Origin: an uncultured Bacteroidales bacterium
GTDB taxonomy: Bacteria > Bacteroidota > Bacteroidia > Bacteroidales > Paludibacteraceae
Assembly: GCA_900542355.1 (NCBI GenBank)
Contig: UQNE01000002.1
Location: 56,957-120,956 of the forward strand
Direction of reading: 5' to 3'
Length of the DNA stretch: 64,000 nucleotides
A program made the translations under genes and the position numbers. Under the pieces are notes generated by a model. That model made no database searches. It worked only from the letters and a program-made list of their open reading frames with translations, and was not told the origin of the DNA. How positions within the stretch are numbered: position 1 is the first letter of the stretch; each line of letters opens with the position of its first letter. Shown here piece after piece: positions 1 through 64,000 of this stretch.

Positions 1-624
1 TATGTGGGAGTGCATGGCGGGGTGATTGCTTCGATGGTGCAGTTCTCACCCACGGTGGCGAATATGTCGCCGATTACCCAAGCGGTAGTGTTGGGAGGAA
101 ACGGCGGACTAGTATTCCGCTATAGTGCGCAGAAATGTTGCGCAGTGCAGGTGGAACTCAACTATATGCAGCGTGGTTGGCGGGAGGCAAACAGCGATGG
201 CTCTTACGCGCGTGCGATACATTATATAGAAGTGCCGTTTTTAATGCACATCTATTTCGGGAAACCGTCTTTTAGGGGGTTCATCAACTTAGGTCCGCAA
301 ATAGGCTATTGTGTGTACGATGATATGGGGAAAGGCAGCCGGCAGACAGAATCGACTCACCAATATGCGGCGTTGGATAAGAAATTCGATTGGGGAGCAG
401 CCGGCGGACTGGGGTTCTACTATCGGTCGAAAAATGCAGGGTTGTATCAGTTGGAGGCACGGTTTAACTACAGTCTTGGCACAATCTTTGCCAATTCAGC
501 AACGGATTATTTCTCGCAGTCGAACTCGATGAACCTGAGTGTGAATTTGGCGTGGATGTGGGAAATTAAGCCAAAGAAAAAACAGGTTGCCCCCGCCGGT
601 TGGATACCGATGGAGAAGAAATGA
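1..624 (+). CDS. outer-membrane beta-barrel (porin-family) protein, C-terminal fragment; start lies left of window
   Basis: ORF open to the left edge (frame of 4..624). Alternating amphipathic strand pattern, Gly/aromatic-rich, with a terminal aromatic strand (NLAWMW). No specific family recognised. Confidence 0.5.
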   Translation, partial: YVGVHGGVIASMVQFSPTVANMSPITQAVVLGGNGGLVFRYSAQKCCAVQVELNYMQRGWREANSDGSYARAIHYIEVPFLMHIYFGKPSFRGFINLGPQIGYCVYDDMGKGSRQTESTHQYAALDKKFDWGAAGGLGFYYRSKNAGLYQLEARFNYSLGTIFANSATDYFSQSNSMNLSVNLAWMWEIKPKKKQVAPAGWIPMEKK

Positions 625-747
625 GGGAACCACAAAAAGCGTGACGGTAAAGATAAACGATAAGTGTAAACTGCAGAATATCAACAATATATCTGAATAT
701 ACAATCACAACCAAATATACGACAAACTAACTAATTACTACAATACA

Positions 748-1593
748 ATGAAAACTAACTACGAGATTCGCTACGCAGCAAACCCGACAGATGCCAAGAA
801 TTACGACACCGAGCGTTTGCGCAAAGACTTTTTGATTGAGAAAGTGTTCACCCCGAATGAGGTGAATATGGTGTATTCGATGTACGACCGAATGGTGGTA
901 GGCGGTGCAATGCCCGTAGATGAAGTGTTGCCATTGGAGGCTATCGACCCGCTGAAAGCCCCGTATTTTCTCACTCGTCGTGAGATGGGAATCTACAATG
1001 TGGGCAAAGGCAAAGGCTTGGTACATGTAGATGGTAAAACCTTTGAGTTGGACTACAAAGAGGCGTTGTACCTTGGGCGCGGGGATCGTGAGGTATCGTT
1101 TGAATCGGCAGATGCCAATTGCCCCGCTTTGTTCTATTTCCTCTCCGCTACGGCACACACCACCTATCCGGACAAGAAAGTAACGAAGGCAGACGCTGTA
1201 GTGGCACATTTGGGCAGTCTCGAAATGTCGAATGAGCGCGATATCAACAAGATGATTGTCAATCAGGTGCTGCCGACCTGCCAGTTGCAGATGGGTATGA
1301 CCGAGTTGGCTCCGGGAAGCGTATGGAACACGATGCCCGCACATGTACACTCGCGCCGCATGGAGGCATATTTCTACTTTGAACTGCCTGAGGATCAAGC
1401 GATTTGCCATTTTATGGGTGAGGTGAACGAGACTCGCCATATCTGGATGCGGGGCAACCAAGCCGTACTGTCGCCCGAATGGTCGATTCACAGTGCCGCC
1501 GCTACCCACAACTACACTTTTATTTGGGGTATGGCAGGCGAGAACTTGGACTACGGAGACCAAGACTTCAGCAAAATCACTGACCTAAAATAA
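748..1593 (+). CDS. kduI: 5-dehydro-4-deoxy-D-glucuronate isomerase
   Basis: 281 aa. Near end-to-end match to recalled E. coli KduI, e.g. FLxEKVF, CQLxMGxTELAPGxxWNTMPxHxHxRRMExYFYF, YTFIWGMxGEN. Confidence 0.9.
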   Translation: MKTNYEIRYAANPTDAKNYDTERLRKDFLIEKVFTPNEVNMVYSMYDRMVVGGAMPVDEVLPLEAIDPLKAPYFLTRREMGIYNVGKGKGLVHVDGKTFELDYKEALYLGRGDREVSFESADANCPALFYFLSATAHTTYPDKKVTKADAVVAHLGSLEMSNERDINKMIVNQVLPTCQLQMGMTELAPGSVWNTMPAHVHSRRMEAYFYFELPEDQAICHFMGEVNETRHIWMRGNQAVLSPEWSIHSAAATHNYTFIWGMAGENLDYGDQDFSKITDLK

Positions 1594-1712
1594 GAGTAGT
1601 CGGAAACAGCCCAACAAAAGCAGCCCTTTTGGAGGATAACTTTTTGCGGACTACTAAAAGTACGGACAAGACCAATCAAACTAACAATAACTAACTAACA
1701 ATCAACAAAATC

Positions 1713-2516
1713 ATGAACAATCTTTTTTCATTGGCAGGCAAGAATGCGTGGATTACAGGCGCATCGTATGGCATTGGTTTCAACATAGCCAAGGCCTTTG
1801 TAGAGGCAGGTGTGGAAAACATCATCTTCAATGACATCAATGAGGCTGCTTTGGAGCGCGGACTGAAGAACTACGCTGACGCAGGCATCAAGAATGTGAA
1901 AGGCTATGTGTGCGATGTAACCAAGGAGGACGATGTAAAAGCCCTTGTGGAGCAGATACACCGCGAGGTAGGACAAATCGATATTCTGGTAAACAATGCG
2001 GGTATCATCAAGCGTATCCCGATGCACGAGATGAAACGCGCAGAGTTTCAACAGGTTATCGATGTCGATTTGGTAGCACCATTCATTGTAAGTTCAGCCG
2101 TTCTGCCGGAGATGATGGAGCGTCGTGAGGGCAAGATCATCAATATCTGCTCGATGATGTCGGAATTAGGTCGCGAGACGGTGAGTGCCTACGCTGCAGC
2201 GAAGGGCGGTCTGAAGATGCTAACCCGCAATATCTGCTCTGAGTACGGCTCGTACAATATCCAGTGCAACGGTATCGGTCCGGGCTACATTGCCACACCA
2301 CAAACTGCACCGCTGCGTGAGATTCAACCGGACGGCAGTCGTCATCCGTTCGACAAATTCATCTGCGCTAAGACTCCTGCAGGTCGTTGGTTAGAGCCGA
2401 ATGAGTTGGGTGGTCCGGCAGTATTCCTTGCATCACACGCTTCGGATGCCGTAAACGGACACATCTTGTATGTGGACGGCGGAATCTTGGCTTACATCGG
2501 CAAGCAACCGGAGTAA
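1713..2516 (+). CDS. kduD: SDR-family 2-deoxy-D-gluconate 3-dehydrogenase / gluconate 5-dehydrogenase (KduD/IdnO-like)
   Basis: 267 aa with strong similarity to recalled IdnO/KduD: MNxLFSLAGKN..ITG, ILVNNAGI, GKIINICSMxSELGRxT..YAAxKGxxKMLTR, ASDxVNGHxLxVDGG. Adjacency to kduI supports a KduD role. The symbol is inferred from context. Confidence 0.8.
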   Translation: MNNLFSLAGKNAWITGASYGIGFNIAKAFVEAGVENIIFNDINEAALERGLKNYADAGIKNVKGYVCDVTKEDDVKALVEQIHREVGQIDILVNNAGIIKRIPMHEMKRAEFQQVIDVDLVAPFIVSSAVLPEMMERREGKIINICSMMSELGRETVSAYAAAKGGLKMLTRNICSEYGSYNIQCNGIGPGYIATPQTAPLREIQPDGSRHPFDKFICAKTPAGRWLEPNELGGPAVFLASHASDAVNGHILYVDGGILAYIGKQPE

Positions 2517-2568
2517 GGAAAAGGGACGATGGAAGAAGGACATTGGACAATAGACAAAAGGATTTGAG

Positions 2569-3483
2569 ATGAAGAAGATTCTATATTTTGTAGCATGCTT
2601 GTGTGTGTTGGCCGGTTGTCAGCCGACACAGCAAGCACGCGTATATGGGCGATATGTACCTGAGCGCAAGGACGATTTTGCGTGGGAAAACGAGTATGCA
2701 GCCTTTCGTATGTACGGACTTGCATTGTTGCCAGAGAACCCGTCGAATGGTGTGGATCTATGGCTGAAAGCGAGTCCGGAGTTGGTGGTGGACAGTTTCT
2801 ACTACCGCGAACATACGCTGGGACTGCCGTATCACATCAACTATGGTAAGGGGTTGGATTGCTACAAGGTGGCACACACTGTGGGCTGCGGAGGTTTGGC
2901 AATCGTATCTGACAGCACCCTGTATGTAGGAGGACCATACTCATCGTGGGAGATACTGGAACAGACACCTAACAAACTGGTATTCAAATTGATATACGAT
3001 AGTCTGTTGGTTTGCAACCAGATTATGAACGGCGAGATAACGATTACCGCTGAGGCCGGCAAGATGTTGAACCGTGCGGATGTGGTAGTGAACTGCCCGA
3101 CGCGTATCGGTCTGCCCCATCTCTATGCGGGCGGGGGTATCTACCTGCATGACACGATAGACCACATCATGCAATGCAGTCAATGCGGTGCTATCGCTTA
3201 TGCAGAGGACGCACTATCGGACAGCCAGGCCGCGAAGATGAACTACGAGTACAACGGTTCTACCTCGCAAGGGCGTGATTATGTGGCAGTTATCACACCA
3301 GGTGCGACCCGCCAAGAGATTATCGACGGCAGTCTGCTCTCGCTGCGGAAGTACCATGTGGGCGATACACTCACCTACTATTTCGGTGCTTGCTGGAGCG
3401 AATGGAAAGACGGTGAGAAAAGTATGCCGACCGATGATAGTTGGTTTGACGCCGTGCGTGAGGCTGCCCAAAATATAGAGTAA
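2569..3483 (+). CDS. lipoprotein of unknown function (signal peptide plus lipobox LAGC); possibly the DUF family that follows kduID in Bacteroidales
   Basis: N-terminal MKKILYFVACLCVLAGC signal and lipobox. No catalytic motif recognised. Co-directional with kduI-kduD. Confidence 0.55.
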   Translation: MKKILYFVACLCVLAGCQPTQQARVYGRYVPERKDDFAWENEYAAFRMYGLALLPENPSNGVDLWLKASPELVVDSFYYREHTLGLPYHINYGKGLDCYKVAHTVGCGGLAIVSDSTLYVGGPYSSWEILEQTPNKLVFKLIYDSLLVCNQIMNGEITITAEAGKMLNRADVVVNCPTRIGLPHLYAGGGIYLHDTIDHIMQCSQCGAIAYAEDALSDSQAAKMNYEYNGSTSQGRDYVAVITPGATRQEIIDGSLLSLRKYHVGDTLTYYFGACWSEWKDGEKSMPTDDSWFDAVREAAQNIE

Positions 3484-3535
3484 ACAATAAAAAACATAAA
3501 TAAAAAGTCGGTTTAAAGACCGCGTTAGCATTCGA

Positions 3536-3568
3536 TTAGGTCTCGACAAGGTCTCGACAAAATCCGCT
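3536..3568 (+). repeat. truncated copy (A) of the TTAGGTCTCGAcaAGGTCTCGA intergenic repeat family, flanked by 7-bp direct repeats ATTCGAT (3530-3536 and 3569-3575)
   Basis: TTAGGTCTCGACAAGGTCTCGACAAAATCCGCT. Matches copies at 12437, 60351 and 23499(rc) apart from loss of the third GGTyTCGA unit. Confidence 0.7.
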
Positions 3569-3619
3569 ATTCGATGAGATACTATTTATTTATGTTTTTT
3601 ATCAGAAAATGATTAGGCA

Positions 3620-4618
3620 ATGACCTACTTGGTACTGCGTTTTTCGACACTCGGTAATGTAGCGATGACGGTTCCCGTGATTGCGTCGGTGAGTGCACTG
3701 CAACCCGATGACGAGTTTATCGTGGTGGCAAAGAAACGCTTGAGTGCGATGTACTACGGTTTGCCTAATGTGCGTTTCCACGAGGCGGAACTGACTGATT
3801 TAGGCAGTTTGATACGCTTGTATCGGGAACTAAAGCAATACTCGATTGACGCTGTGATTGACTTGCAAAATGTAGCACGGACACGGTTGTTGCGAGCATT
3901 GTTCCGCCTCGGAGGGAAACGAACCTACCGCATTCGCTATGGCAGAGTGAGCAAATATCTGATCACGCTATGCGGATTTAACTTCGGGAAGGCATTGCCA
4001 ACCGAGTTTGAGCGATATGCCGATACTTTTCGTCGTGCCGGACTGCGATGCGACACGCGTTTTGAAGCGTTGGCAGTAAATGAAGAAGCGCAACGGGCTG
4101 TGTATGAGCGGTTTGGCGAGAAACAAGGGCGATGGATCGGCATTGCGCCTTTTGCGAAATCGAAATCGAATATGCTGTCCTATCGCACCACCAAAGAGGT
4201 GATTGAGCGTTTGTCGGCAGAGCCGAATACGCGGCTTTTTCTCTTTGGCGCGGGCAAGATAGAATGTGAGATGCTGCGCCAGTGGGCAAGCGTTTTTCCG
4301 CACACCGACAGCATAGCGGGAGAACTGCCATTGGAGCAGGAATTGGAACTGATGCGTCGATTGGACGGGATGGTTTGTATGGATTCTGCCAATCAGCATT
4401 TGAGTTCATTGGTGGGGTTGCGTGCCATAAGCGTATGGTGCGGCACCCATCCGAAATTGGGCTTTGCGGGTTGGAAGCAACGCCCCGAAGACATTATCCA
4501 ACTAAATCAGATAGCGTGCAGGCCGTGTACTTGCCATGGAATCAACTATTGCAGGTATCACAACTTTGCATGCAAAAACATAAGTGCAGAACAAATTATA
4601 AAACGAATATATGAGTAA
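3620..4618 (+). CDS. glycosyltransferase family 9 (ADP-heptose:LPS heptosyltransferase-like)
   Basis: 332 aa with GT9-like architecture: GNVAMTVPVI N-terminus, a central GxAPFAKS motif, and C-terminal MDSANQHLSSLVG as in RfaF/RfaC-type enzymes. Confidence 0.65.
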   Translation: MTYLVLRFSTLGNVAMTVPVIASVSALQPDDEFIVVAKKRLSAMYYGLPNVRFHEAELTDLGSLIRLYRELKQYSIDAVIDLQNVARTRLLRALFRLGGKRTYRIRYGRVSKYLITLCGFNFGKALPTEFERYADTFRRAGLRCDTRFEALAVNEEAQRAVYERFGEKQGRWIGIAPFAKSKSNMLSYRTTKEVIERLSAEPNTRLFLFGAGKIECEMLRQWASVFPHTDSIAGELPLEQELELMRRLDGMVCMDSANQHLSSLVGLRAISVWCGTHPKLGFAGWKQRPEDIIQLNQIACRPCTCHGINYCRYHNFACKNISAEQIIKRIYE

Positions 4619-5372
4619 GATTATTTCATTGGCCAACCAAAAAGGCGGTGTCGGCAAGACGACCACATCGATCAACTTGTCCGCAGCCTTGGCACAACAA
4701 GGGAAGAAAGTTCTATTGGTTGATGCAGACCCTCAAGCCAACGCCTCATCCGGCTTAGGCATTGAGATTCGCGATCTTGAGAATACCATCTACGAGTGTC
4801 TGATCAATGGCATTGACCCGCATACTGCCGTAGTGGAAACCTCGGTGGAGAATCTGAGTTTGATACCGAGCCATATCGACCTTGTGGGTGCGGAAATAGA
4901 GATGCTAAACATCGAAAATAGAGAGAATTTGCTCAAAAATATCTTGACGCAAGTACGCTCCGAATATGATTATATTCTAATTGACTGTTCTCCTTCGTTG
5001 GGTTTGATTACCATAAATGCACTCACTGCCAGCGACAGTGTGATTATCCCGGTGCAGTGCGAATTCTTTGCATTGGAGGGTATTGCAAAGTTGCTGAATA
5101 CGATCAAGATTATCAAGTCGCAACTCAATCCGTCGTTGCAGATAGAAGGGTTCTTGCTGACGATGTACGACAACCGTTTGCGCCTCAGCAACCAAGTATA
5201 TGAGGAGGTAAAACGCCACTTCGGAGATTTGGTATTCAATTCGGTTATCTCTCGCAATGTGCGTCTGAGCGAGGCTCCGAGCCATGGTATGTCGGTATTG
5301 GAGTACGACCCGCTTAGCAAAGGTGCGCAGAACTATGTATCGCTGGCAAAAGAACTTATCAATCGCCAATAA
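4611..5372 (+). CDS. parA: chromosome partitioning ATPase ParA/Soj
   Basis: KGGVGKTTTSINLSAALA deviant Walker A motif, followed by VLLVDADPQANASSGLG. Confidence 0.95.
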   Translation: MSKIISLANQKGGVGKTTTSINLSAALAQQGKKVLLVDADPQANASSGLGIEIRDLENTIYECLINGIDPHTAVVETSVENLSLIPSHIDLVGAEIEMLNIENRENLLKNILTQVRSEYDYILIDCSPSLGLITINALTASDSVIIPVQCEFFALEGIAKLLNTIKIIKSQLNPSLQIEGFLLTMYDNRLRLSNQVYEEVKRHFGDLVFNSVISRNVRLSEAPSHGMSVLEYDPLSKGAQNYVSLAKELINRQ

Positions 5373-5383
5373 ATCAATAGATT

Positions 5384-6223
5384 ATGAAGAAGATGACAGG
5401 ATTAGGGCGCGGCCTGGACGCGCTGATAGACACCACGCATGTGGATACCAATGGCGGAAGCAGTATCAGCGAGGTGGAACTGAGCAAGATAGTAGCCAAC
5501 CCCGATCAGCCACGCCGCAATTTTGATGAGGACGCCCTGGCAGAGTTGGCCGATTCGATACGCGAACATGGTGTAATCTCGCCTATCACGCTGCGAAAGA
5601 ACGATGACGGCACCTATATGATTATTGCCGGTGAGCGTCGTTATCGTGCGTCGAAGATGGCGGGATTGAACTCGATTCCTGCCTATATCCGCACTGCGAA
5701 AGACGAGCAGGTGATGGAGTGGGCATTAATAGAGAATATTCAGCGCGAGGACCTGGACGCGATAGAGATAGCCCTTGCTTATCAGCGACTTATGGACGAG
5801 TATCAACTGACGCAGGAGCGTATGTCGGAGCGTGTGGGGAAGAAACGCGCCACGGTAGCCAACTATTTGCGTCTGCTGAAACTGCCTGCCGAGATTCAGA
5901 TGGGTATCAAAGAGAAGAAGATTGATATGGGACACGCTCGCGCCATTCTCGGTTCGCCGTCGGCAGAGCAGCAGTTGGATCTGTATCAGCGCATTTTGAA
6001 AGAGGGGTTGTCGGTTCATAAAGTGGAGCAGTTGGTTAGCGAAAACAAACCAAAATCCACTAAACCCAAAGCAGAAAAGAAAGAGGATAACCCACAATAT
6101 CAGCAACTTAGCAAGCAGTTGGAAGAGGCTATCGGCAAGAAAGTGAAGATCGCTGACGGCAAATTGACTATATTCTTCAACGGCGAGGAAGAGTTGTATT
6201 CGATACTTGAGCGTCTGCATTGA
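5384..6223 (+). CDS. parB: chromosome partitioning protein ParB/Spo0J
   Basis: GLGRGLDALI, RRNFDEDALAELADSIREHGVISPITLR, and the GERRYRA ParB box motifs. Confidence 0.95.
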   Translation: MKKMTGLGRGLDALIDTTHVDTNGGSSISEVELSKIVANPDQPRRNFDEDALAELADSIREHGVISPITLRKNDDGTYMIIAGERRYRASKMAGLNSIPAYIRTAKDEQVMEWALIENIQREDLDAIEIALAYQRLMDEYQLTQERMSERVGKKRATVANYLRLLKLPAEIQMGIKEKKIDMGHARAILGSPSAEQQLDLYQRILKEGLSVHKVEQLVSENKPKSTKPKAEKKEDNPQYQQLSKQLEEAIGKKVKIADGKLTIFFNGEEELYSILERLH

Positions 6224-6864
6224 AGCGTTTTCTGAGCATATTGTTGCTATGTATTCCGTGCCTGCTGATGGCGCAGAACGATGTGATTTACCATACACCC
6301 GACACGACCTCGGCGGACGATGGGCAGTATCGGTACTACATCGATTTGTCGCGCCGCCCCGATGCGCTAAAAGCAGTGTGGCTTGGGGCAATCTTGCCCG
6401 GGGCAGGGCAAATCTACAATGGCAGTTATTGGAAACTACCTATCGTATATGGAGGATTGATGGGTTGCGGATATGCGATTTCGCTGAACCAATCACGCTA
6501 CAACAGTTACAAGACCGCTTATCGGGACTTGTACAACGATGCACAAGCAGGGCTTGTGAACAACGACCCGACGAAATCGTACAACGCGATTTTGCCCGAG
6601 GGGTACGACATCGACCGCTTGGGCGGAGTGAGCCGATACACATCGACTCTGCAGAACTGGCAGAGCAACTACCGCCGCTACCGTGATTGGAGCATAGTAG
6701 CCACCATATTGGTGTATGCACTCTCGCTGGTGGATGCGTATGTGGATGCACAACTATTTGATTTTGATATTTCACCCGACCTGACACTGAATGTGGAGCC
6801 GCAGATCTACTACGATTTGCAGCAACAGCGTTCTGCGGAGGTAAAATTAGCGATTACATTTTGA
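6220..6864 (+). CDS. DUF5683-like membrane protein, the conserved Bacteroidales gene after parB
   Basis: Signal-like N-terminus, then the GAILPGAGQIYNGSYWKLPIVYGGLMG motif. Overlaps parB by 4 nt (ATGA). Position-conserved downstream of parAB in Bacteroidales, from memory. Confidence 0.6.
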   Translation: MKRFLSILLLCIPCLLMAQNDVIYHTPDTTSADDGQYRYYIDLSRRPDALKAVWLGAILPGAGQIYNGSYWKLPIVYGGLMGCGYAISLNQSRYNSYKTAYRDLYNDAQAGLVNNDPTKSYNAILPEGYDIDRLGGVSRYTSTLQNWQSNYRRYRDWSIVATILVYALSLVDAYVDAQLFDFDISPDLTLNVEPQIYYDLQQQRSAEVKLAITF

Positions 6865-8225
6865 AACAGACACTCCTATCTATACTATTAATTGTTTCGT
6901 GCGTGTGTGCATACGCGCACGAGGCAGAGACTTCGGTACCGGTACAAGCACCTGTGCAATCGATTGACTCGGTGGAGACACTGCGGGTTGACTCAGCAGA
7001 AATGGACTCTATCGAGCAGATCATAGAGGCTATGGAAGACACAACACTGATAGCCGAGCCTGTATTCTTGCAGCAGTGGAACGACAGCAGTTTGACAGAC
7101 ATCGATTTTCGTATGATGGAGTGGGCAATGGGTTGGCTTGATACGACGGAATGTGTAGCGCAAGCCGACACGGTTGTGTTGCCCGACTCGGTATATAAGG
7201 CGCGTTTGCAAGCGTTGGTGTGCGTAGTAGAACTTCCTTACAATCAGGTGGTTAAGAGTTTTATATTGCGCTATGTGCAGCGTGGACAGAAGCAAGTGGC
7301 GCGTATGAAGCGGATGTCGGAATACTATTTCCCGATTTTTGAGGAGGCATTGGATCGCTACGGTTTGCCCTACGAACTGGAACTGATGCCCGTGATAGAG
7401 TCTGCGCTCAATCCGCAAGCCCATTCGCACATGGGAGCAGCGGGATTGTGGCAGTTTATGCCCGCCACAGGCAAACGCTACGGGTTGGAAATCAACTCGC
7501 TGGTGGATGAGCGTATGGATCCTATCAAATCGACGGATGCGGCATGCCGTTTCCTGAAAGCGATGTACGATGTGTTTCAAGATTGGAATTTGGTGATAGC
7601 CGCCTACAACTGCGGTTCGGGCAATGTGAGCAAAGCCATCCACCGCGCAGGCGGCAAACGCGATTTCTGGAGTATCTATCCCTATCTGCCACGGGAGACG
7701 AGGAGTTATCTGCCGATATTCATCGCTGCTAATTACGCAATGAATTACAGCGACTTACACGGTATCTGCCCCGCTCCGTTGGAGAAAATAATGCTTACTG
7801 ATACCATTATGACCAATCGGCGAATGCACTTGGAGCAAGTGTCAGCCAAATTGGATATACCTATGGAGGAGTTGCGCCGACTCAACCCGCAGTATGTACG
7901 CGATATTCTGCCGGGAGGTAACCAATATGCACTATGCTTGCCGAGCGAAAAAGTAGGGTTGTTTATCGAGCAGCAAGACAGTATCTGCGCCCACAAAGCC
8001 GACCAACTCATCAACAGCCGACGCGAGGAGATAGATATGGCGAAAGTAACGGAGGTATCGGGTGCTTATCGCGTGAACGGCGTAACTTACTACACTATCA
8101 AAAACGGCGATACACTCGGCGGAATAGCCAAGAAATTCCGTTGCTCGGTGAAACAACTCAAGGCGTGGAACGGACTAAAAGACGACAATATCCGCGCGGG
8201 GAGAAAACTAAAAATATACAAGTAA
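6861..8225 (+). CDS. mltD: lytic transglycosylase (SLT domain) with C-terminal LysM, MltD-like
   Basis: SLT catalytic region ESALNPQAHSHMGAAGLWQFMPATG...AAYNCGSGNV. C-terminal LysM: YTIKNGDTLGGIAKKFRCSVKQLKAWNGL. Confidence 0.85.
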   Translation: MKQTLLSILLIVSCVCAYAHEAETSVPVQAPVQSIDSVETLRVDSAEMDSIEQIIEAMEDTTLIAEPVFLQQWNDSSLTDIDFRMMEWAMGWLDTTECVAQADTVVLPDSVYKARLQALVCVVELPYNQVVKSFILRYVQRGQKQVARMKRMSEYYFPIFEEALDRYGLPYELELMPVIESALNPQAHSHMGAAGLWQFMPATGKRYGLEINSLVDERMDPIKSTDAACRFLKAMYDVFQDWNLVIAAYNCGSGNVSKAIHRAGGKRDFWSIYPYLPRETRSYLPIFIAANYAMNYSDLHGICPAPLEKIMLTDTIMTNRRMHLEQVSAKLDIPMEELRRLNPQYVRDILPGGNQYALCLPSEKVGLFIEQQDSICAHKADQLINSRREEIDMAKVTEVSGAYRVNGVTYYTIKNGDTLGGIAKKFRCSVKQLKAWNGLKDDNIRAGRKLKIYK

Positions 8226-8588
8226 GTGGCAGACAATCAGAGCAATAGCGATACACTGCAGAAGGTATATTATCGTATGCGTGAGGTGATAGAAGAAACG
8301 GGGCTACCCGGTTCGACTCTGCGTTATTGGGAGAGCCAGTTTGAGCAACTCTCGCCTCGCAAAGACGGGCACGGCAACCGCTACTATACGCAGCAGGATA
8401 TTGTGCTGATTAAGCAGATAAAGATGATTCGCGATGATCTGAAAATCACGCGAATAGAGGCTATCCGCAAGGAATTGGCGGGCAATGGTGTGCAAATCAA
8501 CAACCAACAACGCGCTATAGAACTGATGCAGAAAGTTCGTCAAGAACTGGCAGAGATACGCTCGCTCTTATTACCTATCAATCAATAA
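8226..8588 (+). CDS. MerR-family helix-turn-helix transcriptional regulator
   Basis: 120 aa with a MerR-like HTH (YRMREVIEETGLPGSTLRYWESQF) followed by a coiled-coil region. Starts immediately after the mltD stop. Confidence 0.6.
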   Translation: MADNQSNSDTLQKVYYRMREVIEETGLPGSTLRYWESQFEQLSPRKDGHGNRYYTQQDIVLIKQIKMIRDDLKITRIEAIRKELAGNGVQINNQQRAIELMQKVRQELAEIRSLLLPINQ

Positions 8589-8591
8589 CTT

Positions 8592-9614
8592 ATGGCACCT
8601 CTTTTCTCGATTATCGTTCCGGTTTACAATCGTCCGCAAGAGGTGGACGAACTGCTCAACAGTCTATGTGGTCAGAGTCTGCACGACTTTGAGGTAGTGA
8701 TTGTAGAGGATGGTTCGGCGGTGCCTTGTGAGGAGGTTTGCCGTGGCTATGCCGACAGGCTGAATATCCGCTATTTTGCGAAACCAAACTCCGGTCCGGG
8801 ACCATCGCGCAACTATGGTGCAGCCCGCGCACAGGGCGAGTATCTGCTGATTTTGGACAGCGATGTCATCTTACCGACCGACTACCTAAAAAATATCCGA
8901 GAGGAACTGCAACGGGAACCGACAGACGCATTTGGCGGTCCGGATAGAGCGAATGAAAACTTCACACCCGTGCAGAAAGCCATCAACTATGCGATGACGA
9001 GTTTCTTCACTACCGGGGGAATCCGCGGGGGCAAGAAAAAGATGGATAAGTTTTACCCGCGCAGTTTCAATTTGGGCGTGCGGCGAGAAGTGTTTGAGGC
9101 TTTGGGCGGCTTTTCGGATATGCGTTTTGGCGAAGATATCGACTTCAGCATTCGTATTTTCAAGGGCGGCTATTCGTGCCGTCTGTTCCCCGAAGCATGG
9201 GTGTGGCACAAGCGAAGATCCACTTTTCGGCAGTTTTTCAAACAGGTGCACAACTCGGGTATCGCACGCATACACCTATACAAGAAATATCCCGAGTCGC
9301 TGAAGTTGGTACATCTGCTGCCGGCAGCGTTTACTATCGGTTTGGGCGTGTTGCTGATTTTGTGTATCTGCGGCGTGGCGTTGCATATCGAGTGGCTTGC
9401 CATTGCGCCTGTTGCGCTTGTAGGGCTGTATGCCGTGTTGCTTTTGGCCGACTCGTCGATACAGAACCGAAGTATGTATGTAGGACTGCTCTCTATCGCG
9501 GCTGCATTTGTACAACTGACCGGTTATGGAACTGGTTTTCTGCGTGCGGTTTGGCATTGCCTAATCTTAGGAAGAACTGATTTTCAGGCCTTTAGAAAGA
9601 CCTTCTATAAATAA
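8592..9614 (+). CDS. GT2 polyprenol-phosphate glycosyltransferase (GtrB/CsbB/ArnC-like) with C-terminal transmembrane helices
   Basis: IIVPVYNRPQEV...VIVEDGS...ILDSDVILP GT-A fold with DxD, and a hydrophobic C-terminal ~90 aa carrying two TM helices. Confidence 0.8.
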   Translation: MAPLFSIIVPVYNRPQEVDELLNSLCGQSLHDFEVVIVEDGSAVPCEEVCRGYADRLNIRYFAKPNSGPGPSRNYGAARAQGEYLLILDSDVILPTDYLKNIREELQREPTDAFGGPDRANENFTPVQKAINYAMTSFFTTGGIRGGKKKMDKFYPRSFNLGVRREVFEALGGFSDMRFGEDIDFSIRIFKGGYSCRLFPEAWVWHKRRSTFRQFFKQVHNSGIARIHLYKKYPESLKLVHLLPAAFTIGLGVLLILCICGVALHIEWLAIAPVALVGLYAVLLLADSSIQNRSMYVGLLSIAAAFVQLTGYGTGFLRAVWHCLILGRTDFQAFRKTFYK

Positions 9615-9635
9615 ACTTATGCTAACTTATCATTT

Positions 9636-12227
9636 ATGAAGACAAAAATAAATCTCAAACAATGGGTGCCGAATGTCATAATTCTGCTTGTTTTTGTATT
9701 AGCAGCGGCAATGTATTTCTGGCCATCGGTGCAAGGAAAAATTATCTATGCGGGTGATAATGTGAATGGTACGGCCGCTGCACACGAGAGCAGCGAGTAT
9801 CATAAGACGACAGGCGATTACTCGTTTTGGACGGGTGCGATGTTCTCAGGTATGCCCAACTATCAGATAGGCGGTAACGGCGGGTTTGTCGTGGATAAGA
9901 TTTTGCGCCCAATCAAATGGTTTTTAGGTTTGGGCGCATGGGGTAACCATACGGCTTTCTTCATTTTCCTATTTTATCTGTGCGCTTTCTTCCTCTTGCT
10001 CAGGACATTCAAGGTAGATAAGTGGATTAGTATGGCGGGGGCTTTTGCACTGGCTTTGTCGAGTTATTTCTTCGTAGTGATTGCGGCTTCGCACCATGGT
10101 AAGTGCTACTCTATCACCTGGATGACAATGGTGGTTATCGGGTTTATCCTGACCTATCGGAAGCAATACGGTTGGGGAGCCGTGATGGTGATGTTCTTCA
10201 CTTATGCGGGGTTCTTTGTGCATCCGCAGATGTCGTACTACATCTGTATGATGATAGGTATTTTCTTCTTTGCGGAACTGGCGATTGCCGCCAAAGCCAA
10301 GGAGTGGAAGCACTTTGGTGTTGCTACGGTGGTGTTCTTTGCCTCGTTTGCGATAGGTATGGGTATGGGTAGTGCGAATGTATTTGTTAATCAGGAGTAT
10401 GCGGCGGAGACTATGCGCGGCGGGCATTCTGACCTTGCGAAAGCGAGCGACGAGGGCAATAAGACCAACGGATTGGACATAGATTACGCCACGGCTTGGA
10501 GTTATGGAATCGACGAGACGATGACTTTCCTTATCCCTAACTATATGGGCGGGGCAAGCGGTTACAATCTCGGAAAAGACTCGCAATTGGAGCAAGACCT
10601 TAAGAAGATGGGTGTTCCCTCGAAGCAAGCCAAGCAGTTCTGCCAGAGTGCGCCTACCTACCGTGGCGAAAAGGCTTTCACCAGCGGTCCGGTGTATATG
10701 GGTGCGATAGTGTGCTTCCTTTTCCTGCTCGGGTTGCTCATCGTAGGAGGCCCGTACAAATGGGCGTTGCTGGCGGCTACGCTCTTCTCTGTGGCATTGG
10801 CGTGGGGGCATAACTTAATGTCGCTGACGGAGTTGTTTTTCAACTACTTTCCCGAGTACAACAAGTTCCGCGCAGTGGAGAGTATCTTGATTGTGGCGGA
10901 AATCACGATGCCGCTGTTGGGTTTCCTTGCGGTGAAAACTATCAGCGAGGGTACGATGAGTTGGAAACGGCTGCGCAACAGTATCTTTATCGCCGGGGGG
11001 GCGACAGGACTGATATGCCTGGTAGTGGCGTTGTTTAGCGGAAGCATAGATGTAAGTTCGTCGTACGATGCGCAATGGAAAGGGCAAGTGGGGCAACAGA
11101 TCTACGATGCTATCCTCGACCAGCGCACGGCGATGATTGCAAGCGATGCTTGGCGTTCGTTGCTGTTTGTAGTGTTGGGTGCAGGCGTAGTGTTCGGCTA
11201 TGCTTATCTGCGGTATCACAAGAGCGAGATGCGCAACCTAAATCTGTATTGCGGATTGGCACTGACAGTGCTTGTGGTGGCGGATATGTGGATGGTAGAT
11301 AAACGGTTCTGCAACGATTCGATGTTTGTATCGGTGAAAGACAGGGACAAGGCGTTTAAGATGATGCCCTACGAGAAGGAGTTGCTGCAAGACCCGAGCC
11401 ATTTCCGTGTGCTGAACTTGGCAACTAACACCTTCAACGAGGCGAGAACGAGTTACTATCTCAAGTCGATTGGCGGTTACTCTGCAGCTAAGTTGCGGAG
11501 ATACCAAGACCTGATAGATGTGCATATTGCGCCCGAGATGAACCCGCTGATGCAAGCGATTGCTCAGACCAACGGTTTTGCGCAGCCTTGCAACGGCGAC
11601 AGTCTGTTCCCCGTACTGAATATGCTGAATATGAAGTATGCCATAGTGCCGCTGCAGAACGGACAGCAAGTGCCTGTGGAGAACCCATACGCGATGGGCA
11701 ACTGCTGGTTTGTAAACGACCTGCAAGTGGTGGACAATGCCAATGCAGAGATAGAGGCATTGAGCAAAGCAGACCTGCACAATATGGCCGTCATCGACCA
11801 ATCGTTTGCCTCGGTGCTGAATGTGGATCTGCCCGATGTGGCGCCGCTGATGGCTTATGATGAGGACAAGATAGAACTGACCCACTATGCGCCTAATCGG
11901 ATAGAGTATGTGGCTCAGAATGAGCAGAATAAGATAGCCGTGTTCTCGGAAATCTACTACCCGCACGGGTGGAAACTCTACCTATTGGATAAGGACGGAA
12001 AAGAAGATGTAGAACTGCCGATTGCGCGTGCCGACTATATGCTTCGTGCAGCGGTGATCCCTGCGGGGACGCACCGATTGGCGATGGTGTTTGACCCCGA
12101 CAGCGTACACAAAGGGAACACCTTGTCGTTGGTTTGCTTTGGAGTGTTTGTGGTATCGCTATGCGGAGTAATCGGTGTAGAGATTGTGCGCCGACGCAAG
12201 CAAGGAAAAGAAGCCGGTGCAAAATAA
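9636..12227 (+). CDS. YfhO-family polytopic membrane glycosyltransferase
   Basis: 863 aa with ~12 N-terminal TM helices, a large extracytoplasmic domain and a final C-terminal TM. Size and architecture match YfhO. Lies 21 bp after the GT2 gene. Confidence 0.7.
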   Translation: MKTKINLKQWVPNVIILLVFVLAAAMYFWPSVQGKIIYAGDNVNGTAAAHESSEYHKTTGDYSFWTGAMFSGMPNYQIGGNGGFVVDKILRPIKWFLGLGAWGNHTAFFIFLFYLCAFFLLLRTFKVDKWISMAGAFALALSSYFFVVIAASHHGKCYSITWMTMVVIGFILTYRKQYGWGAVMVMFFTYAGFFVHPQMSYYICMMIGIFFFAELAIAAKAKEWKHFGVATVVFFASFAIGMGMGSANVFVNQEYAAETMRGGHSDLAKASDEGNKTNGLDIDYATAWSYGIDETMTFLIPNYMGGASGYNLGKDSQLEQDLKKMGVPSKQAKQFCQSAPTYRGEKAFTSGPVYMGAIVCFLFLLGLLIVGGPYKWALLAATLFSVALAWGHNLMSLTELFFNYFPEYNKFRAVESILIVAEITMPLLGFLAVKTISEGTMSWKRLRNSIFIAGGATGLICLVVALFSGSIDVSSSYDAQWKGQVGQQIYDAILDQRTAMIASDAWRSLLFVVLGAGVVFGYAYLRYHKSEMRNLNLYCGLALTVLVVADMWMVDKRFCNDSMFVSVKDRDKAFKMMPYEKELLQDPSHFRVLNLATNTFNEARTSYYLKSIGGYSAAKLRRYQDLIDVHIAPEMNPLMQAIAQTNGFAQPCNGDSLFPVLNMLNMKYAIVPLQNGQQVPVENPYAMGNCWFVNDLQVVDNANAEIEALSKADLHNMAVIDQSFASVLNVDLPDVAPLMAYDEDKIELTHYAPNRIEYVAQNEQNKIAVFSEIYYPHGWKLYLLDKDGKEDVELPIARADYMLRAAVIPAGTHRLAMVFDPDSVHKGNTLSLVCFGVFVVSLCGVIGVEIVRRRKQGKEAGAK

Positions 12228-12436
12228 TCTGCACGCTGCTATTTTTAGATAAGGACATAGCGAAAGCGATAGTAAACGGGAGAGGCTGTCTGATGAGTAA
12301 TCGGGCAGCCTTTGTTGTTGGATAGCGGGAGGAACTTGACGCCGATGAGCGAATGTTGATCGCAATGAGTAGGTTTTGACATTTTGTAAGCAATGTAATA
12401 AGAAAAGTAGCAAAATGATTATTTACGAGCAGTGTA

Positions 12437-12514
12437 TTAGGTCTCGACAAGGTCTCGATGAGGTTTCGACAAAAACGGCTCAAAGTCGGCTTGACAAAAA
12501 GACAGCAAAAATAG
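12437..12514 (+). repeat. full-length copy (B) of the TTAGGTCTCGAcaAGGTCTCGA repeat family
   Basis: TTAGGTCTCGACAAGGTCTCGATGAGGTTTCGACAAAAACGGCTCAAAGTCGGCTTGACAAAAAGACAGC. About 75 % identical to copy C at 60351. Confidence 0.75.
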
Positions 12515-12689
12515 CAAATTGATAGAAAGTTGTACAGAACGACCGAAAAAGATGTAGCGGTGGGGCATTGCACATTTTTGTTCGCAAAAATTGGCTGTGG
12601 GAGGCATAAATCGGTGGTAAGCAGGGCATTTTGTAGGACTTTTTACTCTAAGTTGCGGCAAGAAACACAAAATAATTTGTAAGTTTCGG

Positions 12690-12707
12690 AAAAAAGTTGT
12701 ACCTTTG
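12690..12707 (+). promoter_or_regulatory. candidate Bacteroidetes sigma-A promoter (-7 TAccTTTG) for secDF
   Basis: agttgTAccTTTGtgcg, ~245 bp upstream of the secDF start. Confidence 0.35.
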
Positions 12708-12954
12708 TGCGCTTTTTGTATGGTCTAAATTGTATTTTGGTGTATTCGCCTGTGGCGGATGATGAGATATGGGGCGTTTTGGAAAGCAGAATACAAAAGG
12801 ATACAGACAGAAAGGGAAAATGATAACTCGTTGTAAATCAGCGTATATTCTATGGTCAAACGATGGATATGCTTATGAATATATAGCATATTTGAGTGGT
12901 GGGTACGCATAGAAATAATTCATTGTAAATCAATAATAAAAACACAAATAACTT

Positions 12955-15900
12955 ATGCAAAACAAATGGCTTGTTAGATTCTTGGCGGTGATCCTGTTTT
13001 TGGTGTGCGCCTTCTACCTGTCGTTCTCTGTAGTTACTTCTCACTACGATAAGAAAGCGCAAGAGTACGCAGGGAACAATGCCGCAAAAGAGTATGTTTA
13101 TTTGGACTCGATTGCCGCAAAGAAAGTATGGTTTGGCTACACGCTGAAAGAGTGCCGCGAGAAAGAGATCAACTTGGGTCTTGACTTGAAGGGTGGTATG
13201 AATGTTACCATGGAGGTAAGCGTACCGGACATTATCCGTGTACTCTCGGGTAACAACACCTCGGAGACCTTTACCAAGGCGATGGCTTTGGCTCAAGAGA
13301 AACAAAAATCGAGCGGAACCGACTTTGTAACGCTCTTTATTGAGTCGTTCAAAGAGGTAGATCCGAACGCTCAGTTGGCGAGCGTATTCTCGACCTTTGA
13401 GTTGAAAGACAAAGTAAATTTCAACTCGACCAATGATGAGGTAGAGAAAGTAATTCGCGCAGAGGTGGACGGTGCGGTAGATAACTCGTTCAAGGTGCTC
13501 CGTACTCGTATTGACCGCTTTGGCGTGGTGCAACCGAACATCCAAAAACTGTCTCAGCCCGGGCGTATCTTGATTGAGTTGCCGGGTGTAAAAGAGCCGG
13601 AGCGTGTGCGTAAACTGCTCCAAGGTTCTGCCAATTTGGAGTTTTGGGAGACCTACGACCTTGCAGAGATCTTGCCTCAGTTGATGCAAATCAACAGCGA
13701 GTATGCGCAGTTGAATGCCGCCAATGAGACGACAGAAACTGCCACGACGGACGATATTAAAGAGGTTGCCAAAGCAGAAAACGCAGAGGATGCCGAGTGG
13801 GCTGCTATAGAAGACAGCCTGGCGAGCGATTCTGCTGAGGTAAGCCAAGAGGAGCAGATAGCACAGTACAAGAAGCAGAACCCGCTGTTTGCGGTGCTGA
13901 CTCCGTCGGTTAACCAAGCCGGACAGGCATACCGCGGTCCGGTGGTAGGTATGGTGCACTATACCGATACCGCAGCAGTGAGCGAGATGCTGAACTCGCC
14001 GATAGCAAAGCAAATCCTGCCGCGCGACTTGCGCTTGTGCTGGACTGTAAAAGCGATAGACGATGCAGGTTCGATCTACCAACTGATAGCTCTGAAATCG
14101 CAACGCGACGGCCGTTCATCACTGGAAGGTGATGTGATCACCGATGCGCGTGCCGACTTCTCGCAGACGAGTGCTTATGCCAATGTATCGATGACGATGA
14201 ACGCTGAGGGCGCAAAGGCTTGGGGGCGTATCACCAAAGAGAATATCGGCAAATCGATTGCTATCGTATTGGACGGATTTGTTTATAGTTTCCCGACTGT
14301 ACAGAACGAAATCACGGGCGGTAACAGTCAGATTACCGGTAACTTCACTGTAGAGGAAGCCAAAGACTTGGCTAACACCTTGAACTCGGGTAAGATGCCG
14401 GCTCCTGCGCGTATCATCCAAGAGGATGTGGTAGGTCCTACACTGGGTAAAGCAGCCATCCACGATGGTCTATGGAGTTTTGCCCTCGGTTTCCTGCTTA
14501 TCCTTATATATATGGTGTTCTACTACGGTTGGATCCCCGGACTGATTGCCGACGCTGCGTTGTGCTGCAACATATTCTTGCTGGTAGGTATCTTGGCATC
14601 GTTCTCGGCTGTATTGACCTTGCCAGGTATCGCAGGTATCGTGCTGACGATGGGTATGGCTGTGGATGCGAATGTGCTTATCTACGAGCGTATCCGCGAG
14701 GAGATGCGTGCCGGAAAGAGCATGCGTCAGGCTATTGACGGCGGTTTCAAGAATGCCATCTCCGCCATTGTGGACGCCAATGTTACCAGTTTCTTGACGG
14801 GTGCTATCTTGGCTATCTTTGGCACCGGTCCTATCAAAGGTTTCGCCGTTACCTATATGATTGGTATCATCTCGTCGTTCTTGACGGCTGTGTTCATCAC
14901 CCGCCTCTTGCTTGACGACTATGCAAGCAAGGAGAACGCCAAAGAGTTGTCGTTCGCTACCCGTATGACTAAGAATTTCTTGCAGAATACCAAAGCCGAT
15001 ATAGTGAAATTCCGCAAGTATGCATACATCATTTCGGGTGTGCTGATTGTGTTTGCTATCCTCGGTTTGGAGCCGCATGTGTTCGGCAAACTGAACCTCG
15101 GTATTGACTTCTCAGGTGGTCGCAACTATGTGGTTCGTTTCGCAGAACCTGTTAATACTCAGGATGTTCGCGAGACACTAGACGATGCTTTCAAAGCTAA
15201 CCTGCAAGACGACGAGTCGTACTCGCTGAATGTTATCACGATTGGTAGTTCGAACCAGATCCGTGTATCGACCAACTATCGTATCAAGGACAACTCGGAT
15301 GACGCTGACTCACAGATTGAGCAACTGCTCTACGAAGGTTGTAAGCCTTACTTAGGCGATGTAACCTTTGACGAGTTCCGCTCGACAGAGATTAACCCAG
15401 AGGTAGGTATCATGCAATCGCAGAAGGTAGGTCCCGCCGTGGCAGACGACATCACGACTGCTGCCGTTTGGGCTATCATCGCTGCGCTGATAGGTATATT
15501 CATCTATATCTTGATTCGTTTCCGCAACTTTGCTTACTCGGTGGGTGCTATCGCTGCATTGGCACACGATACAATCATCATCTTGGGCCTGTATGCTATC
15601 CTATGGAAGGTAATGCCGTTCTCTATGGAGATCGACCAATCGTTTATCGCTGCTATCTTGACGGTAATCGGTTATTCGATCAACGCCTCAGTGGTTATCT
15701 TCGACCGTGTACGCGAGAACAACAACCTCTATCCGAAACGCGACCGCAAACTGAACATCAACAATGCTATCAACTCGACATTCGGTCGTACTTTCTCGAC
15801 CTCGATGTCCACCTTGGTCGTATTGTTGGCTATCTTCTGCTTCGGGGGTGAAACCATCCGCGGATTTGTGTTCGCATTGGTAATGGGTGTGATTGTAGGA

Positions 15901-16005
15901 ACCTACTCATCGGTATGTATCGCTTCGCCTTTGGCATACGATATCACCAACGCAATGGAGAAACGCAAAGCAAAGAAAGCCGCAAAGGCTGTAGCCAAAG
16001 CCTAA
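12955..16005 (+). CDS. secDF: bifunctional preprotein translocase subunit SecDF
   Basis: 1016-aa fused SecD+SecF as in Bacteroidetes. Has the GLDLKGG motif and two 6-TM bundles. Confidence 0.95.
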   Translation: MQNKWLVRFLAVILFLVCAFYLSFSVVTSHYDKKAQEYAGNNAAKEYVYLDSIAAKKVWFGYTLKECREKEINLGLDLKGGMNVTMEVSVPDIIRVLSGNNTSETFTKAMALAQEKQKSSGTDFVTLFIESFKEVDPNAQLASVFSTFELKDKVNFNSTNDEVEKVIRAEVDGAVDNSFKVLRTRIDRFGVVQPNIQKLSQPGRILIELPGVKEPERVRKLLQGSANLEFWETYDLAEILPQLMQINSEYAQLNAANETTETATTDDIKEVAKAENAEDAEWAAIEDSLASDSAEVSQEEQIAQYKKQNPLFAVLTPSVNQAGQAYRGPVVGMVHYTDTAAVSEMLNSPIAKQILPRDLRLCWTVKAIDDAGSIYQLIALKSQRDGRSSLEGDVITDARADFSQTSAYANVSMTMNAEGAKAWGRITKENIGKSIAIVLDGFVYSFPTVQNEITGGNSQITGNFTVEEAKDLANTLNSGKMPAPARIIQEDVVGPTLGKAAIHDGLWSFALGFLLILIYMVFYYGWIPGLIADAALCCNIFLLVGILASFSAVLTLPGIAGIVLTMGMAVDANVLIYERIREEMRAGKSMRQAIDGGFKNAISAIVDANVTSFLTGAILAIFGTGPIKGFAVTYMIGIISSFLTAVFITRLLLDDYASKENAKELSFATRMTKNFLQNTKADIVKFRKYAYIISGVLIVFAILGLEPHVFGKLNLGIDFSGGRNYVVRFAEPVNTQDVRETLDDAFKANLQDDESYSLNVITIGSSNQIRVSTNYRIKDNSDDADSQIEQLLYEGCKPYLGDVTFDEFRSTEINPEVGIMQSQKVGPAVADDITTAAVWAIIAALIGIFIYILIRFRNFAYSVGAIAALAHDTIIILGLYAILWKVMPFSMEIDQSFIAAILTVIGYSINASVVIFDRVRENNNLYPKRDRKLNINNAINSTFGRTFSTSMSTLVVLLAIFCFGGETIRGFVFALVMGVIVGTYSSVCIASPLAYDITNAMEKRKAKKAAKAVAKA

Positions 16006-16032
16006 GCGCAGAGGCATTGCAAATATGATAGA

Positions 16033-16070
16033 AAGCGGTTGCTCGTTGATTCGGGCAACCGCTTTTGTTG
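16033..16070 (+). terminator. intrinsic terminator after secDF
   Basis: Stem aagcggttgc / gcaaccgctt with a 12-nt loop, then ttgttg. Confidence 0.6.
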
Positions 16071-16225
16071 ATGTCTATTCGTGAGCGTATTCGCTTCTTG
16101 CGGGTAGTTGTTTTATGGTTGATATTTCGCCCGATATTGTCCTCTTGGCGCAAGAAGAGTAGGTGCTATTTTATAAAAAATACGGAATTTATCCTAAATA
16201 ATCTGCAGAAACGATAGAAATGTAG

Positions 16226-16233
16226 TACTTTTG
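16226..16233 (+). promoter_or_regulatory. -7 box TActTTTG of a candidate promoter (gaaatgtagtacttttg)
   Basis: Same extended motif as the 39461 promoter (gaaatgtagtacCtttg). No ORF follows before the 16487 terminator. Confidence 0.4.
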
Positions 16234-16486
16234 TAGTCAGATCTACGCCGGAGGGGATATGTTTTCGTATAAGGGTGGATTTTTTGACATGTTGAATAGC
16301 GTTTATTGACGCTTTGTGGCTTGTAATCAGAAACTTCGCAACTTTCAGATTTTTACCGAGTAACAAAGTAACAGTAGATGCCTATGGGTGTGACGAACTG
16401 TCGCACTACATCTTGTATAGGGTGTGGTGTATTGTCATATCAGCGTAGGTTTTCTGTTGTTTGTTTTTGGTAAAAAGGCAATGCGA

Positions 16487-16528
16487 AGGCCTCTGATTGC
16501 GAAATAACAACAGAGGTCTGCGCTTTTT
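16487..16528 (+). terminator. intrinsic terminator (9-bp stem aggcctctg/cagaggtct, 15-nt loop, gcgcttttt tail)
   Basis: Read directly. Closes an ORF-free ~290-nt unit. Confidence 0.55.
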
Positions 16529-16623
16529 GTATGTGTCAGGTTGTGGGCTAATGGGTTAACCTTAAGTGTGATGTTTTATTTTGGTGTGAACATAATTGAA
16601 AAACAAAACTAATACATAAGAAT

Positions 16624-16926
16624 ATGAGCGAAGAAATTGAAAAGAAAGGCGTCGGTGCAGGCGCATGGGTTTGGTTAATTTTAGGTATCCTGTATGCAGT
16701 ATCGCCAGTGGACATACTGCCGGATGTAGTGCCTGTGGCAGGTTGGGTGGACGACCTGGTGATTGCGGGTAGTGGTGTGCTTAATTTCATACAAGCGAAA
16801 GTGGGAGAAGGCGGCGAAATGCTCAGAACTATTGTTGGTGTTGTCAAATGGATACTGATTGTATTAGGCGTAATAGCCATTCTGCTGATAGCCCTCATTG
16901 GTGGACTTATCTACAAGATGTTTTGA
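16624..16926 (+). CDS. DUF1232/YkvA-family small membrane protein
   Basis: VSPVDILPDVVPVAGWVDDLVI signature and two TM helices. Confidence 0.7.
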   Translation: MSEEIEKKGVGAGAWVWLILGILYAVSPVDILPDVVPVAGWVDDLVIAGSGVLNFIQAKVGEGGEMLRTIVGVVKWILIVLGVIAILLIALIGGLIYKMF

Positions 16927-17024
16927 CCGATAGAATCCTATAAACTGAGAATTGCATTCCGATCAACATATTGTAGAGTGGGAGAACAACAATCCTAAGT
17001 ATCACAAAAACAAACAGATAGATT

Positions 17025-17162
17025 ATGCTTACTCAGACGAAATACAAATGCTTGTCATGCGGACAGAAGTTTATAGATTTCGATGGTGGGATTACCTACA
17101 AGCCACACAAAACAGTCTGTCCAAAATGCGGAAGCAAACTTTGCATCATTTGGTTACTGTGA
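17025..17162 (+). CDS. small zinc-ribbon protein (45 aa; CxxC-x17-CxxC, FmdB-like), not in the ORF track
   Basis: Translation MLTQTKYKCLSCGQKFIDFDGGITYKPHKTVCPKCGSKLCIIWLL. Followed by the terminator at 17210-17244. Competes with the featureless 105-aa ORF 16952..17269. Confidence 0.4.
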   Translation: MLTQTKYKCLSCGQKFIDFDGGITYKPHKTVCPKCGSKLCIIWLL

Positions 17163-17209
17163 ATAATTATCTTTGGTTGGTGAAAAATCCACACTTAATT
17201 CATTCCATA

Positions 17210-17244
17210 AGAGGCTGTCGGAAATGGGCAGTCTCTTTGGTTTT
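17210..17244 (+). terminator. intrinsic terminator (agaggctg / cagtctct stem, then ttggtttt)
   Basis: Read directly. Confidence 0.5.
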
Positions 17245-17442
17245 GATTGGAAAAATTCAGCAGTCATAAAACCAAACAGCAATAGAGGAAAACATATTGT
17301 CTAAACAAAAACAATGTAAAACAAGGGCACCACAAGCAGAAAACAGGTGGCAAAACTACATTGGAGAGATATTTTAGAGGCGATTCATCATTTATTTGCA
17401 AATTATTTTGGCTGAAGGCTTGTGTATGTGCGTAAAAAGGCG

Positions 17443-17450
17443 TAACTTTG
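17443..17450 (+). promoter_or_regulatory. -7 box TAacTTTG of the recA promoter
   Basis: cgTAacTTTGcac, 35 bp upstream of the recA ATG. Confidence 0.45.
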
Positions 17451-17484
17451 CACAAATAACATAAACACAGCAACTTTTTACACT

Positions 17485-18495
17485 ATGGCAGAAGAGAAAA
17501 AACAGCCCTCGGCAGACAAACTGAAAGCCCTGCAGTTGGCTATGGCGAAGATAGATAAGGATTTCGGCAAAGGAGCGATTATGAAACTCGGGGACGACAA
17601 AGTAGAGGATGTTCCCGTTATCTCCACCGGCAGTATTGGTCTGAATTTGGCTCTCGGCGTGGGCGGTTATCCGCGCGGGCGCGTCATCGAGATATACGGT
17701 CCGGAGTCTTCCGGTAAGACCACCTTGGCTATCCATGCTATGGCGGAGGTGCAGAAACAGGGTGGTATCGCTGCTATCATCGATGCCGAGCATGCCTTCG
17801 ATCGTTTTTATGCCGAGAAACTGGGCGTAGATACCGATAACCTGCTCATAGCCCAACCCGACTGCGGCGAGCAGGCATTGGAGATTGCCGACGAGTTGAT
17901 TCGTTCTTCTGCAGTCGATTTGGTAGTGGTGGACTCGGTGGCTGCACTGACCCCGAAAGCCGAGATAGAAGGCGATATGGGCGACAACAAACTGGGTCTG
18001 CAAGCCCGACTGATGTCGCAAGCCTTGCGCAAACTCACAGCGACTATCAACAAGACGCAAACCACTTGTATCTTTATCAACCAGTTGCGTGAGAAAATAG
18101 GTGTTATGTTTGGCAATCCCGAGACTACTACGGGCGGTAATGCGCTGAAATTCTATGCCAGTGTGCGTCTCGACATCCGCAAGATTGGTCAGATAAAAGA
18201 TGGCGATGAGGTGATCGGAAACCAAGTGCGCGTTAAGGTAATGAAAAACAAGGTGGCTCCCCCGTTCAAGAAAGCGGAGTTTGACCTGATGTTCAACGAA
18301 GGCATCTCCAAAGTGGGCGAGATTATCGACTTGGGCGTAGAGACCGAAGTGCTGAAAAAATCGGGTAGTTTCTACAGTTACGGCGATACCAAACTCGGGC
18401 AAGGGCGTGACGCGGTGAAGAAACTGCTGCGTGAAAATCCCGACCTAATGGACGAACTCGAGGCAAAGATAATGGAAAGTCTCAAAAAGAATTGA
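17485..18495 (+). CDS. recA: recombinase RecA
   Basis: [18 protein letters not shown] Walker A, plus the conserved L1/L2 region. Confidence 0.97.
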
Positions 18496-18549
18496 TTTGT
18501 TCCCGAAAGTGCGAGCAACACATTCGGGATTTTTCTTAATATAGACACG

Positions 18550-20052
18550 GTGGATTCGATACAACTGACACTCTCTCCGCAGGAAGCGCACGAGGCAGAG
18601 CAACGCTACAGGGTGGTAAAACGCTCGGTGGATGCTCGCCAACGCACGCTTAAGGTATTGCTTACCTTATTGCTTGATAATCAAGGTAATAAAGTGGAGC
18701 GAGATGCCCCAATTCCGTTGTATGAGCCGCCTGTATTCCAAGATGTACACCACGCCAAGCACACGGCACATATCATCGGTGCCGGTCCGGCAGGGTTGTT
18801 CGCAGCACTCACTCTGTTGGAGCATGGCATTCGCCCGATTATCTATGAGAGGGGCAAAGAGGTCAGTGCACGCAAAGTGGATATTGCCCGCCTCAACCGC
18901 AATCAGGGGCTGAACACCGAGAGCAACTACTGCTTCGGCGAGGGCGGTGCAGGCACTTTCTCCGACGGCAAACTATTCAGCCGAAGCAAGAAGCGGGGAA
19001 ACATGCAGCGTGTGATGGAATGGTTCCACTATTTCGGTGCGAAAGATAATGTCCTCTACGAGGCGCACGCTCATATAGGTAGCGATAAACTGCCCTCGCT
19101 CATCCGCTCCATGCGTGAGTGTATCATTGCCCACGGCGGGGAGATACACTTCGATACCTGCGTGGATAATGCTCTTTTTCAATCACTTACGCAGTCCGAC
19201 GAACCCATCATTCTCGCTATCGGGCACTCTGCGCACGACACCTATCGTATGCTCGCAGCCAATGGCGTGCGGTTGGAACCGAAAGGTTGCGCTATGGGGG
19301 TGCGTGTGGAGCATCCGCAATCGCTGATCAATCGACTGATGTACCACGACCAACCGCAGGAAATCATTGATATTGTGGGCAATGCGTCGTACTCACTGGT
19401 AACCCAAGCCGGGGGGCGCGGAGTCTATTCGTTCTGTATGTGTCCGGGCGGACATATCGTACCCGCAGGCAGCAGCGAAGAGAGTTGCGTGGTCAATGGT
19501 ATGTCGGCAAGCCGACGCAACTCGCCTTATGCCAACTCGGGCATCGTAGTGGAGATACGCCCCGAGGATGTGGCTGACGGACCGTGGTGCAAAGGGGAGA
19601 ATAGTCTGCCCACTTTGGCATTTCAAGAATGGCTCGAGCACGAGGCGTTCTTGCATGGAGCCGCTGAGAGTCAGGCACCTGCACAGCGATTGTGGGATTT
19701 TGTAGAGGGTAAAACAAGTCGCAACCTGCCGCCTTGCAGTTATTTGCCGGGCATCGTTTCGAGCCGATTAGACGAGTGGTTGCCAGACCTTATCGGCAAG
19801 CGTCTGCAACAAGGTTTTCGCGATTTCGACCGCAAGTATCGTGGCTTTCTGACCAACGAAGCAGTCATCCTCGGTGTAGAGAGCCGGAGTAGCAGTGCCG
19901 TGCGTATTCCGCGCGACCCCGAGACACTTCAATCAGTCTCCATGCCCAACCTCTACCCATGCGGAGAAGGCGCAGGCTACGCTGGAGGTATCACCTCTTC
20001 CGCACTCGACGGCATCAATGCCGCACTCAAGATAGCCGAAAAATATCAATAA
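18550..20052 (+). CDS. FAD-dependent oxidoreductase (COG2509-type uncharacterised FAD-dependent dehydrogenase)
   Basis: GAGPAGLFAAL dinucleotide-binding motif, GEGGAGTFSDGKL, and a C-terminal FAD-dependent-protein domain. Confidence 0.75.
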   Translation: MDSIQLTLSPQEAHEAEQRYRVVKRSVDARQRTLKVLLTLLLDNQGNKVERDAPIPLYEPPVFQDVHHAKHTAHIIGAGPAGLFAALTLLEHGIRPIIYERGKEVSARKVDIARLNRNQGLNTESNYCFGEGGAGTFSDGKLFSRSKKRGNMQRVMEWFHYFGAKDNVLYEAHAHIGSDKLPSLIRSMRECIIAHGGEIHFDTCVDNALFQSLTQSDEPIILAIGHSAHDTYRMLAANGVRLEPKGCAMGVRVEHPQSLINRLMYHDQPQEIIDIVGNASYSLVTQAGGRGVYSFCMCPGGHIVPAGSSEESCVVNGMSASRRNSPYANSGIVVEIRPEDVADGPWCKGENSLPTLAFQEWLEHEAFLHGAAESQAPAQRLWDFVEGKTSRNLPPCSYLPGIVSSRLDEWLPDLIGKRLQQGFRDFDRKYRGFLTNEAVILGVESRSSSAVRIPRDPETLQSVSMPNLYPCGEGAGYAGGITSSALDGINAALKIAEKYQ

Positions 20053-20057
20053 GAGAT

Positions 20058-22274
20058 ATGCACAACGCCAAGCAGATATGCTGTATGCTGATGTTTTTCT
20101 TGTTGAGTATCAGTAATATACAGAGTCAAACCGTTAAGCGAGACACACTGCTTGAAGACTTCTCTTCTGCCGAATGGATGCGCTACTCCAATTACACTTC
20201 GGCGGTACTCACCACGCAAAACAACATCACTTGGCACTTTGAGAATATGCAGGTCGCCCAAGTTGGCAAACTAACCAGCAAAGGATTGGTGTACTACTAC
20301 AATGTCGCTCGCACTTTTGGAAGAATAGAGACAAGCAAAATCAAGGGATTGCGCAAAATAACTTTCGATGTGGCGAGCAATCAAAGTTGTTCATTTATAA
20401 TCAGTTATAGTAATACAGGTAAAAGCAAGGAGTGGACAGAATGCACTCGCTATGCTCAAACAACCGGAATGAAAAGGGATAGCATTATCCTTCCCGAAAC
20501 CGGAGATTATTACATCAAGTTCTATATAGGTGGGTACGATGGTCGTTACTTTTATCTCGACAACATCTCTTTTTACACCGAGGAGACTGACCCCGACTAT
20601 GGTGAGCCAATGGATATTGTGGATTGGACAGAGAATGGTCTGACCCTCAATATGAATGGCTGTGCGCCGGAACAAGGCGTTTCCGTGGGACTGAACGGCG
20701 ACGCAGAACAGCCCATAGAGGAAGGCAACCGCTATTCTTTCTCGGGGAAAAACGATAGGACTTACTGTATCAGTGCACCCGCTTTGCAAAGTGGAGAAAA
20801 CCTGCAACTAAGTGTTCAATATGGTGATTATCAAGGCAATAAGTACGAGTCAAATCGCCGCTACCGCATTCCGTATCTCTACCAAGATGCTACGGTGAGC
20901 AAACTCTCGTTCCGCCCCGATGACGACATCGTTGTGCGTGGAAAGACCACTATCACCACCAATGTGGCGGTGCGCAATGTGTATGTTTATCCCGGTGGTG
21001 AACTGATAGTGAATAACGGGTACACTCTCTTGTGCGCCAATCTGTTCCTTCGCACCACTGCCAACCAATCGGCTGCCGCAAGCGGACAGATAAAAGCACA
21101 CCACACCTACTACACACGCATCGTGGCCGACAAAACGCACTATTTTCAGTTGGCTCTACCTGCCAAATCGCCTGTGCGACAGGTGGTTACCACTGCCGGT
21201 GATACTTGCCTATTGGATAAGCATTGGCGACTGAATACCTACGATACACAACTCCGCGCCGAGCAAGGCACTACCACCGACAACTGGGTGCGCTTCACGG
21301 GCGACACCCTACAGGCCTGCCAAGGCTACGCTATGCTGTCGGCTTCGCCCTACTATCGCGAGTACCTGTTTCCCATCTCGCCTGCTAAAACCGCAAGCAC
21401 TACGCTCGTTGTGCCTACTCAAGCCCCCAAAGGCGACATCGATGCACAGCACGATGGCTGGAACTACCTCTGCTCACCCTATCGGAGCGTGTATATTTGT
21501 ACTCCTGCAAGCGACATAGCAGACCGAATCTACATCTCCGAACTGCGCCCGGACGGCAATTCTTATTGGCAGCACATAGCCGATACCATCTATCCTGCCA
21601 AGCCTTTCTACTACCAATCGGCAACGAGCGGCAATCTCGTATTCGGAGAAATGCTGCACTTTGAATCGACTGTCAATCAGTCGGTTGCAGCACCAATGCT
21701 ACAAACGGACAGCGCCGCTGAGACAACGACACAATGGCTGCAACTGATGCTCCAAGATTCCCTTGGGCAAATCGACGAAAGCCATATTTACCTCCACCCG
21801 ACTCGTTTTGCGGCGGGGTATCAGATTGGCAAAGACCTGCTCAAACTGCGAGGAACGGGTGCACACCTGCTTTTGTACGCCATAATGCCCTATGGCGATT
21901 TGAGCGTCTGTGCCACAGCGGACAGCACGGCGGAGCGGCAAATCAACATTGGCTGTTATTTCGCCGCCAACGGCAAGCATACTATCCGCCTGCACAACCA
22001 AGCCGACACAGAGCGTTTAGCAGAGGTTCTTCTCGTTGATAATCAGGCCAATACACAAACCAACCTCTTGCAAGAGGACTATACCTTCACGGCTTCGCAA
22101 GGCGAATCGAAAGACCGCTTTGCCCTACGCTGTGTATTCCGACAAAAAGCAACACCTACCCGTATCGATACCGATAGTAGGGTAGGTGTCGCTACTAAAT
22201 TTCTTCGCTGCGGACAACTGTTCATCGTCCGTCAAGGCGGTGTCTATGATGCTCTCGGGCGCAAAGCGCACTAA
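20058..22274 (+). CDS. secreted protein, paralog of the C-terminal ~500-aa module of the 2368-aa T9SS protein; its T9SS CTD appears truncated after the YDxLGR motif
   Basis: Signal peptide MHNAKQICCMLMFFLLSISNIQSQ. DGWNYLCSPY and TIYPAKPFYYQ align with HGWNFVGSPY and VTIYPFSAYFVQ of the giant protein. The tail ...GGVYDALGRKAH ends 18 bp before the convergent murG stop. Start chosen at 20058 rather than the ORF-track 19959, which overlaps the upstream gene. Confidence 0.6.
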   Translation: MHNAKQICCMLMFFLLSISNIQSQTVKRDTLLEDFSSAEWMRYSNYTSAVLTTQNNITWHFENMQVAQVGKLTSKGLVYYYNVARTFGRIETSKIKGLRKITFDVASNQSCSFIISYSNTGKSKEWTECTRYAQTTGMKRDSIILPETGDYYIKFYIGGYDGRYFYLDNISFYTEETDPDYGEPMDIVDWTENGLTLNMNGCAPEQGVSVGLNGDAEQPIEEGNRYSFSGKNDRTYCISAPALQSGENLQLSVQYGDYQGNKYESNRRYRIPYLYQDATVSKLSFRPDDDIVVRGKTTITTNVAVRNVYVYPGGELIVNNGYTLLCANLFLRTTANQSAAASGQIKAHHTYYTRIVADKTHYFQLALPAKSPVRQVVTTAGDTCLLDKHWRLNTYDTQLRAEQGTTTDNWVRFTGDTLQACQGYAMLSASPYYREYLFPISPAKTASTTLVVPTQAPKGDIDAQHDGWNYLCSPYRSVYICTPASDIADRIYISELRPDGNSYWQHIADTIYPAKPFYYQSATSGNLVFGEMLHFESTVNQSVAAPMLQTDSAAETTTQWLQLMLQDSLGQIDESHIYLHPTRFAAGYQIGKDLLKLRGTGAHLLLYAIMPYGDLSVCATADSTAERQINIGCYFAANGKHTIRLHNQADTERLAEVLLVDNQANTQTNLLQEDYTFTASQGESKDRFALRCVFRQKATPTRIDTDSRVGVATKFLRCGQLFIVRQGGVYDALGRKAH

Positions 22275-22292
22275 GAGCAAACTGCTGATTTT

Positions 22293-23402
22293 CTACACTT
22301 TATGCTGAGCCAGGCGGATTACCTCCTCGGCGATACGCGTAGCCGAATCGGCTTGCGCCAAGGTCAGCACATGGTTGTGCAGTTGTTTCAGCCGCTCTTT
22401 ATTCTCAATCAGTGAGAGTGCAGTGGAAACCAACTGCTCTTTTGCCTCCACATCACGCACTAGCACCGCTGCATCTTTCTTCACCAAAGCCATCGCATTG
22501 TGGGTCTGATGGTCCTCCGCCACATTCGGCGAAGGCACCAAGATAGCAGGTTTGCCCAACAGGCACAACTCGCTGATACTGCTGGCTCCCGCACGCGAGA
22601 TAACCAAATCAGCCATGGCGTAGGTATCGGGCATATTGCTCAAGAATGGGGTAATCACCGATACCTCGGTGGTAGCAGGTAGGGTCTTGACGATGTCGTC
22701 GTAGTACGCCTTGCCCGTCTGCCAAATCAGTTGTACACCCGAGCAAACTAATTGGTTGTACCCGTTCTGAATAGCCTCATTGATAGTGCGTGCGCCCAGG
22801 CTGCCGCCGATAACCAACAGAATGGGTTTGTTGGGGTCGAACTGTACACCAAACTCCTTATTGAAGTAGTCCAGTCCTTCCTGTTTGCTGCCTTGCGTCA
22901 GGTTTTGCCGAACGGGGTTGCCCGTCAAGATAATTTTCTCTTTGGGGAAGAAACGCTCCATCCCCTCATAAGCCACGCATATCTTCGCTGCATCGTCTTT
23001 GAGCAGTTTGTTGGTAACGCCCGCAAAGCCGTTCTGCTCTTGCAGAAGAATAGGTATCCCCATCCGTGCCGCCACTTTCATTGCGGCTCCGCTGGCATAT
23101 CCGCCTACACCTACCCCCACATCGGGGCGGAACTCACGGATGACCTTCTTTGCCATACACATCGAGCGCATCAGGTCAATCAGTACGGAGATGTTCTTCC
23201 ACGGCTTGGCACGATTGAAGCCGCGCACAGGCAGTCCTACGATACGATACCCCGCTTGCGGTACACGCTCCATCTCCATTCGTCCCAGCGCACCTACAAA
23301 CAAGATGTCTGCTTTCGAGTCAAGTTGGCGCAACGCATTAGCGATACTCACGGCAGGGAAAATATGCCCGCCCGTTCCGCCTCCGGAAATAAGGTACTTC
23401 AT
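22293..23402 (-). CDS. murG: undecaprenyldiphospho-muramoylpentapeptide beta-N-acetylglucosaminyltransferase
   Basis: ISGGGTGGHIFPA N-terminus. GT28 family. Confidence 0.95.
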   Translation of the reverse strand: MKYLISGGGTGGHIFPAVSIANALRQLDSKADILFVGALGRMEMERVPQAGYRIVGLPVRGFNRAKPWKNISVLIDLMRSMCMAKKVIREFRPDVGVGVGGYASGAAMKVAARMGIPILLQEQNGFAGVTNKLLKDDAAKICVAYEGMERFFPKEKIILTGNPVRQNLTQGSKQEGLDYFNKEFGVQFDPNKPILLVIGGSLGARTINEAIQNGYNQLVCSGVQLIWQTGKAYYDDIVKTLPATTEVSVITPFLSNMPDTYAMADLVISRAGASSISELCLLGKPAILVPSPNVAEDHQTHNAMALVKKDAAVLVRDVEAKEQLVSTALSLIENKERLKQLHNHVLTLAQADSATRIAEEVIRLAQHKV

Positions 23403-23435
23403 AGTTTTATACTAAATTATTGTTAATTTTCAACG

Positions 23436-23499
23436 CTCAATCGCAGCCGTTTCAGTCCTGTTTTTGTCGAACTTTTGTCGAGACCTAATCGAGACCTAA
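23436..23499 (-). repeat. copy (D) of the TTAGGTCTCGAttAGGTCTCGA repeat family, inside the dcw cluster between ftsW and murG
   Basis: Reverse complement reads TTAGGTCTCGATTAGGTCTCGACAAAAGTTCGACAAAAACAGGACTGAAACGGCTGCG. Same orientation as dcw transcription. Confidence 0.7.
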
Positions 23500-23525
23500 G
23501 GCTGTGTTGCAACTTTTAGTTATTT

Positions 23526-24776
23526 TTACTCAACCTCGATGTCAGGTACATCGTTTTCGCTGGCATCGATGGTCGCTTTTTGGCGATCGAGCAACATACT
23601 CTGCTCGCGGCTGACGCACATCATTATCCCCAAATAGACGCTCGTTACCAATACGCTGGTTCCTCCCCTACTGATAAACGGCAACGGCTGTCCCGTAACG
23701 GGCATTATCCCGACAGCCACAGCCATTGACATCAGTGCCTGGCAGGTAATCATCAAAGCCAACCCCATCACCATCAGCATTGCAGACATGTCGGAGAACT
23801 TGGTGCTGGTAATACAGGCTCGCCCTAACAGCGACACATAGAGGAAAATCACAAAGATAGCACCTACCAATCCCGACTCCTCTACGATAATCGCAAAGAT
23901 ATAATCCGCAAACGCAAGTGGCAGATAATCACGCTCTTTGCTATTGCCGGGCAACACTCCGATAGGCGATATTCCTCCTCGTGCAATCGCCACATTGGCA
24001 TACACCTCCTGGCGATTGGCATCTGTGATTTTTACTTCTGCCGTTTTGTCGTCAGGCACACTACCACTCATCCATCTATCCATACGACTTATCCATGTGC
24101 TCGCACGCGAGAGAATGGGTAATTCTTTACCCTTCCGAACATAGCCAAAATCCGCTATACAAAAGCCCACCACAGCCACAACCGCTACAATCGCGGCCGT
24201 ACTTGCCCAAAATTTCCAAGGAATACGCCCCAACACCCACAAGAGGAATACTACAATACAAAGGAGAACGGCCGTGGAAAGATTGCTCACCATAATTGGA
24301 ATAGCCGCAAAAGCAGTAATACCCAGCGTCCAAAAAAAATACTTCTTTTTCTCCTTATCTGTCTTCGCCCGAGAGAGCAAATCTGCGACAACTATCACCA
24401 ACGACAACTTGACTAATTCCGATGGCTGGAAACGAACACCAAACAACTTCAGCCAGCGTCCCTCGCCGTTTATTTTTACTATAAAAGGGTTATTGGGAAT
24501 TAGTAGCGAGTAGACCATCACCAATGACACCACAAGCAAAGCATAGCCACCTATACGGACATATTGAGAAGGCAAAAACTGCAAGCCAAAGGCAACGACA
24601 ACGCCTATCAACATAAACGCAATTTGCCCACCGACGGTACCAAAAGGCGAATTGCTCTTATAGACCAGTGTACTTGATGCCGAAAACAGTGCCAAAGACG
24701 ACACAAAAATCAATAGGGCGAATATCGTCCAGAAAGTCGCGTCGGTATATTTCAGATTGGGAAATTTTAGTTTCAT
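23526..24776 (-). CDS. ftsW: peptidoglycan glycosyltransferase FtsW (SEDS family)
   Basis: 10-TM SEDS protein in the canonical dcw position. Confidence 0.9.
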   Translation of the reverse strand: MKLKFPNLKYTDATFWTIFALLIFVSSLALFSASSTLVYKSNSPFGTVGGQIAFMLIGVVVAFGLQFLPSQYVRIGGYALLVVSLVMVYSLLIPNNPFIVKINGEGRWLKLFGVRFQPSELVKLSLVIVVADLLSRAKTDKEKKKYFFWTLGITAFAAIPIMVSNLSTAVLLCIVVFLLWVLGRIPWKFWASTAAIVAVVAVVGFCIADFGYVRKGKELPILSRASTWISRMDRWMSGSVPDDKTAEVKITDANRQEVYANVAIARGGISPIGVLPGNSKERDYLPLAFADYIFAIIVEESGLVGAIFVIFLYVSLLGRACITSTKFSDMSAMLMVMGLALMITCQALMSMAVAVGIMPVTGQPLPFISRGGTSVLVTSVYLGIMMCVSREQSMLLDRQKATIDASENDVPDIEVE

Positions 24777-24804
24777 AAACTACTCTTTGGGTGTATATTT
24801 TCTG

Positions 24805-26163
24805 CTACAGACGGCGCACGGCTGCCATAAATTGGTCGCCTCGATCCTCGTATGACTTAAACAAATCGAAACTGGCGCAGCAAGGTGAGAGCAGTACCGT
24901 ATCGCCCTCATGCGCAGCACGATACGCACCCTCAACGGCATCGTGCAGGTTGTCGGTATCGATAATCGGCAGTCCGAACGAACCGAAATGCTCACGCAGT
25001 TTCTCGTTGTGCAACCCCATAAACACCAGGGTGTGGCATTTCTCACGCACCAAATCATCGATCTCCGAATAGTCGTTGCCCTTATCTTTTCCGCCCAAGA
25101 TGAGCACCGTCGGAGTGGTCATCGACTCCAACGCATACCAGCACGAATTGACATTGGTGGCTTTAGAATCGTTGATAAAACGCACACCACGCACCGTGGC
25201 TACATACTGCAGACGGTGCTCCACCCCGGCAAACTGCATCAGGCTCTCACGAATGACATCGTTTTTGATGTGCAGTATCTGTGCTGCCAACGATGCCGCC
25301 ATCGAGTTGAGTTGGTTGTGTTTTCCTTTCAAACTCAGTTGATCTACAGGCACTTGCAGCGGGTCAGATACATTCACAATCAAATTGTTCGCCTCTACCC
25401 ATGCCGCATTCACCCCGCCTATGTTGTCGGCAGATTGTGCCGGCGTGTCAAAGCCGAACGGGTAGAGTGTAGCCCCCGGACGGAGTTTGTGTATCTCGCG
25501 GTCAATCACCGGATCTTCCGACCAATAGATGAAAGCATCGTCCTTTGTTTGGTTTTGCGTAATGCGGAACTTAGCATTCACATAGTTCTGAAAATCAAAG
25601 CCATAGCGGTCGAGATGGTCGGGTGTAATATTCATCAAGATGGCTATGTTCGCACGAAAATCATACATATTGTCCAACTGGAACGACGACAACTCAATCA
25701 CATAGTAGTCGTGCTTCTCGTGCGCCACTTGCAGCGCAAGCGAGTTGCCGATATTACCGGCCAACCCTACATTTAGCCCCGCACGGCGAAGAATGTCGTA
25801 GATAAGCGAGGTCGTAGTGGTCTTGCCGTTGGAACCCGTGATGCAGATCATCTTAGCATCGGTGTAGCGTGCGGCAAACTCAATCTCCGATAAGATGGGC
25901 GTGCCTTGGGCTTGCAACTTCAGAATCATCGGCGCAGTGAGCGGAATACCCGGACTCTTGATTACCTCGTCGGCATTGAGGATAAGAGACTCGGTATGCT
26001 GTCCGCCCTCCCACGCAATGGCGTTTTGGTCCAGCAACGCACGATAGGCGGGCTTGATCTCGCCCATATCACTGACAAAGACATCAAAGCCTTTTTCTTT
26101 GGCGAGAATGGCGGCTCCCGTCCCCGACTCGCCCGCTCCAAGCACTACAATTCGTTTTTTCAT
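24805..26163 (-). CDS. murD: UDP-N-acetylmuramoylalanine--D-glutamate ligase
   Basis: VLGAGESGTGAA N-terminus and ITGSNGKTTTT P-loop. Confidence 0.95.
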   Translation of the reverse strand: MKKRIVVLGAGESGTGAAILAKEKGFDVFVSDMGEIKPAYRALLDQNAIAWEGGQHTESLILNADEVIKSPGIPLTAPMILKLQAQGTPILSEIEFAARYTDAKMICITGSNGKTTTTSLIYDILRRAGLNVGLAGNIGNSLALQVAHEKHDYYVIELSSFQLDNMYDFRANIAILMNITPDHLDRYGFDFQNYVNAKFRITQNQTKDDAFIYWSEDPVIDREIHKLRPGATLYPFGFDTPAQSADNIGGVNAAWVEANNLIVNVSDPLQVPVDQLSLKGKHNQLNSMAASLAAQILHIKNDVIRESLMQFAGVEHRLQYVATVRGVRFINDSKATNVNSCWYALESMTTPTVLILGGKDKGNDYSEIDDLVREKCHTLVFMGLHNEKLREHFGSFGLPIIDTDNLHDAVEGAYRAAHEGDTVLLSPCCASFDLFKSYEDRGDQFMAAVRRL

Positions 26164-26189
26164 AATCCACTATATTATTTTAAGTGAAC

Positions 26190-26779
26190 ATTAATTACCA
26201 TATAATTTACCATTAATTTCTATCTCGACCACAAGCATGGTCTTGCATAGAGTATTAATTATCATTTAATTTATCATTAACGCCATCCCTCTAAATCCAT
26301 CATGCTTCATCTATTATTTGCTATATACAACTTGCATATCTTTATTCACTAAATCACAAATGTTTGTTTTTGGGTCATATACCCAACGCTCACCTACAAG
26401 ACTTTTTTCACCAAAATTGATCAACAAACCTATTGGTTTCTTCGTCAATCGGAGATAATTACATAATTGTGCTCTGTGATCAGAGGTCAAGTGCTCTACA
26501 GATTTGAGTTCTATGACAATATCGCCAACTAAAAAATCTACCTTATATTTTTTCTCCAATAGGTGGTTCTTGTACCGAATAGGTATTTCCTGCTCGCGCT
26601 CGTTTGGAATATTCATATCATTGAGTTCTACTTGAAGAGCCTCTTGGTAGATTGGTTCAAGCAAGCCGAACCCCAACTCATGATGTACTTCCATGGCTGC
26701 ACCTATTATGTTGTAAATCTGCTGTTTATATTCTTGTATAGAGAACATAATTAATGAATAATTATATGTTAATTATATG
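26190..26779 (-). mobile_element. putative miniature cassette carrying a GxxExxY gene, bounded by imperfect AT-rich inverted repeats (26190-26219 and 26749-26779) and inserted between murD and mraY
   Basis: rc(26190-26219)=aaattaatggtaaattatatggtaattaat versus 26749-26779 aattaatgaataattatatgttaattatatg, ~23/29 identical. A second direct copy of the left repeat lies at 26254-26280. The cassette is AT-rich relative to the flanking dcw genes. Confidence 0.35.
26314..26748 (-). CDS. GxxExxY protein (PD-(D/E)XK nuclease-like small protein family)
   Basis: GFGLLEPIYQEAL is the G-x-x-E-x-x-Y signature. Also DFLVGDIVIELKSVE, consistent with a PD-(D/E)xK core. 144 aa is the typical size. Confidence 0.8.
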   Translation of the reverse strand: MFSIQEYKQQIYNIIGAAMEVHHELGFGLLEPIYQEALQVELNDMNIPNEREQEIPIRYKNHLLEKKYKVDFLVGDIVIELKSVEHLTSDHRAQLCNYLRLTKKPIGLLINFGEKSLVGERWVYDPKTNICDLVNKDMQVVYSK

Positions 26780-26792
26780 TTTATAAAGCCAA

Positions 26793-28064
26793 TCAGCGGA
26801 TTTTGAGGGTAAGGATGGTGAGGGCGGCAAGCAGGAGCGAAACAATACAGAAACGCAGGACTATCTTGGTTTCGTGTTGCAAGTCGGACGAACCTTTGAA
26901 CTTCACAACACAAGTGGGGTCGTTGCGTAGCACCTGCTCTATCGATGTGCGGTAGTGGTCGTGTAGCGGGGTGCGTTTCCATACGCGGATATGTTTGCCG
27001 CGCTTCTTGGCGAACTTGTACACCTGTGTTTGCACAATCACTGAGATACTCTCCATGAGGAATACCCCACACAAGAGCGGCACCATCAGTTCTTTGTGGA
27101 TAATCACGGCGCACACACCGATGATACCACCGATAGTAAGGCTGCCCGTATCGCCCATGAATATCTGTGCCGGGAAACCATTGTACCACAAGAAACCTAC
27201 CAGTGCACCCACAAAAGTAGCCAAAAAGACTACCAGTTCTTCGCTGCCCGGTATGTACATCACATCGAAATACTCTGCCCACACATAACTGCCGCTCACA
27301 TACGCCAGCACTATCAGCGCGACGCCGATGATAGCGGAGTTGCCCGCACACATCCCGTCCATACCGTCGTTGAGGTTGGCGCCGTTGCTTACTGCCGCCA
27401 CCACAAAGATAGTGAGCAATACGAAGAATATCCAACCTGCACGGTACTTGTTTTCCTCGCCCAGGAAAGAGAACAAGTCGGCATAGTTGAAGTTGTGGTG
27501 TTTAACGAAGGGGATAGTTGTCTGAGTGGATTTCACCGCAGGGGTCTTCTCGACCATGGTGATATTGTTCTCTACTCGGGTATTAACCACCTCATTCATA
27601 GTTACTTCGGGGCTGTAGCGGAGGGTCAATCCCACTATCAGCCCGAGTGTAACCTGTCCCGCTATCTTCACCCAACCGTTGAGGCCGTCTTTGTTGTGGC
27701 GGAAAGTCTTGATATAGTCGTCAGCAAAGCCTAATGCACCGAGGATGAGCGTGGTGATAATCATCAGAATCATATAGATATTGCTCAGTTTGCCAAACAG
27801 CAAACAGGGCACTAAGATGCTTACTATGATTACTATTCCGCCCATTGTAGGTACGCCTTTTTTGGCTACATTGAACGGGTCGGTCTTCTCATCTCGCTGT
27901 GTCTCGGAGATGTGCTTGCGCTTCATCAGACGAATGAAGAACTTGCCGAAGTAGATACTCACCAACAGTGCCAAGACGCCGGCGATGATAGCCCGAAATG
28001 AGATATAGGTCATCAAGCGCGCCCCGGGCAGTTGGTTGAAATATGTGAATAGCGAATAAAACAT
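26793..28064 (-). CDS. mraY: phospho-N-acetylmuramoyl-pentapeptide-transferase
   Basis: NLNDGMDG and DTGS motifs, with the Bacteroidetes-type insertion. Confidence 0.95.
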   Translation of the reverse strand: MFYSLFTYFNQLPGARLMTYISFRAIIAGVLALLVSIYFGKFFIRLMKRKHISETQRDEKTDPFNVAKKGVPTMGGIVIIVSILVPCLLFGKLSNIYMILMIITTLILGALGFADDYIKTFRHNKDGLNGWVKIAGQVTLGLIVGLTLRYSPEVTMNEVVNTRVENNITMVEKTPAVKSTQTTIPFVKHHNFNYADLFSFLGEENKYRAGWIFFVLLTIFVVAAVSNGANLNDGMDGMCAGNSAIIGVALIVLAYVSGSYVWAEYFDVMYIPGSEELVVFLATFVGALVGFLWYNGFPAQIFMGDTGSLTIGGIIGVCAVIIHKELMVPLLCGVFLMESISVIVQTQVYKFAKKRGKHIRVWKRTPLHDHYRTSIEQVLRNDPTCVVKFKGSSDLQHETKIVLRFCIVSLLLAALTILTLKIR

Positions 28065-28167
28065 TTTCTATGTAAGTGTAAAGTTCTATATGGGTTGTAT
28101 GTAAATTTTATATAGGTGTGAATACCTTGTATCTCGGTACGAACACTGTTCGTTGATAAGGGTATCG

Positions 28168-29619
28168 TTAGCAGTATTTGCGAATTACTTCGTGGTCATC
28201 AAAGTGGTGCTTTACTCCTTTGATGATCTGATAATCCTCGTGTCCTTTGCCTGCCACCAGGATGACATCTCCCGCTTGGGCGAGGGTGCAAGCCGTCTGT
28301 ATGGCGGTTTGGCGGTCTTCGATGACAAGTGTTTGCTTAAGTTCTTCCTCTGACAGACCTGCTTTCATATCATTGAGGATGTCTGCGGGTTCCTCATCGC
28401 GCGGGTTATCTGAGGTGAGAATCAGTTGGTCTGAGCCTCGTTTGGCGATAGCCGCCATCATCGGGCGTTTACCCTTATCGCGGTTGCCGCCGCAGCCCAC
28501 TACCGTGATAAGACGAGTACCGGGTTTGCGTATCTCATTGATAGTCTGAATCACATTGTCCACTGCATCAGGTGTATGCGCATAATCTACTATCGCCGTC
28601 CAACCTTTGGGGCTGCGAATCGTCTCGAAGCGTCCGTTGACGGGGTGCAATGTGGAGAGTACGCGCAATACCTCGGTGCTATTGAAGCCGAGTGATACGG
28701 CTGCTCCGTAGATACAGAGCAGGTTTGATACATTGAACCGTCCTACCAGTGGCACGAATACCTCTTGGCGATTGACCTCCAGCAGCATCCCCTCAAAGCC
28801 TTCCTCTAATATCTTGGCGTGGAAGTCGGCTACTGCGCGTGTAGAATAGGTGCGCACCTGTGCTTTGCAGTTCTGCGTCATCACGAGGCCGTTCTTGTCG
28901 TCGATATTGGTGATAGCGAAGGCTGTTTTCTTGAGGTGGTCGAATAGACGCTTTTTGGTGTCGCGATAGTTGTCGAATGTCTTATGATAATCGATGTGGT
29001 CGCGTGTCAGATTGGTAAACAAAGCCCCGTCGAAGTCGAGCCCTGCGATGCGCTCCTGTGCGATAGCGTGGCTACTCACCTCCATAAACGCATACTCGCA
29101 GCCGGCATCTACCATACGGCGCAGCAGTCCGTTCAACTCGATTGCGTCGGGCGTGGTGTGGGTGGCGGGTATTGCTTCGTCTTCCACATAGTTGACTACC
29201 GTAGAGAGCAGTCCGGCTTTATGTCCGAGTCCGCGTACCAACTTGTAGAGCAGTGTGGCGATCGTGGTCTTTCCGTTGGTGCCGGTTACTCCCACGAGTG
29301 TCAGTTGTCGGCTCGGGTCTCCAAACCAACGGCTTGCTATCAGGCCGAGAGCATGGTCGGTATTCTCCACTAAGATATAGGTGGTACCTTCTGTCGTCTC
29401 GGGCAGATAGTCGGTATTGCTCAGCACGATTGCCGCTGCACCTTTGGCTACACAAGAGGCGATAAAAGTATGCCCGTCCACCGCTGTTCCTGCTTGCGCA
29501 ACGAACAAGTTGCCCGCTGCTACCTTGCGAGAATCGAAGTGTATGTCGGTGATCTCCTTATTGGTGGAGCCCACTATCTTTTTTACCTCCAGAGGTTTTA
29601 TCAGTTCACTAAGTATCAT
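28168..29619 (-). CDS. murE: UDP-N-acetylmuramoyl-L-alanyl-D-glutamate--2,6-diaminopimelate ligase
   Basis: [11 protein letters not shown]-loop and DNPR motif. Start set at the internal Met ([10 protein letters not shown]), which matches the usual MurE N-terminus. The ORF-track start at 29736 overlaps ftsI by 50 nt. Confidence 0.9.
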
Positions 29620-29686
29620 ACTATTTATTTCGTATAAGTTGATTTCGTTTTGCTTTCGTATAGGGTTTTCGCCGAGTGTACGAAGT

Positions 29687-31492
29687 TTATTTTTCGTTTC
29701 GTACAAGTGTCTTATTGCCTTCTTTGTCGAAGACATAGCATCCGGTGTTTGCCATAACCTTCTCTGCTATTAGGCGCACCACTATTCCGCAATGCGTGCC
29801 TGCATCGTGCCCGCCATAAATAGGGTCGTCGATGACACAGATACAGGTGTATTGCGGGTCTTCCTCGGGAAAGTATCCCACGAAAGTTAGGCGGTGGCGG
29901 TTTTTGTTGTATCGCCCGTTGAGGAGCAGTTGCGCCGTACCTGTCTTGCCGGCGATATGCACCTTATCGCTTTTTGCCTTGATCTCTTTTTTCTTATTAA
30001 CAGATGCCGTACCGAGTTGGTCATTCCATACAACATCGTGCAGTGCGCTTTTGATATCGCTGAGCGTAGAAGAACGGCAGATAGACGATTTGACTGTCTC
30101 TGTAGTGTATCGATGTACGGTCTCGCCATTCTGCTGTATCTCTTTGACCAATACGGGGCGTATCATCTTTCCGTCGTTGGCAATGGCGTTGTAAAACATC
30201 ATTATCTGCATAGGTGTCATCTCGACCGAGTAGCCATAAGACATCTTGCTGAGCGTAACCGTATCTTTGGGTACAATGATGAGTGCTTGCTGCGCACCCG
30301 GGATCTCGCAATAGACGCTATCCATGATACCTGTTTTGGCGATACGATTGACAAACTTCTTGGCACTCCCCTCGTAGGCACGGGTGATGAGTTTTGCCAT
30401 TGCGATATTGCTTGATACAGCCAAGGCATCATGCACGGTATAGACTGTATCTGCCGCATGCGCATCCGTATGTATGGCATCGAAGTACTTCCAGCCTTTG
30501 CTACTGACGCTTACGGTGTCGTTGATACTTATCTTACCATCGTCTATGGCGGCGATGAGGGCTATTGTTTTGAAGGTAGAGCCTGGTTCGATACGAGTAA
30601 CGGCGTGGTTTTGTCTCTCGGAATAAGTGCCATCGGAGTTCTTATCGAGGTTGCTGATGGCTTTGATCTCTCCCAACTTGGTTTCCATCAAAACACAACA
30701 TCCCCACTGTGCTTCGGTGCTCAGAAGGCGTTGGCGCAAGGTTTTCTCTACGATGTCTTGGAGGTCGGTATCGATGGTGGTGAGGATGTCCATTCCGTCT
30801 TGCGCCTCTTCGATAGTAACCTTTTCCATTCTTCCTCCGATACGCTGCAACGCTGCTATACCGTCGATACCGCGCAGTTGCTCCTCAAAGGCTTTTTCTA
30901 AGCCCGTTATTCCCACATCCTTATTTTGGTCGGTGCTGCCTATGGTGCGGGACGCCAGATTGCCAAACGGCTTAATACGCCGGTGTTTAGGTTCAAAGAA
31001 GACGCCACTTTTGTACTTTCCCTTGTTGATAGGGTAGGCTTTTTCCAGTTTGCGGCGTTGCATATAGTTGATACGCTTGTCCGATATTTTAAGGCGTGTA
31101 GTCCCTTTGTGGTACGCTTTTGTAATGCTCTGTTTGTATTCTGCAGCCGAATACTCGGCTATCACCTCACTTAGGAGGATAGAGAGCGAGTCGATGCTCT
31201 CATGGAACAATTCGCCGTTTTTCTGATGCAGAGCCGGGACGGAAGCATCCATAAAGACATCGTATCGTGGCATGCTGCTTGCCAGGAGGTTGCCATTGCA
31301 GTCGAGTATGTTTCCTCGTGTGGCTCGAACGGTGAGATCTACCGGTTTCTGCTTTTCGGCAATAGCCAACCACCTATCACTATCGAACCTCTGAATACGG
31401 ACAATCTTGACAACGACACAAATGAACCCTATGAGGAGGGCTATAAATATCATAGCAAAGCGGAATATGGTATCTTTTTGTTCTTCTGACAT
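29687..31492 (-). CDS. ftsI: penicillin-binding protein 3-like transpeptidase FtsI
   Basis: N-terminal TM helix, PBP dimerisation domain, and STFK, SSN and KTGT motifs. Confidence 0.9.
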
Positions 31493-31617
31493 TGCAGTTT
31501 GTCTTGAGTAGGTGGTTAAACTATTTGTATATCGGTGTATTATTCTATTGCGTATAGGAGCGACATATATTACGCATCGGAGTAGCGTATTACAGAGGTC
31601 GGAGCGTTGCGTATTGC

Positions 31618-31941
31618 TTATCGGCGCGTTATCTTAATGGGGGGAGTGGTATTATCCCTCAGGTTGCTGCCTTTCTGCTCGAGCGTTGCGGCTATCTCGG
31701 ACTGCTTGGTAGTGCTGACCAGTTGCGCACTGATAGTAAGGTATTCATACTTAGCATCGAGCAATTCTTTTTGCATATCCGAGACGCTATGTTGGAGAGA
31801 AGCAGCGTGATAGCCCATATAGATATACAGCATTATCAGCACCAACCAAAGAATAAGCAACTTGCTGTGTTTACGCCATAGGCTATGGAGTTTTTCTCCA
31901 TTGAGCCAACTTTGTATATTTTGGGTTGTTATCTTGGGCAT
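31618..31941 (-). CDS. ftsL: FtsL-like cell division protein (single-pass)
   Basis: 107 aa with one TM helix and a coiled coil. Lies between rsmH and ftsI, the conserved position. Confidence 0.65.
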   Translation of the reverse strand: MPKITTQNIQSWLNGEKLHSLWRKHSKLLILWLVLIMLYIYMGYHAASLQHSVSDMQKELLDAKYEYLTISAQLVSTTKQSEIAATLEQKGSNLRDNTTPPIKITRR

Positions 31942-31952
31942 AGGTGCGTTTG

Positions 31953-32915
31953 TTATCGTTTTTCGGCCACTCTGAGTTTGGCACTGCGGCTTCGCGGGTT
32001 ACGCTCGACCTCTTCGGGAGAGGCAGTCAGTCCTTTTTCGATCAGGCGGAAGGGCGTGAGTATATTGCCGTAGAAATCTTTTTCGATTTCCCCTTCGAGG
32101 TTGCCAGAGCGTAGGAAGTTCTTGACGAGTCTATCTTCGAGCGAGTGGTAGGTAAGGACTGCGATGCGTCCGCCGGGGCGGAGCATATCTCGTGCGGCGA
32201 CCAACATCTCGCGCAGGGCTGCGAGTTCGTCGTTGACCTCCATGCGTAGGGCTTGGAATAGTCGTGCCAAGTCTTTCTTGGCCATAGTAGGTATGTCGAT
32301 TTCGCCGTTGGTGATGGTGCAAGCAGGCGTATGCAAGGCACAGGCGACGAGTTGCTCTGTGCGCAAGATAGGTTGCTGTGCACGGCAACGCACGATACTC
32401 TTGGCAAGGTTTTTGGCGTTGCGCATTTCGCCGTATAGATATAGTACGCGCGCGAGTTCGTCTTCGGAGTAGGTATTGACGATGTCTGCCGCATTGCGTT
32501 TGGCGGCTTGGTTCATGCGCATATCGAGCGGTCCGGGAAATCGGAAACTAAAGCCTCGTTGCGCCTCGTCGAAGTGGTGAAAACTAACTCCCAGGTCGGC
32601 CAATAGTCCGTCTATCTGTGGTACTCCGTAGTAGTCCATAAAGTTGCGCAGGTAGCGGAAGTTGCTATGTACGAAGTGCCATTGCGGGTTATCGATGAGC
32701 GATTGCGGTGTGCCGTGCTTTTGCTGCGCATTGTGGTAGGCGTCGAGGTCCTGGTCGAAGGAGAATAGTTGTCCGCCGTCGGTAAGGTGGGACATTATTG
32801 CTTTGGAGTGTCCGCCTCCGCCGAAGGTAACATCGACATAAGTGCCGTCGGGCTGAATGTTCAGTCCGTCGATGGTGGGTTGTAGCAGTGCGGGTATGTG
32901 ATAGATAGTGTCCAT
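31953..32915 (-). CDS. rsmH: 16S rRNA (cytosine1402-N4)-methyltransferase
   Basis: MDTIYHIPALL...DVTFGGGGHS. Start set at the internal Met so that its ATG overlaps the mraZ stop (TAATG). The 85-aa Arg-rich N-terminal extension in the ORF track is rejected. Confidence 0.9.
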   Translation of the reverse strand: MDTIYHIPALLQPTIDGLNIQPDGTYVDVTFGGGGHSKAIMSHLTDGGQLFSFDQDLDAYHNAQQKHGTPQSLIDNPQWHFVHSNFRYLRNFMDYYGVPQIDGLLADLGVSFHHFDEAQRGFSFRFPGPLDMRMNQAAKRNAADIVNTYSEDELARVLYLYGEMRNAKNLAKSIVRCRAQQPILRTEQLVACALHTPACTITNGEIDIPTMAKKDLARLFQALRMEVNDELAALREMLVAARDMLRPGGRIAVLTYHSLEDRLVKNFLRSGNLEGEIEKDFYGNILTPFRLIEKGLTASPEEVERNPRSRSAKLRVAEKR

Positions 32916-33370
32916 TATTCCGTTTTGGCTTTCATCTTTTGTCTGATGCGGCTTGCCAAGTCTTTTTGGTCGATTCGTTTGTCGGCGAATGTAGCGGGGT
33001 TCCACAAGGCAAAGCGGTCGAGCATACCTACGAACAGCACATCTTGTTGGGCGTTGATAGTTTCTAAGTTCTTCTTTTGTAGGAGGATACGACCTTGTGT
33101 ATCGAGGTCGAGGAACTCGGCGTCGGACATAAACTGCATGAGTAGCATTTGGTCTTCCGGATCCCATTCATCAAGGGCTTGGCGCAGTTGCCCTACCTTG
33201 TCGTTCCATACCTGCTCGGGGTAGAAAATAAGGCATTCGTTGTCGGTATCACGGCGCATAACGAGGTGTTTGCTTTCCGCCTCGTTGAGTATTTTGCGAT
33301 AGGCTGCGGGGACGAATATGCGCCCTTTCTCGTCCGCCCGAGCCTCGATATTGCCAATGAATGTACTCAT
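32915..33370 (-). CDS. mraZ: transcriptional regulator MraZ
   Basis: Duplicated SpoVT/AbrB-like halves, e.g. DEKGRIFVPA and LDTQGRILL. Confidence 0.9.
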   Translation of the reverse strand: MSTFIGNIEARADEKGRIFVPAAYRKILNEAESKHLVMRRDTDNECLIFYPEQVWNDKVGQLRQALDEWDPEDQMLLMQFMSDAEFLDLDTQGRILLQKKNLETINAQQDVLFVGMLDRFALWNPATFADKRIDQKDLASRIRQKMKAKTE

Positions 33371-33589
33371 TTTGTATCCTTGTCAGTTTTAATTTCGCTG
33401 CAAAGGTACAAAATTTATTTGATATACCCCACTTTTCCCCACAAAAAAAATATCCATAGGATTTTCAACAGGTTATCAACAAAATGCGATAGATATAGTT
33501 TTCTGATAATCAAATAGTTGTATAGGTTGTAAACAAAATGGTGGAAAGTGGGGCAAAATAACGGTGATGATACTTCATCGCGCAATACG

Positions 33590-33719
33590 ATGCATAATTA
33601 CGAATGCATGATTCAATGCATAATGCATAATTAAGAATGCATAATGTATGCTATTTTCTCCGTTTTGGGGTCTTTGATCCTTCGGAGGTGGTTCGAACAA
33701 TGCATAGTGATGAATGCAT
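33590..33719. repeat. array of seven ATGCAT hexamers within 130 bp, five in the extended form (G/C)AATGCATAATG, 220-350 bp upstream of mraZ
   Basis: ATGCAT at 33590, 33604, 33616, 33623, 33637, 33700 and 33714. Confidence 0.7.
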
Positions 33720-33821
33720 AATGCGTAGTGGAATGCTCGATATTTGCTCGATATAGGTTCGGCGTAGTATGCTACTGATAATGATTAGATAATGACTTGT
33801 ATATGACTCTTGTATGACTCG

Positions 33822-33935
33822 GGGGTTAGATGGTATAGGGAGACTATATACCCTAGATGCTATAGGAAATCTAGGGAATATAGGGGAACTAGGGGATCTA
33901 TATGATGCTCTAGATACCAGGGGAAATAGGTATTC
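33822..33935 (+). repeat. purine-rich element with 10-bp-periodic CTAG/ATAG spacing (copy E1)
   Basis: gggggttagatggtatagggagactatataccctagatgctataggaaatctagggaatataggggaactaggggatctatatgatgctctagatacc. Confidence 0.7.
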
Positions 33936-34002
33936 TTGTATATCTTGTGTTCTGTTGATTGGTGGTAAAAAATACAAAAAATAGAGAAAAATGTCGGTGA
34001 TA

Positions 34003-34034
34003 TTTGCACAGTTCAAAAAAAAGCAGTACTTTTG
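34003..34034 (+). promoter_or_regulatory. Bacteroidetes sigma-A promoter (TTTG-N20-TActTTTG) for tRNA-Gln
   Basis: caaaaaaaagcagtacttttgcagtcgctttt. Nearly identical to 61184-61214. Confidence 0.55.
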
Positions 34035-34091
34035 CAGTCGCTTTTGCGGAATGGTATGCTTATCAGTAGTAGAAGCGCATTATTTTGACGG

Positions 34092-34163
34092 TGTCCAATG
34101 GTATAAAGGCTATTACGTCAGATTTTGGTTCTGAAAATCCTGGTTCGATTCCGGGTTGGACAA
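34092..34163 (+). tRNA. tRNA-Gln (anticodon TTG)
   Basis: Manual fold: 7-bp acceptor stem tgtccaa/ttggaca with U1-A72 (typical of bacterial tRNA-Gln); anticodon stem tcaga/tctga; loop ttTTGgt; T arm cctggTTCGATTccggg. No encoded CCA. Terminator hairpin follows. Confidence 0.8.
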
Positions 34164-34170
34164 CTAAGGA

Positions 34171-34192
34171 AGAGCCGCAAGGCTCTTTTTTT
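34171..34192 (+). terminator. intrinsic terminator after tRNA-Gln (agagcc-gcaa-ggctct plus T8)
   Basis: Read directly. Confidence 0.6.
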
Positions 34193-34377
34193 ATGGCTAA
34201 TCGAAAGACAGTCTGTATGATAGATTGAAGGTTTGTCTTTGTGGCAGATTGGAGGGTCGTTTTGTATGGAAAGTCGGGAGATAGGCAAGTGTGATGGGAT
34301 ACGGGCAGCCTCACCGATACACAATAGTTTAATAGTGTAGATTTACTGCCCCATATTGAGTAACACAAACAATAAGA

Positions 34378-34941
34378 ATGAAAACTTTTGAATTGACCGG
34401 TACTCCCCGTGCGGAGTTCGGAAAGAAGGCTGCAAAGGCTCTTCGCGCACAGAACCTCGTTCCCTGCAACATCTATGGTGTAGGCGAGAACATTACTTTC
34501 ACCGTAAATGTGGCTGATGTTCGTCAGTTGATTTACACTCCCGACACGATGGTAGTTCTTCTGACTATTGGTGATACCAAGAAGACTGCTGTAGTAAAAG
34601 AGATGCAGTTCCACCCGCTGAGCGGCGATGTAATGCACATTGATTTCTTGGCAGTAGATGAGAACAAGCCTGTAACCGTTGAGATACCTATCCAACTGAC
34701 AGGTCACGCAGCCGGTGTAAAAGCCGGTGGTAAACTTGCGCTGAACATGCGTAAGATGAAAGTGAACGGTATCTATACTCAGTTCCCTGACCGCGTTACT
34801 ATCGATGTTACCGAGTTGGGCTTGGGTAAGAAGTTGGCAGTGAGCGATGTACACATTGAGGGTCTGACCATGATGAACCCGAAAGATGCGTGCGTAGTAG
34901 AGGTAAAAGCAACTCGCCAGAGCGCTGCTGCAGCACAATAA
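34378..34941 (+). CDS. rplY: 50S ribosomal protein L25 / general stress protein Ctc
   Basis: MKTFELTGTPRAEFGKKAAKALR...HIDF. 187 aa. Confidence 0.9.
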   Translation: MKTFELTGTPRAEFGKKAAKALRAQNLVPCNIYGVGENITFTVNVADVRQLIYTPDTMVVLLTIGDTKKTAVVKEMQFHPLSGDVMHIDFLAVDENKPVTVEIPIQLTGHAAGVKAGGKLALNMRKMKVNGIYTQFPDRVTIDVTELGLGKKLAVSDVHIEGLTMMNPKDACVVEVKATRQSAAAAQ

Positions 34942-35002
34942 TCCGCACCACGGAACTATCTGACAAAGAGTGGAGAAGCAGCGTGCTTTTCCGCTCTTTT
35001 TG

Positions 35003-35110
35003 GTAGATAGGGGGGGAGAAGGACTAGGGAAACTAGGAAATCTAGAGGATCTATGTAATCTAGAATACCTAGGAGATATAGAAGAGCTAGGGAATATAGA
35101 TAACATAGTG
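35003..35110 (+). repeat. purine-rich 10-bp-periodic CTAG element (copy E2) between rplY and pth
   Basis: gatagggggggagaaggactagggaaactaggaaatctagaggatctatgtaatctagaatacctaggagatatagaagagctagggaatatagataacatagtg. Confidence 0.7.
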
Positions 35111-35138
35111 TCTGACATTTCTAAAAGAATCTTTTGTT

Positions 35139-35702
35139 ATGAAATATCTGATAGTAGGTTTGGGCAATATCGGCAGTGAGTATGAGGGTACTCGGCACAA
35201 TATCGGCTTTCGTATGATTGACGCCTTTGCGGCATCGGTGAATGCTATGTGGGAAGATAAACGCTATGGAATGGTAGCGAAATGCAGAGTGAAGAATGCA
35301 GAGTTGGTGCTGCTCAAGCCCTCCACTTTTATGAACTTGAGCGGCAATGCTGTGCGCTATTGGTTGACGCAAGAGAAAATCCCCGTGGAGAATATGCTTG
35401 TTTTGGTGGACGACTTGAACTTGCCGTTCGGCACGATTCGTATCCGTAAACAGGGTTCTAACGGCGGGCATAACGGATTGGGCAATATCCAGTCGGTGCT
35501 CGGCACGGAGAACTATGCGCGTGTGCGTTTCGGTATAGGCAATAACTTCTCCCGCGGTGCGCAGTGCAACTTTGTGTTGGGCAAGTGGACAGACGAGGAA
35601 GAGCAGCAGATGCCCGACCGTATGAAGGTGGTGTGCGACCTGATACCCTGTTTTTGCCTGCAAGGTATCGACCGCACGATGAACCTATACAACAATAAAT
35701 AG
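35139..35702 (+). CDS. pth: peptidyl-tRNA hydrolase
   Basis: [24 protein letters not shown]. Confidence 0.95.
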
Positions 35703-35775
35703 GCTAAAAAGCGGCTCTGAGAGAATGGTCTTTGCGGGATAAAAATAATCATCAGCAACATAATAGCGAACGGAA

Positions 35776-37731
35776 ATGCGTTGGAAGGAAGGCATAGGGC
35801 GTGCGTGGCGTCATCCGTGGGTGGTGGCAGCCACGAATTTTCTGCTTGTGATGGCTATTTATTCGCTGTCGCGGTGGTTCTTCTACCGTATCAATACGGA
35901 TATGTTTCCGAATGTGTCGCCGGCACATCTGCGTGAGATGTTGGCAGGCGGGGTGCGTTTTGACCTTACTGCCTTGCTCTATCTCAACTCGGTCTATATC
36001 CTCTTGATGCTATTGCCGCTGCCGACTAAGGTGCGCAATAACGCACATTATCAGCGTGTTGCGAAGTGGTTCTATTGGTTGCCCAACGCCATAGGTATCG
36101 TCGTGAACTGCGTGGATATGGTGTATGTCCGCTTCACCGACCGCCGCACTACCTGCACTTTCTTCTCTGAGTTTCAGAACGACGGTAACCTAGCATCGAT
36201 TTTCTTTCAAGCCGTGGCGCAGTATTGGTATGTGAGCCTGTTTGGCGTGGCGATGCTAGTGCTGTTGGTGGTATGCTCTCACCGTAGGTGGCATATAGAG
36301 GAGCAGCGTAAGTGGTTGTATTACAGCGGGGAAACGGCTATCTTGCTGGTATCGGTTTATTTCTCGGTAATAGGTATTCGTGGCGGTTTCGGCAGTTACA
36401 CGCGTCCAATCACTATCTCGAATGCGTTGCAATACACCAACACTCCGCAGGAGACATCTATCCTGCTCAATACGCCGTTCTCGCTGATGAAATCGATTGA
36501 GAACGAGACTTATGTGAACCCGCATTACTATACTGATGAGCAGTTGGATAGCCTGATGACGCCTATCCATACGCTCGCCGTGGCGACAGAGCCCCAAAGG
36601 CAGCCGCTCAATGTGGTGGTGCTGATCTTGGAGTCGTTTTCGAAAGAGTATATCGGTTTCTATAATCACGACCTCGACGGCGGAACTTATACAGGCTATA
36701 CTCCGTTCCTCGATTCGCTCTTGGCGCACAGCGTAACATACAGATACTCTTATGCTTCCGGGCGCAAGTCGATAGACGCCATGCCCTCGGTGCTGTCGTC
36801 GATACCTATGCTTATCGAACCGTATATCGTTACGCCATATTCGACCAATGCCGTCTCTTCGCTGGCAGACTGCTTGAGGCGGAAAGGCTATACCACGGCG
36901 TTCTTCCACGGTGCGCCCAACGGCAGTATGGGATTTCAGGCTTACGCTCGTTCGGCAGGTTTCGGGGCATACTATGGCATGGACGAGTACGACGGACCGG
37001 AGGCATTTGACGGCACTTGGGCTATCTGGGACGAAGAGTTCTTGCAGTACTATGCCCGAACGATGAGCCGAATGAAAGAACCGTTTATGACAGCGGTCTT
37101 TACGGCTTCGAGCCATCATCCGTTCCGTGTGCCTGCTCGCTACGAAGGCGCGTTCCCCAAAGGCACGCAACCGATACACCAATGTATAGGCTATTCTGAT
37201 CATGCGCTGAGTGAGTTCTTTGCTTTTGCCCGCACGCAGCTGTGGTTTGAGCATACCCTCTTTGTCCTTACTGCCGACCATACCAACCAACTGACGCACA
37301 CCGAGTACACCAATGCAAAGGGGCTGTACGAGGTGCCGATTGCCTTCTATGGCGCAGGCTTGCAGGGAGAATTGCGCACGCAAACACCGGTCAGTCAGAC
37401 CGACATCATGCCTTCGGTGCTGGGCTGCTTGGGGTATGACGCTCCGTATTTCGCTTTTGGCGAGGACGCACTCACCGGCACGAAACCGCACCCATACGCC
37501 GTATGCTACAACAACCCTGTCTATCAGATACTATCCGACAGCCTGCTCTTGCAGTTCGATGGGCAGCAACTGACGGCGGTGTATAACTTCCAAGACGACC
37601 GCCGCTTGCAGCATAATCAGATTGAGCAGATGGCTGACGACCCCGAGGTGCAGGCGATGCTTGCATACCTAAAAGCATATATCCAACAATATATCTCCCG
37701 AATGGTGGAGAATAGACTAACTATCAGATAA
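35776..37731 (+). CDS. LTA-synthase-family / sulfatase-like phosphotransferase (membrane-anchored alkaline-phosphatase superfamily)
   Basis: N-terminal 5-TM domain followed by a sulfatase-fold catalytic domain. 651 aa. Confidence 0.75.
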   Translation: MRWKEGIGRAWRHPWVVAATNFLLVMAIYSLSRWFFYRINTDMFPNVSPAHLREMLAGGVRFDLTALLYLNSVYILLMLLPLPTKVRNNAHYQRVAKWFYWLPNAIGIVVNCVDMVYVRFTDRRTTCTFFSEFQNDGNLASIFFQAVAQYWYVSLFGVAMLVLLVVCSHRRWHIEEQRKWLYYSGETAILLVSVYFSVIGIRGGFGSYTRPITISNALQYTNTPQETSILLNTPFSLMKSIENETYVNPHYYTDEQLDSLMTPIHTLAVATEPQRQPLNVVVLILESFSKEYIGFYNHDLDGGTYTGYTPFLDSLLAHSVTYRYSYASGRKSIDAMPSVLSSIPMLIEPYIVTPYSTNAVSSLADCLRRKGYTTAFFHGAPNGSMGFQAYARSAGFGAYYGMDEYDGPEAFDGTWAIWDEEFLQYYARTMSRMKEPFMTAVFTASSHHPFRVPARYEGAFPKGTQPIHQCIGYSDHALSEFFAFARTQLWFEHTLFVLTADHTNQLTHTEYTNAKGLYEVPIAFYGAGLQGELRTQTPVSQTDIMPSVLGCLGYDAPYFAFGEDALTGTKPHPYAVCYNNPVYQILSDSLLLQFDGQQLTAVYNFQDDRRLQHNQIEQMADDPEVQAMLAYLKAYIQQYISRMVENRLTIR

Positions 37732-37732
37732 T

Positions 37733-38146
37733 ATGGAGATTAGAGTAGATAAATACCTGTTTGCCATGCGTCTCTACAAGACGCGTACTATCGCGGCTGA
37801 TGCCTGCAAGAAAGGGCGTGTAACGATGGGCGGCGCGCAACTGAAGCCCGCCCGCACTTTCCATATAGGTGATGTTTTTTCGGTGCGCAAGGGGCCGATA
37901 ACCTACACCTATCGTATCAAGCAACTATCGGAAAACCGTCTTGGCGCGAAACTTGTGCCTGATTATCTGCAGGATATCACTGCTCCCGACCAATTGGAGT
38001 TGCTCGAACTGGCACGCCTCGCCGGGCAAACCGGGCGCGACCGTGGCACGGGAAGACCTACCAAAAAAGACCGCCGAGAGATAGAAACATTCCTCAGCGA
38101 TGACTATTTAGACACAATAGATTTTGACGATGAAGATGAAGAATAA
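37733..38146 (+). CDS. hslR: S4-domain RNA-binding protein (Hsp15/HslR-like)
   Basis: RVDKYLFAMRLYKTRTIAADACKKGRVTMGG S4 motif, plus an acidic C-terminal tail. Confidence 0.75.
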   Translation: MEIRVDKYLFAMRLYKTRTIAADACKKGRVTMGGAQLKPARTFHIGDVFSVRKGPITYTYRIKQLSENRLGAKLVPDYLQDITAPDQLELLELARLAGQTGRDRGTGRPTKKDRREIETFLSDDYLDTIDFDDEDEE

Positions 38147-38603
38147 AAAGGAAAACATTGCCGAATATATCCTCTACTTATGGCAGATAGAGGACTACCT
38201 GCGGGCTTTCCCTGCACAGGCGGACGCTACGACCGAGTTGCACGACATCTGCGAGATGATGCACCGCGAGGGTGTGGCAGAGAGCGGACATATCCAATTG
38301 GCTAAGAACGCCCTTGCCGAGATGGAAGAACTGCACCTGCTCTTGGCAGACAAAGAGGCGTCGTATCGTGCGGCGGTGCTGCAACTCACACCTGCTTTGG
38401 CACTCTTTAAGGCAAAGACAGACCGCCCCGCGATGTCGGATGTAGAGGCATGCTTGACGCTACTGTATCAGATTATGTTGCTCCACTTGCAGCACCACCC
38501 GGTGTCCGGCGAGACCGAGGCGGTACAGCAACAAGCCACCTCGCTGCTCCGATACCTCAGTCGCACCTATCGCGACAACAAAGACCTTGAGGACAATGCA
38601 TAA
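38124..38603 (+). CDS. conserved hypothetical protein, likely the DUF family found beside nth in Bacteroidales
   Basis: 159-aa alpha-helical protein. Overlaps the hslR-like gene by 23 nt. Confidence 0.5.
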   Translation: MTMKMKNKKENIAEYILYLWQIEDYLRAFPAQADATTELHDICEMMHREGVAESGHIQLAKNALAEMEELHLLLADKEASYRAAVLQLTPALALFKAKTDRPAMSDVEACLTLLYQIMLLHLQHHPVSGETEAVQQQATSLLRYLSRTYRDNKDLEDNA

Positions 38604-38625
38604 TGATGAATGCATAATGCATAAT
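38595..38625. repeat. three tandem AATGCATAATG decamers starting at the stop codon of the preceding gene, 36 bp upstream of nth
   Basis: gacAATGCATAATGatgAATGCATAATGCATAATGg. Confidence 0.7.
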
Positions 38626-38660
38626 GGATTGGTCCATTAATCGTTAACAGAGAACGAAAG

Positions 38661-39296
38661 ATGACAACGAAAGAGCGTTTTTCACATATCCTGTCGTGGT
38701 TTGCGGAGAATATGCCGGTGGCGGAATCGGAACTGCACTACGATAATGCGTTTCAACTGCTGGTGGCGGTGATGCTCTCGGCGCAGTGTACCGACAAGCG
38801 TGTTAATCAGGTTACGCCCGCTTTGTTTGCGGCTATGCCTACGCCCAAAGCGATGGCACAAGCCTCTGTAGATGAGGTGCTTAGGTATATCCGTTCGGTT
38901 AGTTACCCTAACGCCAAAGCCGCGCACTTGGTAGGTATGGCACAACGGCTGCAAGAGGTGTATGGTGGGCAAGTACCCGATAACATCGACGACCTGCAGA
39001 CGCTTCCCGGGGTGGGGCGCAAGACCGCCAATGTGGTCTGTGCTGTGATTTGGAACCAACCCACGATGGCGGTGGATACGCATATCTTTCGCGTTTCCGA
39101 GCGGTTGGGACTGACCACGAATAGCAAATCGCCCTTGCAGACCGAAAAACAACTAGTGCGCTATATCCCCGCCATGCTCATCCCCAAGGCACACCATTGG
39201 CTCCTGCTCCACGGCAGGTATGTCTGCCAAGCCCGCACTCCGCATTGCGCCGACTGCGGACTCGCCCCCTACTGCCGATACCATAGCAGGATATAA
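38661..39296 (+). CDS. nth: endonuclease III
   Basis: HhH-GPD motif LPGVGRKTANVV, and the 4Fe-4S cluster CxxxxxxCxxCxxxxxC at the C-terminus. Confidence 0.95.
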   Translation: MTTKERFSHILSWFAENMPVAESELHYDNAFQLLVAVMLSAQCTDKRVNQVTPALFAAMPTPKAMAQASVDEVLRYIRSVSYPNAKAAHLVGMAQRLQEVYGGQVPDNIDDLQTLPGVGRKTANVVCAVIWNQPTMAVDTHIFRVSERLGLTTNSKSPLQTEKQLVRYIPAMLIPKAHHWLLLHGRYVCQARTPHCADCGLAPYCRYHSRI

Positions 39297-39436
39297 GGGG
39301 GGGAATCATAAGGCTTGTGAGGTGGGGGCATGACCCGCGACAGACTCGCGATAATGTGGCTGATACAATACCCTAATTAACATTCTTCGCATTGTATTCT
39401 CTCTATCATTAAGTTATTGTTAAATATACCTTTTCT

Positions 39437-39468
39437 GTTGCATATTTGCGAGAAATGTAGTACCTTTG
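39437..39468 (+). promoter_or_regulatory. candidate promoter (gTTG-N20-TAccTTTG)
   Basis: ctgttgcatatttgcgagaaatgtagtacctttgcgg. Confidence 0.45.
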
Positions 39469-39640
39469 CGGCGAGAATGTGATGAATGTTTTTATTGTCC
39501 ACCTAACAAACACCACTATAAATGATATACCTCGCTTACATACGACGCAAACGCCACACATCGTTTTATACGGCTGCTTGCGGTGTGTCTGCTGCTGTGG
39601 TAACTATAGATTTTCGTAAGGTATATTGGCTCCCCTTATT

Positions 39641-39680
39641 AGGATTTCCGGCTTTGTGGTCTGAAATCCTTTTTCTTTTT
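39641..39680 (+). terminator. intrinsic terminator (8-bp perfect stem aggatttc/gaaatcct, 14-nt loop, T-rich tail), 200 bp upstream of the giant gene
   Basis: Read directly. Confidence 0.55.
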
Positions 39681-39880
39681 GGGTGCATCTCGGATAGGGC
39701 ACTGAATCTTAACAATCGTACATTTTGGCATCTCTGTGCCAAACAGCATAGGATGTGCATAGGATACGCATAGGATAGGCTGACGATAGACCACATCTTC
39801 GCACCACAAAATCTTAACAAAAAGCACTTTTTTGATACCTGATAATAACTATATTTAAACAGAAACCAACCACTACGAAT

Positions 39881-42800
39881 ATGAAAAAAATATACTTCTT
39901 GGCATTTTTATTTTTATGCACTTTCCTAACCATCGGAACAAACACCGCGTGGGGAGCAGAAATTACCTTTGGACCAGATTGGAATGCATTATTTGCTACA
40001 TCTTATAATGGACAAATTCCCTCAGTTAAAGCAAATTCTTTGAATTTAGAGGGTTCTATCACTCCTGTAACTATTAGGGTTGCTAATGGTACTTCTACTA
40101 ATGGATTCGTAAAAACATCGGATTTTCGTGCATATAAAGGATATAAAATAACAATCTCATCGACGGAAAATATTACGAAAATTACATCTGTAAAAGGTGG
40201 AAAGAATTTCTCTTCAGGCATAACAGCAAATGTTGGAAAGTTGTCAATTTCTAACGATGCAATCAATTGGTCTTCTAATGCACCAGATATTAAGTCTGTA
40301 GTTTTTAGTATTTCAGGTACTGTTAGTTTTGCCTCTTTTACTGTTACTTACGAAACAGGTGGTTCTACTCCCACTTACACCGTAACCTATGATGCAAATG
40401 GAGGTGCGGTCAGTCCTGCAAGCGATAGTTATACCAATACTCCTATCAACTTGCCTATTCCGACTATAGAGGGCTGTTATTTATTTGATGGTTGGTACAC
40501 TGCCAAAACAGGAGGAACACAAGTACAATCTCCATACACTCCCACTGCCAATATAACTCTATATGCCCATTGGACAGCACAATCCAATAAATTGAGTACA
40601 CCAACCAATTTGAAGACAACCGACATCACAAGCAATAGTGCTAAATTATCGTGGGATGCTGTTCTGCATGCAAGCAGTTATACTATTTCGTATATGGAGG
40701 AGAAAAACAACACTCCAAATGATATAGAGGATATTACATCAACCACTTACACATTAGATGGTTTGCTTCCTAATACATACTATATTTGGTCAGTAAAAGC
40801 CATTGGCGATGGTACTACCTATTGTGACAGCGAGGGAAGTCAAACAACAGGCGACTTCACCACCGCTGCCCTGCCGAAATATACCATCACTTGGAGTACG
40901 CCAACCGGCACAAGTACTACTGAAGTTACTCCGGGCGACAAGGTTGTGTTGCCTACCACTGAACCAATAGCCCCATATAGTTGTTCAGAGAAAGTTTTTG
41001 TGGGGTGGAGTGAAACGAATGTTGGCACCATTGGCACAGATGATGCCCCCGCTTTCATTACTTCTCAAACTATTCCTAATTCTAATATTACCTACTACGC
41101 CGTGTTTGCTACAAAAACAACTATGGGCGGAAGTCAAGATATTGTATTTGATGTTAAGAGTATTGCCCAGAAAAATAGTTGGAAAAACGGGATACAGTAC
41201 TCAAATTACACTATTGCGCCAATTACTATTACATATTCAGGTGGGGGCAATGACGGTAAATATTATTCTTCTGATAATTCTTGGCGTAGTTACAGTGGAG
41301 GCAGTGTTGTGGTGAGTGGAGGTTCGATTTCGGAGGTAATTTCAACCCCTCAACAGACATTTACGAAGCAAACAGATGGAACATGGAAATATACAGGAAC
41401 AGAAACTGTTAAGTTTACCCAATTTACCATAAAAACTGCTGTTGTCAGTTCTACTTACACCGACTATGTTACCGGTTGTGTAGATTGTACCGCCCCCGCG
41501 GAGGCATTGGCATTGACATTGTCGCAGGAAACTGCCAACTTAGGAGCGGATGGTATGGTGCAGACATCATTCTCCACTACGGGTGGTAATGGGGCAATAA
41601 TAGACTATGCTATCAATCCAACCATTGGTGCTAATCTCGATAAGACAAACAAAACTATTACTTTCTCTGCCATAGGCACATACACATTGACAGCCTCGCA
41701 GTTGTACACCACCATTGATGGAACAACCTATTGTGGCGGAAAGGATAAAAAGACTATCACTGTTACTAACACGCCGGTACTCTATTTCCCGACCACGCTT
41801 GCCGACCCGATTGTGTTTGGTAAAGTGGAATGTGGCGGAAATACTCCTTTGACGGATAAACAAACCATCAGCCTGCGGGGGTATAACCTGACAGGTGATG
41901 TTACCGTTACCGTAACCGGCGACTACAAAATTGCCGGCACCGAGAGTACCGCATTGGCGGATTATACTACCTCTCTTACGCTGCCGAAAGACGCTGTAAG
42001 TGGTTCATCTGCAAGCGTTTATGTGCTTTCTACCCCCCCCATGCAGAGCAGCAGTCCCACAACGGGAAAGGTTACATTTACCACTGCTGGAGGTAATACA
42101 TTAGAGGTAAATCTTTCCACACCTGATATCACTTGTACCGAATACACCCTCACACTCAACGACCGCGGTACAACCACTTCGGCAGGAAACTATCTTGCCG
42201 GTGCGGGTGTCCCCAAACCCACCGACCCGACGGGAGTATGTACCGAGCCGATTAACTATATCTTCGATGGTTGGGCAACCGCCGAAGTGGCAGAAGGCAG
42301 CACCGCCTATACCAAAGTGCCCTTCCCATACACCATGCCCGCCGCCAATACCACCCTCTACGCGGTGTATAAGTATGAGGGGAATACCATATCGGATACA
42401 CAATTTAAGAGAGGGACATTGGACGATTTGGTAGATGGGCAAAAAGTAGTAATAGTAGAACAAGACGCAAAAAAAGCCCTCAATTCCAAAACGTATCAAA
42501 GTTATTATCTTACGGCTACGGCTGTTACCATAAACAATGATTTGATCGACGTAACAAATAATGCGCTAATATGGGAACTCAAAAAGAACGGAAGTAATTA
42601 TTCTTTTCTACAAGATGGCAAGTACTTAAATATCACAGAATCTTCTACCCATTATAATCTTACAGTTACATCTCAAGAGGATAGTTGGAGCATAGTTGCA
42701 TTCGGAGATGGATATAGCCTGCAAAGTACAACTTATGCGGACTACTATGCCGTGTATAACTCGAAATATACTGAATATACGACTGATAAGACCGCATACG

Positions 42801-45800
42801 CATTGCAATTCTACATTCCTGTGGCTATTCAGGAATACACCACCGCTCCCTCTTGCACTCCGTGTATCAAGGGAACGGATGATATTACCGTTACTTCTGC
42901 CCAAGGCATTTGGGTAGAGGCGGTAACGCCATTGAATATCACCGCAACCAATCTGGACAAGAACGCTGACGGAGCCAAAGTTACCATTACCGCCACATCT
43001 TTGACCGGCGGTTTTACACTCAAGACACAGGGAACCAATAGCAGTGGCAGCGAATCGGTAACACTCGAAACCGGCTATAGCAACAGCATATACAATGCCA
43101 ACCTAACGGTAGTCTATTCTCCGACAGCAGACAATATCATCGAAGAGGGGAAAATCGCTCTGCGTGTTTATCGTACCAACGGCACGACTACCTATGCCAC
43201 CGACACTATCATTGTGCGTGGTAGGTCGTTACCGGCAGAGTTTGTATTTGCAGCCGAGACCACCAATGGTTGGGTGGCTCTCCCTGCCGATTTAGGCACC
43301 AGTTCTACCGATGCGGTTAAAAAGCCATACACGATTTCCGTGGACGATAACGCAGCCCCGACAAAGGCTACCTTAGCCCCGCAAAGTGCGCTCTATTCTG
43401 CGGCTATACGCTCTACAGTCAATGCCGTACCAACAGGACTGCGCTTCAAGGCAGGCGAAAAATATCTGCAAGGCTCTCAGTCCCAAGGGGAAACCAAGGT
43501 GTGGCTGTCTTCCACCAACAGCGAGCAGATGCAGTCGTGGGAGTTGCATAGCAGCAATCTCACCGACTACTTTGTGCGCCTGCGAGCAGCGGAAGAAGGA
43601 CGCTATCTATCCTACAACGCCACACAGGACAAGATAGCCAACTACAAGCAGGAGAGTCGCTTGCGTATTTTGCCTGTAGAGAATACCTGTGTGCGCTATG
43701 ACGCACCGAATATCAGTGTGCATGCACTCATCTCTACAAGCATTACTTTTGTTTGGGAGGCAATAGCGGGCGTCACTGACTATGAATACAGCCTTGACGG
43801 TGAAAAGACATGGCAGGCGTGCGGCGACATCGAGACACTCGGCACGGAAGTTAAATGGACATTGGCAAACCTGAAATCCGAAACCAAGTACACCGTTTAT
43901 ATCCGTGCCAAGGTGGCAGACGGCAAGAGCAACTGCTCGGCTTCCGATAGTGAGACCTTCACCACCCCCACTTGCGACGATGTACCTGTCGATTTGTGGG
44001 TATCGCCTACCGCCAATGCCGCTACTATTATGTGGAGTGCCAAGGCGCCAACCGCTACCGTAAAAATCTATGCTGACGAACAAGGAACTACATTGGTCAA
44101 AGAAACACTCAACGCAACCACACCTTGTAAGATAATCGGCTTGGAGCAGAATACGGACTACTATTACCAAGTGTTGGCGGGCGGTTCGTGTGCTTCGGCA
44201 ATAGCGCATTTCAAGACAGAGTCAAACGAGGTGAGCATCGTCGAATGGAAGAAAGATGCCGTTATCGTGGACTTGAATACCGAAGTAACCGATGCCGACG
44301 AAGTCAGCATCTTGGTCGAAGGGCAGAAGACCCACGGTACCAACAACAATGTAGCCGATGACCTGTTCTTCAGCAAATACTATGAGGCAACAGGAAGTGT
44401 GAAACTATTTGCAATATATAATGGTACCACATCAAAGATAAATTTAACTCCATATACTGTTAAAATAGGGCAATATAATAATAATTCTGCAAGTTGGAAT
44501 AGTATCATTCAACTGAAACAATATGGTAAAGAAACAGGTTTTATTGATAGTGGTGAAGAAATTATAGTTTATTCTGCAGGGCAATATCCCGATTGCAATG
44601 TGTCGTCCGAGGATGATTGCAAGATAATGAAGTGCGTGATAGATAATGGTAAATTTGATTTGACGACGGCTTACTTAAATAAATCAGGTGTTGTATTTGG
44701 TGGAAACCAACAATTAGTATTATGTCAAGATGGCAAACCTATAGATATATTGGGGAGTATCTCGGATAATTCAGAAGCAGGTCTTCCTATTGCAGTTACA
44801 GAAAGGCCATCGTGGGGTGATGGAAAAGGTTGGGTAGGTTATGGTTGTAATGTGCAAAATGAGACTGAGAAAATAGCAATAAGTACGAATCGTTCTTTGT
44901 TAATTCGCAAGAAAGTAAAGAGTGGTGCAAATACACTGGTTCGAAATGTCAATAGCAGATTTAATACATTAGGAAAATATGACAGTACAGATCCTGCTAA
45001 ATGTGTTGAGGGTGAATGGAATGGTATGCAAATACCAGACTATGTTGAAGATAATGGGGTTGATGCTTCTTGCAAGGGCTTTGAATATGTATCTGACTTC
45101 AACTACAACGACTATTATACCACCTACGATTCTATCGCCAATCTGGAGATAAAGGGCAATCGTAATGAGGACGGAACATACACAATACCTATTCCAAAAC
45201 TGGATACAATGGCTTGTACCAACTTGCGTCTGCAACTCAAGAAGAAAGGTACTATTCAGGCAACACATGAGGAGAAAGTGCCAATTATTATTTACAAAAC
45301 TACTGACACCAAGAATAGCGAGTTCTTCGGCGAGAAACTGACCGATGAGGTATGCGCCACCTGCGATGTGGTAGTGCGCGACAATGCACAACTCTCGCAC
45401 ATTGCGGGCGGTAAGCAGCAGTTCCGCGATATGTATGTCTATACGGGTAGTAGTCTGAATATACCTGCGGAGCAAACTATGTCGCTCAACAAAGTATGTA
45501 TGTTTGCCACCAACGACAATGTTTCGTATGCCGTTATCAACAATAGCAATGATGCCGCTGCGGCTATCTCTGTAAAAGAGGTCAGCCACGTCAAGCGCAT
45601 TGACGGACGCTATTGGTACCCGTTCTCGCTGCCCTACGACTGCAACATCGCTGACATCGTCCAACTCAACGGACAGCCGCTTGGTGTCTATGGTACCGAT
45701 TGGGGTATCAAGTACTACAATGGTTATGAGAGACAGAAAGATGGCAACAGTACCACCCACTATGGCGAGGTGTCCAAATACTGGACAATGATGCCCGAAG

Positions 45801-46987
45801 ATAGCGTACTCAAAGCCTACACCGGTTATATCATCGGGCTGTTTGTACCTGCTGCCGATGAACCGCTGATGAAGTCGGTTAATTTCCCGCCTGCTACCGA
45901 GAGTGCTTACACCGAAAATGCGGACTCTAAGACAACACCTATCACCAACTGGTCGGTCAACCTGAGTGCTAAACCACGCCACCATGGCTGGAACTTTGTC
46001 GGCTCACCGTATATCTCGCTCTTTGGCTCGAACAATAATACATTGGGCGAGGGGCTTTACAACACCCAAGTGCAGATGGGGTGGACAGATGCCTTAGGAA
46101 ACCAACGAGGCAAAGACCACATCTATGTGTCTATCCCCAATGGTGGAAATACCAACACCTACACACAGGCACTGGCTTCGGGCGTTACGATTTATCCGTT
46201 CTCGGCATATTTCGTGCAGGCGATAGACCCGACCAATAATCAGAGCAATACTTTGAGCCTGACCTACAGCAAAGCCAACCGACACTTGCTCGCCTCCCCG
46301 GCTCGTGCGGCAGCAGACGCATCACCGCTGATCTTGGCGGAGTTGGATATCCGCTGCGGTGCGCTCCACGACAACACGGGTGTACTGGTGAGCGATGACT
46401 ACTCCGTGGATTATGAGATAGGCGACGACCTCTACAAGATGTACGCCGCTGCGGCTAAACCGCAACTCTATACCACCGACGCAAGCAGCGAGAAGATGGC
46501 TTACCAAGCCTTGCCCGACCCGGCGGCACACGCTGTTCCGCTCGGCATATACCTGCCCGCTGCGGGCGACTACACCTTGTCGCTTAATCGCTCTGTGAGC
46601 CGATTGGAGGCTGCCGAGGCGGTTTATCTGCTCCACGACGGAAAGGTGGTAGCCGACTTGCTCCAAACTGACTATACGCTTACGGCTGCCGCGCGTGGTA
46701 CGCTCAGCGGCTACACGCTCGATATCCGCCGTGCGCCGAAGATGCCTACCGACATCCTCCCCGCCGCCGGCGATGCGCCCTACCTGATAGCCCGCGATGG
46801 AGTGCTTACCGTGGCTAACCTACCCGCAGGCGCTATGGTGCAGGTATATGATGTGTTAGGGCGTGTCCTCTTGCGCACCACTGCCACCGAGCAATCGCTC
46901 TCCGTGCCCGCTGCGCAGACAGGTGTCTATACGGTGCTTATCACCACCGACAACCTGCAAACCGTACTCAAAACCCTACTTCGCTAA
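39881..46987 (+). CDS. 2368-aa multidomain cell-surface protein secreted by the type IX secretion system: signal peptide, three Listeria-Bacteroides-type repeats, several FN3-like modules, a Cys-rich AT-rich insert, and a T9SS type-A C-terminal sorting domain
   Basis: Signal peptide MKKIYFLAFLFLCTFLTIGTNTAWG. Repeats YTVTYDANGG..GWYT..ITLYAHWT (~40376), YTITWSTPTG..FVGWSE..ITYYAVF (~40870) and YTLTLNDRGT..FDGWATAE..TTLYAVY (~42140). FN3-like (LSWDAV..YTISY; SITFVWEAIAGVTDYEYS; ATIMWSAK). CTD tail ...VQVYDVLGRVLLRTTATEQSLSVPAAQTGVYTVLITTDNLQTVLKTLLR. Confidence 0.85.
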   Translation: MKKIYFLAFLFLCTFLTIGTNTAWGAEITFGPDWNALFATSYNGQIPSVKANSLNLEGSITPVTIRVANGTSTNGFVKTSDFRAYKGYKITISSTENITKITSVKGGKNFSSGITANVGKLSISNDAINWSSNAPDIKSVVFSISGTVSFASFTVTYETGGSTPTYTVTYDANGGAVSPASDSYTNTPINLPIPTIEGCYLFDGWYTAKTGGTQVQSPYTPTANITLYAHWTAQSNKLSTPTNLKTTDITSNSAKLSWDAVLHASSYTISYMEEKNNTPNDIEDITSTTYTLDGLLPNTYYIWSVKAIGDGTTYCDSEGSQTTGDFTTAALPKYTITWSTPTGTSTTEVTPGDKVVLPTTEPIAPYSCSEKVFVGWSETNVGTIGTDDAPAFITSQTIPNSNITYYAVFATKTTMGGSQDIVFDVKSIAQKNSWKNGIQYSNYTIAPITITYSGGGNDGKYYSSDNSWRSYSGGSVVVSGGSISEVISTPQQTFTKQTDGTWKYTGTETVKFTQFTIKTAVVSSTYTDYVTGCVDCTAPAEALALTLSQETANLGADGMVQTSFSTTGGNGAIIDYAINPTIGANLDKTNKTITFSAIGTYTLTASQLYTTIDGTTYCGGKDKKTITVTNTPVLYFPTTLADPIVFGKVECGGNTPLTDKQTISLRGYNLTGDVTVTVTGDYKIAGTESTALADYTTSLTLPKDAVSGSSASVYVLSTPPMQSSSPTTGKVTFTTAGGNTLEVNLSTPDITCTEYTLTLNDRGTTTSAGNYLAGAGVPKPTDPTGVCTEPINYIFDGWATAEVAEGSTAYTKVPFPYTMPAANTTLYAVYKYEGNTISDTQFKRGTLDDLVDGQKVVIVEQDAKKALNSKTYQSYYLTATAVTINNDLIDVTNNALIWELKKNGSNYSFLQDGKYLNITESSTHYNLTVTSQEDSWSIVAFGDGYSLQSTTYADYYAVYNSKYTEYTTDKTAYALQFYIPVAIQEYTTAPSCTPCIKGTDDITVTSAQGIWVEAVTPLNITATNLDKNADGAKVTITATSLTGGFTLKTQGTNSSGSESVTLETGYSNSIYNANLTVVYSPTADNIIEEGKIALRVYRTNGTTTYATDTIIVRGRSLPAEFVFAAETTNGWVALPADLGTSSTDAVKKPYTISVDDNAAPTKATLAPQSALYSAAIRSTVNAVPTGLRFKAGEKYLQGSQSQGETKVWLSSTNSEQMQSWELHSSNLTDYFVRLRAAEEGRYLSYNATQDKIANYKQESRLRILPVENTCVRYDAPNISVHALISTSITFVWEAIAGVTDYEYSLDGEKTWQACGDIETLGTEVKWTLANLKSETKYTVYIRAKVADGKSNCSASDSETFTTPTCDDVPVDLWVSPTANAATIMWSAKAPTATVKIYADEQGTTLVKETLNATTPCKIIGLEQNTDYYYQVLAGGSCASAIAHFKTESNEVSIVEWKKDAVIVDLNTEVTDADEVSILVEGQKTHGTNNNVADDLFFSKYYEATGSVKLFAIYNGTTSKINLTPYTVKIGQYNNNSASWNSIIQLKQYGKETGFIDSGEEIIVYSAGQYPDCNVSSEDDCKIMKCVIDNGKFDLTTAYLNKSGVVFGGNQQLVLCQDGKPIDILGSISDNSEAGLPIAVTERPSWGDGKGWVGYGCNVQNETEKIAISTNRSLLIRKKVKSGANTLVRNVNSRFNTLGKYDSTDPAKCVEGEWNGMQIPDYVEDNGVDASCKGFEYVSDFNYNDYYTTYDSIANLEIKGNRNEDGTYTIPIPKLDTMACTNLRLQLKKKGTIQATHEEKVPIIIYKTTDTKNSEFFGEKLTDEVCATCDVVVRDNAQLSHIAGGKQQFRDMYVYTGSSLNIPAEQTMSLNKVCMFATNDNVSYAVINNSNDAAAAISVKEVSHVKRIDGRYWYPFSLPYDCNIADIVQLNGQPLGVYGTDWGIKYYNGYERQKDGNSTTHYGEVSKYWTMMPEDSVLKAYTGYIIGLFVPAADEPLMKSVNFPPATESAYTENADSKTTPITNWSVNLSAKPRHHGWNFVGSPYISLFGSNNNTLGEGLYNTQVQMGWTDALGNQRGKDHIYVSIPNGGNTNTYTQALASGVTIYPFSAYFVQAIDPTNNQSNTLSLTYSKANRHLLASPARAAADASPLILAELDIRCGALHDNTGVLVSDDYSVDYEIGDDLYKMYAAAAKPQLYTTDASSEKMAYQALPDPAAHAVPLGIYLPAAGDYTLSLNRSVSRLEAAEAVYLLHDGKVVADLLQTDYTLTAAARGTLSGYTLDIRRAPKMPTDILPAAGDAPYLIARDGVLTVANLPAGAMVQVYDVLGRVLLRTTATEQSLSVPAAQTGVYTVLITTDNLQTVLKTLLR

Positions 46988-47022
46988 CCTGCTTTTCTCT
47001 ATTTCTATCTAACCCTACGAAA

Positions 47023-47532
47023 ATGAAAAAAGTATATTCTATACTCCGCCTCAAGACACTATCGCTGCTCTTGTTGCTCTCCTGGCTGCCCGCTGTGGCA
47101 CAGTACACTCGTCCCGTGCTTGGTATAGTGGACGATATGCATTCCACCACCCGCTCGGTGTGCGCTGTACAGTCCGACTCTGCGGCACGCGACCACCGCG
47201 TCTGGACACCCGCCCGCAACGGCTATCGTGTAACCGAGGCCGGAGCAGAACGACCGACTATGGTGGGAAATATCTGCTCTATCGGTGCTGAACGCGCTGC
47301 CGTGAATGCGTGCTATACGCAGGCTACGGCGGCTATGGCTGCCCCGCTATCGGAGATAGGGGCTATCTCGCCTTACGAGGATACCCCGACAGAGATGTCC
47401 CGTCCGCGCCGTGTCAGCCCGGGCGGCGGTATAGGCGAACCCGGAGCGCTGCCTGTCGGCGATGTGCCGTATCCGTTCTTCGCCCTTTGCTTAGCAGCCT
47501 ATTGGCTCTCCGCCCGCCGCAAGAAAGCCTAA
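47023..47532 (+). CDS. small secreted Ala/Gly/Pro-rich protein with C-terminal hydrophobic anchor plus basic tail (…YPFFALCLAAYWLSARRKKA); function unknown
   Basis: Signal peptide MKKVYSILRLKTLSLLLLLSWLPAVAQ. Begins 35 bp after the giant gene. GC-rich (>60 %) relative to surroundings. Confidence 0.5.
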   Translation: MKKVYSILRLKTLSLLLLLSWLPAVAQYTRPVLGIVDDMHSTTRSVCAVQSDSAARDHRVWTPARNGYRVTEAGAERPTMVGNICSIGAERAAVNACYTQATAAMAAPLSEIGAISPYEDTPTEMSRPRRVSPGGGIGEPGALPVGDVPYPFFALCLAAYWLSARRKKA

Positions 47533-47579
47533 GAAATCACTCAACACCCGTCGCAAGAAGGTGTAAGAGGAAAGAAAAA

Positions 47580-47667
47580 GCAGATAGAAATGCTATTTTT
47601 ACCACAAAAAAGACATTTCTATCTGCTATTTTTCGTATAAAAAAAGACATTTCCATCTGCTTTTTTT
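47580..47667 (+). terminator. compound intrinsic terminator: 13-bp inverted repeat gcagatagaaatg / catttctatctgc plus T-tract, followed by a second near-copy of the 3' arm (gacatttccatctgc) plus T7
   Basis: Read directly. Ends the giant-gene transcription unit. Confidence 0.6.
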
Positions 47668-47918
47668 ATTGAGCCGCTTCATCGTGCATTCATTAAATGC
47701 CATATAAAGTTCGTTAGAGCGCAGTGGACACCGGCCATTGAATACACTATGGTTCTCTGTTAAGACCCACCATTGCGTCCACAGACTTATGGAATCCCCG
47801 GAATAGCGGTTAATTCGTTAAGACAATGGAGAAAAGAAGGATATGAAAAATTGGCAACCTTTTTTAATACAACTAAGAGTATTACAAGAGTAGTATCAGG
47901 GTATTATTTGGTTCGCTT

Positions 47919-47962
47919 AATCACATACTAATCACATACTAATCACATACTAATTACATAGT
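47919..47962. repeat. tandem repeat, 4 x 11 bp (AATCACATACT x3, then degenerate AATTACATAGT)
   Basis: Read directly in the AT-rich spacer upstream of ileS. Confidence 0.8.
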
Positions 47963-48037
47963 ACGGTAAGGGGGCATATAGTAGCCAAACAGGGCGCAAA
48001 CTATGGACTGGAAAGATAAAAATAAGACAAAATAACG

Positions 48038-48102
48038 ATTAGACATGTAATTGCCATTGGTTTTTCAATATATAATTACCATATAATTAGACATGTAATT
48101 GT
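48038..48102. repeat. 16-bp direct repeat ATTAGACATGTAATTG (48038-48054 and 48087-48102) flanking tataattaccatataatt, a motif shared with the GxxExxY cassette flank
   Basis: The 15-mer AATTACCATATAATT occurs at 48073-48087 and at 26193-26207. Confidence 0.6.
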
Positions 48103-48271
48103 GTATTCATCATTATGCACTTATGCATTGAATAAAGCATTCTTGATTTGGTGCGGTTTGCGCCAAAAAACGGGTTGCGGTTGCGTATATCAGATTTTTG
48201 TAGTAACTTTGTGCGCTATTTGTACCAATAGCCCTCAACGAGTAATAAACAGATATATAGCAATTTGATAT

Positions 48272-51200
48272 ATGAAGAAGTTTAATGAGTACAAACAACT
48301 CAATCTGCCGGAGTTGAGCCGAGAGGTATTGGCGGATTGGGAGAAAGAAGACCTATTCCACAAGAGTATAGAGACACGCGAGGGACACCCTGCGTTCCTT
48401 TTCTTTGAGGGTCCCCCTTCTGCCAACGGTATGCCGGGTATTCACCATGTGTTGGCGCGTACTATCAAAGATACTTTCTGCCGCTATAAGACCATGCAAG
48501 GGTATCAGGTGCGCCGTAAAGCCGGCTGGGATACACACGGACTGCCCGTAGAACTGGGTGTGGAGAAGATGCTGGGCATCACCAAAGAGGATATAGGTAA
48601 GAAAATCAGCGTGGACGAATACAACGCTGCCTGCCGACGCGAGGTGATGAAATACACCAAAGAGTGGACGGCACTGACCAAGCAAATGGGCTATTGGGTG
48701 GATCTGGAGAACCCTTACATCACTTACGACAATAAGTATATCGAGACCTTGTGGTACTTGCTCAAACGCCTGTACGATAACGGTTATCTTTATAAGGGTT
48801 ACACCATTCAGCCCTATTCTCCCGCTGCGGGAACGGGCTTGTCGTCGCACGAGTTGAACCAACCGGGGTGTTACCGAGATGTGAAAGACACCACTTGCAC
48901 GGCTCAGTTCCGTATCACCGACCAAGAGGGCAGCAGTGCATATCACGACTTGTTTGCCCTTGTGGCAAAAGAGAATCTGCCGCTCTACGCCTTGGCGTGG
49001 ACCACTACACCGTGGACACTGCCGAGCAATACCGCCCTCTGCGTAGGACCGAAGATTGACTATGTCGTTGTGCGTGGAGAGAACCCCTACACGAAGATTG
49101 GTGCATTGTATCTGTTGGCAGAAGCACGCTTGGCTGCTTATGGCAAGGAGTTGGGCGAGACGCCCGAGGTACTATGGCGCGGCAAGGGAACAGACCTCGT
49201 GGGGCTGCACTATGAGCAGTTGATACCGTGGGCAAAACCTGACGGCGACGCCTTCCGCATGATAGCAGGCGATTATGTAACCACCGAAGACGGTACGGGT
49301 ATCGTACATATTGCGCCTACCTTTGGTGCGGACGATGCATTCGTAGCCAAAAAAGCCGACATCGCCGGAATGGTGTTCTTGACAAAGAAAGGCGAGCAGC
49401 GACCAATGGTGGACATGACGGGTAAGTTCTTCCTCTTGGAGGACTTAGACGATGCGTTCGTAGCTAAGCATATCGATGTAGAGGCATACAAGCCTTGGGC
49501 AGGACGCTTCGTGAAGAACGCCTACGACCCCAATCTCACAGACAAAGATGAGACCTTAGACATCGCTATCTGCATGGTGCTGAAAGCCGAAAACAAGGCG
49601 TTCAAAATAGAGAAACATATCCACAACTATCCTCACTGCTGGCGTACGGATAAGCCTGTCCTCTACTACCCGCTCGACTCATGGTTCATCCGCTCCACCA
49701 AGGCACGCGAGGAGATGATTCGCCTCAACAACACCATCCATTGGCAACCCGAATCGACCGGCACAGGGCGCTTCGGCAAATGGCTGGAAAACCTGAACGA
49801 CTGGAACCTGTCGCGCTCGCGCTACTGGGGTACGCCGCTGCCTATTTGGCGCACCGAGGACGGCAAAGAGGAGATATGTATCGGCAGTATCAAAGAGTTG
49901 TTCGAGGAGATAGATAAGTCCGTCAAAGCCGGCTTTATGAAGACTAACCCCTGGCCGAAACATGTCGTGGGCGACTACTCGAAAGAGAACTACGACCCGA
50001 GCGTGATAGATCTGCACCGCCCGTATGTGGACAGCATCGTACTATGCTCGCCGAGCGGCAAACCGATGAAGCGCGAATTGGACTTGATCGATGTATGGTT
50101 CGACTCGGGAGCAATGCCCTACGCGCAGAACCACTATCCGTTTGAAAATCAGGACGCTCCGCGTACAGCAGATTTCATCTCCGAGGGCGTGGATCAGACG
50201 CGCGGTTGGTTCTTTACGCTGCACGCCATCCATACGATGATAGAAGACAAAGTGGCGTACAAGAATGTGATTTCTAACGGATTAGTGCTGGATAAGAACG
50301 GCAATAAGATGTCGAAACGACTGGGAAACGCCGTCGATCCGTTCGCTACATTGGATAAGTACGGAGCCGACCCGGTGCGCTGGTATATGCTCACCAACTC
50401 CAGTCCGTGGGACAACCTGAAGTTCGACCCCGAGGGCGTAGATGAGATACGCCGTAAGTTCTTTGGTACACTATACAACACCTATGGTTTCTTTGCGCTC
50501 TATGCTAATGTGGACGGCTGGCAACCCGAGTCGGCACAAGGCTTAGACAAGGCTGCGCTGACGGAGATAGATAAGTGGGTACTGAGCCGCCTCAACTCGC
50601 TCATAGAAGAGGTTACCGCCGATTACGAGGCTTATGAACCTACCAAGGCAGGCCGTGCTATATCCGACTTTGTGCAAGACGACCTAAGCAACTGGTATGT
50701 GCGCCTCAACCGCAAGCGTTTCTGGGGCGGCGAGATGGATGCCGATAAGCAAGCAGCCTATCAGACACTCTATACCTGCCTGAAGACTATTGCGCAACTG
50801 ATGGCGCCCAATGCACCATTCTTCGGCGACCGACTCTACCGAGACTTAACCGGCAAGACCGTACATCTGAGCGATTGGCCAAAAGCCGACAAGGCACTCA
50901 TCAACCATACCTTAGAGCGCAGTATGTACCTTGCGCAACAGGCTACATCGATGATTCTGAGCCTGCGTAAACGCGCAGAGAAGAATGTGCGCCAGCCTTT
51001 GCAGAAAGCAGTAATTCCTGCGCCCGACAAAGAGACGCTCGAGGCTCTGCTCCATGTGCAAGACCTGATAAAGAGCGAGGTGAATGTGAAAGAGTTGGTC
51101 ATCACCACGGCGGAGAACTCGGAGGTGAAACTCGTGAAGAAAATCAAACCGAACTTCAAAGTATTGGGTAAGAAAGTAGGCGGCAAGATGAAAGAGTTGG

Positions 51201-51643
51201 CAGCCGCCATTGCGAAGATGAACCAAGATGAGATAGCGCAGTTTGAGGCTATGGGCACCTATCGCTTGGCAGATGTGGACCTGGTGAGCGAAGATGTGGA
51301 TATCATCACAGAGGATATGCCCGGGTGGCTAGTGGCTAACAATGGTATATTGACCATCGCTCTCGATATCGAACTGAACAACGCGCTCATCGAAGAGGGT
51401 GTGGCACGCGAACTGATCAACCGCATTCAGAACTTGCGCAAGACTTCGGGCTTGGAGATAACCGACCGCATAGAGATTGCTATCGAGCGTCGTGAGGAGA
51501 TAGCCGCAGCCGTAGAGCACTGCCGTGAGTATATCGCCTCGCAAGTGTTGGCAACAAGCCTCACCTTAGTCGATCACCTCACCGACCCCCAGACCCTCGA
51601 TATGGATACCTACACAGTAAACATCACCATCAAAAAGGCATAA
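48272..51643 (+). CDS. ileS: isoleucine--tRNA ligase
   Basis: 1123 aa with HIGH-class motifs (PPSANGMPGIHH), KMSKR, and a C-terminal Zn-finger-less type-2 extension. Confidence 0.97.
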   Translation: MKKFNEYKQLNLPELSREVLADWEKEDLFHKSIETREGHPAFLFFEGPPSANGMPGIHHVLARTIKDTFCRYKTMQGYQVRRKAGWDTHGLPVELGVEKMLGITKEDIGKKISVDEYNAACRREVMKYTKEWTALTKQMGYWVDLENPYITYDNKYIETLWYLLKRLYDNGYLYKGYTIQPYSPAAGTGLSSHELNQPGCYRDVKDTTCTAQFRITDQEGSSAYHDLFALVAKENLPLYALAWTTTPWTLPSNTALCVGPKIDYVVVRGENPYTKIGALYLLAEARLAAYGKELGETPEVLWRGKGTDLVGLHYEQLIPWAKPDGDAFRMIAGDYVTTEDGTGIVHIAPTFGADDAFVAKKADIAGMVFLTKKGEQRPMVDMTGKFFLLEDLDDAFVAKHIDVEAYKPWAGRFVKNAYDPNLTDKDETLDIAICMVLKAENKAFKIEKHIHNYPHCWRTDKPVLYYPLDSWFIRSTKAREEMIRLNNTIHWQPESTGTGRFGKWLENLNDWNLSRSRYWGTPLPIWRTEDGKEEICIGSIKELFEEIDKSVKAGFMKTNPWPKHVVGDYSKENYDPSVIDLHRPYVDSIVLCSPSGKPMKRELDLIDVWFDSGAMPYAQNHYPFENQDAPRTADFISEGVDQTRGWFFTLHAIHTMIEDKVAYKNVISNGLVLDKNGNKMSKRLGNAVDPFATLDKYGADPVRWYMLTNSSPWDNLKFDPEGVDEIRRKFFGTLYNTYGFFALYANVDGWQPESAQGLDKAALTEIDKWVLSRLNSLIEEVTADYEAYEPTKAGRAISDFVQDDLSNWYVRLNRKRFWGGEMDADKQAAYQTLYTCLKTIAQLMAPNAPFFGDRLYRDLTGKTVHLSDWPKADKALINHTLERSMYLAQQATSMILSLRKRAEKNVRQPLQKAVIPAPDKETLEALLHVQDLIKSEVNVKELVITTAENSEVKLVKKIKPNFKVLGKKVGGKMKELAAAIAKMNQDEIAQFEAMGTYRLADVDLVSEDVDIITEDMPGWLVANNGILTIALDIELNNALIEEGVARELINRIQNLRKTSGLEITDRIEIAIERREEIAAAVEHCREYIASQVLATSLTLVDHLTDPQTLDMDTYTVNITIKKA

Positions 51644-51647
51644 CGAT

Positions 51648-52064
51648 ATGAAAAAGAATATCTTACGAATTGCCCTCGTGGCATTGGTCGGCGTAGTGAT
51701 GACGGCGTGCGTCGGCATGGAAGCACCTACTTTCTCGCAGAGCGATCTGCTCGGATTATGGCAGGAGAACGACACAAAACACTATGTCCGTTTCACCACC
51801 GAGCAAGCCGACTCGGCGTATATGTATGCGCGTGAGTGGGATGAATCGGAGGATGTAACGGAAGGCGACCTGAAGCCTTATGGCAACGGGTGGTTCAAGT
51901 GGAAACTGGTGCAGACCGACCTGACCGAAATACACCTGATGGACAACGGCGGCGCAGAGATTCCTAAGATCTTTACGGTTACCAAACTGACCGGTAGCGA
52001 GTTGCAATACAAAGACGATTATAAAAAGACACATTCGTACCAAAAAGTGGTAAGTGTGAAATGA
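51648..52064 (+). CDS. small lipoprotein of unknown function
   Basis: MKKNILRIALVALVGVVMTAC with lipobox. Overlaps the next gene by 4 nt. Confidence 0.55.
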   Translation: MKKNILRIALVALVGVVMTACVGMEAPTFSQSDLLGLWQENDTKHYVRFTTEQADSAYMYAREWDESEDVTEGDLKPYGNGWFKWKLVQTDLTEIHLMDNGGAEIPKIFTVTKLTGSELQYKDDYKKTHSYQKVVSVK

Positions 52065-55000
52065 AACGCTTTTGGAAGATACTAGGTATTACCATCGGAG
52101 CAATAGTCGGCGTGGTGCTAGTCGTGGTGTGTGTGGCTATATGGATAGTCTTCACGCCCGAGCGACTGACACCTATCGCACGCCAGGCAGCAGATAAATA
52201 CATCACCTGCGAACACGAGTTGGGCGAGGTAGATTTGACTTTCTTTTCTACCTTCCCCGAGTTTGGCTTGCGTGTGGACGGACTGTATCTGATCAATCCC
52301 ACAGAGGGCGCACAAAGCGATACGCTGTTGGCAGCACCGAAGGTGGTAGCCACGGTGGATGTGGTAGAGTTTCTCAAGTATAGCCGCTTGGTTATCCATG
52401 AGTTGTCGCTGCCCGGTGCGGTGGCGAATGTATATATCGCCGAGGACGGCAAGACCAATTTTGATGTCTTTGCTCTGTCGTCAGATACCACTGTTTCAGA
52501 CACCACTTCATCGGGTCTGCCGTTCGAGCAGATACACATCGACGCTGCTTCGGTGGAGGCTCGATATATCTCGTTGGTGGATAGGAAAGACAGCCTGTCG
52601 GCTTCGCTGGCGAATACAACGCTTAGCGTGCGTGCAGACGGTTGGGACGATATGTCGCTGACCTTAGCGTCGGAGGCAGTGAGTGCCTCTATGGGCGATA
52701 CACAGTATGCCGACAGCCTGCAAGTAGCACTCTCCCTACCGGCTTCGGTGGACTTAGACGCCATGCATTTTGCACTCCGCAAAGCCACCCTGCAGGTGAA
52801 CGAGTTTGCATTGCAGTTAGACGGTACTGTCGATGTAACGGACTCTATCGGATTAGATATGAGCGTATGCGCACGCGAGTGGCAAATCAAACCGCTGTTA
52901 GCCCTACTGCCCGCATCACTGACGGACATGCTCCGTGAGATAGAGGTAGATGGTGTGGTGTCGCTCCAAGCCGATGTGCGCGGTGTGTATAGCGAGGCGC
53001 AGATGCCGCAGGTAGATGCTCATATCGTATTAGCAGACGGCGAGGGCAAGTATGCGGCGTTGCCTTACACGCTGCGTGATGTGGCGTTGGATGCCGACGC
53101 ACATATCGACCTCAATGATGACAAGGCAAGTCGTGTGCAGATTCATTCGCTGGCAGCGAAGACACGAGATACGCAGGTAGAGGCAGCAGGCGAGGTGAGC
53201 GAACTGATGGCAGACATGTTGCTCGACCTCGAACTGACTGCCGATGTACATCTGCCCGACATTGCTTATTTCTTGCCCGATAGTATGCAGGTGGAAGGCG
53301 ATGCCGAGGGAAAAGTAAGTGCCAAGATACGCCTGAGCGACCTGACGGATATGCGCTTAGAGCGTGGTCGGTTCAGCGGAGATATGCGTCTGAAAGGTGT
53401 TGATTTCCAAATGGATAGCATGCTCGCTCAGTTGCCCGACACGCGTTTGCAGTTCAGTTTGCCTAACCCTAAGCCCTCGCATAAGTCGGTAGACTGGTTG
53501 GCGGCGCAGTTGTCGCTACAAGGCGTTGATTTTGAGATGATTGATGCGCTAAAAGCGCAACTCGGGCAGACCGAGGTGCAGATAGAGGCAAGCAATGTGT
53601 TGGGTAGCAGTCCGCTGCTATGCGCCGCTATCGGCTTGCAGTCAGCCGCACCGCTACACGCTGCCATGGATAGCATGGAAGCCACTATCGCAGCACCGCA
53701 ACTGAAAGCGTATGCCGAGTACAACACCAAGGACTCGACCGCAGTGCCTACGCTGCAAGCCAACTTGTCGTTCGATGATCTGCGCGGGTACTACACCGAT
53801 ATGAAAGCCCACTTGCAGCACTCCACTTTGGAGGCTAATCTCCGTGCAGGTAAGCGCGATAAGTCGGTGCCTCGATTGGAAGCCGCAGTGCGTACACGGG
53901 CATTGGAGGCATCGATGGGCGAGGATATGCAGGTGAAGACAGGTGCGTTGTCGCTCGGTGCGTCGGCGCGATACAATAAGCAGGGCGAGAACATCCTCTT
54001 GCAATGGAACCCGAAGTTGGATGTAGATTTGCAGGCAGGAGAAGCGCATCTTGCTGCTATCGACAAGCCGATATATGTGCCGCAGATTAGTTTCACCTAT
54101 TCCAATAAGGACTTCCGGATTGCCAAGTCGCAAGTGCGGATAGGCAATTCAGACTTTGCGTTGTCGGGCGAGGTGCAGAATATCGGTGCTTGGTTGCGCA
54201 AAGAGGGGGTATTGGAAGGCGAGTTGAATTTCGTGTCTGACCATACGGATGTCAATGAGTTGATGGCACTTTGTTCTGCCGACTCGGGCAGCGAGGAGCA
54301 ACCTGCTACAACGCAGGCCGATAGCAGTGCGCCCGCTACGGATACCGCCAAAGATACCACTCAAGAGGCTGAGGCTTCACCGTTCTTAGTACCGCTCGGC
54401 GTAGATGTGGCACTGAATACGCACATCAAAGAGGCGGTGGTATTTAACGAAGTAGCGCACGACCTAAAGGGTAAACTCTACATTAAAGACGGTACACTGG
54501 TATTAGACGAGATGGGCTTTGTATGCAATGCAGCGAAGTTGCAACTGACCGCCATGTATCGTACCCCGCGCCGAAACCATATCTATGTCGGCTTCGACTA
54601 TCACATGTTGGATATCGACATCGCCGAACTGATACGCATGATTCCGCAGTTGGACTCGATAGTACCGATGTTGCGCTCGTTCAAAGGCGCAGCGGAGTTC
54701 CATTTGGCTGCCGAGACCTACACCAACGCCAAGTATGAGTTGAAGCCTTCTACCCTGCGCGGTGCATGCAGCATATTCGGAAAAGACCTTGTTGTGATGG
54801 ATAGCAAGACCTTTAGCACTATATCTAAACTGTTGTTATTCAACAAGAAAACCGAGAACAAAGTGGATAGCATATCCGCTGAACTGACGGTGTATAAGAA
54901 AGAGATAGATGTGTATCCGTTCTGCGTATCGCTCGACAACTATATGGTGGCACTAGGCGGACGGCACAACCTGGATATGACTTTCAACTACGATATCAAT

Positions 55001-55186
55001 GTGCTATCACCTATCTACTTAGGTGTGAATGTGTCGGGTAACATCGACGACTTGAAGATTAAGTTGGCAAAGTGCAAGTTCGCCAAAGACTTCAAGCCCC
55101 ACTTCCACAACGCCGTAGATACACAATCTGCCGAGTTACGGCAGATGATACGCGAATCAATGCGCAAGAATGTAAAAATCAAATAA
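52061..55186 (+). CDS. AsmA-family protein (outer-membrane assembly, AsmA/TamB-like)
   Basis: N-terminal signal anchor, then a ~1000-aa repetitive beta-rich domain. Confidence 0.65.
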   Translation: MKRFWKILGITIGAIVGVVLVVVCVAIWIVFTPERLTPIARQAADKYITCEHELGEVDLTFFSTFPEFGLRVDGLYLINPTEGAQSDTLLAAPKVVATVDVVEFLKYSRLVIHELSLPGAVANVYIAEDGKTNFDVFALSSDTTVSDTTSSGLPFEQIHIDAASVEARYISLVDRKDSLSASLANTTLSVRADGWDDMSLTLASEAVSASMGDTQYADSLQVALSLPASVDLDAMHFALRKATLQVNEFALQLDGTVDVTDSIGLDMSVCAREWQIKPLLALLPASLTDMLREIEVDGVVSLQADVRGVYSEAQMPQVDAHIVLADGEGKYAALPYTLRDVALDADAHIDLNDDKASRVQIHSLAAKTRDTQVEAAGEVSELMADMLLDLELTADVHLPDIAYFLPDSMQVEGDAEGKVSAKIRLSDLTDMRLERGRFSGDMRLKGVDFQMDSMLAQLPDTRLQFSLPNPKPSHKSVDWLAAQLSLQGVDFEMIDALKAQLGQTEVQIEASNVLGSSPLLCAAIGLQSAAPLHAAMDSMEATIAAPQLKAYAEYNTKDSTAVPTLQANLSFDDLRGYYTDMKAHLQHSTLEANLRAGKRDKSVPRLEAAVRTRALEASMGEDMQVKTGALSLGASARYNKQGENILLQWNPKLDVDLQAGEAHLAAIDKPIYVPQISFTYSNKDFRIAKSQVRIGNSDFALSGEVQNIGAWLRKEGVLEGELNFVSDHTDVNELMALCSADSGSEEQPATTQADSSAPATDTAKDTTQEAEASPFLVPLGVDVALNTHIKEAVVFNEVAHDLKGKLYIKDGTLVLDEMGFVCNAAKLQLTAMYRTPRRNHIYVGFDYHMLDIDIAELIRMIPQLDSIVPMLRSFKGAAEFHLAAETYTNAKYELKPSTLRGACSIFGKDLVVMDSKTFSTISKLLLFNKKTENKVDSISAELTVYKKEIDVYPFCVSLDNYMVALGGRHNLDMTFNYDINVLSPIYLGVNVSGNIDDLKIKLAKCKFAKDFKPHFHNAVDTQSAELRQMIRESMRKNVKIK

Positions 55187-55189
55187 GAT

Positions 55190-57283
55190 ATGAAGAAACT
55201 GCTTTTAACGAGCCTGTTGCTCTGTACGCTTATGGCATGTAAGAATCAAAATCCGTTCTTGTCGGAGCAGAATACTCCTTATGGTGTTCCTGCGTTTGAC
55301 AAAGTAAAAATCGAGCATTATATGCCGGCTTTTGAAGCGGCTATTGCTCAAAACAAGGCTGAGATAGCAGCGATAGTATCTAATCCTGCGGAGCCGACCT
55401 TTGACAATACCATTGTAGCACTTGACCGCAGCGGACTGCTGCTGGAGCAAGTGAGTGGCGTATTCTTCAATGTGCTGGAAGCAGACGGCAATGAGGAGAT
55501 GAACCGTATCGCAGAGGAGGTAACGCCGATGCTATCGAACTTGAGCGATGGTATATTGCTCAACGACAGTTTGTTCCGCCGAGTAAAGGCAGTGTACGAC
55601 CAGCGTGAGCAACTGGGGCTCAACGCTGAGCAGATGCGCTTGGTAACAGAGACATACAAGCATTTTGCGTTGAACGGGGCTAACCTGCAACCCGAGCAGA
55701 AAGAGCGTCTGAAAGAAATCAATAGCGAGTTAGGCTTGCTCTCACTACAGTTTGGCAACAATGTAGTGGCGGAGACCAATGCTTACCAACTCTTCGTTAC
55801 CGACGAGAATGAACTGAAAGGTCTGCCCGAGAGCGCGAAAGCCGCAGCCAAAGAGGAGGCCACAGCGGCAGGTCGCCCCGATGCATGGCTCTTCACGCCG
55901 AAGCGCACGAGTTTTACGCCGGTGCTGCAATACTGTGAGAACCGTGAGTTGCGCAAAGAACTGCTGATGGCATACACCACTCGCGGCAACCACGACAATG
56001 AATACGACAACAAGGCGGTAATCGTAAAGACGATGAAGTTGCGTGTAGAGAAAGCGCACCTCTTTGGATACGATTGTCCTGCTGACTATATCTTAGCCGA
56101 CTGTATGGCAAAGGACGCTAAGACCGTAGATGCTTTCCTGCAATCGGTATGGGAACCGAGTCTGAATGCAGCCAAGCGTGAGGCAGCCGAGTTGCAGGCC
56201 TTGATGAATGAAGACTTGCCCGGCGAGGAGTTGCAGCCATGGGATTGGTGGTACTATGCAGAGAAACTGCGCAAAGCCAAATACGACCTTGATGAGGAGC
56301 AACTGAAACCCTATTTCGAGTTGAGCAATGTTCGCAGGGGCGTGTTTGAGTTGGCACACAACCTGTATGGGCTGAACTTCGAGCAACTGACGGATATGCC
56401 TGTTTACAACCCCGAAGTAGAGGTATTCAAAGTATCTGACGAGGAAGGAAACTTGGTAGGTATTCTCTATACCGACTATTTCCCACGCGCAGGCAAGCGC
56501 CCGGGAGCATGGATGAACAATATCCAAAGCCAGTATGTGGACGCAGAGGGTGTGGATCATCGCCCCGTAATCATCAATGTAGGTAACTTCAATAAGCCCA
56601 CCAAGGGCAACCCGTCGTTGCTCTCGATGGACGATGTAGAGACACTGTTCCACGAGTTCGGACACGCTCTCCATGGTCTGCTATCAAAGGCCACCTATAA
56701 GAGTCTGTCGGGAACGAACACACCGCGTGACTTTGTGGAACTACCGTCGCAGTTTATGGAGAACTATTGCTATCGCCCTGAGATAATGAAAACTTATGCG
56801 TTCCACTATCAGACAGGCGAAGTGATACCCGATTCGCTGATCCAAAAAATCAACAATGCTAAGACCTTCAACCAAGGGTTTGTAGAGACCGAACTGCTCT
56901 CGGCATCGATATTGGATATGGATTATCACGAGATCACCGACACTACGGACTTTGATGTGAATGTATTTGAAGCCGAATCGATGGCAAAAATGCAGATGAT
57001 TCCGCAGATTATCACCCGCTATCGCTCCACTTTCTACAACCATATCTTCACAACGGGTTACGAGGCAGGTTATTACAGTTACACTTGGTCGGCCGTATTG
57101 GACGCAGATGCTTTTGCTGCGTTTGAGGAGACGGGCGATGTGCTCAACCCCGAAGTAGCAAAGCGTTTCCGCCACCTGCTAGAGCAAGGCGGTACACGCG
57201 ATGCAACCGAACTCTATCAGGAGTTCCGCGGCAAGCCTGCGGACGCTAAGTACCTGCTTGAGCGCAAAGGTTTTGTAGAGTAG
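55190..57283 (+). CDS. dcp: M3-family metallopeptidase, peptidyl-dipeptidase Dcp-like lipoprotein
   Basis: HEFGHALH zinc motif, ~700 aa, with lipobox LLLCTLMAC. Confidence 0.85.
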   Translation: MKKLLLTSLLLCTLMACKNQNPFLSEQNTPYGVPAFDKVKIEHYMPAFEAAIAQNKAEIAAIVSNPAEPTFDNTIVALDRSGLLLEQVSGVFFNVLEADGNEEMNRIAEEVTPMLSNLSDGILLNDSLFRRVKAVYDQREQLGLNAEQMRLVTETYKHFALNGANLQPEQKERLKEINSELGLLSLQFGNNVVAETNAYQLFVTDENELKGLPESAKAAAKEEATAAGRPDAWLFTPKRTSFTPVLQYCENRELRKELLMAYTTRGNHDNEYDNKAVIVKTMKLRVEKAHLFGYDCPADYILADCMAKDAKTVDAFLQSVWEPSLNAAKREAAELQALMNEDLPGEELQPWDWWYYAEKLRKAKYDLDEEQLKPYFELSNVRRGVFELAHNLYGLNFEQLTDMPVYNPEVEVFKVSDEEGNLVGILYTDYFPRAGKRPGAWMNNIQSQYVDAEGVDHRPVIINVGNFNKPTKGNPSLLSMDDVETLFHEFGHALHGLLSKATYKSLSGTNTPRDFVELPSQFMENYCYRPEIMKTYAFHYQTGEVIPDSLIQKINNAKTFNQGFVETELLSASILDMDYHEITDTTDFDVNVFEAESMAKMQMIPQIITRYRSTFYNHIFTTGYEAGYYSYTWSAVLDADAFAAFEETGDVLNPEVAKRFRHLLEQGGTRDATELYQEFRGKPADAKYLLERKGFVE

Positions 57284-57367
57284 TTTTCTAAGGTTGTCGA
57301 TGTGGATGTGATAGCCGGAAACCAACATTCCTTTTGGGCAAAAGTCCGGCAATGAAGCGGTAAAGAT

Positions 57368-58300
57368 ATGGCAATGAAGTTTCTTGCTCGCAGTACGCGT
57401 ATGCCTCTGCCGATAGCGTTGGTGCTGTCGGCAGTGGTGTTGTGCGGTTGGATACCGGCGTTTATGGCTCAAGATTGGCGTTTGGTACTTCCGACAATGC
57501 TGTTGGCGGTGCTGAATGCGTTTGTGTTTTGGGGCTTTACCATACAGACCAAATTAGTTTCGCTGCGTGAGTGGGACGGCTTGCCTATTTTTATCTATCT
57601 GCTGTCGGCAACGGCTTGTACGCAGTATGCCACCTACTGGCAAGGGCAAGTGGCGGTATTGGGCGGGCTGATTGTGTTGTATGGTTTGCAGCGGTGTTTC
57701 CGCGAGGAAGAACCGACAGAGACCGCATTCTTGAGTTCGCTGTTGCTATGCTTGTGCTCGTTGGTGTTGCCGGATATGGTGTGGCTCATAGCCGTGCTGT
57801 GGGTGGCATTTATGATACTGCACTGTTTCGGTTTGCGCGTATGGCTCGCTACTCTGATAGGCGCAAGCGTGTTTGCCGTTTATTTTCTGATAGCCCTATA
57901 TTTCGGTTGGATAGACAATGTGTATGGGGCGTTGTTTGTGCGCCGATGGCTGTTCGGCGGTGCGATGTGGTGGCGCGAGATAGCCACTGCGGTGGTGATT
58001 ATGTTGGCGATAGTGTATGGGATAGGCGCGATGCTGCGTGTGGATAGGGATAGCACCAACCAGCAGAACTCGCTGCTATTGTTCGTGTTGCTGTTTGTGG
58101 TCTGTGCCGGACTGTCGTTAGCACCGATGTCTTGCTCGGCATTTGCAATATGCCATTCGATGATGCCGATGCTCTGCTTGGTGTATGTGGGGCTGGCAGT
58201 GTTGTATTTTAGGCAGGAAGAGAGTATCGCCCGCGGCGTATGGTATTGGCTGAGCATTGTGCTGCTGATAGGGTGCTATGTACTCAATCTGATGCTGTGA
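57368..58300 (+). CDS. polytopic integral membrane protein of unknown function
   Basis: 8-9 predicted TM helices. No recognised catalytic motif. Confidence 0.5.
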   Translation: MAMKFLARSTRMPLPIALVLSAVVLCGWIPAFMAQDWRLVLPTMLLAVLNAFVFWGFTIQTKLVSLREWDGLPIFIYLLSATACTQYATYWQGQVAVLGGLIVLYGLQRCFREEEPTETAFLSSLLLCLCSLVLPDMVWLIAVLWVAFMILHCFGLRVWLATLIGASVFAVYFLIALYFGWIDNVYGALFVRRWLFGGAMWWREIATAVVIMLAIVYGIGAMLRVDRDSTNQQNSLLLFVLLFVVCAGLSLAPMSCSAFAICHSMMPMLCLVYVGLAVLYFRQEESIARGVWYWLSIVLLIGCYVLNLML

Positions 58301-58315
58301 TTTCTTGGACAGACA

Positions 58316-60244
58316 TTGCTTTTGCCTTGTCATTTTACCTTTGTTTTGTCGTCAGTTTTGCTCATTAACACTCACTCAGTTTTGCAGCGTCGTTTGGTCG
58401 CCATATTGTTGAGTCTCTGTTGGTTTCTTCCGAGCAGGGCAGACAACAACGCACGCTTGGAGGACATCATTGGGGATATCTATGAGCAACTCACCGAGAT
58501 TAGTGCCACCGACTATGAGGAACTGCAAGACCAATTGCTCAACCTCACCGAACACCCTATCGACCTCAACTCTGCTCGTGCCGATGACCTCGAGCAACTG
58601 CCTTTTCTGAGCGATCAGCAGATAGACGCTATCTTGCTCTATGTGTATGAACACCCGATACACGACTTATCCGAACTGCAACTGATTGATTGTCTGCAAG
58701 ATTACGACATACGCAACCTTCGCCCGTTTGTTTGTGTGATGCCCGTAGATACCGTGCAACACCTCGCAGTCAAGGAGGTGTTTCGCTATGCTCATCATGA
58801 GATTATCACTCGTATCGATGCCCGCAATGTGGAGCAGTTTACGGGCGACCCGATATTCTTCCAAACACGATACAAGTTTAACTACCAAAACCGTGTGCAA
58901 TTTGGTGCGCAACTGCGTCGTCCCGCAGGCGGAGGAGCCGATGATTTGCAGTACGGCGGGTATCTGATGCTTCGCGATATTGGCGTAATGCGCACCCTGG
59001 TGGCGGGTAATTACCAAGCCTCTTTCGGACAAGGACTGGTGTTTGCCAACGCAGCGCGCTATGGCAAGTCGCGCTATGTGCTCAATGCGGGCAAGACTAT
59101 CGACGGACTGAATCGATACACGGGTGTGGACGGAGGGGGACTGCATGGCACCGGCACCACTCTGCAATGGCATGTAGGCGGGTTGCGTATCGATTGGTCG
59201 GCACTATACTCGCTGCAACGCACGCAAGACACAGTGCGCCATCATCTGCTCGGTACGAACCTCACTTTTCGCTATCGGCAACTGAAAATAGGTCTGACGG
59301 CAGCCGAGCACATCTACTCCGACTCGGTTTTTCCGTACCGTGATATGCGCTACAACAAACACTATTTTCGGGGCAACCGACAAGGCGTAATGGGGCTGAA
59401 TTTCCGCTACAACTATGGTTTGTTTGACCTCTTCGGTGAGGTAGCCGTGGCGCAGAACAGGCGATGGGGCGTAGGTGTAGAGGTGGGCAGCCGTATCACT
59501 CCGACGCAGGGTGTGGGGCTACTGCTGCTCTATCGCTACTACTCGCCGTGGTTCGACAATCCGCAGGGCTACGCTTTCTCTGAGACCTCACGGCTCAACG
59601 ATGAGAACGGCGGCTACATCGGCTTTCAGATAGACCGCCTGCGCCATTGGCAATGGACAGGGTATGCCGATGTGTTCCGCTTTGCCGACATCAAGTATGG
59701 TATTCCTTATGCGCCCTCGTGGGGCTACGATGCCATGCTTGAGACGGCCTATCTGCCCAATAGCGAAGCCGATATTCGCCTGCGGCTGCAAGCCAAACAG
59801 AAAGCACGGCGGGACACCTACAGTGCGCGATTGCAGGTGAATTGGACAGACGGGCAATGGCGGTTGCGCACACAAATGAATGCCAATATCGTTGCCGACA
59901 GCACGCGGCAGGTATCCTACGGACTGAGCATACACCAAGACATACAATACACTTTTTCGGCAGTACCGCTGACGCTGCAACTGCGCTTGCAGGGCTTCGA
60001 CGCACGCCACTACTACAATCGCATTTACAACTACGAAAACGATGTGCTCTACGGCTATTCCGTTCCCGCTGTCTATGGGCAGGGCGGACGGATATACCTG
60101 AATATGCGATGGCAGATTATCAGGCAGTTGGGGCTATACTTGCGCGTCAGCAACACCGTCTATGCGCCCTCGTGGGTAGCCGCCCATCCCGGCGTTTCTG
60201 CGACACGAACCGATATCCACTTGCTCCTGCGTGCTACACTCTGA
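58316..60244 (+). CDS. helix-hairpin-helix (ComEA-like) domain protein fused to a predicted outer-membrane beta-barrel
   Basis: HhH region LNSARADDLEQLPFLSDQQIDAILLY, followed by ~450 aa of alternating aromatic strands ending in an aromatic residue. Confidence 0.6.
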   Translation: MLLPCHFTFVLSSVLLINTHSVLQRRLVAILLSLCWFLPSRADNNARLEDIIGDIYEQLTEISATDYEELQDQLLNLTEHPIDLNSARADDLEQLPFLSDQQIDAILLYVYEHPIHDLSELQLIDCLQDYDIRNLRPFVCVMPVDTVQHLAVKEVFRYAHHEIITRIDARNVEQFTGDPIFFQTRYKFNYQNRVQFGAQLRRPAGGGADDLQYGGYLMLRDIGVMRTLVAGNYQASFGQGLVFANAARYGKSRYVLNAGKTIDGLNRYTGVDGGGLHGTGTTLQWHVGGLRIDWSALYSLQRTQDTVRHHLLGTNLTFRYRQLKIGLTAAEHIYSDSVFPYRDMRYNKHYFRGNRQGVMGLNFRYNYGLFDLFGEVAVAQNRRWGVGVEVGSRITPTQGVGLLLLYRYYSPWFDNPQGYAFSETSRLNDENGGYIGFQIDRLRHWQWTGYADVFRFADIKYGIPYAPSWGYDAMLETAYLPNSEADIRLRLQAKQKARRDTYSARLQVNWTDGQWRLRTQMNANIVADSTRQVSYGLSIHQDIQYTFSAVPLTLQLRLQGFDARHYYNRIYNYENDVLYGYSVPAVYGQGGRIYLNMRWQIIRQLGLYLRVSNTVYAPSWVAAHPGVSATRTDIHLLLRATL

Positions 60245-60350
60245 GCAGGGAATACTTAATTGATTTAGATAGAAGGAAAATGACATTTTGTTTACTTTTC
60301 TGCCGAAAAACGAACAAAATGATTGTTTGGGTGCTAAGTCTTAGGTCTCG

Positions 60351-60414
60351 ACAAGGTCTCGACGAGAGTCCGACAAAGTTGGCTCAAAGTCGGGATAACA
60401 AAAAGATAGGAAAA
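60351..60414 (+). repeat. full-length copy (C) of the TTAGGTCTCGAcaAGGTCTCGA repeat family
   Basis: TTAGGTCTCGACAAGGTCTCGACGAGAGTCCGACAAAGTTGGCTCAAAGTCGGGATAACAAAAAGATAGG. Confidence 0.75.
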
Positions 60415-60486
60415 CAGGCGAAAAAGTAGAAATTGTATGGATAAGGAGGATTAGGAAAAATGAAGGAAACGAGCGAAAGGAAAGAG

Positions 60487-61080
60487 TCAGTCGAACAACT
60501 CCATCAATACATCCAACGAACGAGGCGATTGCCAATCATCGATTTGGTCGGCGAAATAGTTGCAAAGGGCTTGTAGTTGCTGCTGCCGCTCGCTGCGTGA
60601 AGAGGGTACTTGTACCAACTCGGGGTGGATCTCCTCGTCGATACCGAATCCCAAGAGCGCAGCCAAGTCTACCAAGAAACGGATGTGCAGGTTCTCCGGC
60701 TGCGGAGTGGTGTCTAACTTTTGCACGACGGAGGTCAGATAGTCGAACAAGACGGTGTCTTCCATCGGGTGGCGCAGCGTGCGGTAGAGAATCTCTGCCA
60801 CAAACATCGCCACTGTCTGTCGGCGCAAGTCTTGCGGCAACTGCGTGGGTACATAGAGCAGGCGGGCTTGTCGGAGGGTCTGAAATTGGCGAGCAGGAGC
60901 CGCATCGTAGGTCAGTTCTTCCAGGCTGAGCGGTGCATACTGCGCAGCACTTTTCTTCCGACCTAAGCCATACACCATATAGTTGACGCGCCCATACGCA
61001 CGCGTAAAAGTGTGGAGGATATGTGCCTTGTCGCTGTACGGCTGAAGGCTAAGCACTATGGCGGGGGTGGTAACAAGCAT
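60487..61080 (-). CDS. recO: DNA repair protein RecO
   Basis: N-terminal OB-fold MLVTTPAIVLSLQPY and C-terminal ...SLDVLMELFD, matching recalled Bacteroides RecO. Start set at the internal Met. The ORF-track N-terminal 26 aa look non-native. Confidence 0.8.
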   Translation of the reverse strand: MLVTTPAIVLSLQPYSDKAHILHTFTRAYGRVNYMVYGLGRKKSAAQYAPLSLEELTYDAAPARQFQTLRQARLLYVPTQLPQDLRRQTVAMFVAEILYRTLRHPMEDTVLFDYLTSVVQKLDTTPQPENLHIRFLVDLAALLGFGIDEEIHPELVQVPSSRSERQQQLQALCNYFADQIDDWQSPRSLDVLMELFD

Positions 61081-61183
61081 TGATAGAACCATTGCGCCAG
61101 CATAAGACACGGCGAATAGGCGATACAAAAGTACAACAAAAAACTGAATAAACACCATTGCTGCAAAAAAAACACGGAAAAGT

Positions 61184-61214
61184 TTTGCTATATCAAAAAA
61201 AAGCAGTAATTTTG
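61184..61214 (+). promoter_or_regulatory. Bacteroidetes sigma-A promoter (TTTG-N19-TAatTTTG) for rpmH
   Basis: agttttgctatatcaaaaaaaagcagtaattttgcagtcgctttt. Confidence 0.55.
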
Positions 61215-61339
61215 CAGTCGCTTTTCGTCTAACGGCTAAGACGGAGTAGAGAACTGTATAAATAGAACCCGCCCGATGAAGGGGTTTCGCAGCAGATTGC
61301 GAGATACTTTCTGATAGGGCATAAACCTAATAAAGAGAG

Positions 61340-61498
61340 ATGAAACGTACATTCCAACCATCGCAACGCAAGCGTCGTAACAAACACGGTTTTCGCGAGA
61401 GAATGGCTACCGCAAATGGTCGCCGCGTATTGGCTGCTCGTCGTGCTCACGGTCGTAAGAAACTGACTGTTGCAGACGAAGGACGCCACAAGTATTAA
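61340..61498 (+). CDS. rpmH: 50S ribosomal protein L34 (52 aa), below the ORF-track size cutoff
   Basis: Translation [52 protein letters not shown]. Confidence 0.9.
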
Positions 61499-61530
61499 TT
61501 AGTTCGGCTAATTAAGCACATACCAATACA

Positions 61531-61567
61531 GGGAAAAGAGACCGTGTCTCCTTTCCCTTGTTTTGTA
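61531..61567 (+). terminator. intrinsic terminator after rpmH (12-bp stem gggaaaagagac/gtctcctttccc with one mismatch, 3-nt loop, T-rich tail)
   Basis: Read directly. Confidence 0.6.
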
Positions 61568-61574
61568 ACTTGAT

Positions 61575-61740
61575 AGAGGGAAGTGGAATAACTAGGAATA
61601 TCTAGAAGATCTAGGAGGCTAAGAGGTCTAGAAGATATAGAATAAATAGAGAATCTAGGGTGTATAGAATATCTGGAATGCCTAGGGAACTTAGATAGTC
61701 CGGGATGACTTAGAGCCTATAAGATTTAGAAAATCCAAAG
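61575..61740 (+). repeat. purine-rich 10-bp-periodic CTAG element (copy E3, longest) between rpmH and rbfA
   Basis: gatagagggaagtggaataactaggaatatctagaagatctaggaggctaagaggtctagaagatatagaataaatagagaatctagggtgtatagaatatctggaatgcctagggaacttagatag... Confidence 0.7.
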
Positions 61741-61760
61741 AAATAACAAAATAATATCGT

Positions 61761-62153
61761 ATGGAATCAACAAGACAACACAAGATTGCTCGCTTGATAC
61801 AGAAAGACTTGAGCGATATCTTTTTGCGCTTTGCACGCACACTCGGCGGGACACTTATCTCGGTGAGCGAAGTGCGTATCTCGCCCGACTTGGCGATAGC
61901 ACACATCTACCTGTCGATATTTCCGCAAAACAAAGTGGCGGAGACAATGGAAAAGATAGAGGAAAACAAGGGTAAGTTCCGTGGTGAGATGGGGACACTC
62001 GAACGCCACCAACTGCGTATCATACCCGAACTGAACTTTCATCTTGACGAGACTATTGACCGTATGGAGCGTATTGACCAACTGCTCCAAAGCGATACCC
62101 ACCTCGCCGAGGAGAAGAAAACTGCCACTCCTAATACTGAGGCAACTAAATAA
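61761..62153 (+). CDS. rbfA: ribosome-binding factor A
   Basis: RQHKIARLIQKDLSDIF...VSEVRISPDLAIAHIY, a KH-like fold. Confidence 0.9.
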   Translation: MESTRQHKIARLIQKDLSDIFLRFARTLGGTLISVSEVRISPDLAIAHIYLSIFPQNKVAETMEKIEENKGKFRGEMGTLERHQLRIIPELNFHLDETIDRMERIDQLLQSDTHLAEEKKTATPNTEATK

Positions 62154-62186
62154 CTACCGCTACACGCATATATATAAGGTGTATCT

Positions 62187-63401
62187 GTGAGTCGGTTTGA
62201 GGGACATATAGCTTGGCGGTATCTATTCTCGAAGAAAGGACATAACGCTATCAATATCGTTTCGGGCGTCAGTGCGGCGTCGGTGTGCGTTGTTACGGCG
62301 GCTATGGTGTGCGTACTGAGTGTGATGAACGGCTTTGGAAACTTGGTAGAGCACATGTTCTCCGAGTTCGACCCCGAGATAAAGATTGTTGCCACCGACG
62401 GCAAGTACTTCCGCACCGACACTGCGACTATCGAACAACTGCACCAACTGGCGTGTGTTGAGGCTATATCGGAGGTGGTAGAAGAGACGGCTCTCGTGCG
62501 CTACAAAGAGCACCAACTGCCCGCTCGACTGATGGGTGTAGATGACCGATTTAGACAGATAACGCATATCGATTCTATCATTAGCGATGGTAGTTTCTCG
62601 GTGTATGACGGAGCGTTCGACCGCTGTGTGATGGGGCGCGGACTGGCATCGCAGTTGGGAATGAATGCGCACTTTGTAGGTGGGGTACATCTGTATGCGC
62701 CTAAGCGCACCGAGCGGGTGAATATGCTACGCCCCGACGAGAGTTTCTGCCACGAGGTGTGCTTTATTTCCGGCACTTTTGCGGTCAATCAAGTGCAGTA
62801 TGACGACCAACTGTTGCTCGTTTCCCTACCATTGGCACGCCGTATATTCCAATACGATTCACTCACTGTAACATCGCTGAGTCTCCGTCTAAAAGCTGAT
62901 GTCAACCTGCGACAAGCCAAACGGCAGATAGCCCAAGCCTTAGGAAACGGCTATAGCGTACAAGACCGCTATGAGCAGCAAGAGGATTTTTTTCGTATTC
63001 TGAAGATAGAGAAACTGCTCACCGCTTTGTTGCTGGTGTTCATACTCTTGATAGCCTGCTTTAATGTGATTGGTTCGCTATCGATGCTAATGATCGACAA
63101 GCGCGAGGATATTCGCATACTGAGTGACCTCGGGGCAAGCAGAAAGCAGATACAGCGTATTTTCCGTTACGAAGGGTGGCTAATCAGCGGGTTGGGTGCA
63201 ATAACAGGATTGTTGCTCGGTGTGGCGATATGCTTACTGCAACAGCACTATGGTTGGCTCAAACTCGGCAACGGCGATGATTATGTAATCTCGGCATACC
63301 CAGTCTTGGTGGAGCCTACCGACATAGTGATAGTGGCCGCCGTGGTGCTTCTGCTCGGTTGGATAGCCGCATGGTATCCCACTCGCAAACTCTCCGCCTA
63401 A
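62187..63401 (+). CDS. FtsX-like ABC transporter permease (LolC/LolE-like)
   Basis: 4-TM MacB/FtsX topology with a large periplasmic loop. 404 aa. Confidence 0.8.
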   Translation: MSRFEGHIAWRYLFSKKGHNAINIVSGVSAASVCVVTAAMVCVLSVMNGFGNLVEHMFSEFDPEIKIVATDGKYFRTDTATIEQLHQLACVEAISEVVEETALVRYKEHQLPARLMGVDDRFRQITHIDSIISDGSFSVYDGAFDRCVMGRGLASQLGMNAHFVGGVHLYAPKRTERVNMLRPDESFCHEVCFISGTFAVNQVQYDDQLLLVSLPLARRIFQYDSLTVTSLSLRLKADVNLRQAKRQIAQALGNGYSVQDRYEQQEDFFRILKIEKLLTALLLVFILLIACFNVIGSLSMLMIDKREDIRILSDLGASRKQIQRIFRYEGWLISGLGAITGLLLGVAICLLQQHYGWLKLGNGDDYVISAYPVLVEPTDIVIVAAVVLLLGWIAAWYPTRKLSA

Positions 63402-63424
63402 CATACATCAACAGCGCAAAAACG

Positions 63425-63970
63425 ATGAAACCATACACCTATATACTTATATGTGCAGCCGCAGTAGCCATCACTTCCTGCGGAGGCGTAACGCCCACGC
63501 AACCTGTCGATTATAGCAACGAGTTTACCACATGCTATGTGGAGCGGTATGGGCAGTTCTACGACAGTCTGCCACGCAATGTGTTTGCACTGGATTTGTA
63601 CACCGAAGGTGTGTCACTCGACTCGACGCAGCATATTGTCGGCTCGGGTACTAACCTGTATATCAGCGATATATTTCTCTCTGACTCGCTATTTGCGCAG
63701 GGCACTTATTTCTCCGATACCACCACAGCGGAGCATACTTTTCTGCCCGGGCAGAACTTTGAGGGTACGCCCACGGGCATCTACTTGCTCTCTATTGCCG
63801 AATCGGCGGTAGCGGGTATTCAGGTGCTCGATTCGGGGCAGTTCACCGTAATGCAGACGCCCGACTCGCTGTACGACATACGCTTCACACTCTACCGTGG
63901 CAAACAGCAGTACAGCGGGCACTTCGAGGGCGCACTCCGCTACAACGACAAACGCCTATCCGACCAATGA
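63425..63970 (+). CDS. lipoprotein of unknown function
   Basis: MKPYTYILICAAAVAITSCGG signal and lipobox. Start set at the internal Met rather than the ORF-track 63359. Confidence 0.5.
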   Translation: MKPYTYILICAAAVAITSCGGVTPTQPVDYSNEFTTCYVERYGQFYDSLPRNVFALDLYTEGVSLDSTQHIVGSGTNLYISDIFLSDSLFAQGTYFSDTTTAEHTFLPGQNFEGTPTGIYLLSIAESAVAGIQVLDSGQFTVMQTPDSLYDIRFTLYRGKQQYSGHFEGALRYNDKRLSDQ

Positions 63971-64000
63971 TGAGCGAGGAGAAAGACCCGATATACAAAG

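Follow-up and report, generated by a model that had tools for sequence, protein, structure and literature searches.

A short sequence that opens with TTAGG and runs on in tandem 11 nt units recurs in the 64,000 nt stretch of DNA analyzed here (the window), and it raises the question of what kind of element it is, one that works as RNA carried at the ends of transcripts or one that works as DNA. A first-pass annotation of the window had listed four copies of a sequence it did not recognize and had described them as REP/BIME-like. All four are there, with TTAGG starts at 3536(+), 12437(+), 23499(-), and 60341(+), the last lying 10 nt from the start at 60351 given by the annotation; we refer to them as copies A to D in this order.

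A dispersed family of non-coding repeats

The pattern TTAGGTCTCGA-NNN-GGTCTCGA occurs in the window at exactly these four positions (n = 4). The unit GGTCTCGA itself is found nine times against an expectation of 1.36, a count reached in 0 of 100 shuffles, and the two-unit pattern with up to three mismatches gives six matches where 0.31 are expected. A profile HMM made from approximately 30 long copies outside the window returned exactly four copies within it (nhmmer E values of 1.4e-35 for B, 2e-33 for D, 3e-14 for C, and 1e-9 for A), and the profile recovered three additional degenerate copies, and no more, from approximately 560 kb of flanking DNA. The four copies are thus members of a genuine family of dispersed non-coding repeats, whose host is an uncultured gut Paludibacteraceae bacterium.

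The first-pass annotation had proposed counting the element more widely. The pattern is present in 64 metagenome loci, which after merging of orthologs represent 52 distinct sites, the window included. Nearly all of these loci come from two human-gut assemblies that are mutually 97 to 99% identical where they overlap. Copies were collected by the exact two-unit pattern, so the conservation of the core is partly built in. Logan contigs stop within the core, where assemblies break, and copy counts are therefore lower bounds. The 11-mer repeat thus fragments short-read assemblies at defined positions and so bears on the contiguity of metagenome-assembled genomes; the MAGs of the window species (GCA_964310545.1 and GCA_902461235.1) are themselves fragmentary. 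Among 185,579 reference genomes (one per GTDB species), the 19-base pattern gave two unrelated chance matches and nothing else; the element is absent from this collection. The same pattern had zero matches in viral contigs, plasmids, and phages, and a phage or plasmid origin was rejected on these searches. Rfam searches of the whole window at the gathering threshold, and around copy B at E values up to 10, returned a tRNA and noise only, and no paper describing the motif, or repeats in Paludibacteraceae, was found in the searchable literature, in keeping with the initial failure to recognize the sequence. A match to the terminal repeat of a known IS or MITE, which the annotation had named as an outcome that would count against it, was absent from everything searchable. 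The family is undescribed in the same material and is best classed as an interspersed mosaic, or minisatellite, repeat. To our knowledge, interspersed repeats in gut Bacteroidales outside Porphyromonas are almost unstudied. Exact matches to RecA, RecO, and MurG assign the host to an uncultured Paludibacteraceae/Bacteroidales MAG from gut metagenomes, among them Hadza samples.

Architecture of the short and long forms

The element exists in two forms. The short form (copies A and C and approximately 18 others) is the 11 nt array alone, with two to six units. The long form (copies B and D and approximately 30 others) spans approximately 150 nt and consists of a leader of approximately 65 nt with two boxes, a core of five 11 nt units, and a tail of approximately 40 nt with a third box. 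Core units follow the consensus (T/C)NAGGTCTCGA and succeed one another at 11 nt, approximately one helical turn each; units 3 to 5 of the long form are distinct, yet conserved. The leader boxes read TTGACATTTTG (Box1) and TAGCAAAATGATA (Box2), and the tail carries Box3, TTGACAAAAAGAnAGCAAAA, plus a weaker TAGAAAnATG.

Copy B, a long form on the plus strand, extends from 12372 to 12520. Its Box1 TTGACATTTTG lies at 12376-12386 and its Box2 TAGCAAAATGATT, with the quasi-palindromic skeleton TAnCA-W3-TGnTA, at 12408-12420. The core (12437-12491) is made of the units TTAGGTCTCGA, CAAGGTCTCGA, TGAGGTTTCGA, CAAAAACGGCT, and CAAAGTCGGCT, and the tail (12491-12520) of Box3 TTGACAAAAAGACAGCAAAAA followed by A-rich units. 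Copy D, also a long form on the plus strand (60278-60427), is located between convergent genes, with Box1 at 60281-60290, Box2 at approximately 60312-60324, the core at 60341-60395, and Box3 at 60396-60405; it is kept in other strains, where homology stops at approximately 60424. Copies B and D are 75% identical over 126 nt (12403-12528 versus 60307-60432), and A and C share the core only. Copy A (3519-3568, plus strand), found by both the profile and the pattern search, has a degenerate unit GTTAGCATTCGA followed by TTAGGTCTCGA (3536-3546), CAAGGTCTCGA (3547-3557), and CAAAATCCGCT (3558-3568). Copy C (23447-23508, minus strand) occupies the ftsW-murG spacer and comprises two TTAGGTCTCGA units, CAAAAGTTCGA, and CAAAAACAGGA. 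Copies B and D reach approximately 65 nt further upstream than the annotation had given, and the tail '...CGACAAA..GGCTCAAAGTCGG' that it had ascribed to every copy is found in B and D but is altered in C and missing in A. Its observation that each copy comes after the stop codon of an upstream gene and on that gene's strand is borne out, TTAGG lying 53, 210, 27, and 97 nt past the stop for A to D, as is its explanation of the spurious reverse-strand ORFs with a common '...RDLVET*' ending: this tail results from translating the reverse complement of the core as far as its TAA. Approximately 150 nt downstream of copy B, there is a canonical promoter for secDF.

The geometry of the long form is strict. 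Relative to the core, Box2 is found at -25/-26 in 29/29 long copies, Box3 at +58 in 26/30, and Box1 at -56 to -58 in 17/21, while the spacers in between are near random, with a pairwise identity of 0.33 against a background of 0.26. The boxes share a quasi-palindromic skeleton, T-R-N-C-A-W3-T-G-N-Y-A, whose center varies among copies, being either AAA or TTT, and whose CA...TG and T/A flanks are constant. Within the window, the boxes are essentially confined to B and D. Conserved boxes separated by near-random spacers could also arise through modular assembly, as an alternative to purifying selection. The distances from box to box, 31 to 32 and 83 to 84 bp, equal three and eight turns of 10.5 bp. 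The case for helical phasing rests on these two distances; a Fourier test for such phasing gave no clean peak at 10.5 to 11 bp. Intrinsic DNA curvature was set aside. The Fourier spectrum of A/T tracts showed peaks at 9.5, 10.5, and 11.5, separated by nulls, and this analysis was not used because common descent of the copies dominates the signal.

A further conserved module, GTGGTGTCCTAAAATAGGTTGACCAAAT, is located 60 to 100 nt downstream of cores at several loci (L005, L023/L030, L027, L042, L054, and L063). Seven of its 12 distinct occurrences (of 11 if the ortholog L030 is left out) lie within approximately 100 nt of a core, which suggests further building blocks of the mosaic.

RNA structure and coding potential

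The hairpin CCGAC/GTCGG proposed in the first-pass annotation is not conserved. A consensus RNA fold sought in 32 long copies on both strands was not found, RNAalifold giving about -3 kcal/mol for either strand. When sequences were folded singly, B and C did no better than shuffles; D alone folds well (z of -3 to -4), and the hairpin is therefore specific to this copy. Two other pairings were considered and dropped. One, a hairpin through ACGG/CCGT pairing in units 4 and 5, is present in just approximately 6/30 copies. The other, between Box1 and Box2, lacks covariation of the A and T types: approximately 14 pairs are complementary and 11 of the same type, where 60% complementary would be expected.

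The annotation had further supposed that copies are carried in 3′ UTRs. An intrinsic-terminator-like hairpin precedes the element at approximately one-third of long sites and follows it at approximately one-third, so carriage in a 3′ UTR is not a defining property; one copy, moreover, lies inside a coding sequence. Copy B belongs to the sites with an upstream hairpin: GGCTG...CAGCC, followed by TTTGTTGTT, lies at 12283-12319 on the plus strand, between the stop of the upstream gene (12227) and the element. Copy B begins approximately 50 nt beyond this hairpin and is therefore not obviously in a 3′ UTR. No terminator-like site was found inside B or D. With neither an internal terminator nor an Rfam match nor a consensus fold, an intrinsic terminator or a structured 3′ UTR RNA was rejected.

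Other signals read from the transcript or the template were likewise discarded. Copies B and D have a common open frame (…RSRQGLDE…), but other copies carry stops in that frame, the distance from ATG to core differs among copies such that the frame is shifted, and every forward frame is interrupted by stops once an array has at least three TTA-type units; a small protein gene was accordingly rejected. The Bacteroidetes promoter (TTTG, 17 to 23 nt, TAnnTTTG) has no conserved occurrence in the element on either strand, and a scan of B and D for sigma-70-type promoters was uninformative. The sense strand of the element is A-rich and largely unstructured. Predictors of rut sites ask that C exceed G over approximately 78 nt of unstructured RNA; the C/G ratio here averages 0.79 and never exceeds 1.0, and therefore the element is not rut-like. 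Counts of GGTCTC and GAGACC (BsaI-like, Type IIS) in the window, 8 and 17, were uninformative on the idea of a restriction target.

Gene context and orientation

Gene calls at the loci were crude ORF calls, with doubtful cases checked by hand. Long forms occupy spacers between tandem genes in the co-oriented (11-12) or anti-oriented (2) sense, convergent spacers (11), and a single divergent spacer. Short forms are distributed over tandem co-oriented (6), tandem anti-oriented (7), convergent (1), and divergent (2) contexts; they occur in any intergenic context and once within a gene. Convergent and divergent contexts inform on location only and not on orientation. The co-orientation with transcription claimed by the first-pass annotation therefore applies to all four copies of the window and to the long form in general (11-12 versus 2), but fails for core-only copies (6 versus 7). 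Pfam annotation of neighboring genes gave unrelated housekeeping functions (HisRS, CysRS, adenylosuccinate lyase, IspG, a LolA-like protein, a TolC-like protein, MurG, and GT9), and the lack of relation among the neighbors of short copies argues against the operator of a regulon.

Orientation also follows base composition. The top strand of the element is the locally G-rich strand at 38/51 sites (p = 6e-4), at 16/20 short and 22/31 long ones. When only sites with an absolute skew of 0.03 or more and 4 kb or more of available sequence are counted, placement on the G-rich strand rises to 28/31. In the window, the plus-strand skew turns to -0.10 precisely where copy C lies on the minus strand. 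Local GC skew is thus at least as good a guide to orientation as gene strand is, and the mean sense-strand skew of genes is merely +0.019. GC skew over 3 to 14 kb is a noisy proxy of replication direction that itself partly tracks gene strand; with this proviso, the orientation bias probably reflects a link to the replication strand. A bias of this kind is seen in single-strand (HUH-type) transposition.

Insertion, turnover, and strain variation

Comparison of strains and relatives indicates that the copies behave as inserted, evolving DNA. At locus L043, six units (66 nt) sit in frame within an MBOAT gene (L043:6475-8445) and add 22 amino acids, GVVESSSRPNRDLTETASRPHQ, which 14 homologs of 75 to 87% identity do not have. 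For annotation, the 11-mer repeat is a source of spurious ORFs and of at least one real in-frame protein insertion. These homologs show a second hypervariable insertion (GENRVSVPSPSEGGDG-like; alignment columns 530-565), present in some and missing from others, which is independent of the 11-mer insertion. The window has an ftsW-murG spacer of 123 nt; a relative whose MurG is 80% identical has one of 16 nt with no element, and another relative has one of 77 nt without this unit. The same dcw cluster contains, between mraY and murD, a PDDEXK_3-family gene (26314-26748, minus strand) that is found in the window and four strains and is missing from L067, and therefore represents a presence/absence polymorphism. 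In the murE coding region of two relatives, there are exact 11 nt tandem duplications, two copies of AGATCCTTCGG and two of ATCCTTCGGGA (L074 5808-5829 and L075 5719-5741).

Variation among strains takes several forms. The number of units at one site is three in one strain and four in another, and the third unit at site C is perfect in one strain and degenerate in another, a replacement of the unit. In strain L068, a segment of approximately 110 nt at site B is divergent, yet Box1, Box2, core, and tail are kept. Sites A and D are identical or nearly so across strains of the window species. Unit numbers that vary among strains could be used as typing markers.

Copy A is embedded in an AT-rich hairpin cassette (3487-3602, plus strand) with 22 nt arms at 3487-3508 and 3581-3602 that are 95% complementary and a fold z of -5. 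The arms are conserved at the orthologous spacer between the genes for DUF4861 and GT9 in three related lineages (GT9 identity of 77-83%), where the cassette is found at L088 2309-2501, L091 2197-2501, and L094 9800-10001, between the DUF4861 gene and the GT9-parA-parB genes. Its center, approximately 72 nt, holds a different 11 nt array in each lineage. The window lineage has GGTCTCGA units; the closest relative has the same core, inverted and diverged (20/25); in two further species, the units are of the CGTATCCTCTC, GGTATCCTCCT, or TACATCCACCT type (ATCCTC/ATCCACC), and one of these species carries ATCCACC-type arrays at two more loci, TAAGGTGGATA three times and TATCCACCCGG three times. 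A distinct 11-mer family for each lineage at an orthologous site therefore requires either repeated replacement and homogenization across loci or coevolution with a trans-acting factor. The cassette is possibly a hot spot for insertions or a segment that flips slowly. In an inverton test, inverted-repeat arms were found at site A only, and the orientation was the same in all seven strains of the window species. Other 11 nt arrays in relatives (L072 19817-19885; L075 16-39 and 560-610) consist of three GTTATAGGATG units beside three of TATCCACCCGG, two GGTAGTGCTAT units, and decaying CACCTTCGAAT, and tandem repeats of 11 bases appear to be a habit of the whole clade.

Comparison with known repeats

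We searched for the hallmarks of mobile elements. In long copies, a flanking 11 nt inverted repeat was seen in 1/32, with nothing consistent in the way of TIRs; among short copies, long arms flank copy A only, and these are the conserved local hairpin described above. Flanking direct repeats of at least 8 nt accompany 6/32 copies against 1.5 expected, a weak enrichment at variable distances. No recurring IS-like, transposase, or RAYT-like partner was found in approximately 700 kb of flanks, and no autonomous IS with the same ends among the metagenome loci or the plasmid and phage collections. An all-against-all megablast of the loci returned orthologous pairs only.

The REP units of Proteobacteria are imperfect palindromes that fold into hairpins whose GTAG foot is conserved, and RAYT is a Y1 HUH transposase whose gene the repeats typically flank; gyrase, IHF, and RAYT have been proposed as binders of REP/BIME, and a class of IHF-binding elements, RIB/RIP, lies at the 3′ ends of transcription units. 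The present family resembles REP/BIME in its short conserved motifs with variable linkers, its lineage-specific sequence, and a proposed binding of protein at the DNA level. The bias of the long form to the 3′ side of genes resembles that of BIME and RIB elements, and the strand bias would fit a replication-coupled single-strand mechanism, as in REPIN-RAYT. A location downstream of genes or in convergent spacers, and rarely in divergent ones, is shared by the long form, whereas the short form departs from it. The palindromic hairpin unit of approximately 20 to 40 nt is lacking, the core here being a direct repeat. The REP/BIME-like label of the first-pass annotation therefore captures the mosaic style and the position of the long form on the 3′ side of genes in the sense direction, but not a conserved hairpin. 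Because neither the REP hairpin nor consistent TIRs were found, and TSDs are weak and variable, we file the family under neither REP nor MITE.

Two further systems share parts of the design. BOX elements of Streptococcus pneumoniae have the structure boxA-boxB(n)-boxC, with a boxB of approximately 45 nt and stable folds, and are dispersed between genes. Our family has the same modular A-B(n)-C order, with a tandem middle module, and the same dispersal in intergenic DNA, but its unit is 11 nt long, it has no conserved fold, and its host belongs to a different phylum. Plasmid R1 carries parC, a centromere-like iteron array in which ParR binds two sets of five 11 bp repeats. Five 11 bp direct repeats in helical register are common to parC and the present element and suggest that protein binds cooperatively along one side of the helix; parC, however, is a solitary plasmid site adjacent to its par genes, whereas the present element occupies dozens of sites in the chromosome and has no gene linked to it.

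A counterpart within the Bacteroidales is BrickBuilt of Porphyromonas gingivalis, which has 19 copies built from 1 to 23 units of 23 nt (Klein et al. 2015, PMC4596501), with small inverted-repeat ends, promoter activity, and a leader and tail of up to approximately 300 nt (PMC4596501). Both families are found in Bacteroidales, are restricted to a species, comprise tens of intergenic copies, and consist of a leader, a short repeat arranged head to tail, and a tail, with some copies lacking leader and/or tail. Our element differs in having an 11 nt unit, fixed at five in the long form and ranging from two to six in the short form, and in its lack of consistent TIRs and of a canonical Bacteroidetes promoter motif. 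We compare the two by description and make no claim that they are the same family, because the unit lengths differ (11 versus 23 nt).

Candidate explanations

Together, the conserved boxes, random spacers, skew-linked orientation, and lineage-specific 11-mers point to a putative trans-acting protein. Our leading interpretation, which we consider about an even bet, is a lineage-specific interspersed mosaic repeat that acts and evolves as DNA through a protein that binds or mobilizes it. The phased units and boxes would be binding sites for a trans-acting DNA-binding protein, most likely a recombinase-like or transposase-like factor that spreads and homogenizes the repeats, as RAYT does for REP/BIME, or alternatively a host architectural protein. 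Arrays would change through slippage or unit replacement, selection would purge copies from promoter regions, and the long form would be a site of fixed geometry, approximately 150 bp in length, retained almost solely downstream of genes. Recognition of double-stranded DNA by protein is favored by the helical period of the repeats, the flippable centers of the quasi-palindromic boxes, strict spacing combined with free spacers, and indifference to terminators. A broader version of this proposal, which is tentative and in our judgment doubtful, is that 11 bp iteron arrays are found throughout Paludibacteraceae, with a lineage-specific unit that a fast coevolving DNA-binding protein keeps uniform across dozens of loci and with the long form as a replication-oriented nucleoprotein site of approximately 150 bp downstream of genes. 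Were such a clade-wide iteron system real, it would be an element of chromosome structure or topology, or a domesticated replicator akin to REP-RAYT but based on direct repeats rather than hairpins. Identifying the protein partner would reveal how direct-repeat elements without a hairpin spread and function in bacterial chromosomes.

The biases could instead mark sites where insertions are tolerated. A selfish or decaying non-autonomous mobile element of the MITE, BOX, or BrickBuilt type, with no role for the host, is a possible explanation that we hold to be on the unlikely side. It accommodates the BrickBuilt-like layout of leader, repeat, and tail, including the copies that lack leader and tail, the insertions in an operon spacer and in a gene, the polymorphic unit number, the assembly breaks at the core, and the avoidance of divergent promoter regions. 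It sits poorly with the lack of consistent TIRs, clear TSDs, and an autonomous partner, and with the absence of the near-identical paralog pairs that recent bursts would leave. Moreover, the spacers are saturated, yet boxes and spacing are held within 1 nt and without indels, which is unlike neutral decay, and the boxes persist within the hyper-divergent segment at site B. Action as RNA, in which the element would be a cis-acting part of 3′ UTRs or operon spacers and serve as an unstructured platform for protein, a stabilizer, or a signal for Rho loading or termination, seems improbable to us. The co-orientation of long forms with the upstream gene (11-12 versus 2) and their enrichment between convergent genes are what such an element would display, as is an A-rich and largely unstructured sense strand; copies with a terminator hairpin downstream, approximately one-third of sites, would be transcribed, and C residues approximately 11 nt apart are reminiscent of rut sites as the predictors describe them. 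The C/G ratio of 0.79 and the lack of conserved structure, with B and C folding like shuffles, speak against it, and approximately one-third of copies, B among them, lie past a terminator-like hairpin. A flip of box centers from AAA to TTT would destroy a single-strand motif, and core-only copies are equally frequent in both orientations and occur within the dcw operon, which is essential and would be harmed by termination. Control of adjacent genes by a specific transcription factor that uses the array as its operator, such as an OmpR/PhoB-type regulator on direct repeats 11 bp apart, would explain the 11 bp period and the many short copies 11 to 82 nt from a start codon; since the adjacent genes have no common theme, long forms avoid divergent regions that contain promoters, eleven of them lie between convergent genes, and one copy is within an ORF, we think this very improbable.

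Other repeats in the window

Several other repeats were noted. A second 11 nt tandem repeat, four units of TAATCACATAC, lies at 47918-47961 in the spacer 47532-48272; stretches around it (47912-48124) match the flanks of unrelated loci (L026 1-55, 100% identical; L043 and L057, 81-88%), and the sequence similarity points to another interspersed repeat family. In the same spacer, right after the gene that ends at 47532, nested inverted and direct repeats at 47575-47665 (AAAAAGCAGATAGAAATGCTATTTTT and similar) resemble two terminator hairpins with A/T flanks. Arrays of a ATGCATAATG-type motif occur in several spacers (33587-33741, 38593-38637, L048, L051, and L094 3245-3275), several times directly beside 11-mer arrays. 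CTAG-rich short repeats (TAGGGAATATAG and similar) fill 33827-35099, and a 351-residue ORF in this region (34063-35118, minus strand), which overlaps a tRNA gene at 34092-34163 on the plus strand, is probably spurious. Finally, a 33 nt block that contains GTACTTTTG (a TAnnTTTG-type -7 box) is present at 34013-34045 and 61193-61225 with 97% identity, ahead of the tRNA gene at the first site and of the gene for ribosomal protein L34 at the second, and is probably a shared strong promoter.

Follow-up and report, generated by a model that had tools for sequence, protein, structure and literature searches.

A dcw cluster ending at murG beside a convergent secreted-protein gene in an uncultured gut Bacteroidales lineage

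Why does the dcw cluster of an uncultured Bacteroidales bacterium stop at murG, with a gene for a secreted protein running into it from the opposite strand, when the Bacteroidales reference order is contiguous through ...ftsW-murG-murC-ftsQ-ftsA-ftsZ (P. gingivalis PG0575–PG0584; PMC4236598)? The original prediction for the window (the whole stretch of 64,000 nucleotides analysed here) was that a single rearrangement had both split the cluster and clipped a T9SS sorting domain from the neighbouring protein. Our results point elsewhere: the junction is very probably a stable, inherited end of the dcw cluster in this uncultured gut Bacteroidales lineage, an ordinary lineage-specific gene order in which both terminal genes are intact.

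The murG junction and the genes around it

Gene order was confirmed as first described. On the minus strand, mraZ-rsmH-ftsL-ftsI-murE-mraY-(GxxExxY/PDDEXK_3)-murD-ftsW-murG are co-linear (Pfam, NCBIfam and gene calls on identical contigs), the cluster ends at murG without a contiguous murC-ftsQ-ftsA-ftsZ, and the plus-strand neighbour runs convergently towards murG, the two stops lying 18 bp apart at the coordinates first given. The features of this region are as follows:

17485–18495, plus strand: recA (Pfam RecA, 4.7e-139), opening the recA / FAD-dependent / 738-aa block that runs into murG
18550–20052, plus strand: FAD-dependent protein of the FAD-depend_C family (PF21688, 2.6e-65), with 5 bp between its end and the probable start of the 738-aa gene
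20058–22274, plus strand: gene for the 738-aa secreted, predicted all-beta protein (database gene calls; the earlier 771-aa ORF begins at 19959)
22275–22292, no strand: 18-bp spacer between the convergent stops (from sequence; the same in 5/5 gene maps shown of 23 contigs)
22293–23402, minus strand: murG, 369 aa, the last dcw gene in the lineage (TIGR01133, PF03033, PF04101)
23526–24776, minus strand: ftsW (PF01098, 6.5e-57)
24805–26163, minus strand: murD (Mur_ligase_M, Mur_ligase_C and MurD_N domains)
26314–26748, minus strand: GxxExxY / PD-(D/E)XK family gene between mraY and murD (TIGR04256, 2e-39; PF13366, 1.6e-37)
26793–28064, minus strand: mraY (PF00953)
28168–29619, minus strand: murE, 483 aa in public assemblies (gene calls with Mur_ligase domains; GTNGKT motif)
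29687–31492, minus strand: ftsI, with domains for PBP dimerisation and transpeptidation (identified by Pfam on the identical gene of contigs L001–L005)
31618–31941, minus strand: ftsL (PF19579 on the identical gene)
31953–32915, minus strand: rsmH (mraW) (PF01795 on the identical gene)
32915–33370, minus strand: mraZ, the first cluster gene (PF02381 on the identical gene)

The stop codon of murG occupies 22293–22295, and that of the convergent plus-strand gene (TAA) 22272–22274. The neighbour had been described as a 771-aa secreted protein; a plus-strand ORF of that length exists when counted from the first ATG (19959–22274), but translation most probably begins at the ATG at 20058 (MHNAKQICC..., a signal peptide), for a product of 738 aa. 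Public assemblies call the gene at this length, and the 771-aa version overlaps the FAD-dependent gene ending at 20052. On the other side of the spacer, MurG is full length by TIGR01133 (288.9 bits, cut-off 250.25; model positions 7–352 of 353) and, at 369 aa against 370 aa in sister species, shows no truncation at the junction. Within the cluster, the GxxExxY gene varies even within the species, being missing from contig L001 and present in L002–L005, and it is found at the same position in four other species (L022–L024, L033).

The secreted protein and its C-terminal tail

An N-terminal signal peptide opens the 738-aa protein; a jelly-roll of CBM/MAM-like fold, further beta-sandwiches and a disordered linker follow, and a short tail closes it at the C-terminus, where it ends ...GGVYDALGRKAH. 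Its AlphaFold2 model (pLDDT 85.8, pTM 0.83) was matched by Foldseek over part of its length to the jelly-rolls of CBM4, CBM22, CBM61, MAM and the gingipain K2 'cleaved adhesin' domain, with a Foldseek probability of 1.0 and E-values down to 1.5e-6, at 10–16% sequence identity and with no family HMM match for the 738-aa protein; we take the matched part to be the N-terminal jelly-roll, as aligned ranges were not reported. The rest of the model had no close structural match in Foldseek, Pfam gave no match to the protein, and NCBIfam gave one sub-threshold match, unrelated to T9SS. Taken together, sequence and model predict a surface or secreted, all-beta, CBM/MAM-like product that is complete.

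This completeness speaks against a clipped sorting domain. Orthologues of 722–745 aa cover 98–100% of the query, and the protein is not shorter than they are at its murG-facing end, where the C-terminal architecture is identical. Homologues numbered 78 in all, from which eight fragments or truncated calls were set aside; in every one of the 70 with an intact C-terminus (30–100% identity), the protein finishes 0–9 residues past (Y/F)DxxG, and homologues in unrelated genomic contexts, away from murG, have the same end point. Unrelated proteins share the tail as well. Two features are compared below:

22137–22271, plus strand: C-terminal tail module, residues 694–738, FRQKATPTRIDTDSRVGVATKFLRCGQLFIVRQGGVYDALGRKAH (tail alignment across the family and unrelated proteins)
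39881–46987, plus strand: 2368-aa surface protein, the comparator (TIGR04183, 23.2 bits; cut-off 23)

The tail reads PTxI(D/E), a linker, KxLxNGxLYIxRxGxxYDxxG and then 0–9 residues to the end. Some 40 residues align cleanly between the 738-aa family and unrelated proteins, and in the AlphaFold2 model the tail forms three short strands at 713–731 after a disordered linker (698–711). It also closes unrelated secreted proteins (BspA-type LRR, InlB-repeat, Flg_new_2, Y_phosphatase3 (phosphatase-like) and others), always at the very C-terminus; at least five distinct architectures with signal peptides carry it, and K or R is frequently its last residue. The module is matched by no model in Pfam or NCBIfam, a literature search with its sequence strings found no paper, and a profile search with the tail alignment returned 82 candidates and 14 short fragments, numbers that are no measure of the tail's spread. 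This uncatalogued tail is the mildly novel item at the locus, and a domain model for it may be worthwhile.

Two observations that had suggested a clipped domain were borne out. The last residues of the 738-aa protein, through the (V/I)(Y/F)DxxGRx of the tail, resemble motif D of the type-A T9SS C-terminal domain (CTD; TIGR04183/PF18962), and BLASTP (E = 4e-9) relates its C-terminal region to the one in the 2368-aa protein, in an alignment that ends exactly at VYDxLGR, past which the 2368-aa protein runs for a further 38 residues into a CTD matched by TIGR04183. The two proteins share a homologous penultimate beta-sandwich and linker, followed in the 738-aa protein by the tail and in the 2368-aa protein by a complete type-A T9SS sorting domain (last 119 aa: PF18962, 25.6 bits, below the cut-off of 27; DUF6383, 20.6 bits, below 23.7). 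Unlike the seven-strand sandwich of 70–80 residues that makes up a type-A CTD, however, the structured part of the tail spans ~25 residues, and it has neither motif E nor an HMM match: TIGR04183, TIGR04131, NF033708 and PF18962 gave no match to the 738-aa protein at permissive thresholds (E ≤ 0.1 for the whole protein and E ≤ 10 for its last 98 residues, with the 2368-aa protein as positive control). The protein stops 3 residues after the motif-D-like YDALGR. We do not claim homology between the tail and the first half of the type-A CTD, since hhalign against the CTD of the 2368-aa protein aligned 10 columns at a probability of 16%.

One further reading is limited to the protein and can stand beside an inherited junction: the tail could be an anciently shortened type-A sorting domain that still works as a minimal signal for export or anchoring, through a motif-D-like hairpin and a terminal basic residue, which would make the 738-aa protein T9SS cargo. 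We consider this rather unlikely. Its modular, strictly C-terminal placement on at least five signal-peptide-bearing architectures, the YDxxGRx(V) shared with motif D and the frequent K or R at the end are consistent with such a role; the lineage appears to have a T9SS, to judge from the type-A CTD on the 2368-aa protein, and one relative carries gldK/L/M and porP ~7–10 kb from a member of the 738-aa family. In HBP35, moreover, the last 22 residues, which hold motifs D and E, are enough for secretion (PMC10202324). Against this, type-A cargo need their last 13 residues, with conserved lysines, to be secreted (PMC10202324), yet the last ~13 residues of such cargo have no counterpart in the 738-aa protein, motif E is absent, and the hhalign comparison with a real CTD was poor. 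A broader reading, which we consider unlikely, makes the tail a so far undescribed signal for sorting or anchoring in gut Bacteroidales, with a minimal T9SS signal missed by the current type A/B/C models as one option; if the tail were a minimal T9SS signal, counts of T9SS cargo in these lineages would be underestimates.

Separation of murC-ftsQAZ from murG

Set beside the canonical Bacteroidales cluster of P. gingivalis W83 (PG0575–PG0584), the genes from mraZ to murG are alike in content, order and orientation, whereas the cluster here ends at murG, with no murC or ftsQAZ within 10 kb downstream here or at any of 80 related loci, and carries a GxxExxY nuclease-family gene between mraY and murD. 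Scanned in all frames, the 64-kb window gave no motif signature of FtsZ or MurC; phmmer with the E. coli MurC, Ddl, FtsQ, FtsA and FtsZ queries gave no match there, and the 10 kb flanking the window on each side likewise yielded no murC, ftsQ, ftsA or ftsZ. A solitary 454-aa MurC/Mpl-like ligase lies ~5.6 kb past the right window end, scoring below the cut-offs of both NCBIfam equivalog models. The same phmmer queries were run against all ORFs of the window and of 97 loci, with the E. coli locus, included as a positive control, as the sole match.

Related species gave the same picture. FtsZ, FtsA, FtsQ, Ddl and canonical MurC were detected by motif scans and phmmer within reach after murG in none of 80 loci, mostly MAG contigs and mostly labelled Paludibacteraceae or Bacteroidales, with at least 5 kb of sequence downstream of murG in 63/80 and less than 5 kb in 17/80. 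As murC and ftsQAZ are missing after murG from all 80, we infer that the split is family-wide and old, family membership being read from the titles of nearby MAG records, and gene order indicates an ancient loss, one not confined to this junction. The flank itself is variable: the genes following murG differ widely among species (a HAD-like gene, GAPDH, SerRS or a UppS-BamA-OmpH-OmpH-MFS-MurF block, the last occurring near murG in both orientations), and ftsW lies directly upstream of murG in 60 of the 74 loci having upstream sequence, with murG detached from ftsW in 14 related species.

Fragmented dcw clusters are found in other bacterial lineages, where a conserved core is retained and some members lie elsewhere in the genome. 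Here too the core is kept together, whereas the break falls at murG|murC and is a family-level trait within an order where the reference genomes have the cluster complete; a literature search found no published description of such a family-level break in Bacteroidales. Variation in dcw gene order has been reviewed (PMC8871954), and in V. spinosum both murC and murB are located outside the cluster (PMC1845146).

The junction is shared beyond this genome. In sister species L006, L008, L010 and L013–L016, recA, the FAD-dependent gene and an orthologue of the 738-aa gene converge on murG, the FAD-dependent gene adjoining the 738-aa gene in all of them; identities are 86–88% for MurG, 94–96% for RecA and 48–60% for the 738-aa orthologue, and the two stops lie 2 bp apart in six of these species and 107 bp apart in the seventh. 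In relatives, murG therefore ends alike and the secreted protein has an orthologue of full length, the observation that the original prediction itself had named as its refutation.

Upstream of murG, an AT-rich stretch is conserved among the sister species and weakly shared with the window.

A recent breakpoint at about 22275–22292, which would have split the dcw cluster and cost the 738-aa protein some 35 residues at the end of a type-A T9SS sorting domain, is on this evidence highly improbable. It would account for a protein that ends at a motif-D-like sequence, and for an alignment with the 2368-aa protein that halts where the latter continues into its CTD, but the junction is common to sister species whose 738-aa protein has diverged to about 50–60% identity, the end point is shared by all intact family members, including those away from murG, the same terminal module is found on unrelated proteins, and murC-ftsQAZ are missing after murG throughout the family. 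That a chimeric contig was joined between murG and the 738-aa gene has the very short spacer and nothing else in its favour, and can to all intents be discarded, because gene order and the 18-bp spacer recur in 5/5 gene maps shown of 23 other metagenome contigs with this murG, which come from several samples, Hadza gut among them, and from more than one assembler (contig names of the MEGAHIT k141/k127/k119 and SPAdes NODE types), with junction flanks 92–100% identical across the five, and the junction is present in different species too. Two NCBI MAGs, GCA_902461235.1 and GCA_022766285.1, carry other genes of the window.

A probably inherited junction and its possible transcript ends

Under the inherited-junction explanation, murC, ftsQ, ftsA and ftsZ would have parted from murG in a common ancestor, leaving the family with a cluster running from mraZ to murG only, and the DNA just past murG would have been rearranged many times since that split. 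In the genus-level group to which this organism belongs, a conserved plus-strand recA / FAD-dependent / 738-aa block would flank murG, its 738-aa gene converging on murG with 2–18 bp between stops (107 bp in one sister species), and the natural C-terminus of the encoded protein would be a short modular tail that merely resembles motif D of the type-A CTD.

An attractive story is thereby corrected, with no recent breakpoint, no clipped sorting domain and no misassembly, a correction that matters little in itself. It documents one uncultured gut Bacteroidales family with a dcw cluster ending at murG, in which rearrangement has recurred at the murG flank and some species have a solitary murG. For annotation, it means that proteins ending ...YDxxGR(xx) in these genomes are to be read as complete, and not as truncated T9SS cargo.

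As the spacer is so short, each transcript would have to end inside or just past the 3' end of the opposing gene, and a stem-loop straddling the stop may help. One candidate was found:

22251–22278, no strand: imperfect palindrome GCTCTCGGGCGCAAAGCGCACTAAGAGC that extends across the 738-aa gene's stop codon (in MFE and centroid folds of both strands)

This palindrome possibly forms a compact stem-loop common to both convergent transcripts, as predicted by folding. The region folds no better than shuffles (z = −0.2 and −0.45), a T-run lies ~10 nt away, and a terminator consensus scan found no site in the 18-bp spacer. In the sister species, a different, putative 7-bp stem extends across both stops and is followed by TTTT(T)(T).

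Gene order at the murG junction

The dcw genes of the window lie on the minus strand in the order mraZ-rsmH-ftsL-ftsI-murE-mraY-GxxExxY-murD-ftsW-murG, as originally predicted: Pfam and NCBIfam identified MurG, FtsW, MurD, the GxxExxY/PD-(D/E)XK protein and MraY, and gene calls on identical public contigs added MurE, FtsI, FtsL, RsmH and MraZ. MurG matched TIGR01133 at 288.9 bits (cut-off 250) over model positions 7-352 of 353, and lies 123 bp from ftsW. The convergent neighbour does stop 18 bp from the murG stop:

19959-22274, plus strand, open reading frame in its 771-aa reading, TAA stop at 22272-22274 (ORF list and sequence)
22275-22292, 18-bp spacer between the two stop codons (sequence)
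22293-23402, minus strand, murG (TIGR01133)

The position and stop of this neighbour were correctly read, but its length probably was not, since the 771-aa frame runs into the FAD-dependent gene before it, which stops at 20052; the start is likely the ATG at 20058 (MHNAKQICCMLMFFLLSISNIQSQ..., a signal peptide), giving a product of 738 aa, as called in public assemblies. Given gaps of 54 bp (recA to FAD gene) and 5 bp (FAD gene to 738-aa gene), and synteny across species, the three genes may be co-transcribed.

Signatures of MurC and FtsZ were absent from every frame of the 64-kb window, and phmmer with E. coli MurC, Ddl, FtsQ, FtsA and FtsZ as queries found none of them there, bearing out the observation that murC-ftsQ-ftsA-ftsZ is not contiguous with murG; the remaining large open reading frames are unrelated genes. 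The only related gene seen was a solitary MurC/Mpl-like ligase ~5.6 kb past the right-hand edge of the window:

Locus L093, 16791-18155, plus strand, 454-aa Mur ligase, TIGR01082 227 bits, TIGR01081 188 bits

Both scores fall below the curated cut-offs (335 for MurC TIGR01082, 389 for Mpl TIGR01081), and comparable genes are present in L024, L026 and L057; the ligase may be the MurC of this lineage, an Mpl or neither. The GxxExxY gene (26314-26748, minus strand) varies in presence within the species: locus L001 lacks it (between 7055 and 7240) with flanking genes 100% identical to the window, and in four further species (L022-L024, L033) a ~60% identical copy occupies this position.

Age and conservation of the junction

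The original prediction also proposed that a rearrangement breakpoint at 22270-22300 had split the dcw cluster and clipped its neighbour, with misassembly as a caveat. An assembly artefact is ruled out. On the 23 contigs examined, drawn from independent assemblies of metagenomes that differ in sample and assembler and include Hadza gut, the exact MurG sequence was present, and all five gene maps shown from these carried the same 18-bp spacer and order (SecDF, DUF1232, recA, FAD gene, 738-aa gene converging on murG, ftsW...). Two NCBI MAGs of this species, GCA_902461235.1 and GCA_022766285.1, contain further genes of the window.

A recent breakpoint is refuted by relatives that share the murG terminus and a full-length orthologue of the neighbour. 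In sister species, orthologues P0019, P0034 and P0052 (about 50-58% identity) stand in the same block of recA, FAD gene, orthologue and convergent murG, and a genome-collection scan with MurG alignment added five further species representatives, L013-L017 (MurG 86-88%, RecA 94-96% identical). The distance between stops is 2 bp in six sister species and 107 bp in one. Upstream of murG these species carry an AraC-type regulator and a polysaccharide-utilisation locus, not ftsW; since murG nevertheless still adjoins the 738-aa orthologue, the pair was kept together while the remaining dcw cluster moved off. A recent breakpoint between the two would predict the opposite. The junction predates the species, and its gene order is ordinary, conserved and specific to the lineage. 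In L017 (1468-3682, minus strand) the orthologue is split into two overlapping ORFs of 171 and 605 aa, probably a frameshifted pseudogene or sequencing error.

In all, the scan yielded 80 loci at species level, with MurG 68-88% identical; almost every one bears the title Paludibacteraceae bacterium or Bacteroidales bacterium, and 63 have at least 5 kb of sequence past murG. FtsZ, FtsA, FtsQ, Ddl and canonical MurC were found in none of the 80 by signature motifs or by phmmer with E. coli queries, which recovered the E. coli dcw locus as positive control. In contrast, murC-ftsQ-ftsA-ftsZ directly follows murG in the Bacteroidales reference P. gingivalis (...ftsW-murG-murC-ftsQ-ftsA-ftsZ, PG0579-PG0584; PMC4236598). 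The break behind murG is thus an old trait of the family, making the window a new example of already known dcw fragmentation, and rearrangement has recurred on the downstream side of murG. Genes after murG vary widely by species (HAD-like gene, GAPDH, seryl-tRNA synthetase, PLP enzyme, large surface proteins). An adjoining block of eight genes (OMP-like, UppS, BamA, OmpH, OmpH, MFS, MurF, coiled-coil protein) lies downstream in one orientation in L063, L069, L082, L084, L087 and L088 and inverted in L027, L036, L040, L043, L044 and L048, which points to recurrent inversion.

Among the 74 loci with sufficient upstream sequence, 60 keep mraZ...ftsW-murG contiguous, and in 14 murG stands alone, detached from ftsW (loci listed for this arrangement: L006, L008, L010, L014-L016, L031, L045, L057, L062, L067, L069, L082-L084, L087, L088). 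In sister species the ~35-bp stretch preceding murG is a conserved AT-rich repeat (TTAATTGTTAATTCTTAATTGTTACTTG), expanded to a tandem array in L015.

With convergent stops 2-18 bp apart, neither transcript would be able to end in intergenic DNA. An imperfect palindrome (22251-22278) straddles the stop codon of the 738-aa gene; the junction in the window folds no better than shuffles, and a terminator consensus scan found no site in the spacer. In sister species with the 2-bp gap (L006, L010, L013-L016; e.g. L016:11100-11130), a 7-bp stem covers both stops. Read in the direction of the 738-aa gene, a T-run follows that is complementary to the Lys codons ending murG, and the two together may constitute a terminator embedded in coding sequence.

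The C-terminus of the 738-aa protein

The proposed loss of a type IX secretion (T9SS) sorting domain, clipped ~35 residues short, is contradicted by the homologues. Of the 78 returned, 70 retain an intact C-terminus, and each of these stops 0-9 residues past a (Y/F)DxxG motif (e.g. ...KILLDGAIYVVRHGEWFDLLGRRR, ...KFLYNGHVYIIREGKVYDILGQVVEL, ...KILYNDHIYILRNGSIYDITGRRCEIK), down to ~30% identity and in members away from murG (L011, L012, unrelated contexts). T9SS type A, B and C models did not match the 738-aa protein even at permissive thresholds; Pfam gave no match, and NCBIfam one sub-threshold match unrelated to T9SS. Type-A cargo depend on motif E together with the final ~13 residues (PMC10202324), and no member of the 738-aa family has them.

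The likeness to the 2368-aa surface protein of the window holds in part. The C-terminal regions align (BLASTP E = 4e-9) over a shared beta-sandwich and linker as far as VYDxLGR, but the tail, the ~40-residue C-terminal module of the 738-aa protein, aligned with the C-terminal domain (CTD) of the longer protein over only 10 profile columns (16% probability). The 2368-aa protein runs 38 residues past VYDxLGR and scored 23.2 bits against TIGR04183 (cut-off 23) and 25.6 bits against PF18962, just below Pfam's 27-bit cut-off. One pre-terminal domain thus occurs with two distinct C-terminal endings:

21915-22271, plus strand, C-terminal region of the 738-aa protein, sharing the beta-sandwich and linker that are penultimate in the 2368-aa protein
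39881-46987, plus strand, 2368-aa Listeria-Bacteroides-repeat protein, ending in a complete type-A CTD, with a weak DUF6383 match there too

For the 738-aa protein, AlphaFold2 gave a confident all-beta model (pLDDT 85.8, pTM 0.83) with a disordered linker (698-711) and three short strands (713-731). Foldseek matched part of it, taken to be an N-terminal jelly-roll domain, to CBM4, CBM22, CBM61, MAM and gingipain K2 adhesin domains at 10-16% identity, suggesting a binding or adhesin-like surface protein.

GCA_963615285.1 encodes a distant homologue of 937 aa (L012:1-4105), 35% identical, with porP/sprF, a gldK-like gene, gldL and gldM some 7-10 kb away. A related genome thus has T9SS genes, although their closeness to the homologue may be coincidental.

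A recurrent C-terminal tail

A motif scan of ORFs across the examined loci placed the tail at the extreme C-terminus of unrelated signal-peptide proteins:

Window, 22137-22271, tail of the 738-aa protein itself, for comparison
L029:11674-12642 and L080:5071-7344, BspA-type LRR proteins (motif scan)
L077:11108-16550, tandem trio directly after murG: InlB B-repeat (Flg_new_2), Y_phosphatase3-like and a third gene
L035:11938-12927 (minus strand), L091:3-653 and L068:2-616, other tail-bearing ORFs (motif scan)

No Pfam or NCBIfam model spans the tail, and none of the papers searched contains its motif strings. The tail is a module in its own right, and an alignment of twenty examples gives a clean pattern of PTxI(D/E), a variable linker and KxLxNGxLYIxRxGxxYDxxG, then 0-9 residues. 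The residual curiosity of the locus is this uncatalogued tail, which might serve as a sorting or anchoring signal not described before, although we consider a sorting role unlikely. The last residues of the tails are often K or R.

Follow-up and report, generated by a model that had tools for sequence, protein, structure and literature searches.

RESULTS

The giant gene and its domains

The window, i.e., the whole stretch of 64 kb analyzed here, comes from a gut bacterium of the order Bacteroidales that is uncultured and related to the Paludibacteraceae. Its largest open reading frame (39881..46987, plus strand) encodes a protein of 2368 amino acids, followed in size by ileS with 1123 amino acids, which confirms a previous sequence-only reading that had named it the window's biggest gene. 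The housekeeping character of the neighborhood described there was likewise evident, with SecDF, recA, murE, PBP, rsmH, nth, ileS, and Dcp, and the order nth, leader, big gene, and partner gene was kept in at least eight loci. Within the 64 kb, the only repeat of the big gene is 38 nt long and reflects a protein motif that matches a paralog.

The protein starts with a Sec signal peptide (MKKIYFLAFLFLCTFLTIGTNTAWG/AE, read from the translation), which is the sole conserved portion of residues 1 to 220 across alleles, and continues with a variable N-terminal half and a conserved C-terminal module of ~930 residues ending in a C-terminal domain (CTD). Domain searches recovered the Listeria-Bacteroides repeats and FN3 modules that had been proposed. 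The Pfam family Flg_new scored 70.4 bits overall, with copies at residues 166 to 230, ~334 to 408, and ~755 to 829, the last two of which scored 22 and 30 bits when scanned singly. Pfam fn3 domains were located at residues 239 to 312 and ~1275 to 1350, and an FN3-like Pur_ac_phosph_N match at residues 1373 to 1446. In the AF2 model of residues 1 to 1115, Ig/FN3-like domains were arranged in a string that matched titin, fibronectin, and S-layer protein, and Foldseek returned only generic Ig/FN3 arrays for this part. Three Flg_new, three FN3-type, and Ig-like domains make up a beta-sandwich stalk, and the CTD would provide the cell anchor. No adhesive Pfam domain was found in the protein, the only hint being RicinB_lectin_2 at residues 990 to 1275 (E 0.068). 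With the whole model, the confident Foldseek matches in the PDB were confined to the CTD, and BFVD gave one uninformative 'putative hemin binding protein'.

The CTD (residues ~2286 to 2368; 46736-46984) follows block C3, the two together spanning 46241..46984 (plus strand). Sequence models recognized it only marginally (TIGR04183, 23.2 bits with a cut-off of 23) or below threshold (PF18962, 24.2 bits with a cut-off of 27; type C CTD model, 20.7 bits with a cut-off of 40). The fold was clearer: AF2 placed a beta-sandwich at the extreme C terminus (model residues ~862 to 928), for which Foldseek found the CTD of PorZ (5m11, E 7e-4, probability 1.0) and the CTD of NucA in a T9SS complex (8glk_D, probability 1.0, TM 0.63), and phmmer matched the RgpB CTD 7pq4 at E 1.2e-3. 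A close homolog (79% identity over 87% of the query) is named 'T9SS type A sorting domain-containing protein' by NCBI. The proposal of a T9SS cargo is supported in the sense of a T9SS-type protein, with a CTD that is marginal by sequence and backed by its fold. As no T9SS components were recognized among the scanned ORFs of the 64-kb window, we infer secretion via the T9SS from the CTD.

Leader, partner gene, and terminator

Upstream of the big gene lies a promoter-like motif of the Bacteroidetes type, TAccTTTG (39461..39468, plus strand), whose position is conserved in the window lineage and the sister species; TAnnTTTG is the Bacteroidetes -7 consensus. It is followed by a predicted structured leader or small RNA of ~200 nt (39475..39682, plus strand), terminating in a terminator-like hairpin (39641-39670) and a T-run (39670-39680). 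This element is 95 to 100% identical in relatives whose adjacent nth shows 75 to 89% identity, and it can be aligned across species. RNAalifold yielded a long-range helix and the terminal hairpin, with 41 pairs, two of which carry compensatory changes. The leader had no match in Rfam, and a generic scan for sigma-70 promoters and terminators did not flag the upstream unit. Its 5' box was found a single time in the window and elsewhere only in the 10 closest loci. An 83-aa ORF overlapping the leader (ORF83, 39522-39773) is probably not coding, its frame being broken by an indel of 1 nt within the loop of the hairpin and, in the sister species, by a large insertion behind the hairpin. Three tandem GCATAGGAT boxes with an 11-nt period (39746..39776, plus strand), conserved across species, lie downstream of the leader hairpin and ahead of the start codon. 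The dedicated promoter-leader-terminator unit that had been postulated here is real as a conserved element.

The partner gene (47023..47532, plus strand; 169 aa) follows the big gene after a gap of 35 nt with nothing in between and is probably cotranscribed with it. Its product carries a signal peptide and, after a variable middle part, the conserved motif RRVSPGGGIGEPGA..P[VI]GD[VI]P, which is followed by a hydrophobic helix and then by a tail of basic residues; the motif was present directly 3' of the big gene in all 21 closest loci. Profile and database searches gave no family or name for this protein. A role as immunity protein was considered and dropped, as the product is secreted and membrane-tailed with a conserved C-terminal motif and does not resemble cytoplasmic immunity proteins. 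The strong compound terminator that the sequence-only reading had placed downstream of the big gene does exist, at 47575..47665 (plus strand), where overlapping (nested) AT-rich hairpins formed by the inverted repeats I1 and I2 precede T-runs, but it follows the 169-aa gene and not the big gene directly. The T9SS-type cargo gene has its own leader and terminator in a housekeeping setting, as had been suggested.

The identity of block C3 to its homologs was bimodal, with 87 at 70 to 75% and 11 at ≥90%, and in seven of seven loci the partner type matched the C3 type. We dropped the idea that this pairing is a free allelic dimorphism, since further loci showed it to follow the lineage and the gene order downstream (ileS versus deoR-SIS-gatZ). 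C3 and the 169-aa gene appear to form a linked, lineage-tracking module and not an acquired block.

Composition along the gene

Across the big gene, GC content in 300-nt windows ranged from 0.33 to 0.62. The swing was mainly one of third codon positions, with GC3 values of 0.19 to 0.25 for residues 1 to 150, 0.21 to 0.30 for residues 1500 to 1700, and 0.72 at the 3' end. The standard deviation of GC3 in 100-codon segments was 0.144, compared to 0.048 in codon shuffles (z = 17.2), whereas the same test gave z values between -2.2 and 4.5 for the 24 other genes of the window. The visibly mosaic composition noted before is thereby confirmed quantitatively. For the other genes of the window, GC3 was 0.61 ± 0.06 with a minimum of 0.34 and a 99th percentile of 0.73, and the outliers are the AT-rich blocks, not the GC-rich 3' end. 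The latter had been described correctly as GC-rich (block C3 with the CTD, GC 0.60), but its status as an acquired segment did not hold: its GC richness results from its amino acid content (GC1, 0.65; Ala, Gly, Pro, and Arg, 31%), and its GC3 of 0.69 is high but within the genomic range. Conservation along the protein tracked GC3 (Spearman 0.75, p = 1.7e-9) and hardly GC1+2 (0.29). One further AT-rich block, at 42377-42835, was absent from the sequence-only reading.

Hypervariable cassettes in a conserved scaffold

The four AT-rich blocks, all read on the plus strand, fall on the hypervariable regions of the protein family, here called cassettes: N1 (residues 27 to 221; 39959..40543; GC 0.37, GC3 0.22), N2 (residues 420 to 528; 41138..41464; GC 0.38, GC3 0.30), H1 (residues 833 to 985; 42377..42835; GC 0.375, GC3 0.35), and HVR2 (residues 1517 to 1729; 44429..45067; GC 0.355, GC3 0.23). 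Identity to the best 120 homologs was ~90 to 100% for residues 600 to 800, 950 to 1450, and 1750 to 2368, and ~30 to 45% for residues 1 to 550, 800 to 950, and 1450 to 1750. DNA comparisons with close relatives showed an identity of 97 to 100% that fell to ~50% where an AT-rich block began and recovered where it ended. The breakpoints (39956/40543, 42375/42836, and 44427/45068) were sharp and recurred across separate comparisons, and the nearest neighbors changed along the gene.

N1 is presumed to form the distal tip of the fiber. Both of its blastn breakpoints recurred in comparisons with loci L082 and L083, and in those with L081 and L084 divergence likewise began at 39956 and extended further 3'; the closest relative of this cassette (P0059) was 94% identical. 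N2, recognized by its low conservation, was 98% identical to one homolog (P0005) and ~20 to 30% identical to others. H1 showed 99 to 100% identity to L081 and L082 and ~50% to L083 and L084. For HVR2, which is the segment previously termed an 'AT-rich Cys-rich insert', the breakpoints (44427/45067-45068) were the same in three independent comparisons, and identity was 100% to P0002 and ~30 to 45% to most other homologs. Its AT richness stands, and its cysteine content is modestly raised, with 6 Cys in 213 residues (2.8%) versus 1.3% gene-wide. HVR2 may form the main part of a beta-sandwich of the lamin-tail-like type that bears an alpha/beta excursion: AF2 modeled it with a pLDDT of mostly 85 to 95, and the LTD family (PF00932) scored 21.5 bits with the whole protein and 26.9 bits (E 6.8e-6) with the excised segment, both below the cut-off of 34.3.

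Scaffold block C1 (residues 986 to 1516; 42836..44428, plus strand; GC3 0.56) is conserved, with a median identity of ~90% in 120 homologs, and contains two FN3-type domains (residues ~1275 to 1446) and the first LTD-like strands with the motif FFSKYYEA. Block C2 (residues 1730 to 2120; 45068..46240, plus strand), a conserved and unnamed set of beta-rich domains with the motifs YWYPFSLP and HHGWNFVGSPY, fell into one cluster at 70% identity among 112 homologs; Pfam and Foldseek searches gave no Pfam or PDB relative for it. It belongs to the C-terminal module, which is present in 1347 representative clusters. Two candidate classifications were rejected: a polymorphic toxin or contact-dependent inhibition locus, as variability lies in N-terminal and internal parts and the C terminus is the conserved CTD, and a target of a diversity-generating retroelement, as no template repeat of any cassette was found within the 64-kb window.

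Cassettes as resident segments

The sequence-only reading had interpreted the composition steps as domain acquisition by recombination. In its strongest form, this would mean that the AT-rich segments, chiefly the Cys-rich one, were inserted horizontally from a low-GC donor and that the GC-rich 3' end was gained separately, and the strong GC and GC3 steps inside one ORF, the sharp identity breakpoints, and a dS in the cassettes far exceeding that of the scaffold are as expected from such events. However, a segment homologous to HVR2 was present in 120 of the 120 best homologs and in all orthologs from other species, in colinear position and with invariant core residues (e.g., W1651, N1670 to R1676, and C1585). 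It was this colinearity in relatives that the sequence-only reading had itself set against its proposal. Every ortholog examined, those of other species included, showed a GC3 trough at HVR2 (0.21 to 0.43 versus 0.55 to 0.8 in the flanks) as well as an N-terminal one, so that low GC3 is common to all alleles. Furthermore, the AF2 model of the segment, built on aligned distant homologs, is of high confidence, so that the fold is shared, and the 3' end has a GC3 inside the genomic range. Because every ortholog in every species checked has colinear low-GC3 segments, the view of an insert acquired from outside fails, and we consider foreign acquisition very improbable. What remains of the earlier interpretation is the presence of recombination units; the exchanged units appear to be alternative alleles of a resident segment and not a foreign domain.

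Age, assortment, and sharing of alleles

Alleles were typed by anchor-based, alignment-free clustering. Cluster counts derived from multiple alignments (46 for N1, 43 for N2, 31 for H1, and 13 for HVR2) were discarded as inflated by misalignment, BLAST having revealed that the N1 and N2 sequences of the window are not singletons. We obtained 15 N1 types among 119 homologs, with only two members in the type of the window, at least four H1 types among 65 typed homologs, and nine HVR2 types among 112 homologs. Between alleles, dS ranged from 1.4 to saturation in the cassettes, compared to 0.02 to 0.2 in the neighboring scaffold; dN/dS between types is not estimable because of this saturation. Within HVR2 types, dN/dS was 0.16 to 0.29, indicating that the alleles are functional, and within N2 types it was ~1.1 to 1.3, based on few substitutions.

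Thirty distinct combinations occurred among 59 fully typed proteins, C2 being represented by a single type. HVR2 type 1 was found with 13 different N1 types, and the window combines rare types of N1 and HVR2 with a common H1. Between a locus of the window lineage (L087) and one of the sister species (L005), DNA identity was 91 to 96% in HVR2 versus 56 to 76% upstream and 61 to 68% in C3. The HVR2 of the window was 68% identical to that of P0122, a protein whose C2 block was just 56% identical. The sister species share one HVR2 allele. The gene is built of cassettes with sharp breakpoints and an age gap to the scaffold, which assort combinatorially and are colinear in all relatives.

The comparison sequences all stem from metagenome assemblies or metagenome-assembled genomes (MAGs), and some of the allele combinations could have arisen artificially because assemblers can switch strains within conserved blocks. 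Blocks that are long and 95 to 100% identical, as in this gene, invite such switching. If assemblers had joined co-occurring strains in this way, the mosaic and the allele combinations as a whole would be artifacts. This explanation is quite improbable: the full-length protein of the window was identical on five contigs, the GC3 mosaic is present in the single sequence of the window and requires no comparison, the cassette boundaries were the same in species-level genomes of unrelated studies, and strain switching cannot create the divergent alleles themselves.

Another possibility is relaxed constraint only, i.e., that the cassettes are poorly constrained spacers drifting to AT, with neither diversifying or frequency-dependent selection nor a role in recognition. 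The alleles do not form a continuum but distinct types with deep separation, each of which comes back almost unchanged (94 to 100% identity) in differing backgrounds. This does not fit the model, although mutation bias does predict a low GC3 in weakly constrained sequence, and the N2 dN/dS of ~1 and an N1 lacking a predictable fold (pLDDT <50) agree with it. No positive selection emerged from the dN/dS values, which is also compatible with relaxed constraint; the low dN/dS within HVR2 types, the compact HVR2 model, and the retention of cassette alleles across species contradict it. All in all, we regard it as improbable.

Fixed-border hypervariable blocks behind a conserved regulatory leader are also reminiscent of expression-site systems, in which variation is programmed within the genome and the cassettes would be rewritten from silent copies, by a diversity-generating retroelement, or by an invertible or shufflon system. 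Yet no second copy of any segment of the gene was present in the 64-kb window, and the inverted repeats around the cassettes or the promoter did not go beyond matches of chance size. The divergence between alleles spans ~150 to 210 codons and includes indels, unlike adenine-targeted changes caused by such retroelements, and the alleles are stable, recurring at 99 to 100% identity in different samples. Programmed variation is hence extremely improbable.

DISCUSSION

The 2368-aa protein is a mosaic, diversifying, adhesin-like surface protein of a known kind, although its family is uncharacterized; literature searches turned up neither an account of this family nor one of cassettes in T9SS cargo from Paludibacteraceae. 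It appears to be a giant cell-surface fiber of serial beta-sandwich domains, exported via Sec and then the T9SS and anchored by its CTD, and would form an exposed structure. It is the architecture that points to an adhesin-like function, because no ligand-binding domain was found, N1 and part of H1 were modeled with a pLDDT below 50, and C2 has no structural relative.

The most plausible explanation, which we consider probable, is that of a surface-fiber gene whose four resident AT-rich cassettes are old divergent alleles that swap by homologous recombination. According to this model, a scaffold with genome-typical codon composition is interrupted by the resident hypervariable segments N1, N2, H1, and HVR2, each of which would occur in several ancient forms within the population, with deep divergence between these alleles and AT richness at their synonymous sites. 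Homologous recombination initiated in the conserved scaffold would pass these alleles from strain to strain and, from time to time, from one sister species to another, so that each strain carries its own combination of cassettes. The diversity may be maintained by frequency-dependent pressure exerted by phages, host antibodies, or variable ligands. The low GC3 could arise because divergent alleles evolve fast and are unable to recombine with each other and thus drift to an AT-biased mutational equilibrium, while the scaffold would be kept at the genomic GC3.

A more far-reaching idea, which we consider unlikely, is that the locus represents a self-contained and undescribed T9SS surface-fiber system, composed of a leader RNA gating expression by read-through, the giant cargo with its unnamed C-terminal module, and a partner whose tail resembles a sorting signal and whose type follows the C-terminal block of the cargo. 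In that case, the cassettes would be a polymorphism maintained across species by balancing selection, with which each strain recognizes phage, host antibody, or kin in its own way.

Independently of this, the allele-swapping model adds a clean, quantified case of a T9SS surface protein that varies by allelic cassettes in an uncultured commensal of human and animal guts. Most descriptions of this type of variation come from pathogens. Cassette types are possible strain markers and indicate which parts of the fiber are likeliest to meet phages, antibodies, or ligands. GC3 troughs at the same positions in every species offer a natural test of what holds bacterial GC3 above mutational equilibrium. 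A candidate force in the recombining scaffold is selection or GC-biased gene conversion (PMC4450053), as opposed to decay in the nonrecombining segments. The C-terminal module, the partner protein, and the leader RNA are uncharacterized elements worth naming.

The sorting domain Por_Secre_tail is a recognized anchor of fibrillar-adhesin-like proteins of Bacteroidetes (Monzon et al. 2021, PMC8286594), with which our protein shares the signal peptide, a stalk of FN3, Ig, and Flg_new-type domains, and the C-terminal T9SS sorting/anchor domain. It differs from those proteins (PMC8286594) by the lack of a detectable known adhesive domain, by the unnamed C-terminal module of ~930 residues, and by the dedicated partner gene and the conserved leader. 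The HVR2 region resembles the lamin tail domain PF00932 in its subthreshold match and its beta-sandwich model, but contains a large alpha/beta excursion with several Cys, and no solved LTD was among the top Foldseek matches.

SprB and RemA of Flavobacterium johnsoniae are giant T9SS adhesins with type B CTDs and SprF/PorP-like outer-membrane partners. The locus described here is similar in that a huge, repetitive T9SS cargo gene is directly followed by a small accessory gene, whereas its CTD matches type A (TIGR04183) and its 169-aa partner has no family match. The target-recognition domains of the HsdS subunit of type I restriction-modification systems are discrete, shuffled units with fixed borders that are typically AT-richer than the genome. 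As in HsdS, variable domains lie between conserved spacers and are recombined combinatorially; the analogy concerns the genetic architecture only, since protein, location, and function are unrelated.

The central variable region of the flagellin gene fliC is an example of a mosaic, recombining surface protein. Further examples are outer-membrane protein families of E. coli, for which 'mosaic evolution' was described (PMC12175518), and variable surface proteins of Neisseria (PMC5020929). As in these mosaics, conserved and hypervariable exposed segments alternate in our protein, local homologous recombination exchanges allele classes, and the nearest neighbors change from one part of the gene to the next. 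Unlike them, the host is an uncultured commensal and no pathogen, four cassettes are combined in one 7-kb gene, and the very strong contrast between a GC3 of 0.22 to 0.35 and one of 0.56 to 0.69 is kept across species.

Composition mosaic of the large gene

The ORF at 39881-46987 (+) encodes 2368 amino acids and is the longest of the window, as the sequence-only reading had stated in calling it by far the largest gene. Its GC3 in 100-codon windows ranges from 0.19 to 0.72, with a standard deviation of 0.144 versus 0.048 in codon shuffles (z = 17.2); the same test on the 24 other genes of the window gave z values of -2.2 to 4.5. The mosaic composition noted by eye is thus quantitatively strong and located at synonymous sites. 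As the genome-typical GC3 is 0.61 ± 0.06, the outliers are the AT-rich blocks of the gene. The 3′ end is GC-rich as claimed (60% GC), but it is not an outlier, since its GC3 of 0.69 falls within the range of other genes, towards its top; the 60% is due mostly to Ala/Gly/Pro/Arg-rich sequence (GC1 0.65). The internal segment described as AT-rich and Cys-rich is indeed AT-rich, but its Cys enrichment is modest (two-fold).

In the same scan, the rsmH ORF (31953-33167 (-)), listed from its first start codon, showed a local GC3 minimum of 0.34 (z = 4.5). It carries an N-terminal extension of ~84 aa, TIGR00006 matching residues 85-402; the extension and the GC3 dip suggest that the true start lies further downstream.

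The AT-rich blocks are hypervariable cassettes

The gene has 714 relatives at E ≤1e-3, all unnamed and from gut metagenomes. In the identity profile of the best 120 of these (each >2300 bits), aa 600-800, 950-1450, and 1750-2368 stood at ~90-100%, and the regions at only ~30-45% (aa 1-550, 800-950, and 1450-1750) coincided exactly with the AT-rich stretches. Conservation correlated with GC3 (Spearman 0.75, p = 1.7e-9) and barely with GC1+2 (0.29), and the nearest neighbour differed block by block along the gene. Across the borders of the variable cassettes, DNA identity with close relatives fell from 97-100% to ~50% and returned to 97-100%, and the borders were repeated in independent comparisons (39956/40543 for cassette N1, 42375/42836 for H1, and 44427/45068 for HVR2). 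Synonymous divergence between alleles ranged from 1.4 to saturated in the cassettes versus 0.02-0.2 in the adjacent scaffold.

Anchor-based clustering yielded 15 types of N1, at least 4 of H1, and 9 of HVR2, but a single type of the conserved block C2, and 59 fully typed proteins contained 30 distinct cassette combinations. Assembly chimeras may inflate this last number, but they are incapable of creating alleles or a GC3 mosaic within a sequence, and the window protein is present on 5 contigs. This protein combines a rare N1, a common H1, and a rare HVR2. Its N1 is 94% identical to that of the homologue P0059, and its HVR2 is 100% identical to that of P0002, whose N-terminus is just 30% identical. 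Cassette alleles also cross species: between L087, a locus of the window lineage, and L005, from a sister species, DNA identity was 91-96% in HVR2, 56-76% upstream, and 61-68% in the conserved block C3. Moreover, the window HVR2 is 68% identical to that of a distant representative whose C2 is only 56% identical, and is nearer to it than to most HVR2 alleles of its own lineage.

The composition steps had been read as domain acquisition by recombination, with the AT-rich Cys-rich segment as an insert. Recombination is borne out, with recurrent borders, but foreign insertion is contradicted. Among the loci compared (Hadza, UBA, and UMGS human-gut MAGs and ruminant Paludibacteraceae MAGs), every homologue and other-species orthologue has a homologous colinear segment at every cassette position, with invariant core residues retained. 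The GC3 trough is likewise common to all those examined (e.g., 0.21-0.43 at aa 1500-1700 versus 0.55-0.8 beside it). Colinear conservation in relatives, which the sequence-only reading had itself named as grounds for refutation, is therefore observed for the supposed insert.

Pure relaxed constraint is contradicted as well: the allele types are discrete and recurring, a dN/dS of 0.16-0.29 among same-type HVR2 alleles indicates purifying selection, and the domain models are confident. With distant homologues as the input alignment, HVR2 was modelled at a pLDDT of ~85-95 and is predicted to form the body of an LTD-like beta-sandwich domain with an alpha/beta excursion. Recombination is anchored in the first strands of the domain, which are conserved (FFSKYYEA...), and in the last helix. 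Programmed variation by silent cassettes, a DGR, or inversion found no repeat support within the 64-kb window.

For the exchanged resident cassettes, diversity could be kept up by phages, antibodies, or ligands that exert frequency-dependent pressure. Their low GC3 would arise from fast-evolving alleles that, incapable of recombining with each other, relax towards an AT-biased mutational equilibrium, and selection or GC-biased conversion (PMC4450053) would keep the GC3 of the recombining scaffold at the genomic level.

The locus and its flanks

The order nth, leader, large gene, 169-aa gene is kept in the window lineage and in sister species. The proposed upstream promoter-leader-terminator unit was recovered as a TAccTTTG motif (39461-39468) and a leader of ~200 nt (39475-39682 (+)), recognized by conservation and predicted fold; its conservation exceeds that of the flanking nth gene. 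The predicted fold comprises a long-range helix and a terminal terminator-like hairpin with a T-run, with small covariation support; there was no match among Rfam families, and an 83-aa ORF called in this region is probably not coding. Three GCATAGGAT boxes with 11-nt spacing follow at 39746-39776. Leader and boxes are conserved across sister species, occur only at this locus among the fetched loci, and could together make up an attenuator, or else a small RNA accompanied by an array that binds a regulator. Sister species have AATTAATGG / AATTAACG repeats within the 5′ spacer of the large gene.

The partner gene (169 aa, 47023-47532 (+)) starts 35 nt past the stop codon of the large gene, lies directly 3′ of it in the 21 closest loci (the window and 20 others), and is without a name in any source or library searched. 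Its product has a signal peptide, a variable middle, and a highly conserved RRVSPGGGIGEPGA..P[VI]GD[VI]P motif. The C-terminus is tripartite, the conserved P-x-G-D-[VI]-P being followed by a hydrophobic helix and then by a basic tail; in this it is reminiscent of PEP-CTERM- or LPXTG-type C-terminal sorting signals, but it matched no model. The compound terminator (47575-47665) exists as described, but comes after the partner gene.

Partner type was paired with C3 type in 7/7 loci, and both follow the downstream synteny, ileS in one and deoR-SIS-gatZ in the other, so the GC-rich 3′ block (C3 and CTD, 46241-46984) and the partner are read as a linked, lineage-tracking module rather than one that was acquired. 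In the sister-lineage loci L082 and L083, compared with 47533-48271 of the window, deoR-SIS-gatZ lies 3′ of the partner, versus ileS in the window lineage, placing the locus at a synteny breakpoint between lineages.

Housekeeping genes beside the locus are themselves mosaic within the lineage: dS was 0.40-0.47 for nth versus ~0.05 for DUF4924 and ileS. Identity of nth (38661-39296) with L081 runs from 100% through 83-89% to 98%, and the S4-domain gene (37733-38146) has a dS of 0.23-0.29. Raised recombination or diversity appears to spill over into the flanking genes, which is consistent with a recombination hotspot centred on a locus that is diversifying.

Several repeats were also seen. Short AT-rich tandem repeats of the AATGCATAAT type lie at 33587-33741 and 38593-38637, and ileS is preceded, at 47920-47960, by four units of the ACATACTAATC type. 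A dispersed AGGTCTCGACAAGGTCTCGA-unit repeat occurs in both orientations at four sites (3527-3557, 12428-12469, 23445-23513 (inverted), and 60332-60377), and 12403-12528 and 60307-60432 form a 126-nt pair with 75% identity, suggestive of a small repeat element.

Domain architecture and likeness to known surface proteins

Pfam/NCBIfam searches found both the Listeria-Bacteroides repeats and the FN3 modules proposed earlier, with Flg_new at aa 166-230, ~334-408, and ~755-829 and FN3-type domains at aa 239-312, ~1275-1350, and 1373-1446, besides a sub-threshold lamin-tail-domain match at aa 1492-1625. Assignment as a T9SS-type cargo is also likely. The C-terminal sorting domain (CTD) is marginal by sequence (TIGR04183, 23.2 with a cut-off of 23; PF18962, 24.2 with a cut-off of 27) but is backed by fold: the final ~70 residues of an AlphaFold model of aa 1440-2368 (pLDDT 83) resemble the CTDs of PorZ and T9SS-bound NucA in Foldseek. 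The RgpB CTD was also matched by phmmer. The model of aa 1-1115 (pLDDT 67.6), in which the N1 fold was not obtained, shows Ig/FN3-like beta-sandwiches in series, with titin-type filaments, fibronectin, and an S-layer protein among the Foldseek matches.

The C-terminal module of ~930 aa is C-terminal in proteins of 1-4 thousand residues (1347 representative clusters). A 771-aa ORF of the window (19959-22274 (+)), which matched nothing in Pfam or NCBIfam, is distantly paralogous to the C-terminal ~570 residues of the large gene (22% identity, E 4e-13; common motif HDGWNYLCSPY / HHGWNFVGSPY), so that at least two genes of the genome make use of this unnamed module.

The Sec signal, together with the type A-like CTD, makes a surface-anchored fibre with its N-terminus outward the most likely product. 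Fibrillar adhesins with Por_Secre_tail anchors have this signal/stalk/CTD architecture (PMC8286594); the present protein resembles them in architecture but differs in that domain searches found no adhesive domain. The pattern is unusually clean and yields usable tests, and established principles are not contradicted: the gene, from an uncultured gut bacterium, appears to encode a mosaic hypervariable surface protein of a well-known kind, in an uncharacterised family of T9SS cargo.

Follow-up and report, generated by a model that had tools for sequence, protein, structure and literature searches.

CTAG-anchored 9-bp tandem repeat arrays in intergenic spacers of gut and rumen Bacteroidales

Three purine-rich arrays lie in intergenic spacers of the window, the whole 64-kb stretch of Bacteroidales DNA that we analyzed. 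Element 1 occupies the divergent spacer between mraZ and tRNA-Gln, element 2 the spacer between rplY and pth, and element 3, the array on which the original prediction was centred, the spacer between rpmH and rbfA. Pfam confirms L25 (rplY), peptidyl-tRNA hydrolase (pth) and MraZ near elements 1 and 2, and precomputed Pfam matches confirm L34 (rpmH), RbfA and RecO near element 3. The features are as follows.

33408, minus strand: mraZ promoter, from the consensus scan.
33822 to 33935, plus strand: element 1, the most degenerate array, with 4 exact CTAG plus ATAG and CTAT units.
34003 to 34034, plus strand: canonical Bacteroidetes promoter of tRNA-Gln (TTTG ... TACTTTTG, match at 34027), downstream of element 1.
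34092 to 34164: tRNA-Gln, whose Rfam match passes the gathering threshold.
34964 to 35002, plus strand: intrinsic terminator hairpin of rplY, a 17-bp stem and then a U run, directly upstream of element 2.
35003 to 35110, plus strand: element 2, about 11 units in strict 9-bp register, with 6 exact CTAG.
35111 to 35138, plus strand: short tail from element 2 to the pth ATG, near-invariant among strains.
61184 to 61214, plus strand: canonical promoter of rpmH (TTTG ... TAATTTTG, match at 61207), from the consensus scan.
61530 to 61566, plus strand: intrinsic terminator hairpin of rpmH and then UUGUUUUG, directly upstream of element 3.
61575 to 61740, plus strand: element 3, about 17 units, with 6 exact CTAG.
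61721 to 61760, plus strand: A-rich tail from element 3 to the rbfA ATG, with 0 substitutions in 39 aligned bases between strains.

We searched for promoters with our own scan for the Bacteroidetes consensus, TTTG ... TAnnTTTG. On the plus strand, the scan placed a single canonical promoter, that of rpmH, ahead of element 3 and rbfA; the rplY–pth and rpmH–rbfA intervals yielded none. A sigma-70 scan returned chance-level matches, and that consensus is not applicable to Bacteroidetes. Element 2 ends 28 nt before the ATG of pth and element 3 ends 20–40 nt before the ATG of rbfA. Because both arrays lie between a strong intrinsic terminator and a start codon, with no canonical promoter in the interval, they are probably part of the transcribed leader of a terminator read-through RNA, and we infer from this layout that pth and rbfA are supplied by read-through. 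Element 1 is placed differently: within its divergent spacer it sits about 90–205 bp ahead of the tRNA-Gln promoter. The original prediction had put every array directly after a terminator, which is correct for elements 2 and 3 and incorrect for element 1. As a separate observation, the tRNA-Gln (34003–34034) and rpmH (61184–61214) promoters are near-identical (TTTGC..TCAAAAAAAAGCAGTAnTTTTG) and may represent a common strong-promoter architecture for translation genes.

The arrays repeat every 9 bp. The pooled autocorrelation of TAG has its maxima at lags 9, 18, 27 and 36 (counts of 18, 14, 13 and 12) versus a count of 1 at lag 10, and Tandem Repeats Finder assigns periods of 9 and 18. The pattern TAG-N6-TAG-N6-TAG has 15 matches compared to 0.35 in dinucleotide-preserving shuffles, and all 15 fall within the three elements; therefore, the window contains no further copies. 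The 10-bp version of the pattern has 0 matches in the 64-kb window. Exact CTAGs are separated, start to start, by 18, 18 and 21 bp in element 1, by 9, 18 or 27 bp in element 2, and by 10, 9, 17, 27 and 27 bp in element 3, where a few 8- and 10-bp slips occur. The repeat unit is (C/A)TAG followed by five mostly purine bases, with a consensus of CTAGGRAAT in the window and CTAGAAAAT in relatives; the non-exact units carry ATAG, TTAG or CTAT. By our own count, N-TAG variants outnumber CTA-N variants in the window by 15 to 6. Modest folds can form on either strand through CUAG:CUAG pairing (z = −2.8 for elements 1 and 2).

CTAG is very scarce in the window. There are 27 copies, whereas base composition predicts 249 and a Markov estimate (CTA × TAG / TA) predicts 151. 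Sixteen of the 27 are inside the three elements, which make up only about 0.6% of the window (binomial P of about 1e-28 by our own arithmetic), and outside the arrays the ratio of observed to Markov-expected CTAG is 0.07. Avoidance is also extreme in 306 kb of relatives (L130–L209), where the same ratio is 0.17. The plus strand, which is the coding side, is 63%, 71% and 67% A+G in elements 1, 2 and 3, respectively. Three purine-rich arrays of one family, with the purine-rich strand on the coding side, are thus present at the positions originally proposed. Other details of that description need correction: the dozen CTAGs, taken per element, are overstated, as the exact copies number 4, 6 and 6, and the supposed GATAG(R)GGG head is merely the degenerate initial units of each array. 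We conclude that the three elements are copies of one non-coding family of heterogeneous 9-bp tandem repeats.

The 9-bp period bears directly on the physical role first suggested for the arrays, in which CTAG motifs phased at one helical turn would produce curvature or bind a protein on one face of the DNA, specifically in translation operons. The motifs are periodic, and the window's copies do flank tRNA-Gln/rplY, pth, rpmH and rbfA. However, a 9-bp unit rotates by about −51 degrees per step (9 × 34.3 degrees, our own arithmetic), returning to the same face every 7 units. Successive sites therefore spiral around the helix, and the one-face and planar-curvature ideas fall. With no match to a 10-bp pattern and a link to translation genes that is not general (below), we give this explanation very little credence.

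The elements do not correspond to a known RNA family, a mobile element or a protein-coding sequence. No credible Rfam match overlapped them at E <= 1, and only tRNA-Gln passed the gathering and E-value thresholds. We rejected a MITE or other mobile element, as no bracketing terminal inverted repeats were found around the elements and the array edges fade into degenerate units. It has practically no likelihood, in our assessment, that the arrays encode small Leu-Gly/Glu-Asn tripeptide-repeat proteins in the frame CTA-GNN-NNN. ORFs of 56 and 69 codons do cross elements 1 and 2, and a gene caller predicts the 56-aa ORF in several strains. However, a repeat of this kind leaves two of its three frames open by construction, element 3 lacks any ORF, the ORF at element 1 goes uncalled in 3 of 10 strains, and the indels between strains (17, 10, 16 and 1 bp) are not multiples of three.

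We scanned one genome per species from 185,579 species with a query of four consecutive CTAGRR-N3 units. At least 119 loci carry arrays, compared to about 4 expected by chance (our own arithmetic). Among the matches listed, about 85 of 119 (roughly 70%, counted from record titles) are from Bacteroidota, with about 41 from Prevotella or Prevotellaceae and about 44 from other Bacteroidota; about 14 are from Kiritimatiellae, Lentisphaeria or Verrucomicrobia, mostly of rumen or gut. Named isolates among these matches include Prevotella merdae, P. falsenii and Prevotellamassilia timonensis. The CTAG 9-mer family is therefore widespread in gut and rumen Bacteroidales.

The arrays in Bacteroidota are heterogeneous in a structured way. 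An average array has 79% distinct units, which vary around a consensus of CTAG-A-A-A-A-T. In 159 units unforced by the search pattern, anchor positions 1–4 are conserved at 87, 83, 86 and 89% (1.15–1.40 bits) and positions 5–9 carry 0.16–0.70 bits. A T tends to precede the anchor and an A to follow it, which extends the core to TCTAGA. The arrays are degenerate at their edges and also show higher-order periods of 18 and 27 bp. Units are shared more often between arrays of the same genome (Jaccard index of 0.17) than between genomes (0.03).

Scans of viral contigs for five consecutive CTAG units gave at least 119 matches at period 9, 45 at period 8 and 47 at period 10. Most of the period-9 viral matches are near-perfect repeats that are probably coding, and these scans are therefore no test of the period preference of Bacteroidales-type arrays. 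Two viral contigs of one IMG/VR sample (L274 and L285; 3300045988) each carry several heterogeneous CTAGAYGGG 9-mer arrays.

Short tandem arrays are common in these genomes, at 19 per 100 kb in the window and 11–31 per 100 kb in relatives. Those outside the CTAG family have units mainly of 7, 8 or 11 bp, represent dozens of unrelated motifs and show no excess of palindromic cores over shuffles; we consequently rejected a general class of palindrome-core tandem repeats. The 9-mer tandem repeats, by comparison, are nearly all of the CTAG type.

The interval 33586–33992, upstream of the tRNA-Gln promoter, holds six different short tandem repeats with periods of 7, 11, 11, 9, 8 and 9, and intergenic AATGCAT heptamer arrays are found at 33586–33646, 33700–33735 and 38595–38626. 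In another Prevotellaceae genome, an AATGCAC array abuts a CTAG array (L018, ~1170–1210). A second family in the window is the 11-mer AGGTCTCGACA, in 2–3 tandem copies at four intergenic sites (3538–3560, 12439–12472, 23478–23499 on the minus strand, and 60343–60376). Downstream of its copies at 12439 and 60343 the same tail follows, GACAAA..GGCTCAAAGTCGG..ACAAAAAG, and the 11-bp direct-repeat spacing would suggest a binding site of the response-regulator type. Intergenic DNA in this lineage seems to grow largely through short tandem duplication.

We examined the surroundings of the arrays in other genomes, where all context figures come from our own crude ORF calls. The arrays occupy spacers that contain a gene's 3′ end, and a recurring layout is a stop codon, 0–40 nt, the array, a 10–60 nt A-rich tail and an ATG. 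Within 80 nt downstream of the 52 purine-skewed Bacteroidota arrays, an ORF starts on the purine-rich strand in 26 cases and on the opposite strand in 10. The bias toward the sense strand is therefore moderate (about 70%), with about 30% of arrays antisense. Per kb of spacer there are 1.63 arrays where the flanking genes converge, 1.10 where they are co-directional and 0.30 where they diverge, and some arrays lie upstream of a terminator instead of downstream. The genes that follow include, by Pfam, galactokinase, Der, GlnRS, PorZ, RsmH, NadD and ThiC, with others assigned by eye. Since these genes are diverse, the association with translation genes that was originally proposed is real locally, around the window's own arrays, and is not a property of the family.

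Two pairs of foreign loci deserve description. In two Prevotellaceae genomes of different genera, a CTAG array lies directly upstream of PorZ homologues that are 35% identical (L072, ~6693–6823; L106, ~5900–5971), and both arrays follow a similar upstream gene end. The sharing could reflect long persistence or coincidence; the chance probability is about 0.2, and we therefore do not count it as evidence. At an orthologous pair of loci from Prevotellaceae and Bacteroidaceae (L052, ~125–201; L098, ~4343–4465), TTTGAAGT octamers are followed by a CTAG array of 9 or 14 units and then by the same terminator hairpin.

Comparison of strains shows that the arrays and their flanks evolve at different rates. 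The window is identical to assembly GCA_902461235.1 over a 6.4-kb stretch around rbfA (locus L001), and its L25 protein occurs in 161 blocks of the assembly collection, some of them from assemblies of human gut metagenomes. At element 3, we compared the window with two lineages that differ from it at 5% of rbfA bases and 7–8% of recO bases. In this comparison, the flank containing the rpmH terminator has 0 substitutions in 76 positions and the 40-nt tail before the rbfA ATG has 0 in 39, versus 12% and 29% substitutions together with indels in the array. Between strains, the flanks are more conserved than synonymous sites. The arrays are reshaped as units are gained, lost and exchanged, and for this reason the unit number and the five variable bases outpace synonymous sites, whereas the anchor and its register persist. 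CTAG units at 9-bp spacing are retained in every lineage despite this turnover, and elements 1 and 2 follow the same pattern as element 3.

Nine near-identical haplotypes of element 2 differ only by a G-run and one SNP, and therefore the arrays are not fast contingency loci. We rejected a hypermutable simple-sequence contingency locus (VNTR) on three counts: 79% of the units per array are distinct, near-identical haplotypes show no change in copy number, and unit number shifts only between lineages that are 5–8% diverged. The G-run is the one with which element 2 opens, G7 in the window (35011–35017), and its length varies from G6 to G9 among otherwise near-identical strains; this variation could be homopolymer slippage or assembly noise.

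Across species, the arrays are patchy. None of 80 metagenomic relatives found via L25 carries a CTAG array in its rplY–pth spacer, even at 91–92% L25 identity. The spacer in these relatives ranges from 2 to about 300 nt, and where it has a terminator it often carries unrelated repeats, such as AATTTACA, TTAATTGT, CATAATT and GGTTCAGAAAG (repeats are present in L131, L130, L137, L163, L164 and L166). One relative, at 63% L25 identity, has TTAG/ATAG 9-mers in this spacer, as recorded for L166. The L164 spacer has AACTGAG 8-mers, similar to the published TAACTGA heptamer. The arrays at these loci are therefore species-level acquisitions, and any function they have is dispensable or generic. A specific tie to translation genes is not supported by this comparison of orthologous spacers.

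Our search of the literature, which left most subscription journals outside its reach, found no description of CTAG 9-mer arrays. The nearest published repeats are the TAACTGA heptamers, and the cyanobacterial STRR heptamers are short head-to-tail repeats of the same kind. The TAACTGA direct repeats are found in Beggiatoaceae, Cyanobacteria and some Bacteroidetes, are intergenic and mostly forward, and lie a few to tens of nt before start codons; their copy number is variable, their phylogeny patchy, and their proposed post-transcriptional role unproven (PMC4679880). The CTAG arrays resemble both heptamer families in being short head-to-tail repeats that are intergenic, mostly forward and shortly upstream of start codons, and they too vary in copy number and have a patchy distribution. 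However, their unit is 9 bp rather than 7, only a 4-bp palindromic anchor is fixed while five bases vary, and their hosts are gut and rumen Bacteroidales together with some PVC-group bacteria. In unit structure, we consequently do not place them in the heptamer class.

Arrays of UAG triplets have precedents as targets of RNA-binding proteins. The TRAP operator of Bacillus has 11 G/UAG triplets with 2–3 nt spacers, and HutP recognizes UAG triplets with 4-nt spacers. As proposed for the CTAG arrays, periodic UAG triplets lie in a leader between a terminator and a gene, where in the TRAP and HutP systems they are read by a multivalent RNA-binding protein. Unlike these operators, the CTAG arrays have 6-nt spacers (period 9) in place of 2–4 nt, 10–20 variable copies, no alternative antiterminator/terminator structure and a different host taxon, and we rejected membership of the TRAP/HutP class on spacing. 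No gene of TRAP/HutP type was seen among the small ORFs scanned in the 64-kb window. The one concrete lead toward a binding protein is RbpB, an RRM-1 protein of B. thetaiotaomicron that bound an RNA probe with three copies of GUAGGAUA at a Kd of 5.1 µM and left a C/U-rich probe unbound (10.1101/2021.04.27.441718). RRM-1 proteins form an abundant family that, within the gut, is found largely in Bacteroidetes (10.1101/2021.04.27.441718); later work described them as binding RNA globally and as resembling cold-shock proteins (PMC11697453, PMC13370968). The RbpB motif contains only G, U and A, includes UAGGA and is bound as a tandem triple repeat; its resemblance to the CTAG unit is one of sequence only, and it differs in that it comes from synthetic probes of micromolar affinity, with natural repeat targets unreported (10.1101/2021.04.27.441718). 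CLIP of RbpB in B. thetaiotaomicron pointed instead to the FopS/GibS small RNAs. No RRM-1 gene was found among the small ORFs of the 64-kb window.

At the DNA level, ribbon-helix-helix proteins bind arrays of short operators: the 8-bp metboxes of MetJ, the 7-bp heptads of omega and the 11-bp iterons of ParR. These sites consist of many short tandem units, some with palindromic cores, that are bound cooperatively as a protein spiral, and the CTAG arrays likewise have tandem short units with a CTAG/TCTAGA core every 9 bp. They differ in location, as the known arrays are in promoters or plasmid centromeres and the CTAG arrays are at gene 3′ ends or between cistrons; the units of the known arrays are also well conserved and few per genome. 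An example of a bacterial VNTR or simple-sequence contingency locus is given by the AGAT 5′-UTR repeats of UspA2 (cited in PMC4679880). Such VNTRs lie in 5′ leaders, as elements 2 and 3 probably do, and resemble the CTAG arrays in a copy number that varies between strains, whereas CTAG units are heterogeneous, near-identical haplotypes keep their copy number, and the neighboring genes are housekeeping rather than surface or virulence genes. Short intergenic tandem repeats are already a known kind of element; what is different in the CTAG 9-mer family is a fixed anchor combined with variable filler.

Our preferred reading, possible but well short of probable, is that the transcribed array would serve as a multivalent platform of single-stranded (C/A)UAG-purine repeats, on which an abundant protein specific for single-stranded RNA would bind. 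The RRM-1 Rbp family of Bacteroidetes would be the strongest candidate for such a reader, with ribosomal protein S1 or a cold-shock protein as alternatives. Binding would set the stability or translation of a weakly transcribed downstream cistron, and element 1, upstream of a promoter, would be a decaying copy. Initiation in Bacteroidetes relies on mRNA structure and upstream nucleotides, not on Shine-Dalgarno pairing (PMC6847099); a protein-coated leader some 25–35 nt before the ATG could plausibly matter in such a system.

Much of the data is consistent with a platform in the RNA: the period of 9, the concentration of CTAG and the constraint on the anchor in genomes where CTAG stands at 7–17% of expectation; the recurrence at no fewer than 119 loci, the 26 versus 10 sense-strand bias, the stop-array-tail-ATG layouts and the spacer densities; the confirmed terminators, the lack of canonical promoters before pth and rbfA and the conserved flanks around a variable array; and the predominance of CTAG among 9-mers when other tandem repeats share no motif. 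Against it, array density is highest in convergent spacers, which lead to no start codon; the preferred orientation accounts for only about 70% of arrays; element 1 sits ahead of a promoter; and the rplY–pth array is missing in the sister species. The arrays are also not unstructured; their modest folding through CUAG:CUAG pairing weakens an unstructured leader as the sole rationale. The RbpB motif, moreover, was derived by MEME from synthetic probes and has weak specificity.

The arrays could instead be neutral or selfish satellite DNA, in which self-propagating CTAG 9-mers are tolerated where constraint is lowest, an account we regard as possible yet doubtful, and nearly as likely as the platform. 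Short tandem duplication would be a main route of intergenic growth in these genomes, CTAG would persist through the turnover process rather than through a function (slippage aided by microhomology or hairpins, and unequal exchange among units sharing the palindromic anchor), and the orientation bias would be a compatibility filter, as U-rich or structured leaders would be harmful. The abundance of short tandem arrays with many unrelated motifs, the patchwork of six different repeats at 33586–33992 and the other repeats that fill the same rplY–pth spacer in sister species all agree with such an origin. So do the degenerate array edges with their 18- and 27-bp higher-order periods, the higher sharing of units within a genome, the diversity of downstream genes, the potential of CUAG:CUAG pairing to form slipped hairpins, and a density order (convergent > co-directional > divergent) that fits permissiveness. 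Yet neutral growth offers no reason for one anchor and one 9-bp period to reappear across more than 80 Bacteroidota species when other tandem repeats show neither a shared motif nor a palindrome excess, or for CTAG to survive within the arrays of genomes that otherwise purge it; and near-identical haplotypes with unchanged copy number indicate that slippage is slow. Alternatively, a dimeric protein of ribbon-helix-helix or similar type, or a methyltransferase, would read (T)CTAG(A) every 9 bp in the DNA, and the protein would polymerize along the spacer as a spiral. Downstream of genes, such an array would insulate, shape the nucleoid or DNA topology, or carry an epigenetic mark. The tandem operator arrays of MetJ, omega and ParR are precedents, the palindromic anchor is symmetrically conserved and favors TCTAGA, about 30% of arrays are oppositely oriented, element 1 is probably untranscribed, and genome-wide CTAG avoidance fits CTAG as a signal. 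We nevertheless consider recognition in the DNA rather unlikely. It names no candidate protein; the strand asymmetry of the five variable bases, the sense bias and the 15 to 6 excess of N-TAG variants would be unexpected for a symmetric site; and the depletion of arrays in divergent promoter spacers disfavors an operator role. Both rivals nonetheless stay close to the preferred reading.

A broader reading spans both levels: CTAG-N5 arrays would serve gut and rumen Bacteroidales, along with some PVC-group bacteria, as a dedicated cis-signal that a putative sequence-specific protein reads. Periodic (C/A)UAG-purine in RNA, or TCTAGA in DNA, would be recognized after gene ends and would tune read-through, stability or translation of the next cistron, and the extreme avoidance of CTAG would partly result from keeping the signal unambiguous. 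We think it improbable that the arrays are dedicated to this degree. Recognition in the transcript, neutral propagation and recognition in the DNA all leave unexplained why the period of 9 and the CTAG anchor hold across species.

To our knowledge, Bacteroidales do without Shine-Dalgarno-led initiation, Hfq, ProQ and CsrA, and we know of little that explains how they tune expression within operons or past leaky terminators. A repeat family that keeps a 4-base anchor in CTAG-purging genomes, just before start codons, would give a concrete and testable way into post-transcriptional control, or into a new DNA-binding system, among dominant gut bacteria. The arrays could also act as a strain-typing marker between lineages that are 5–8% diverged. 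If they are neutral, they would illustrate clearly how the intergenic DNA of bacteria can undergo satellite-like concerted evolution.
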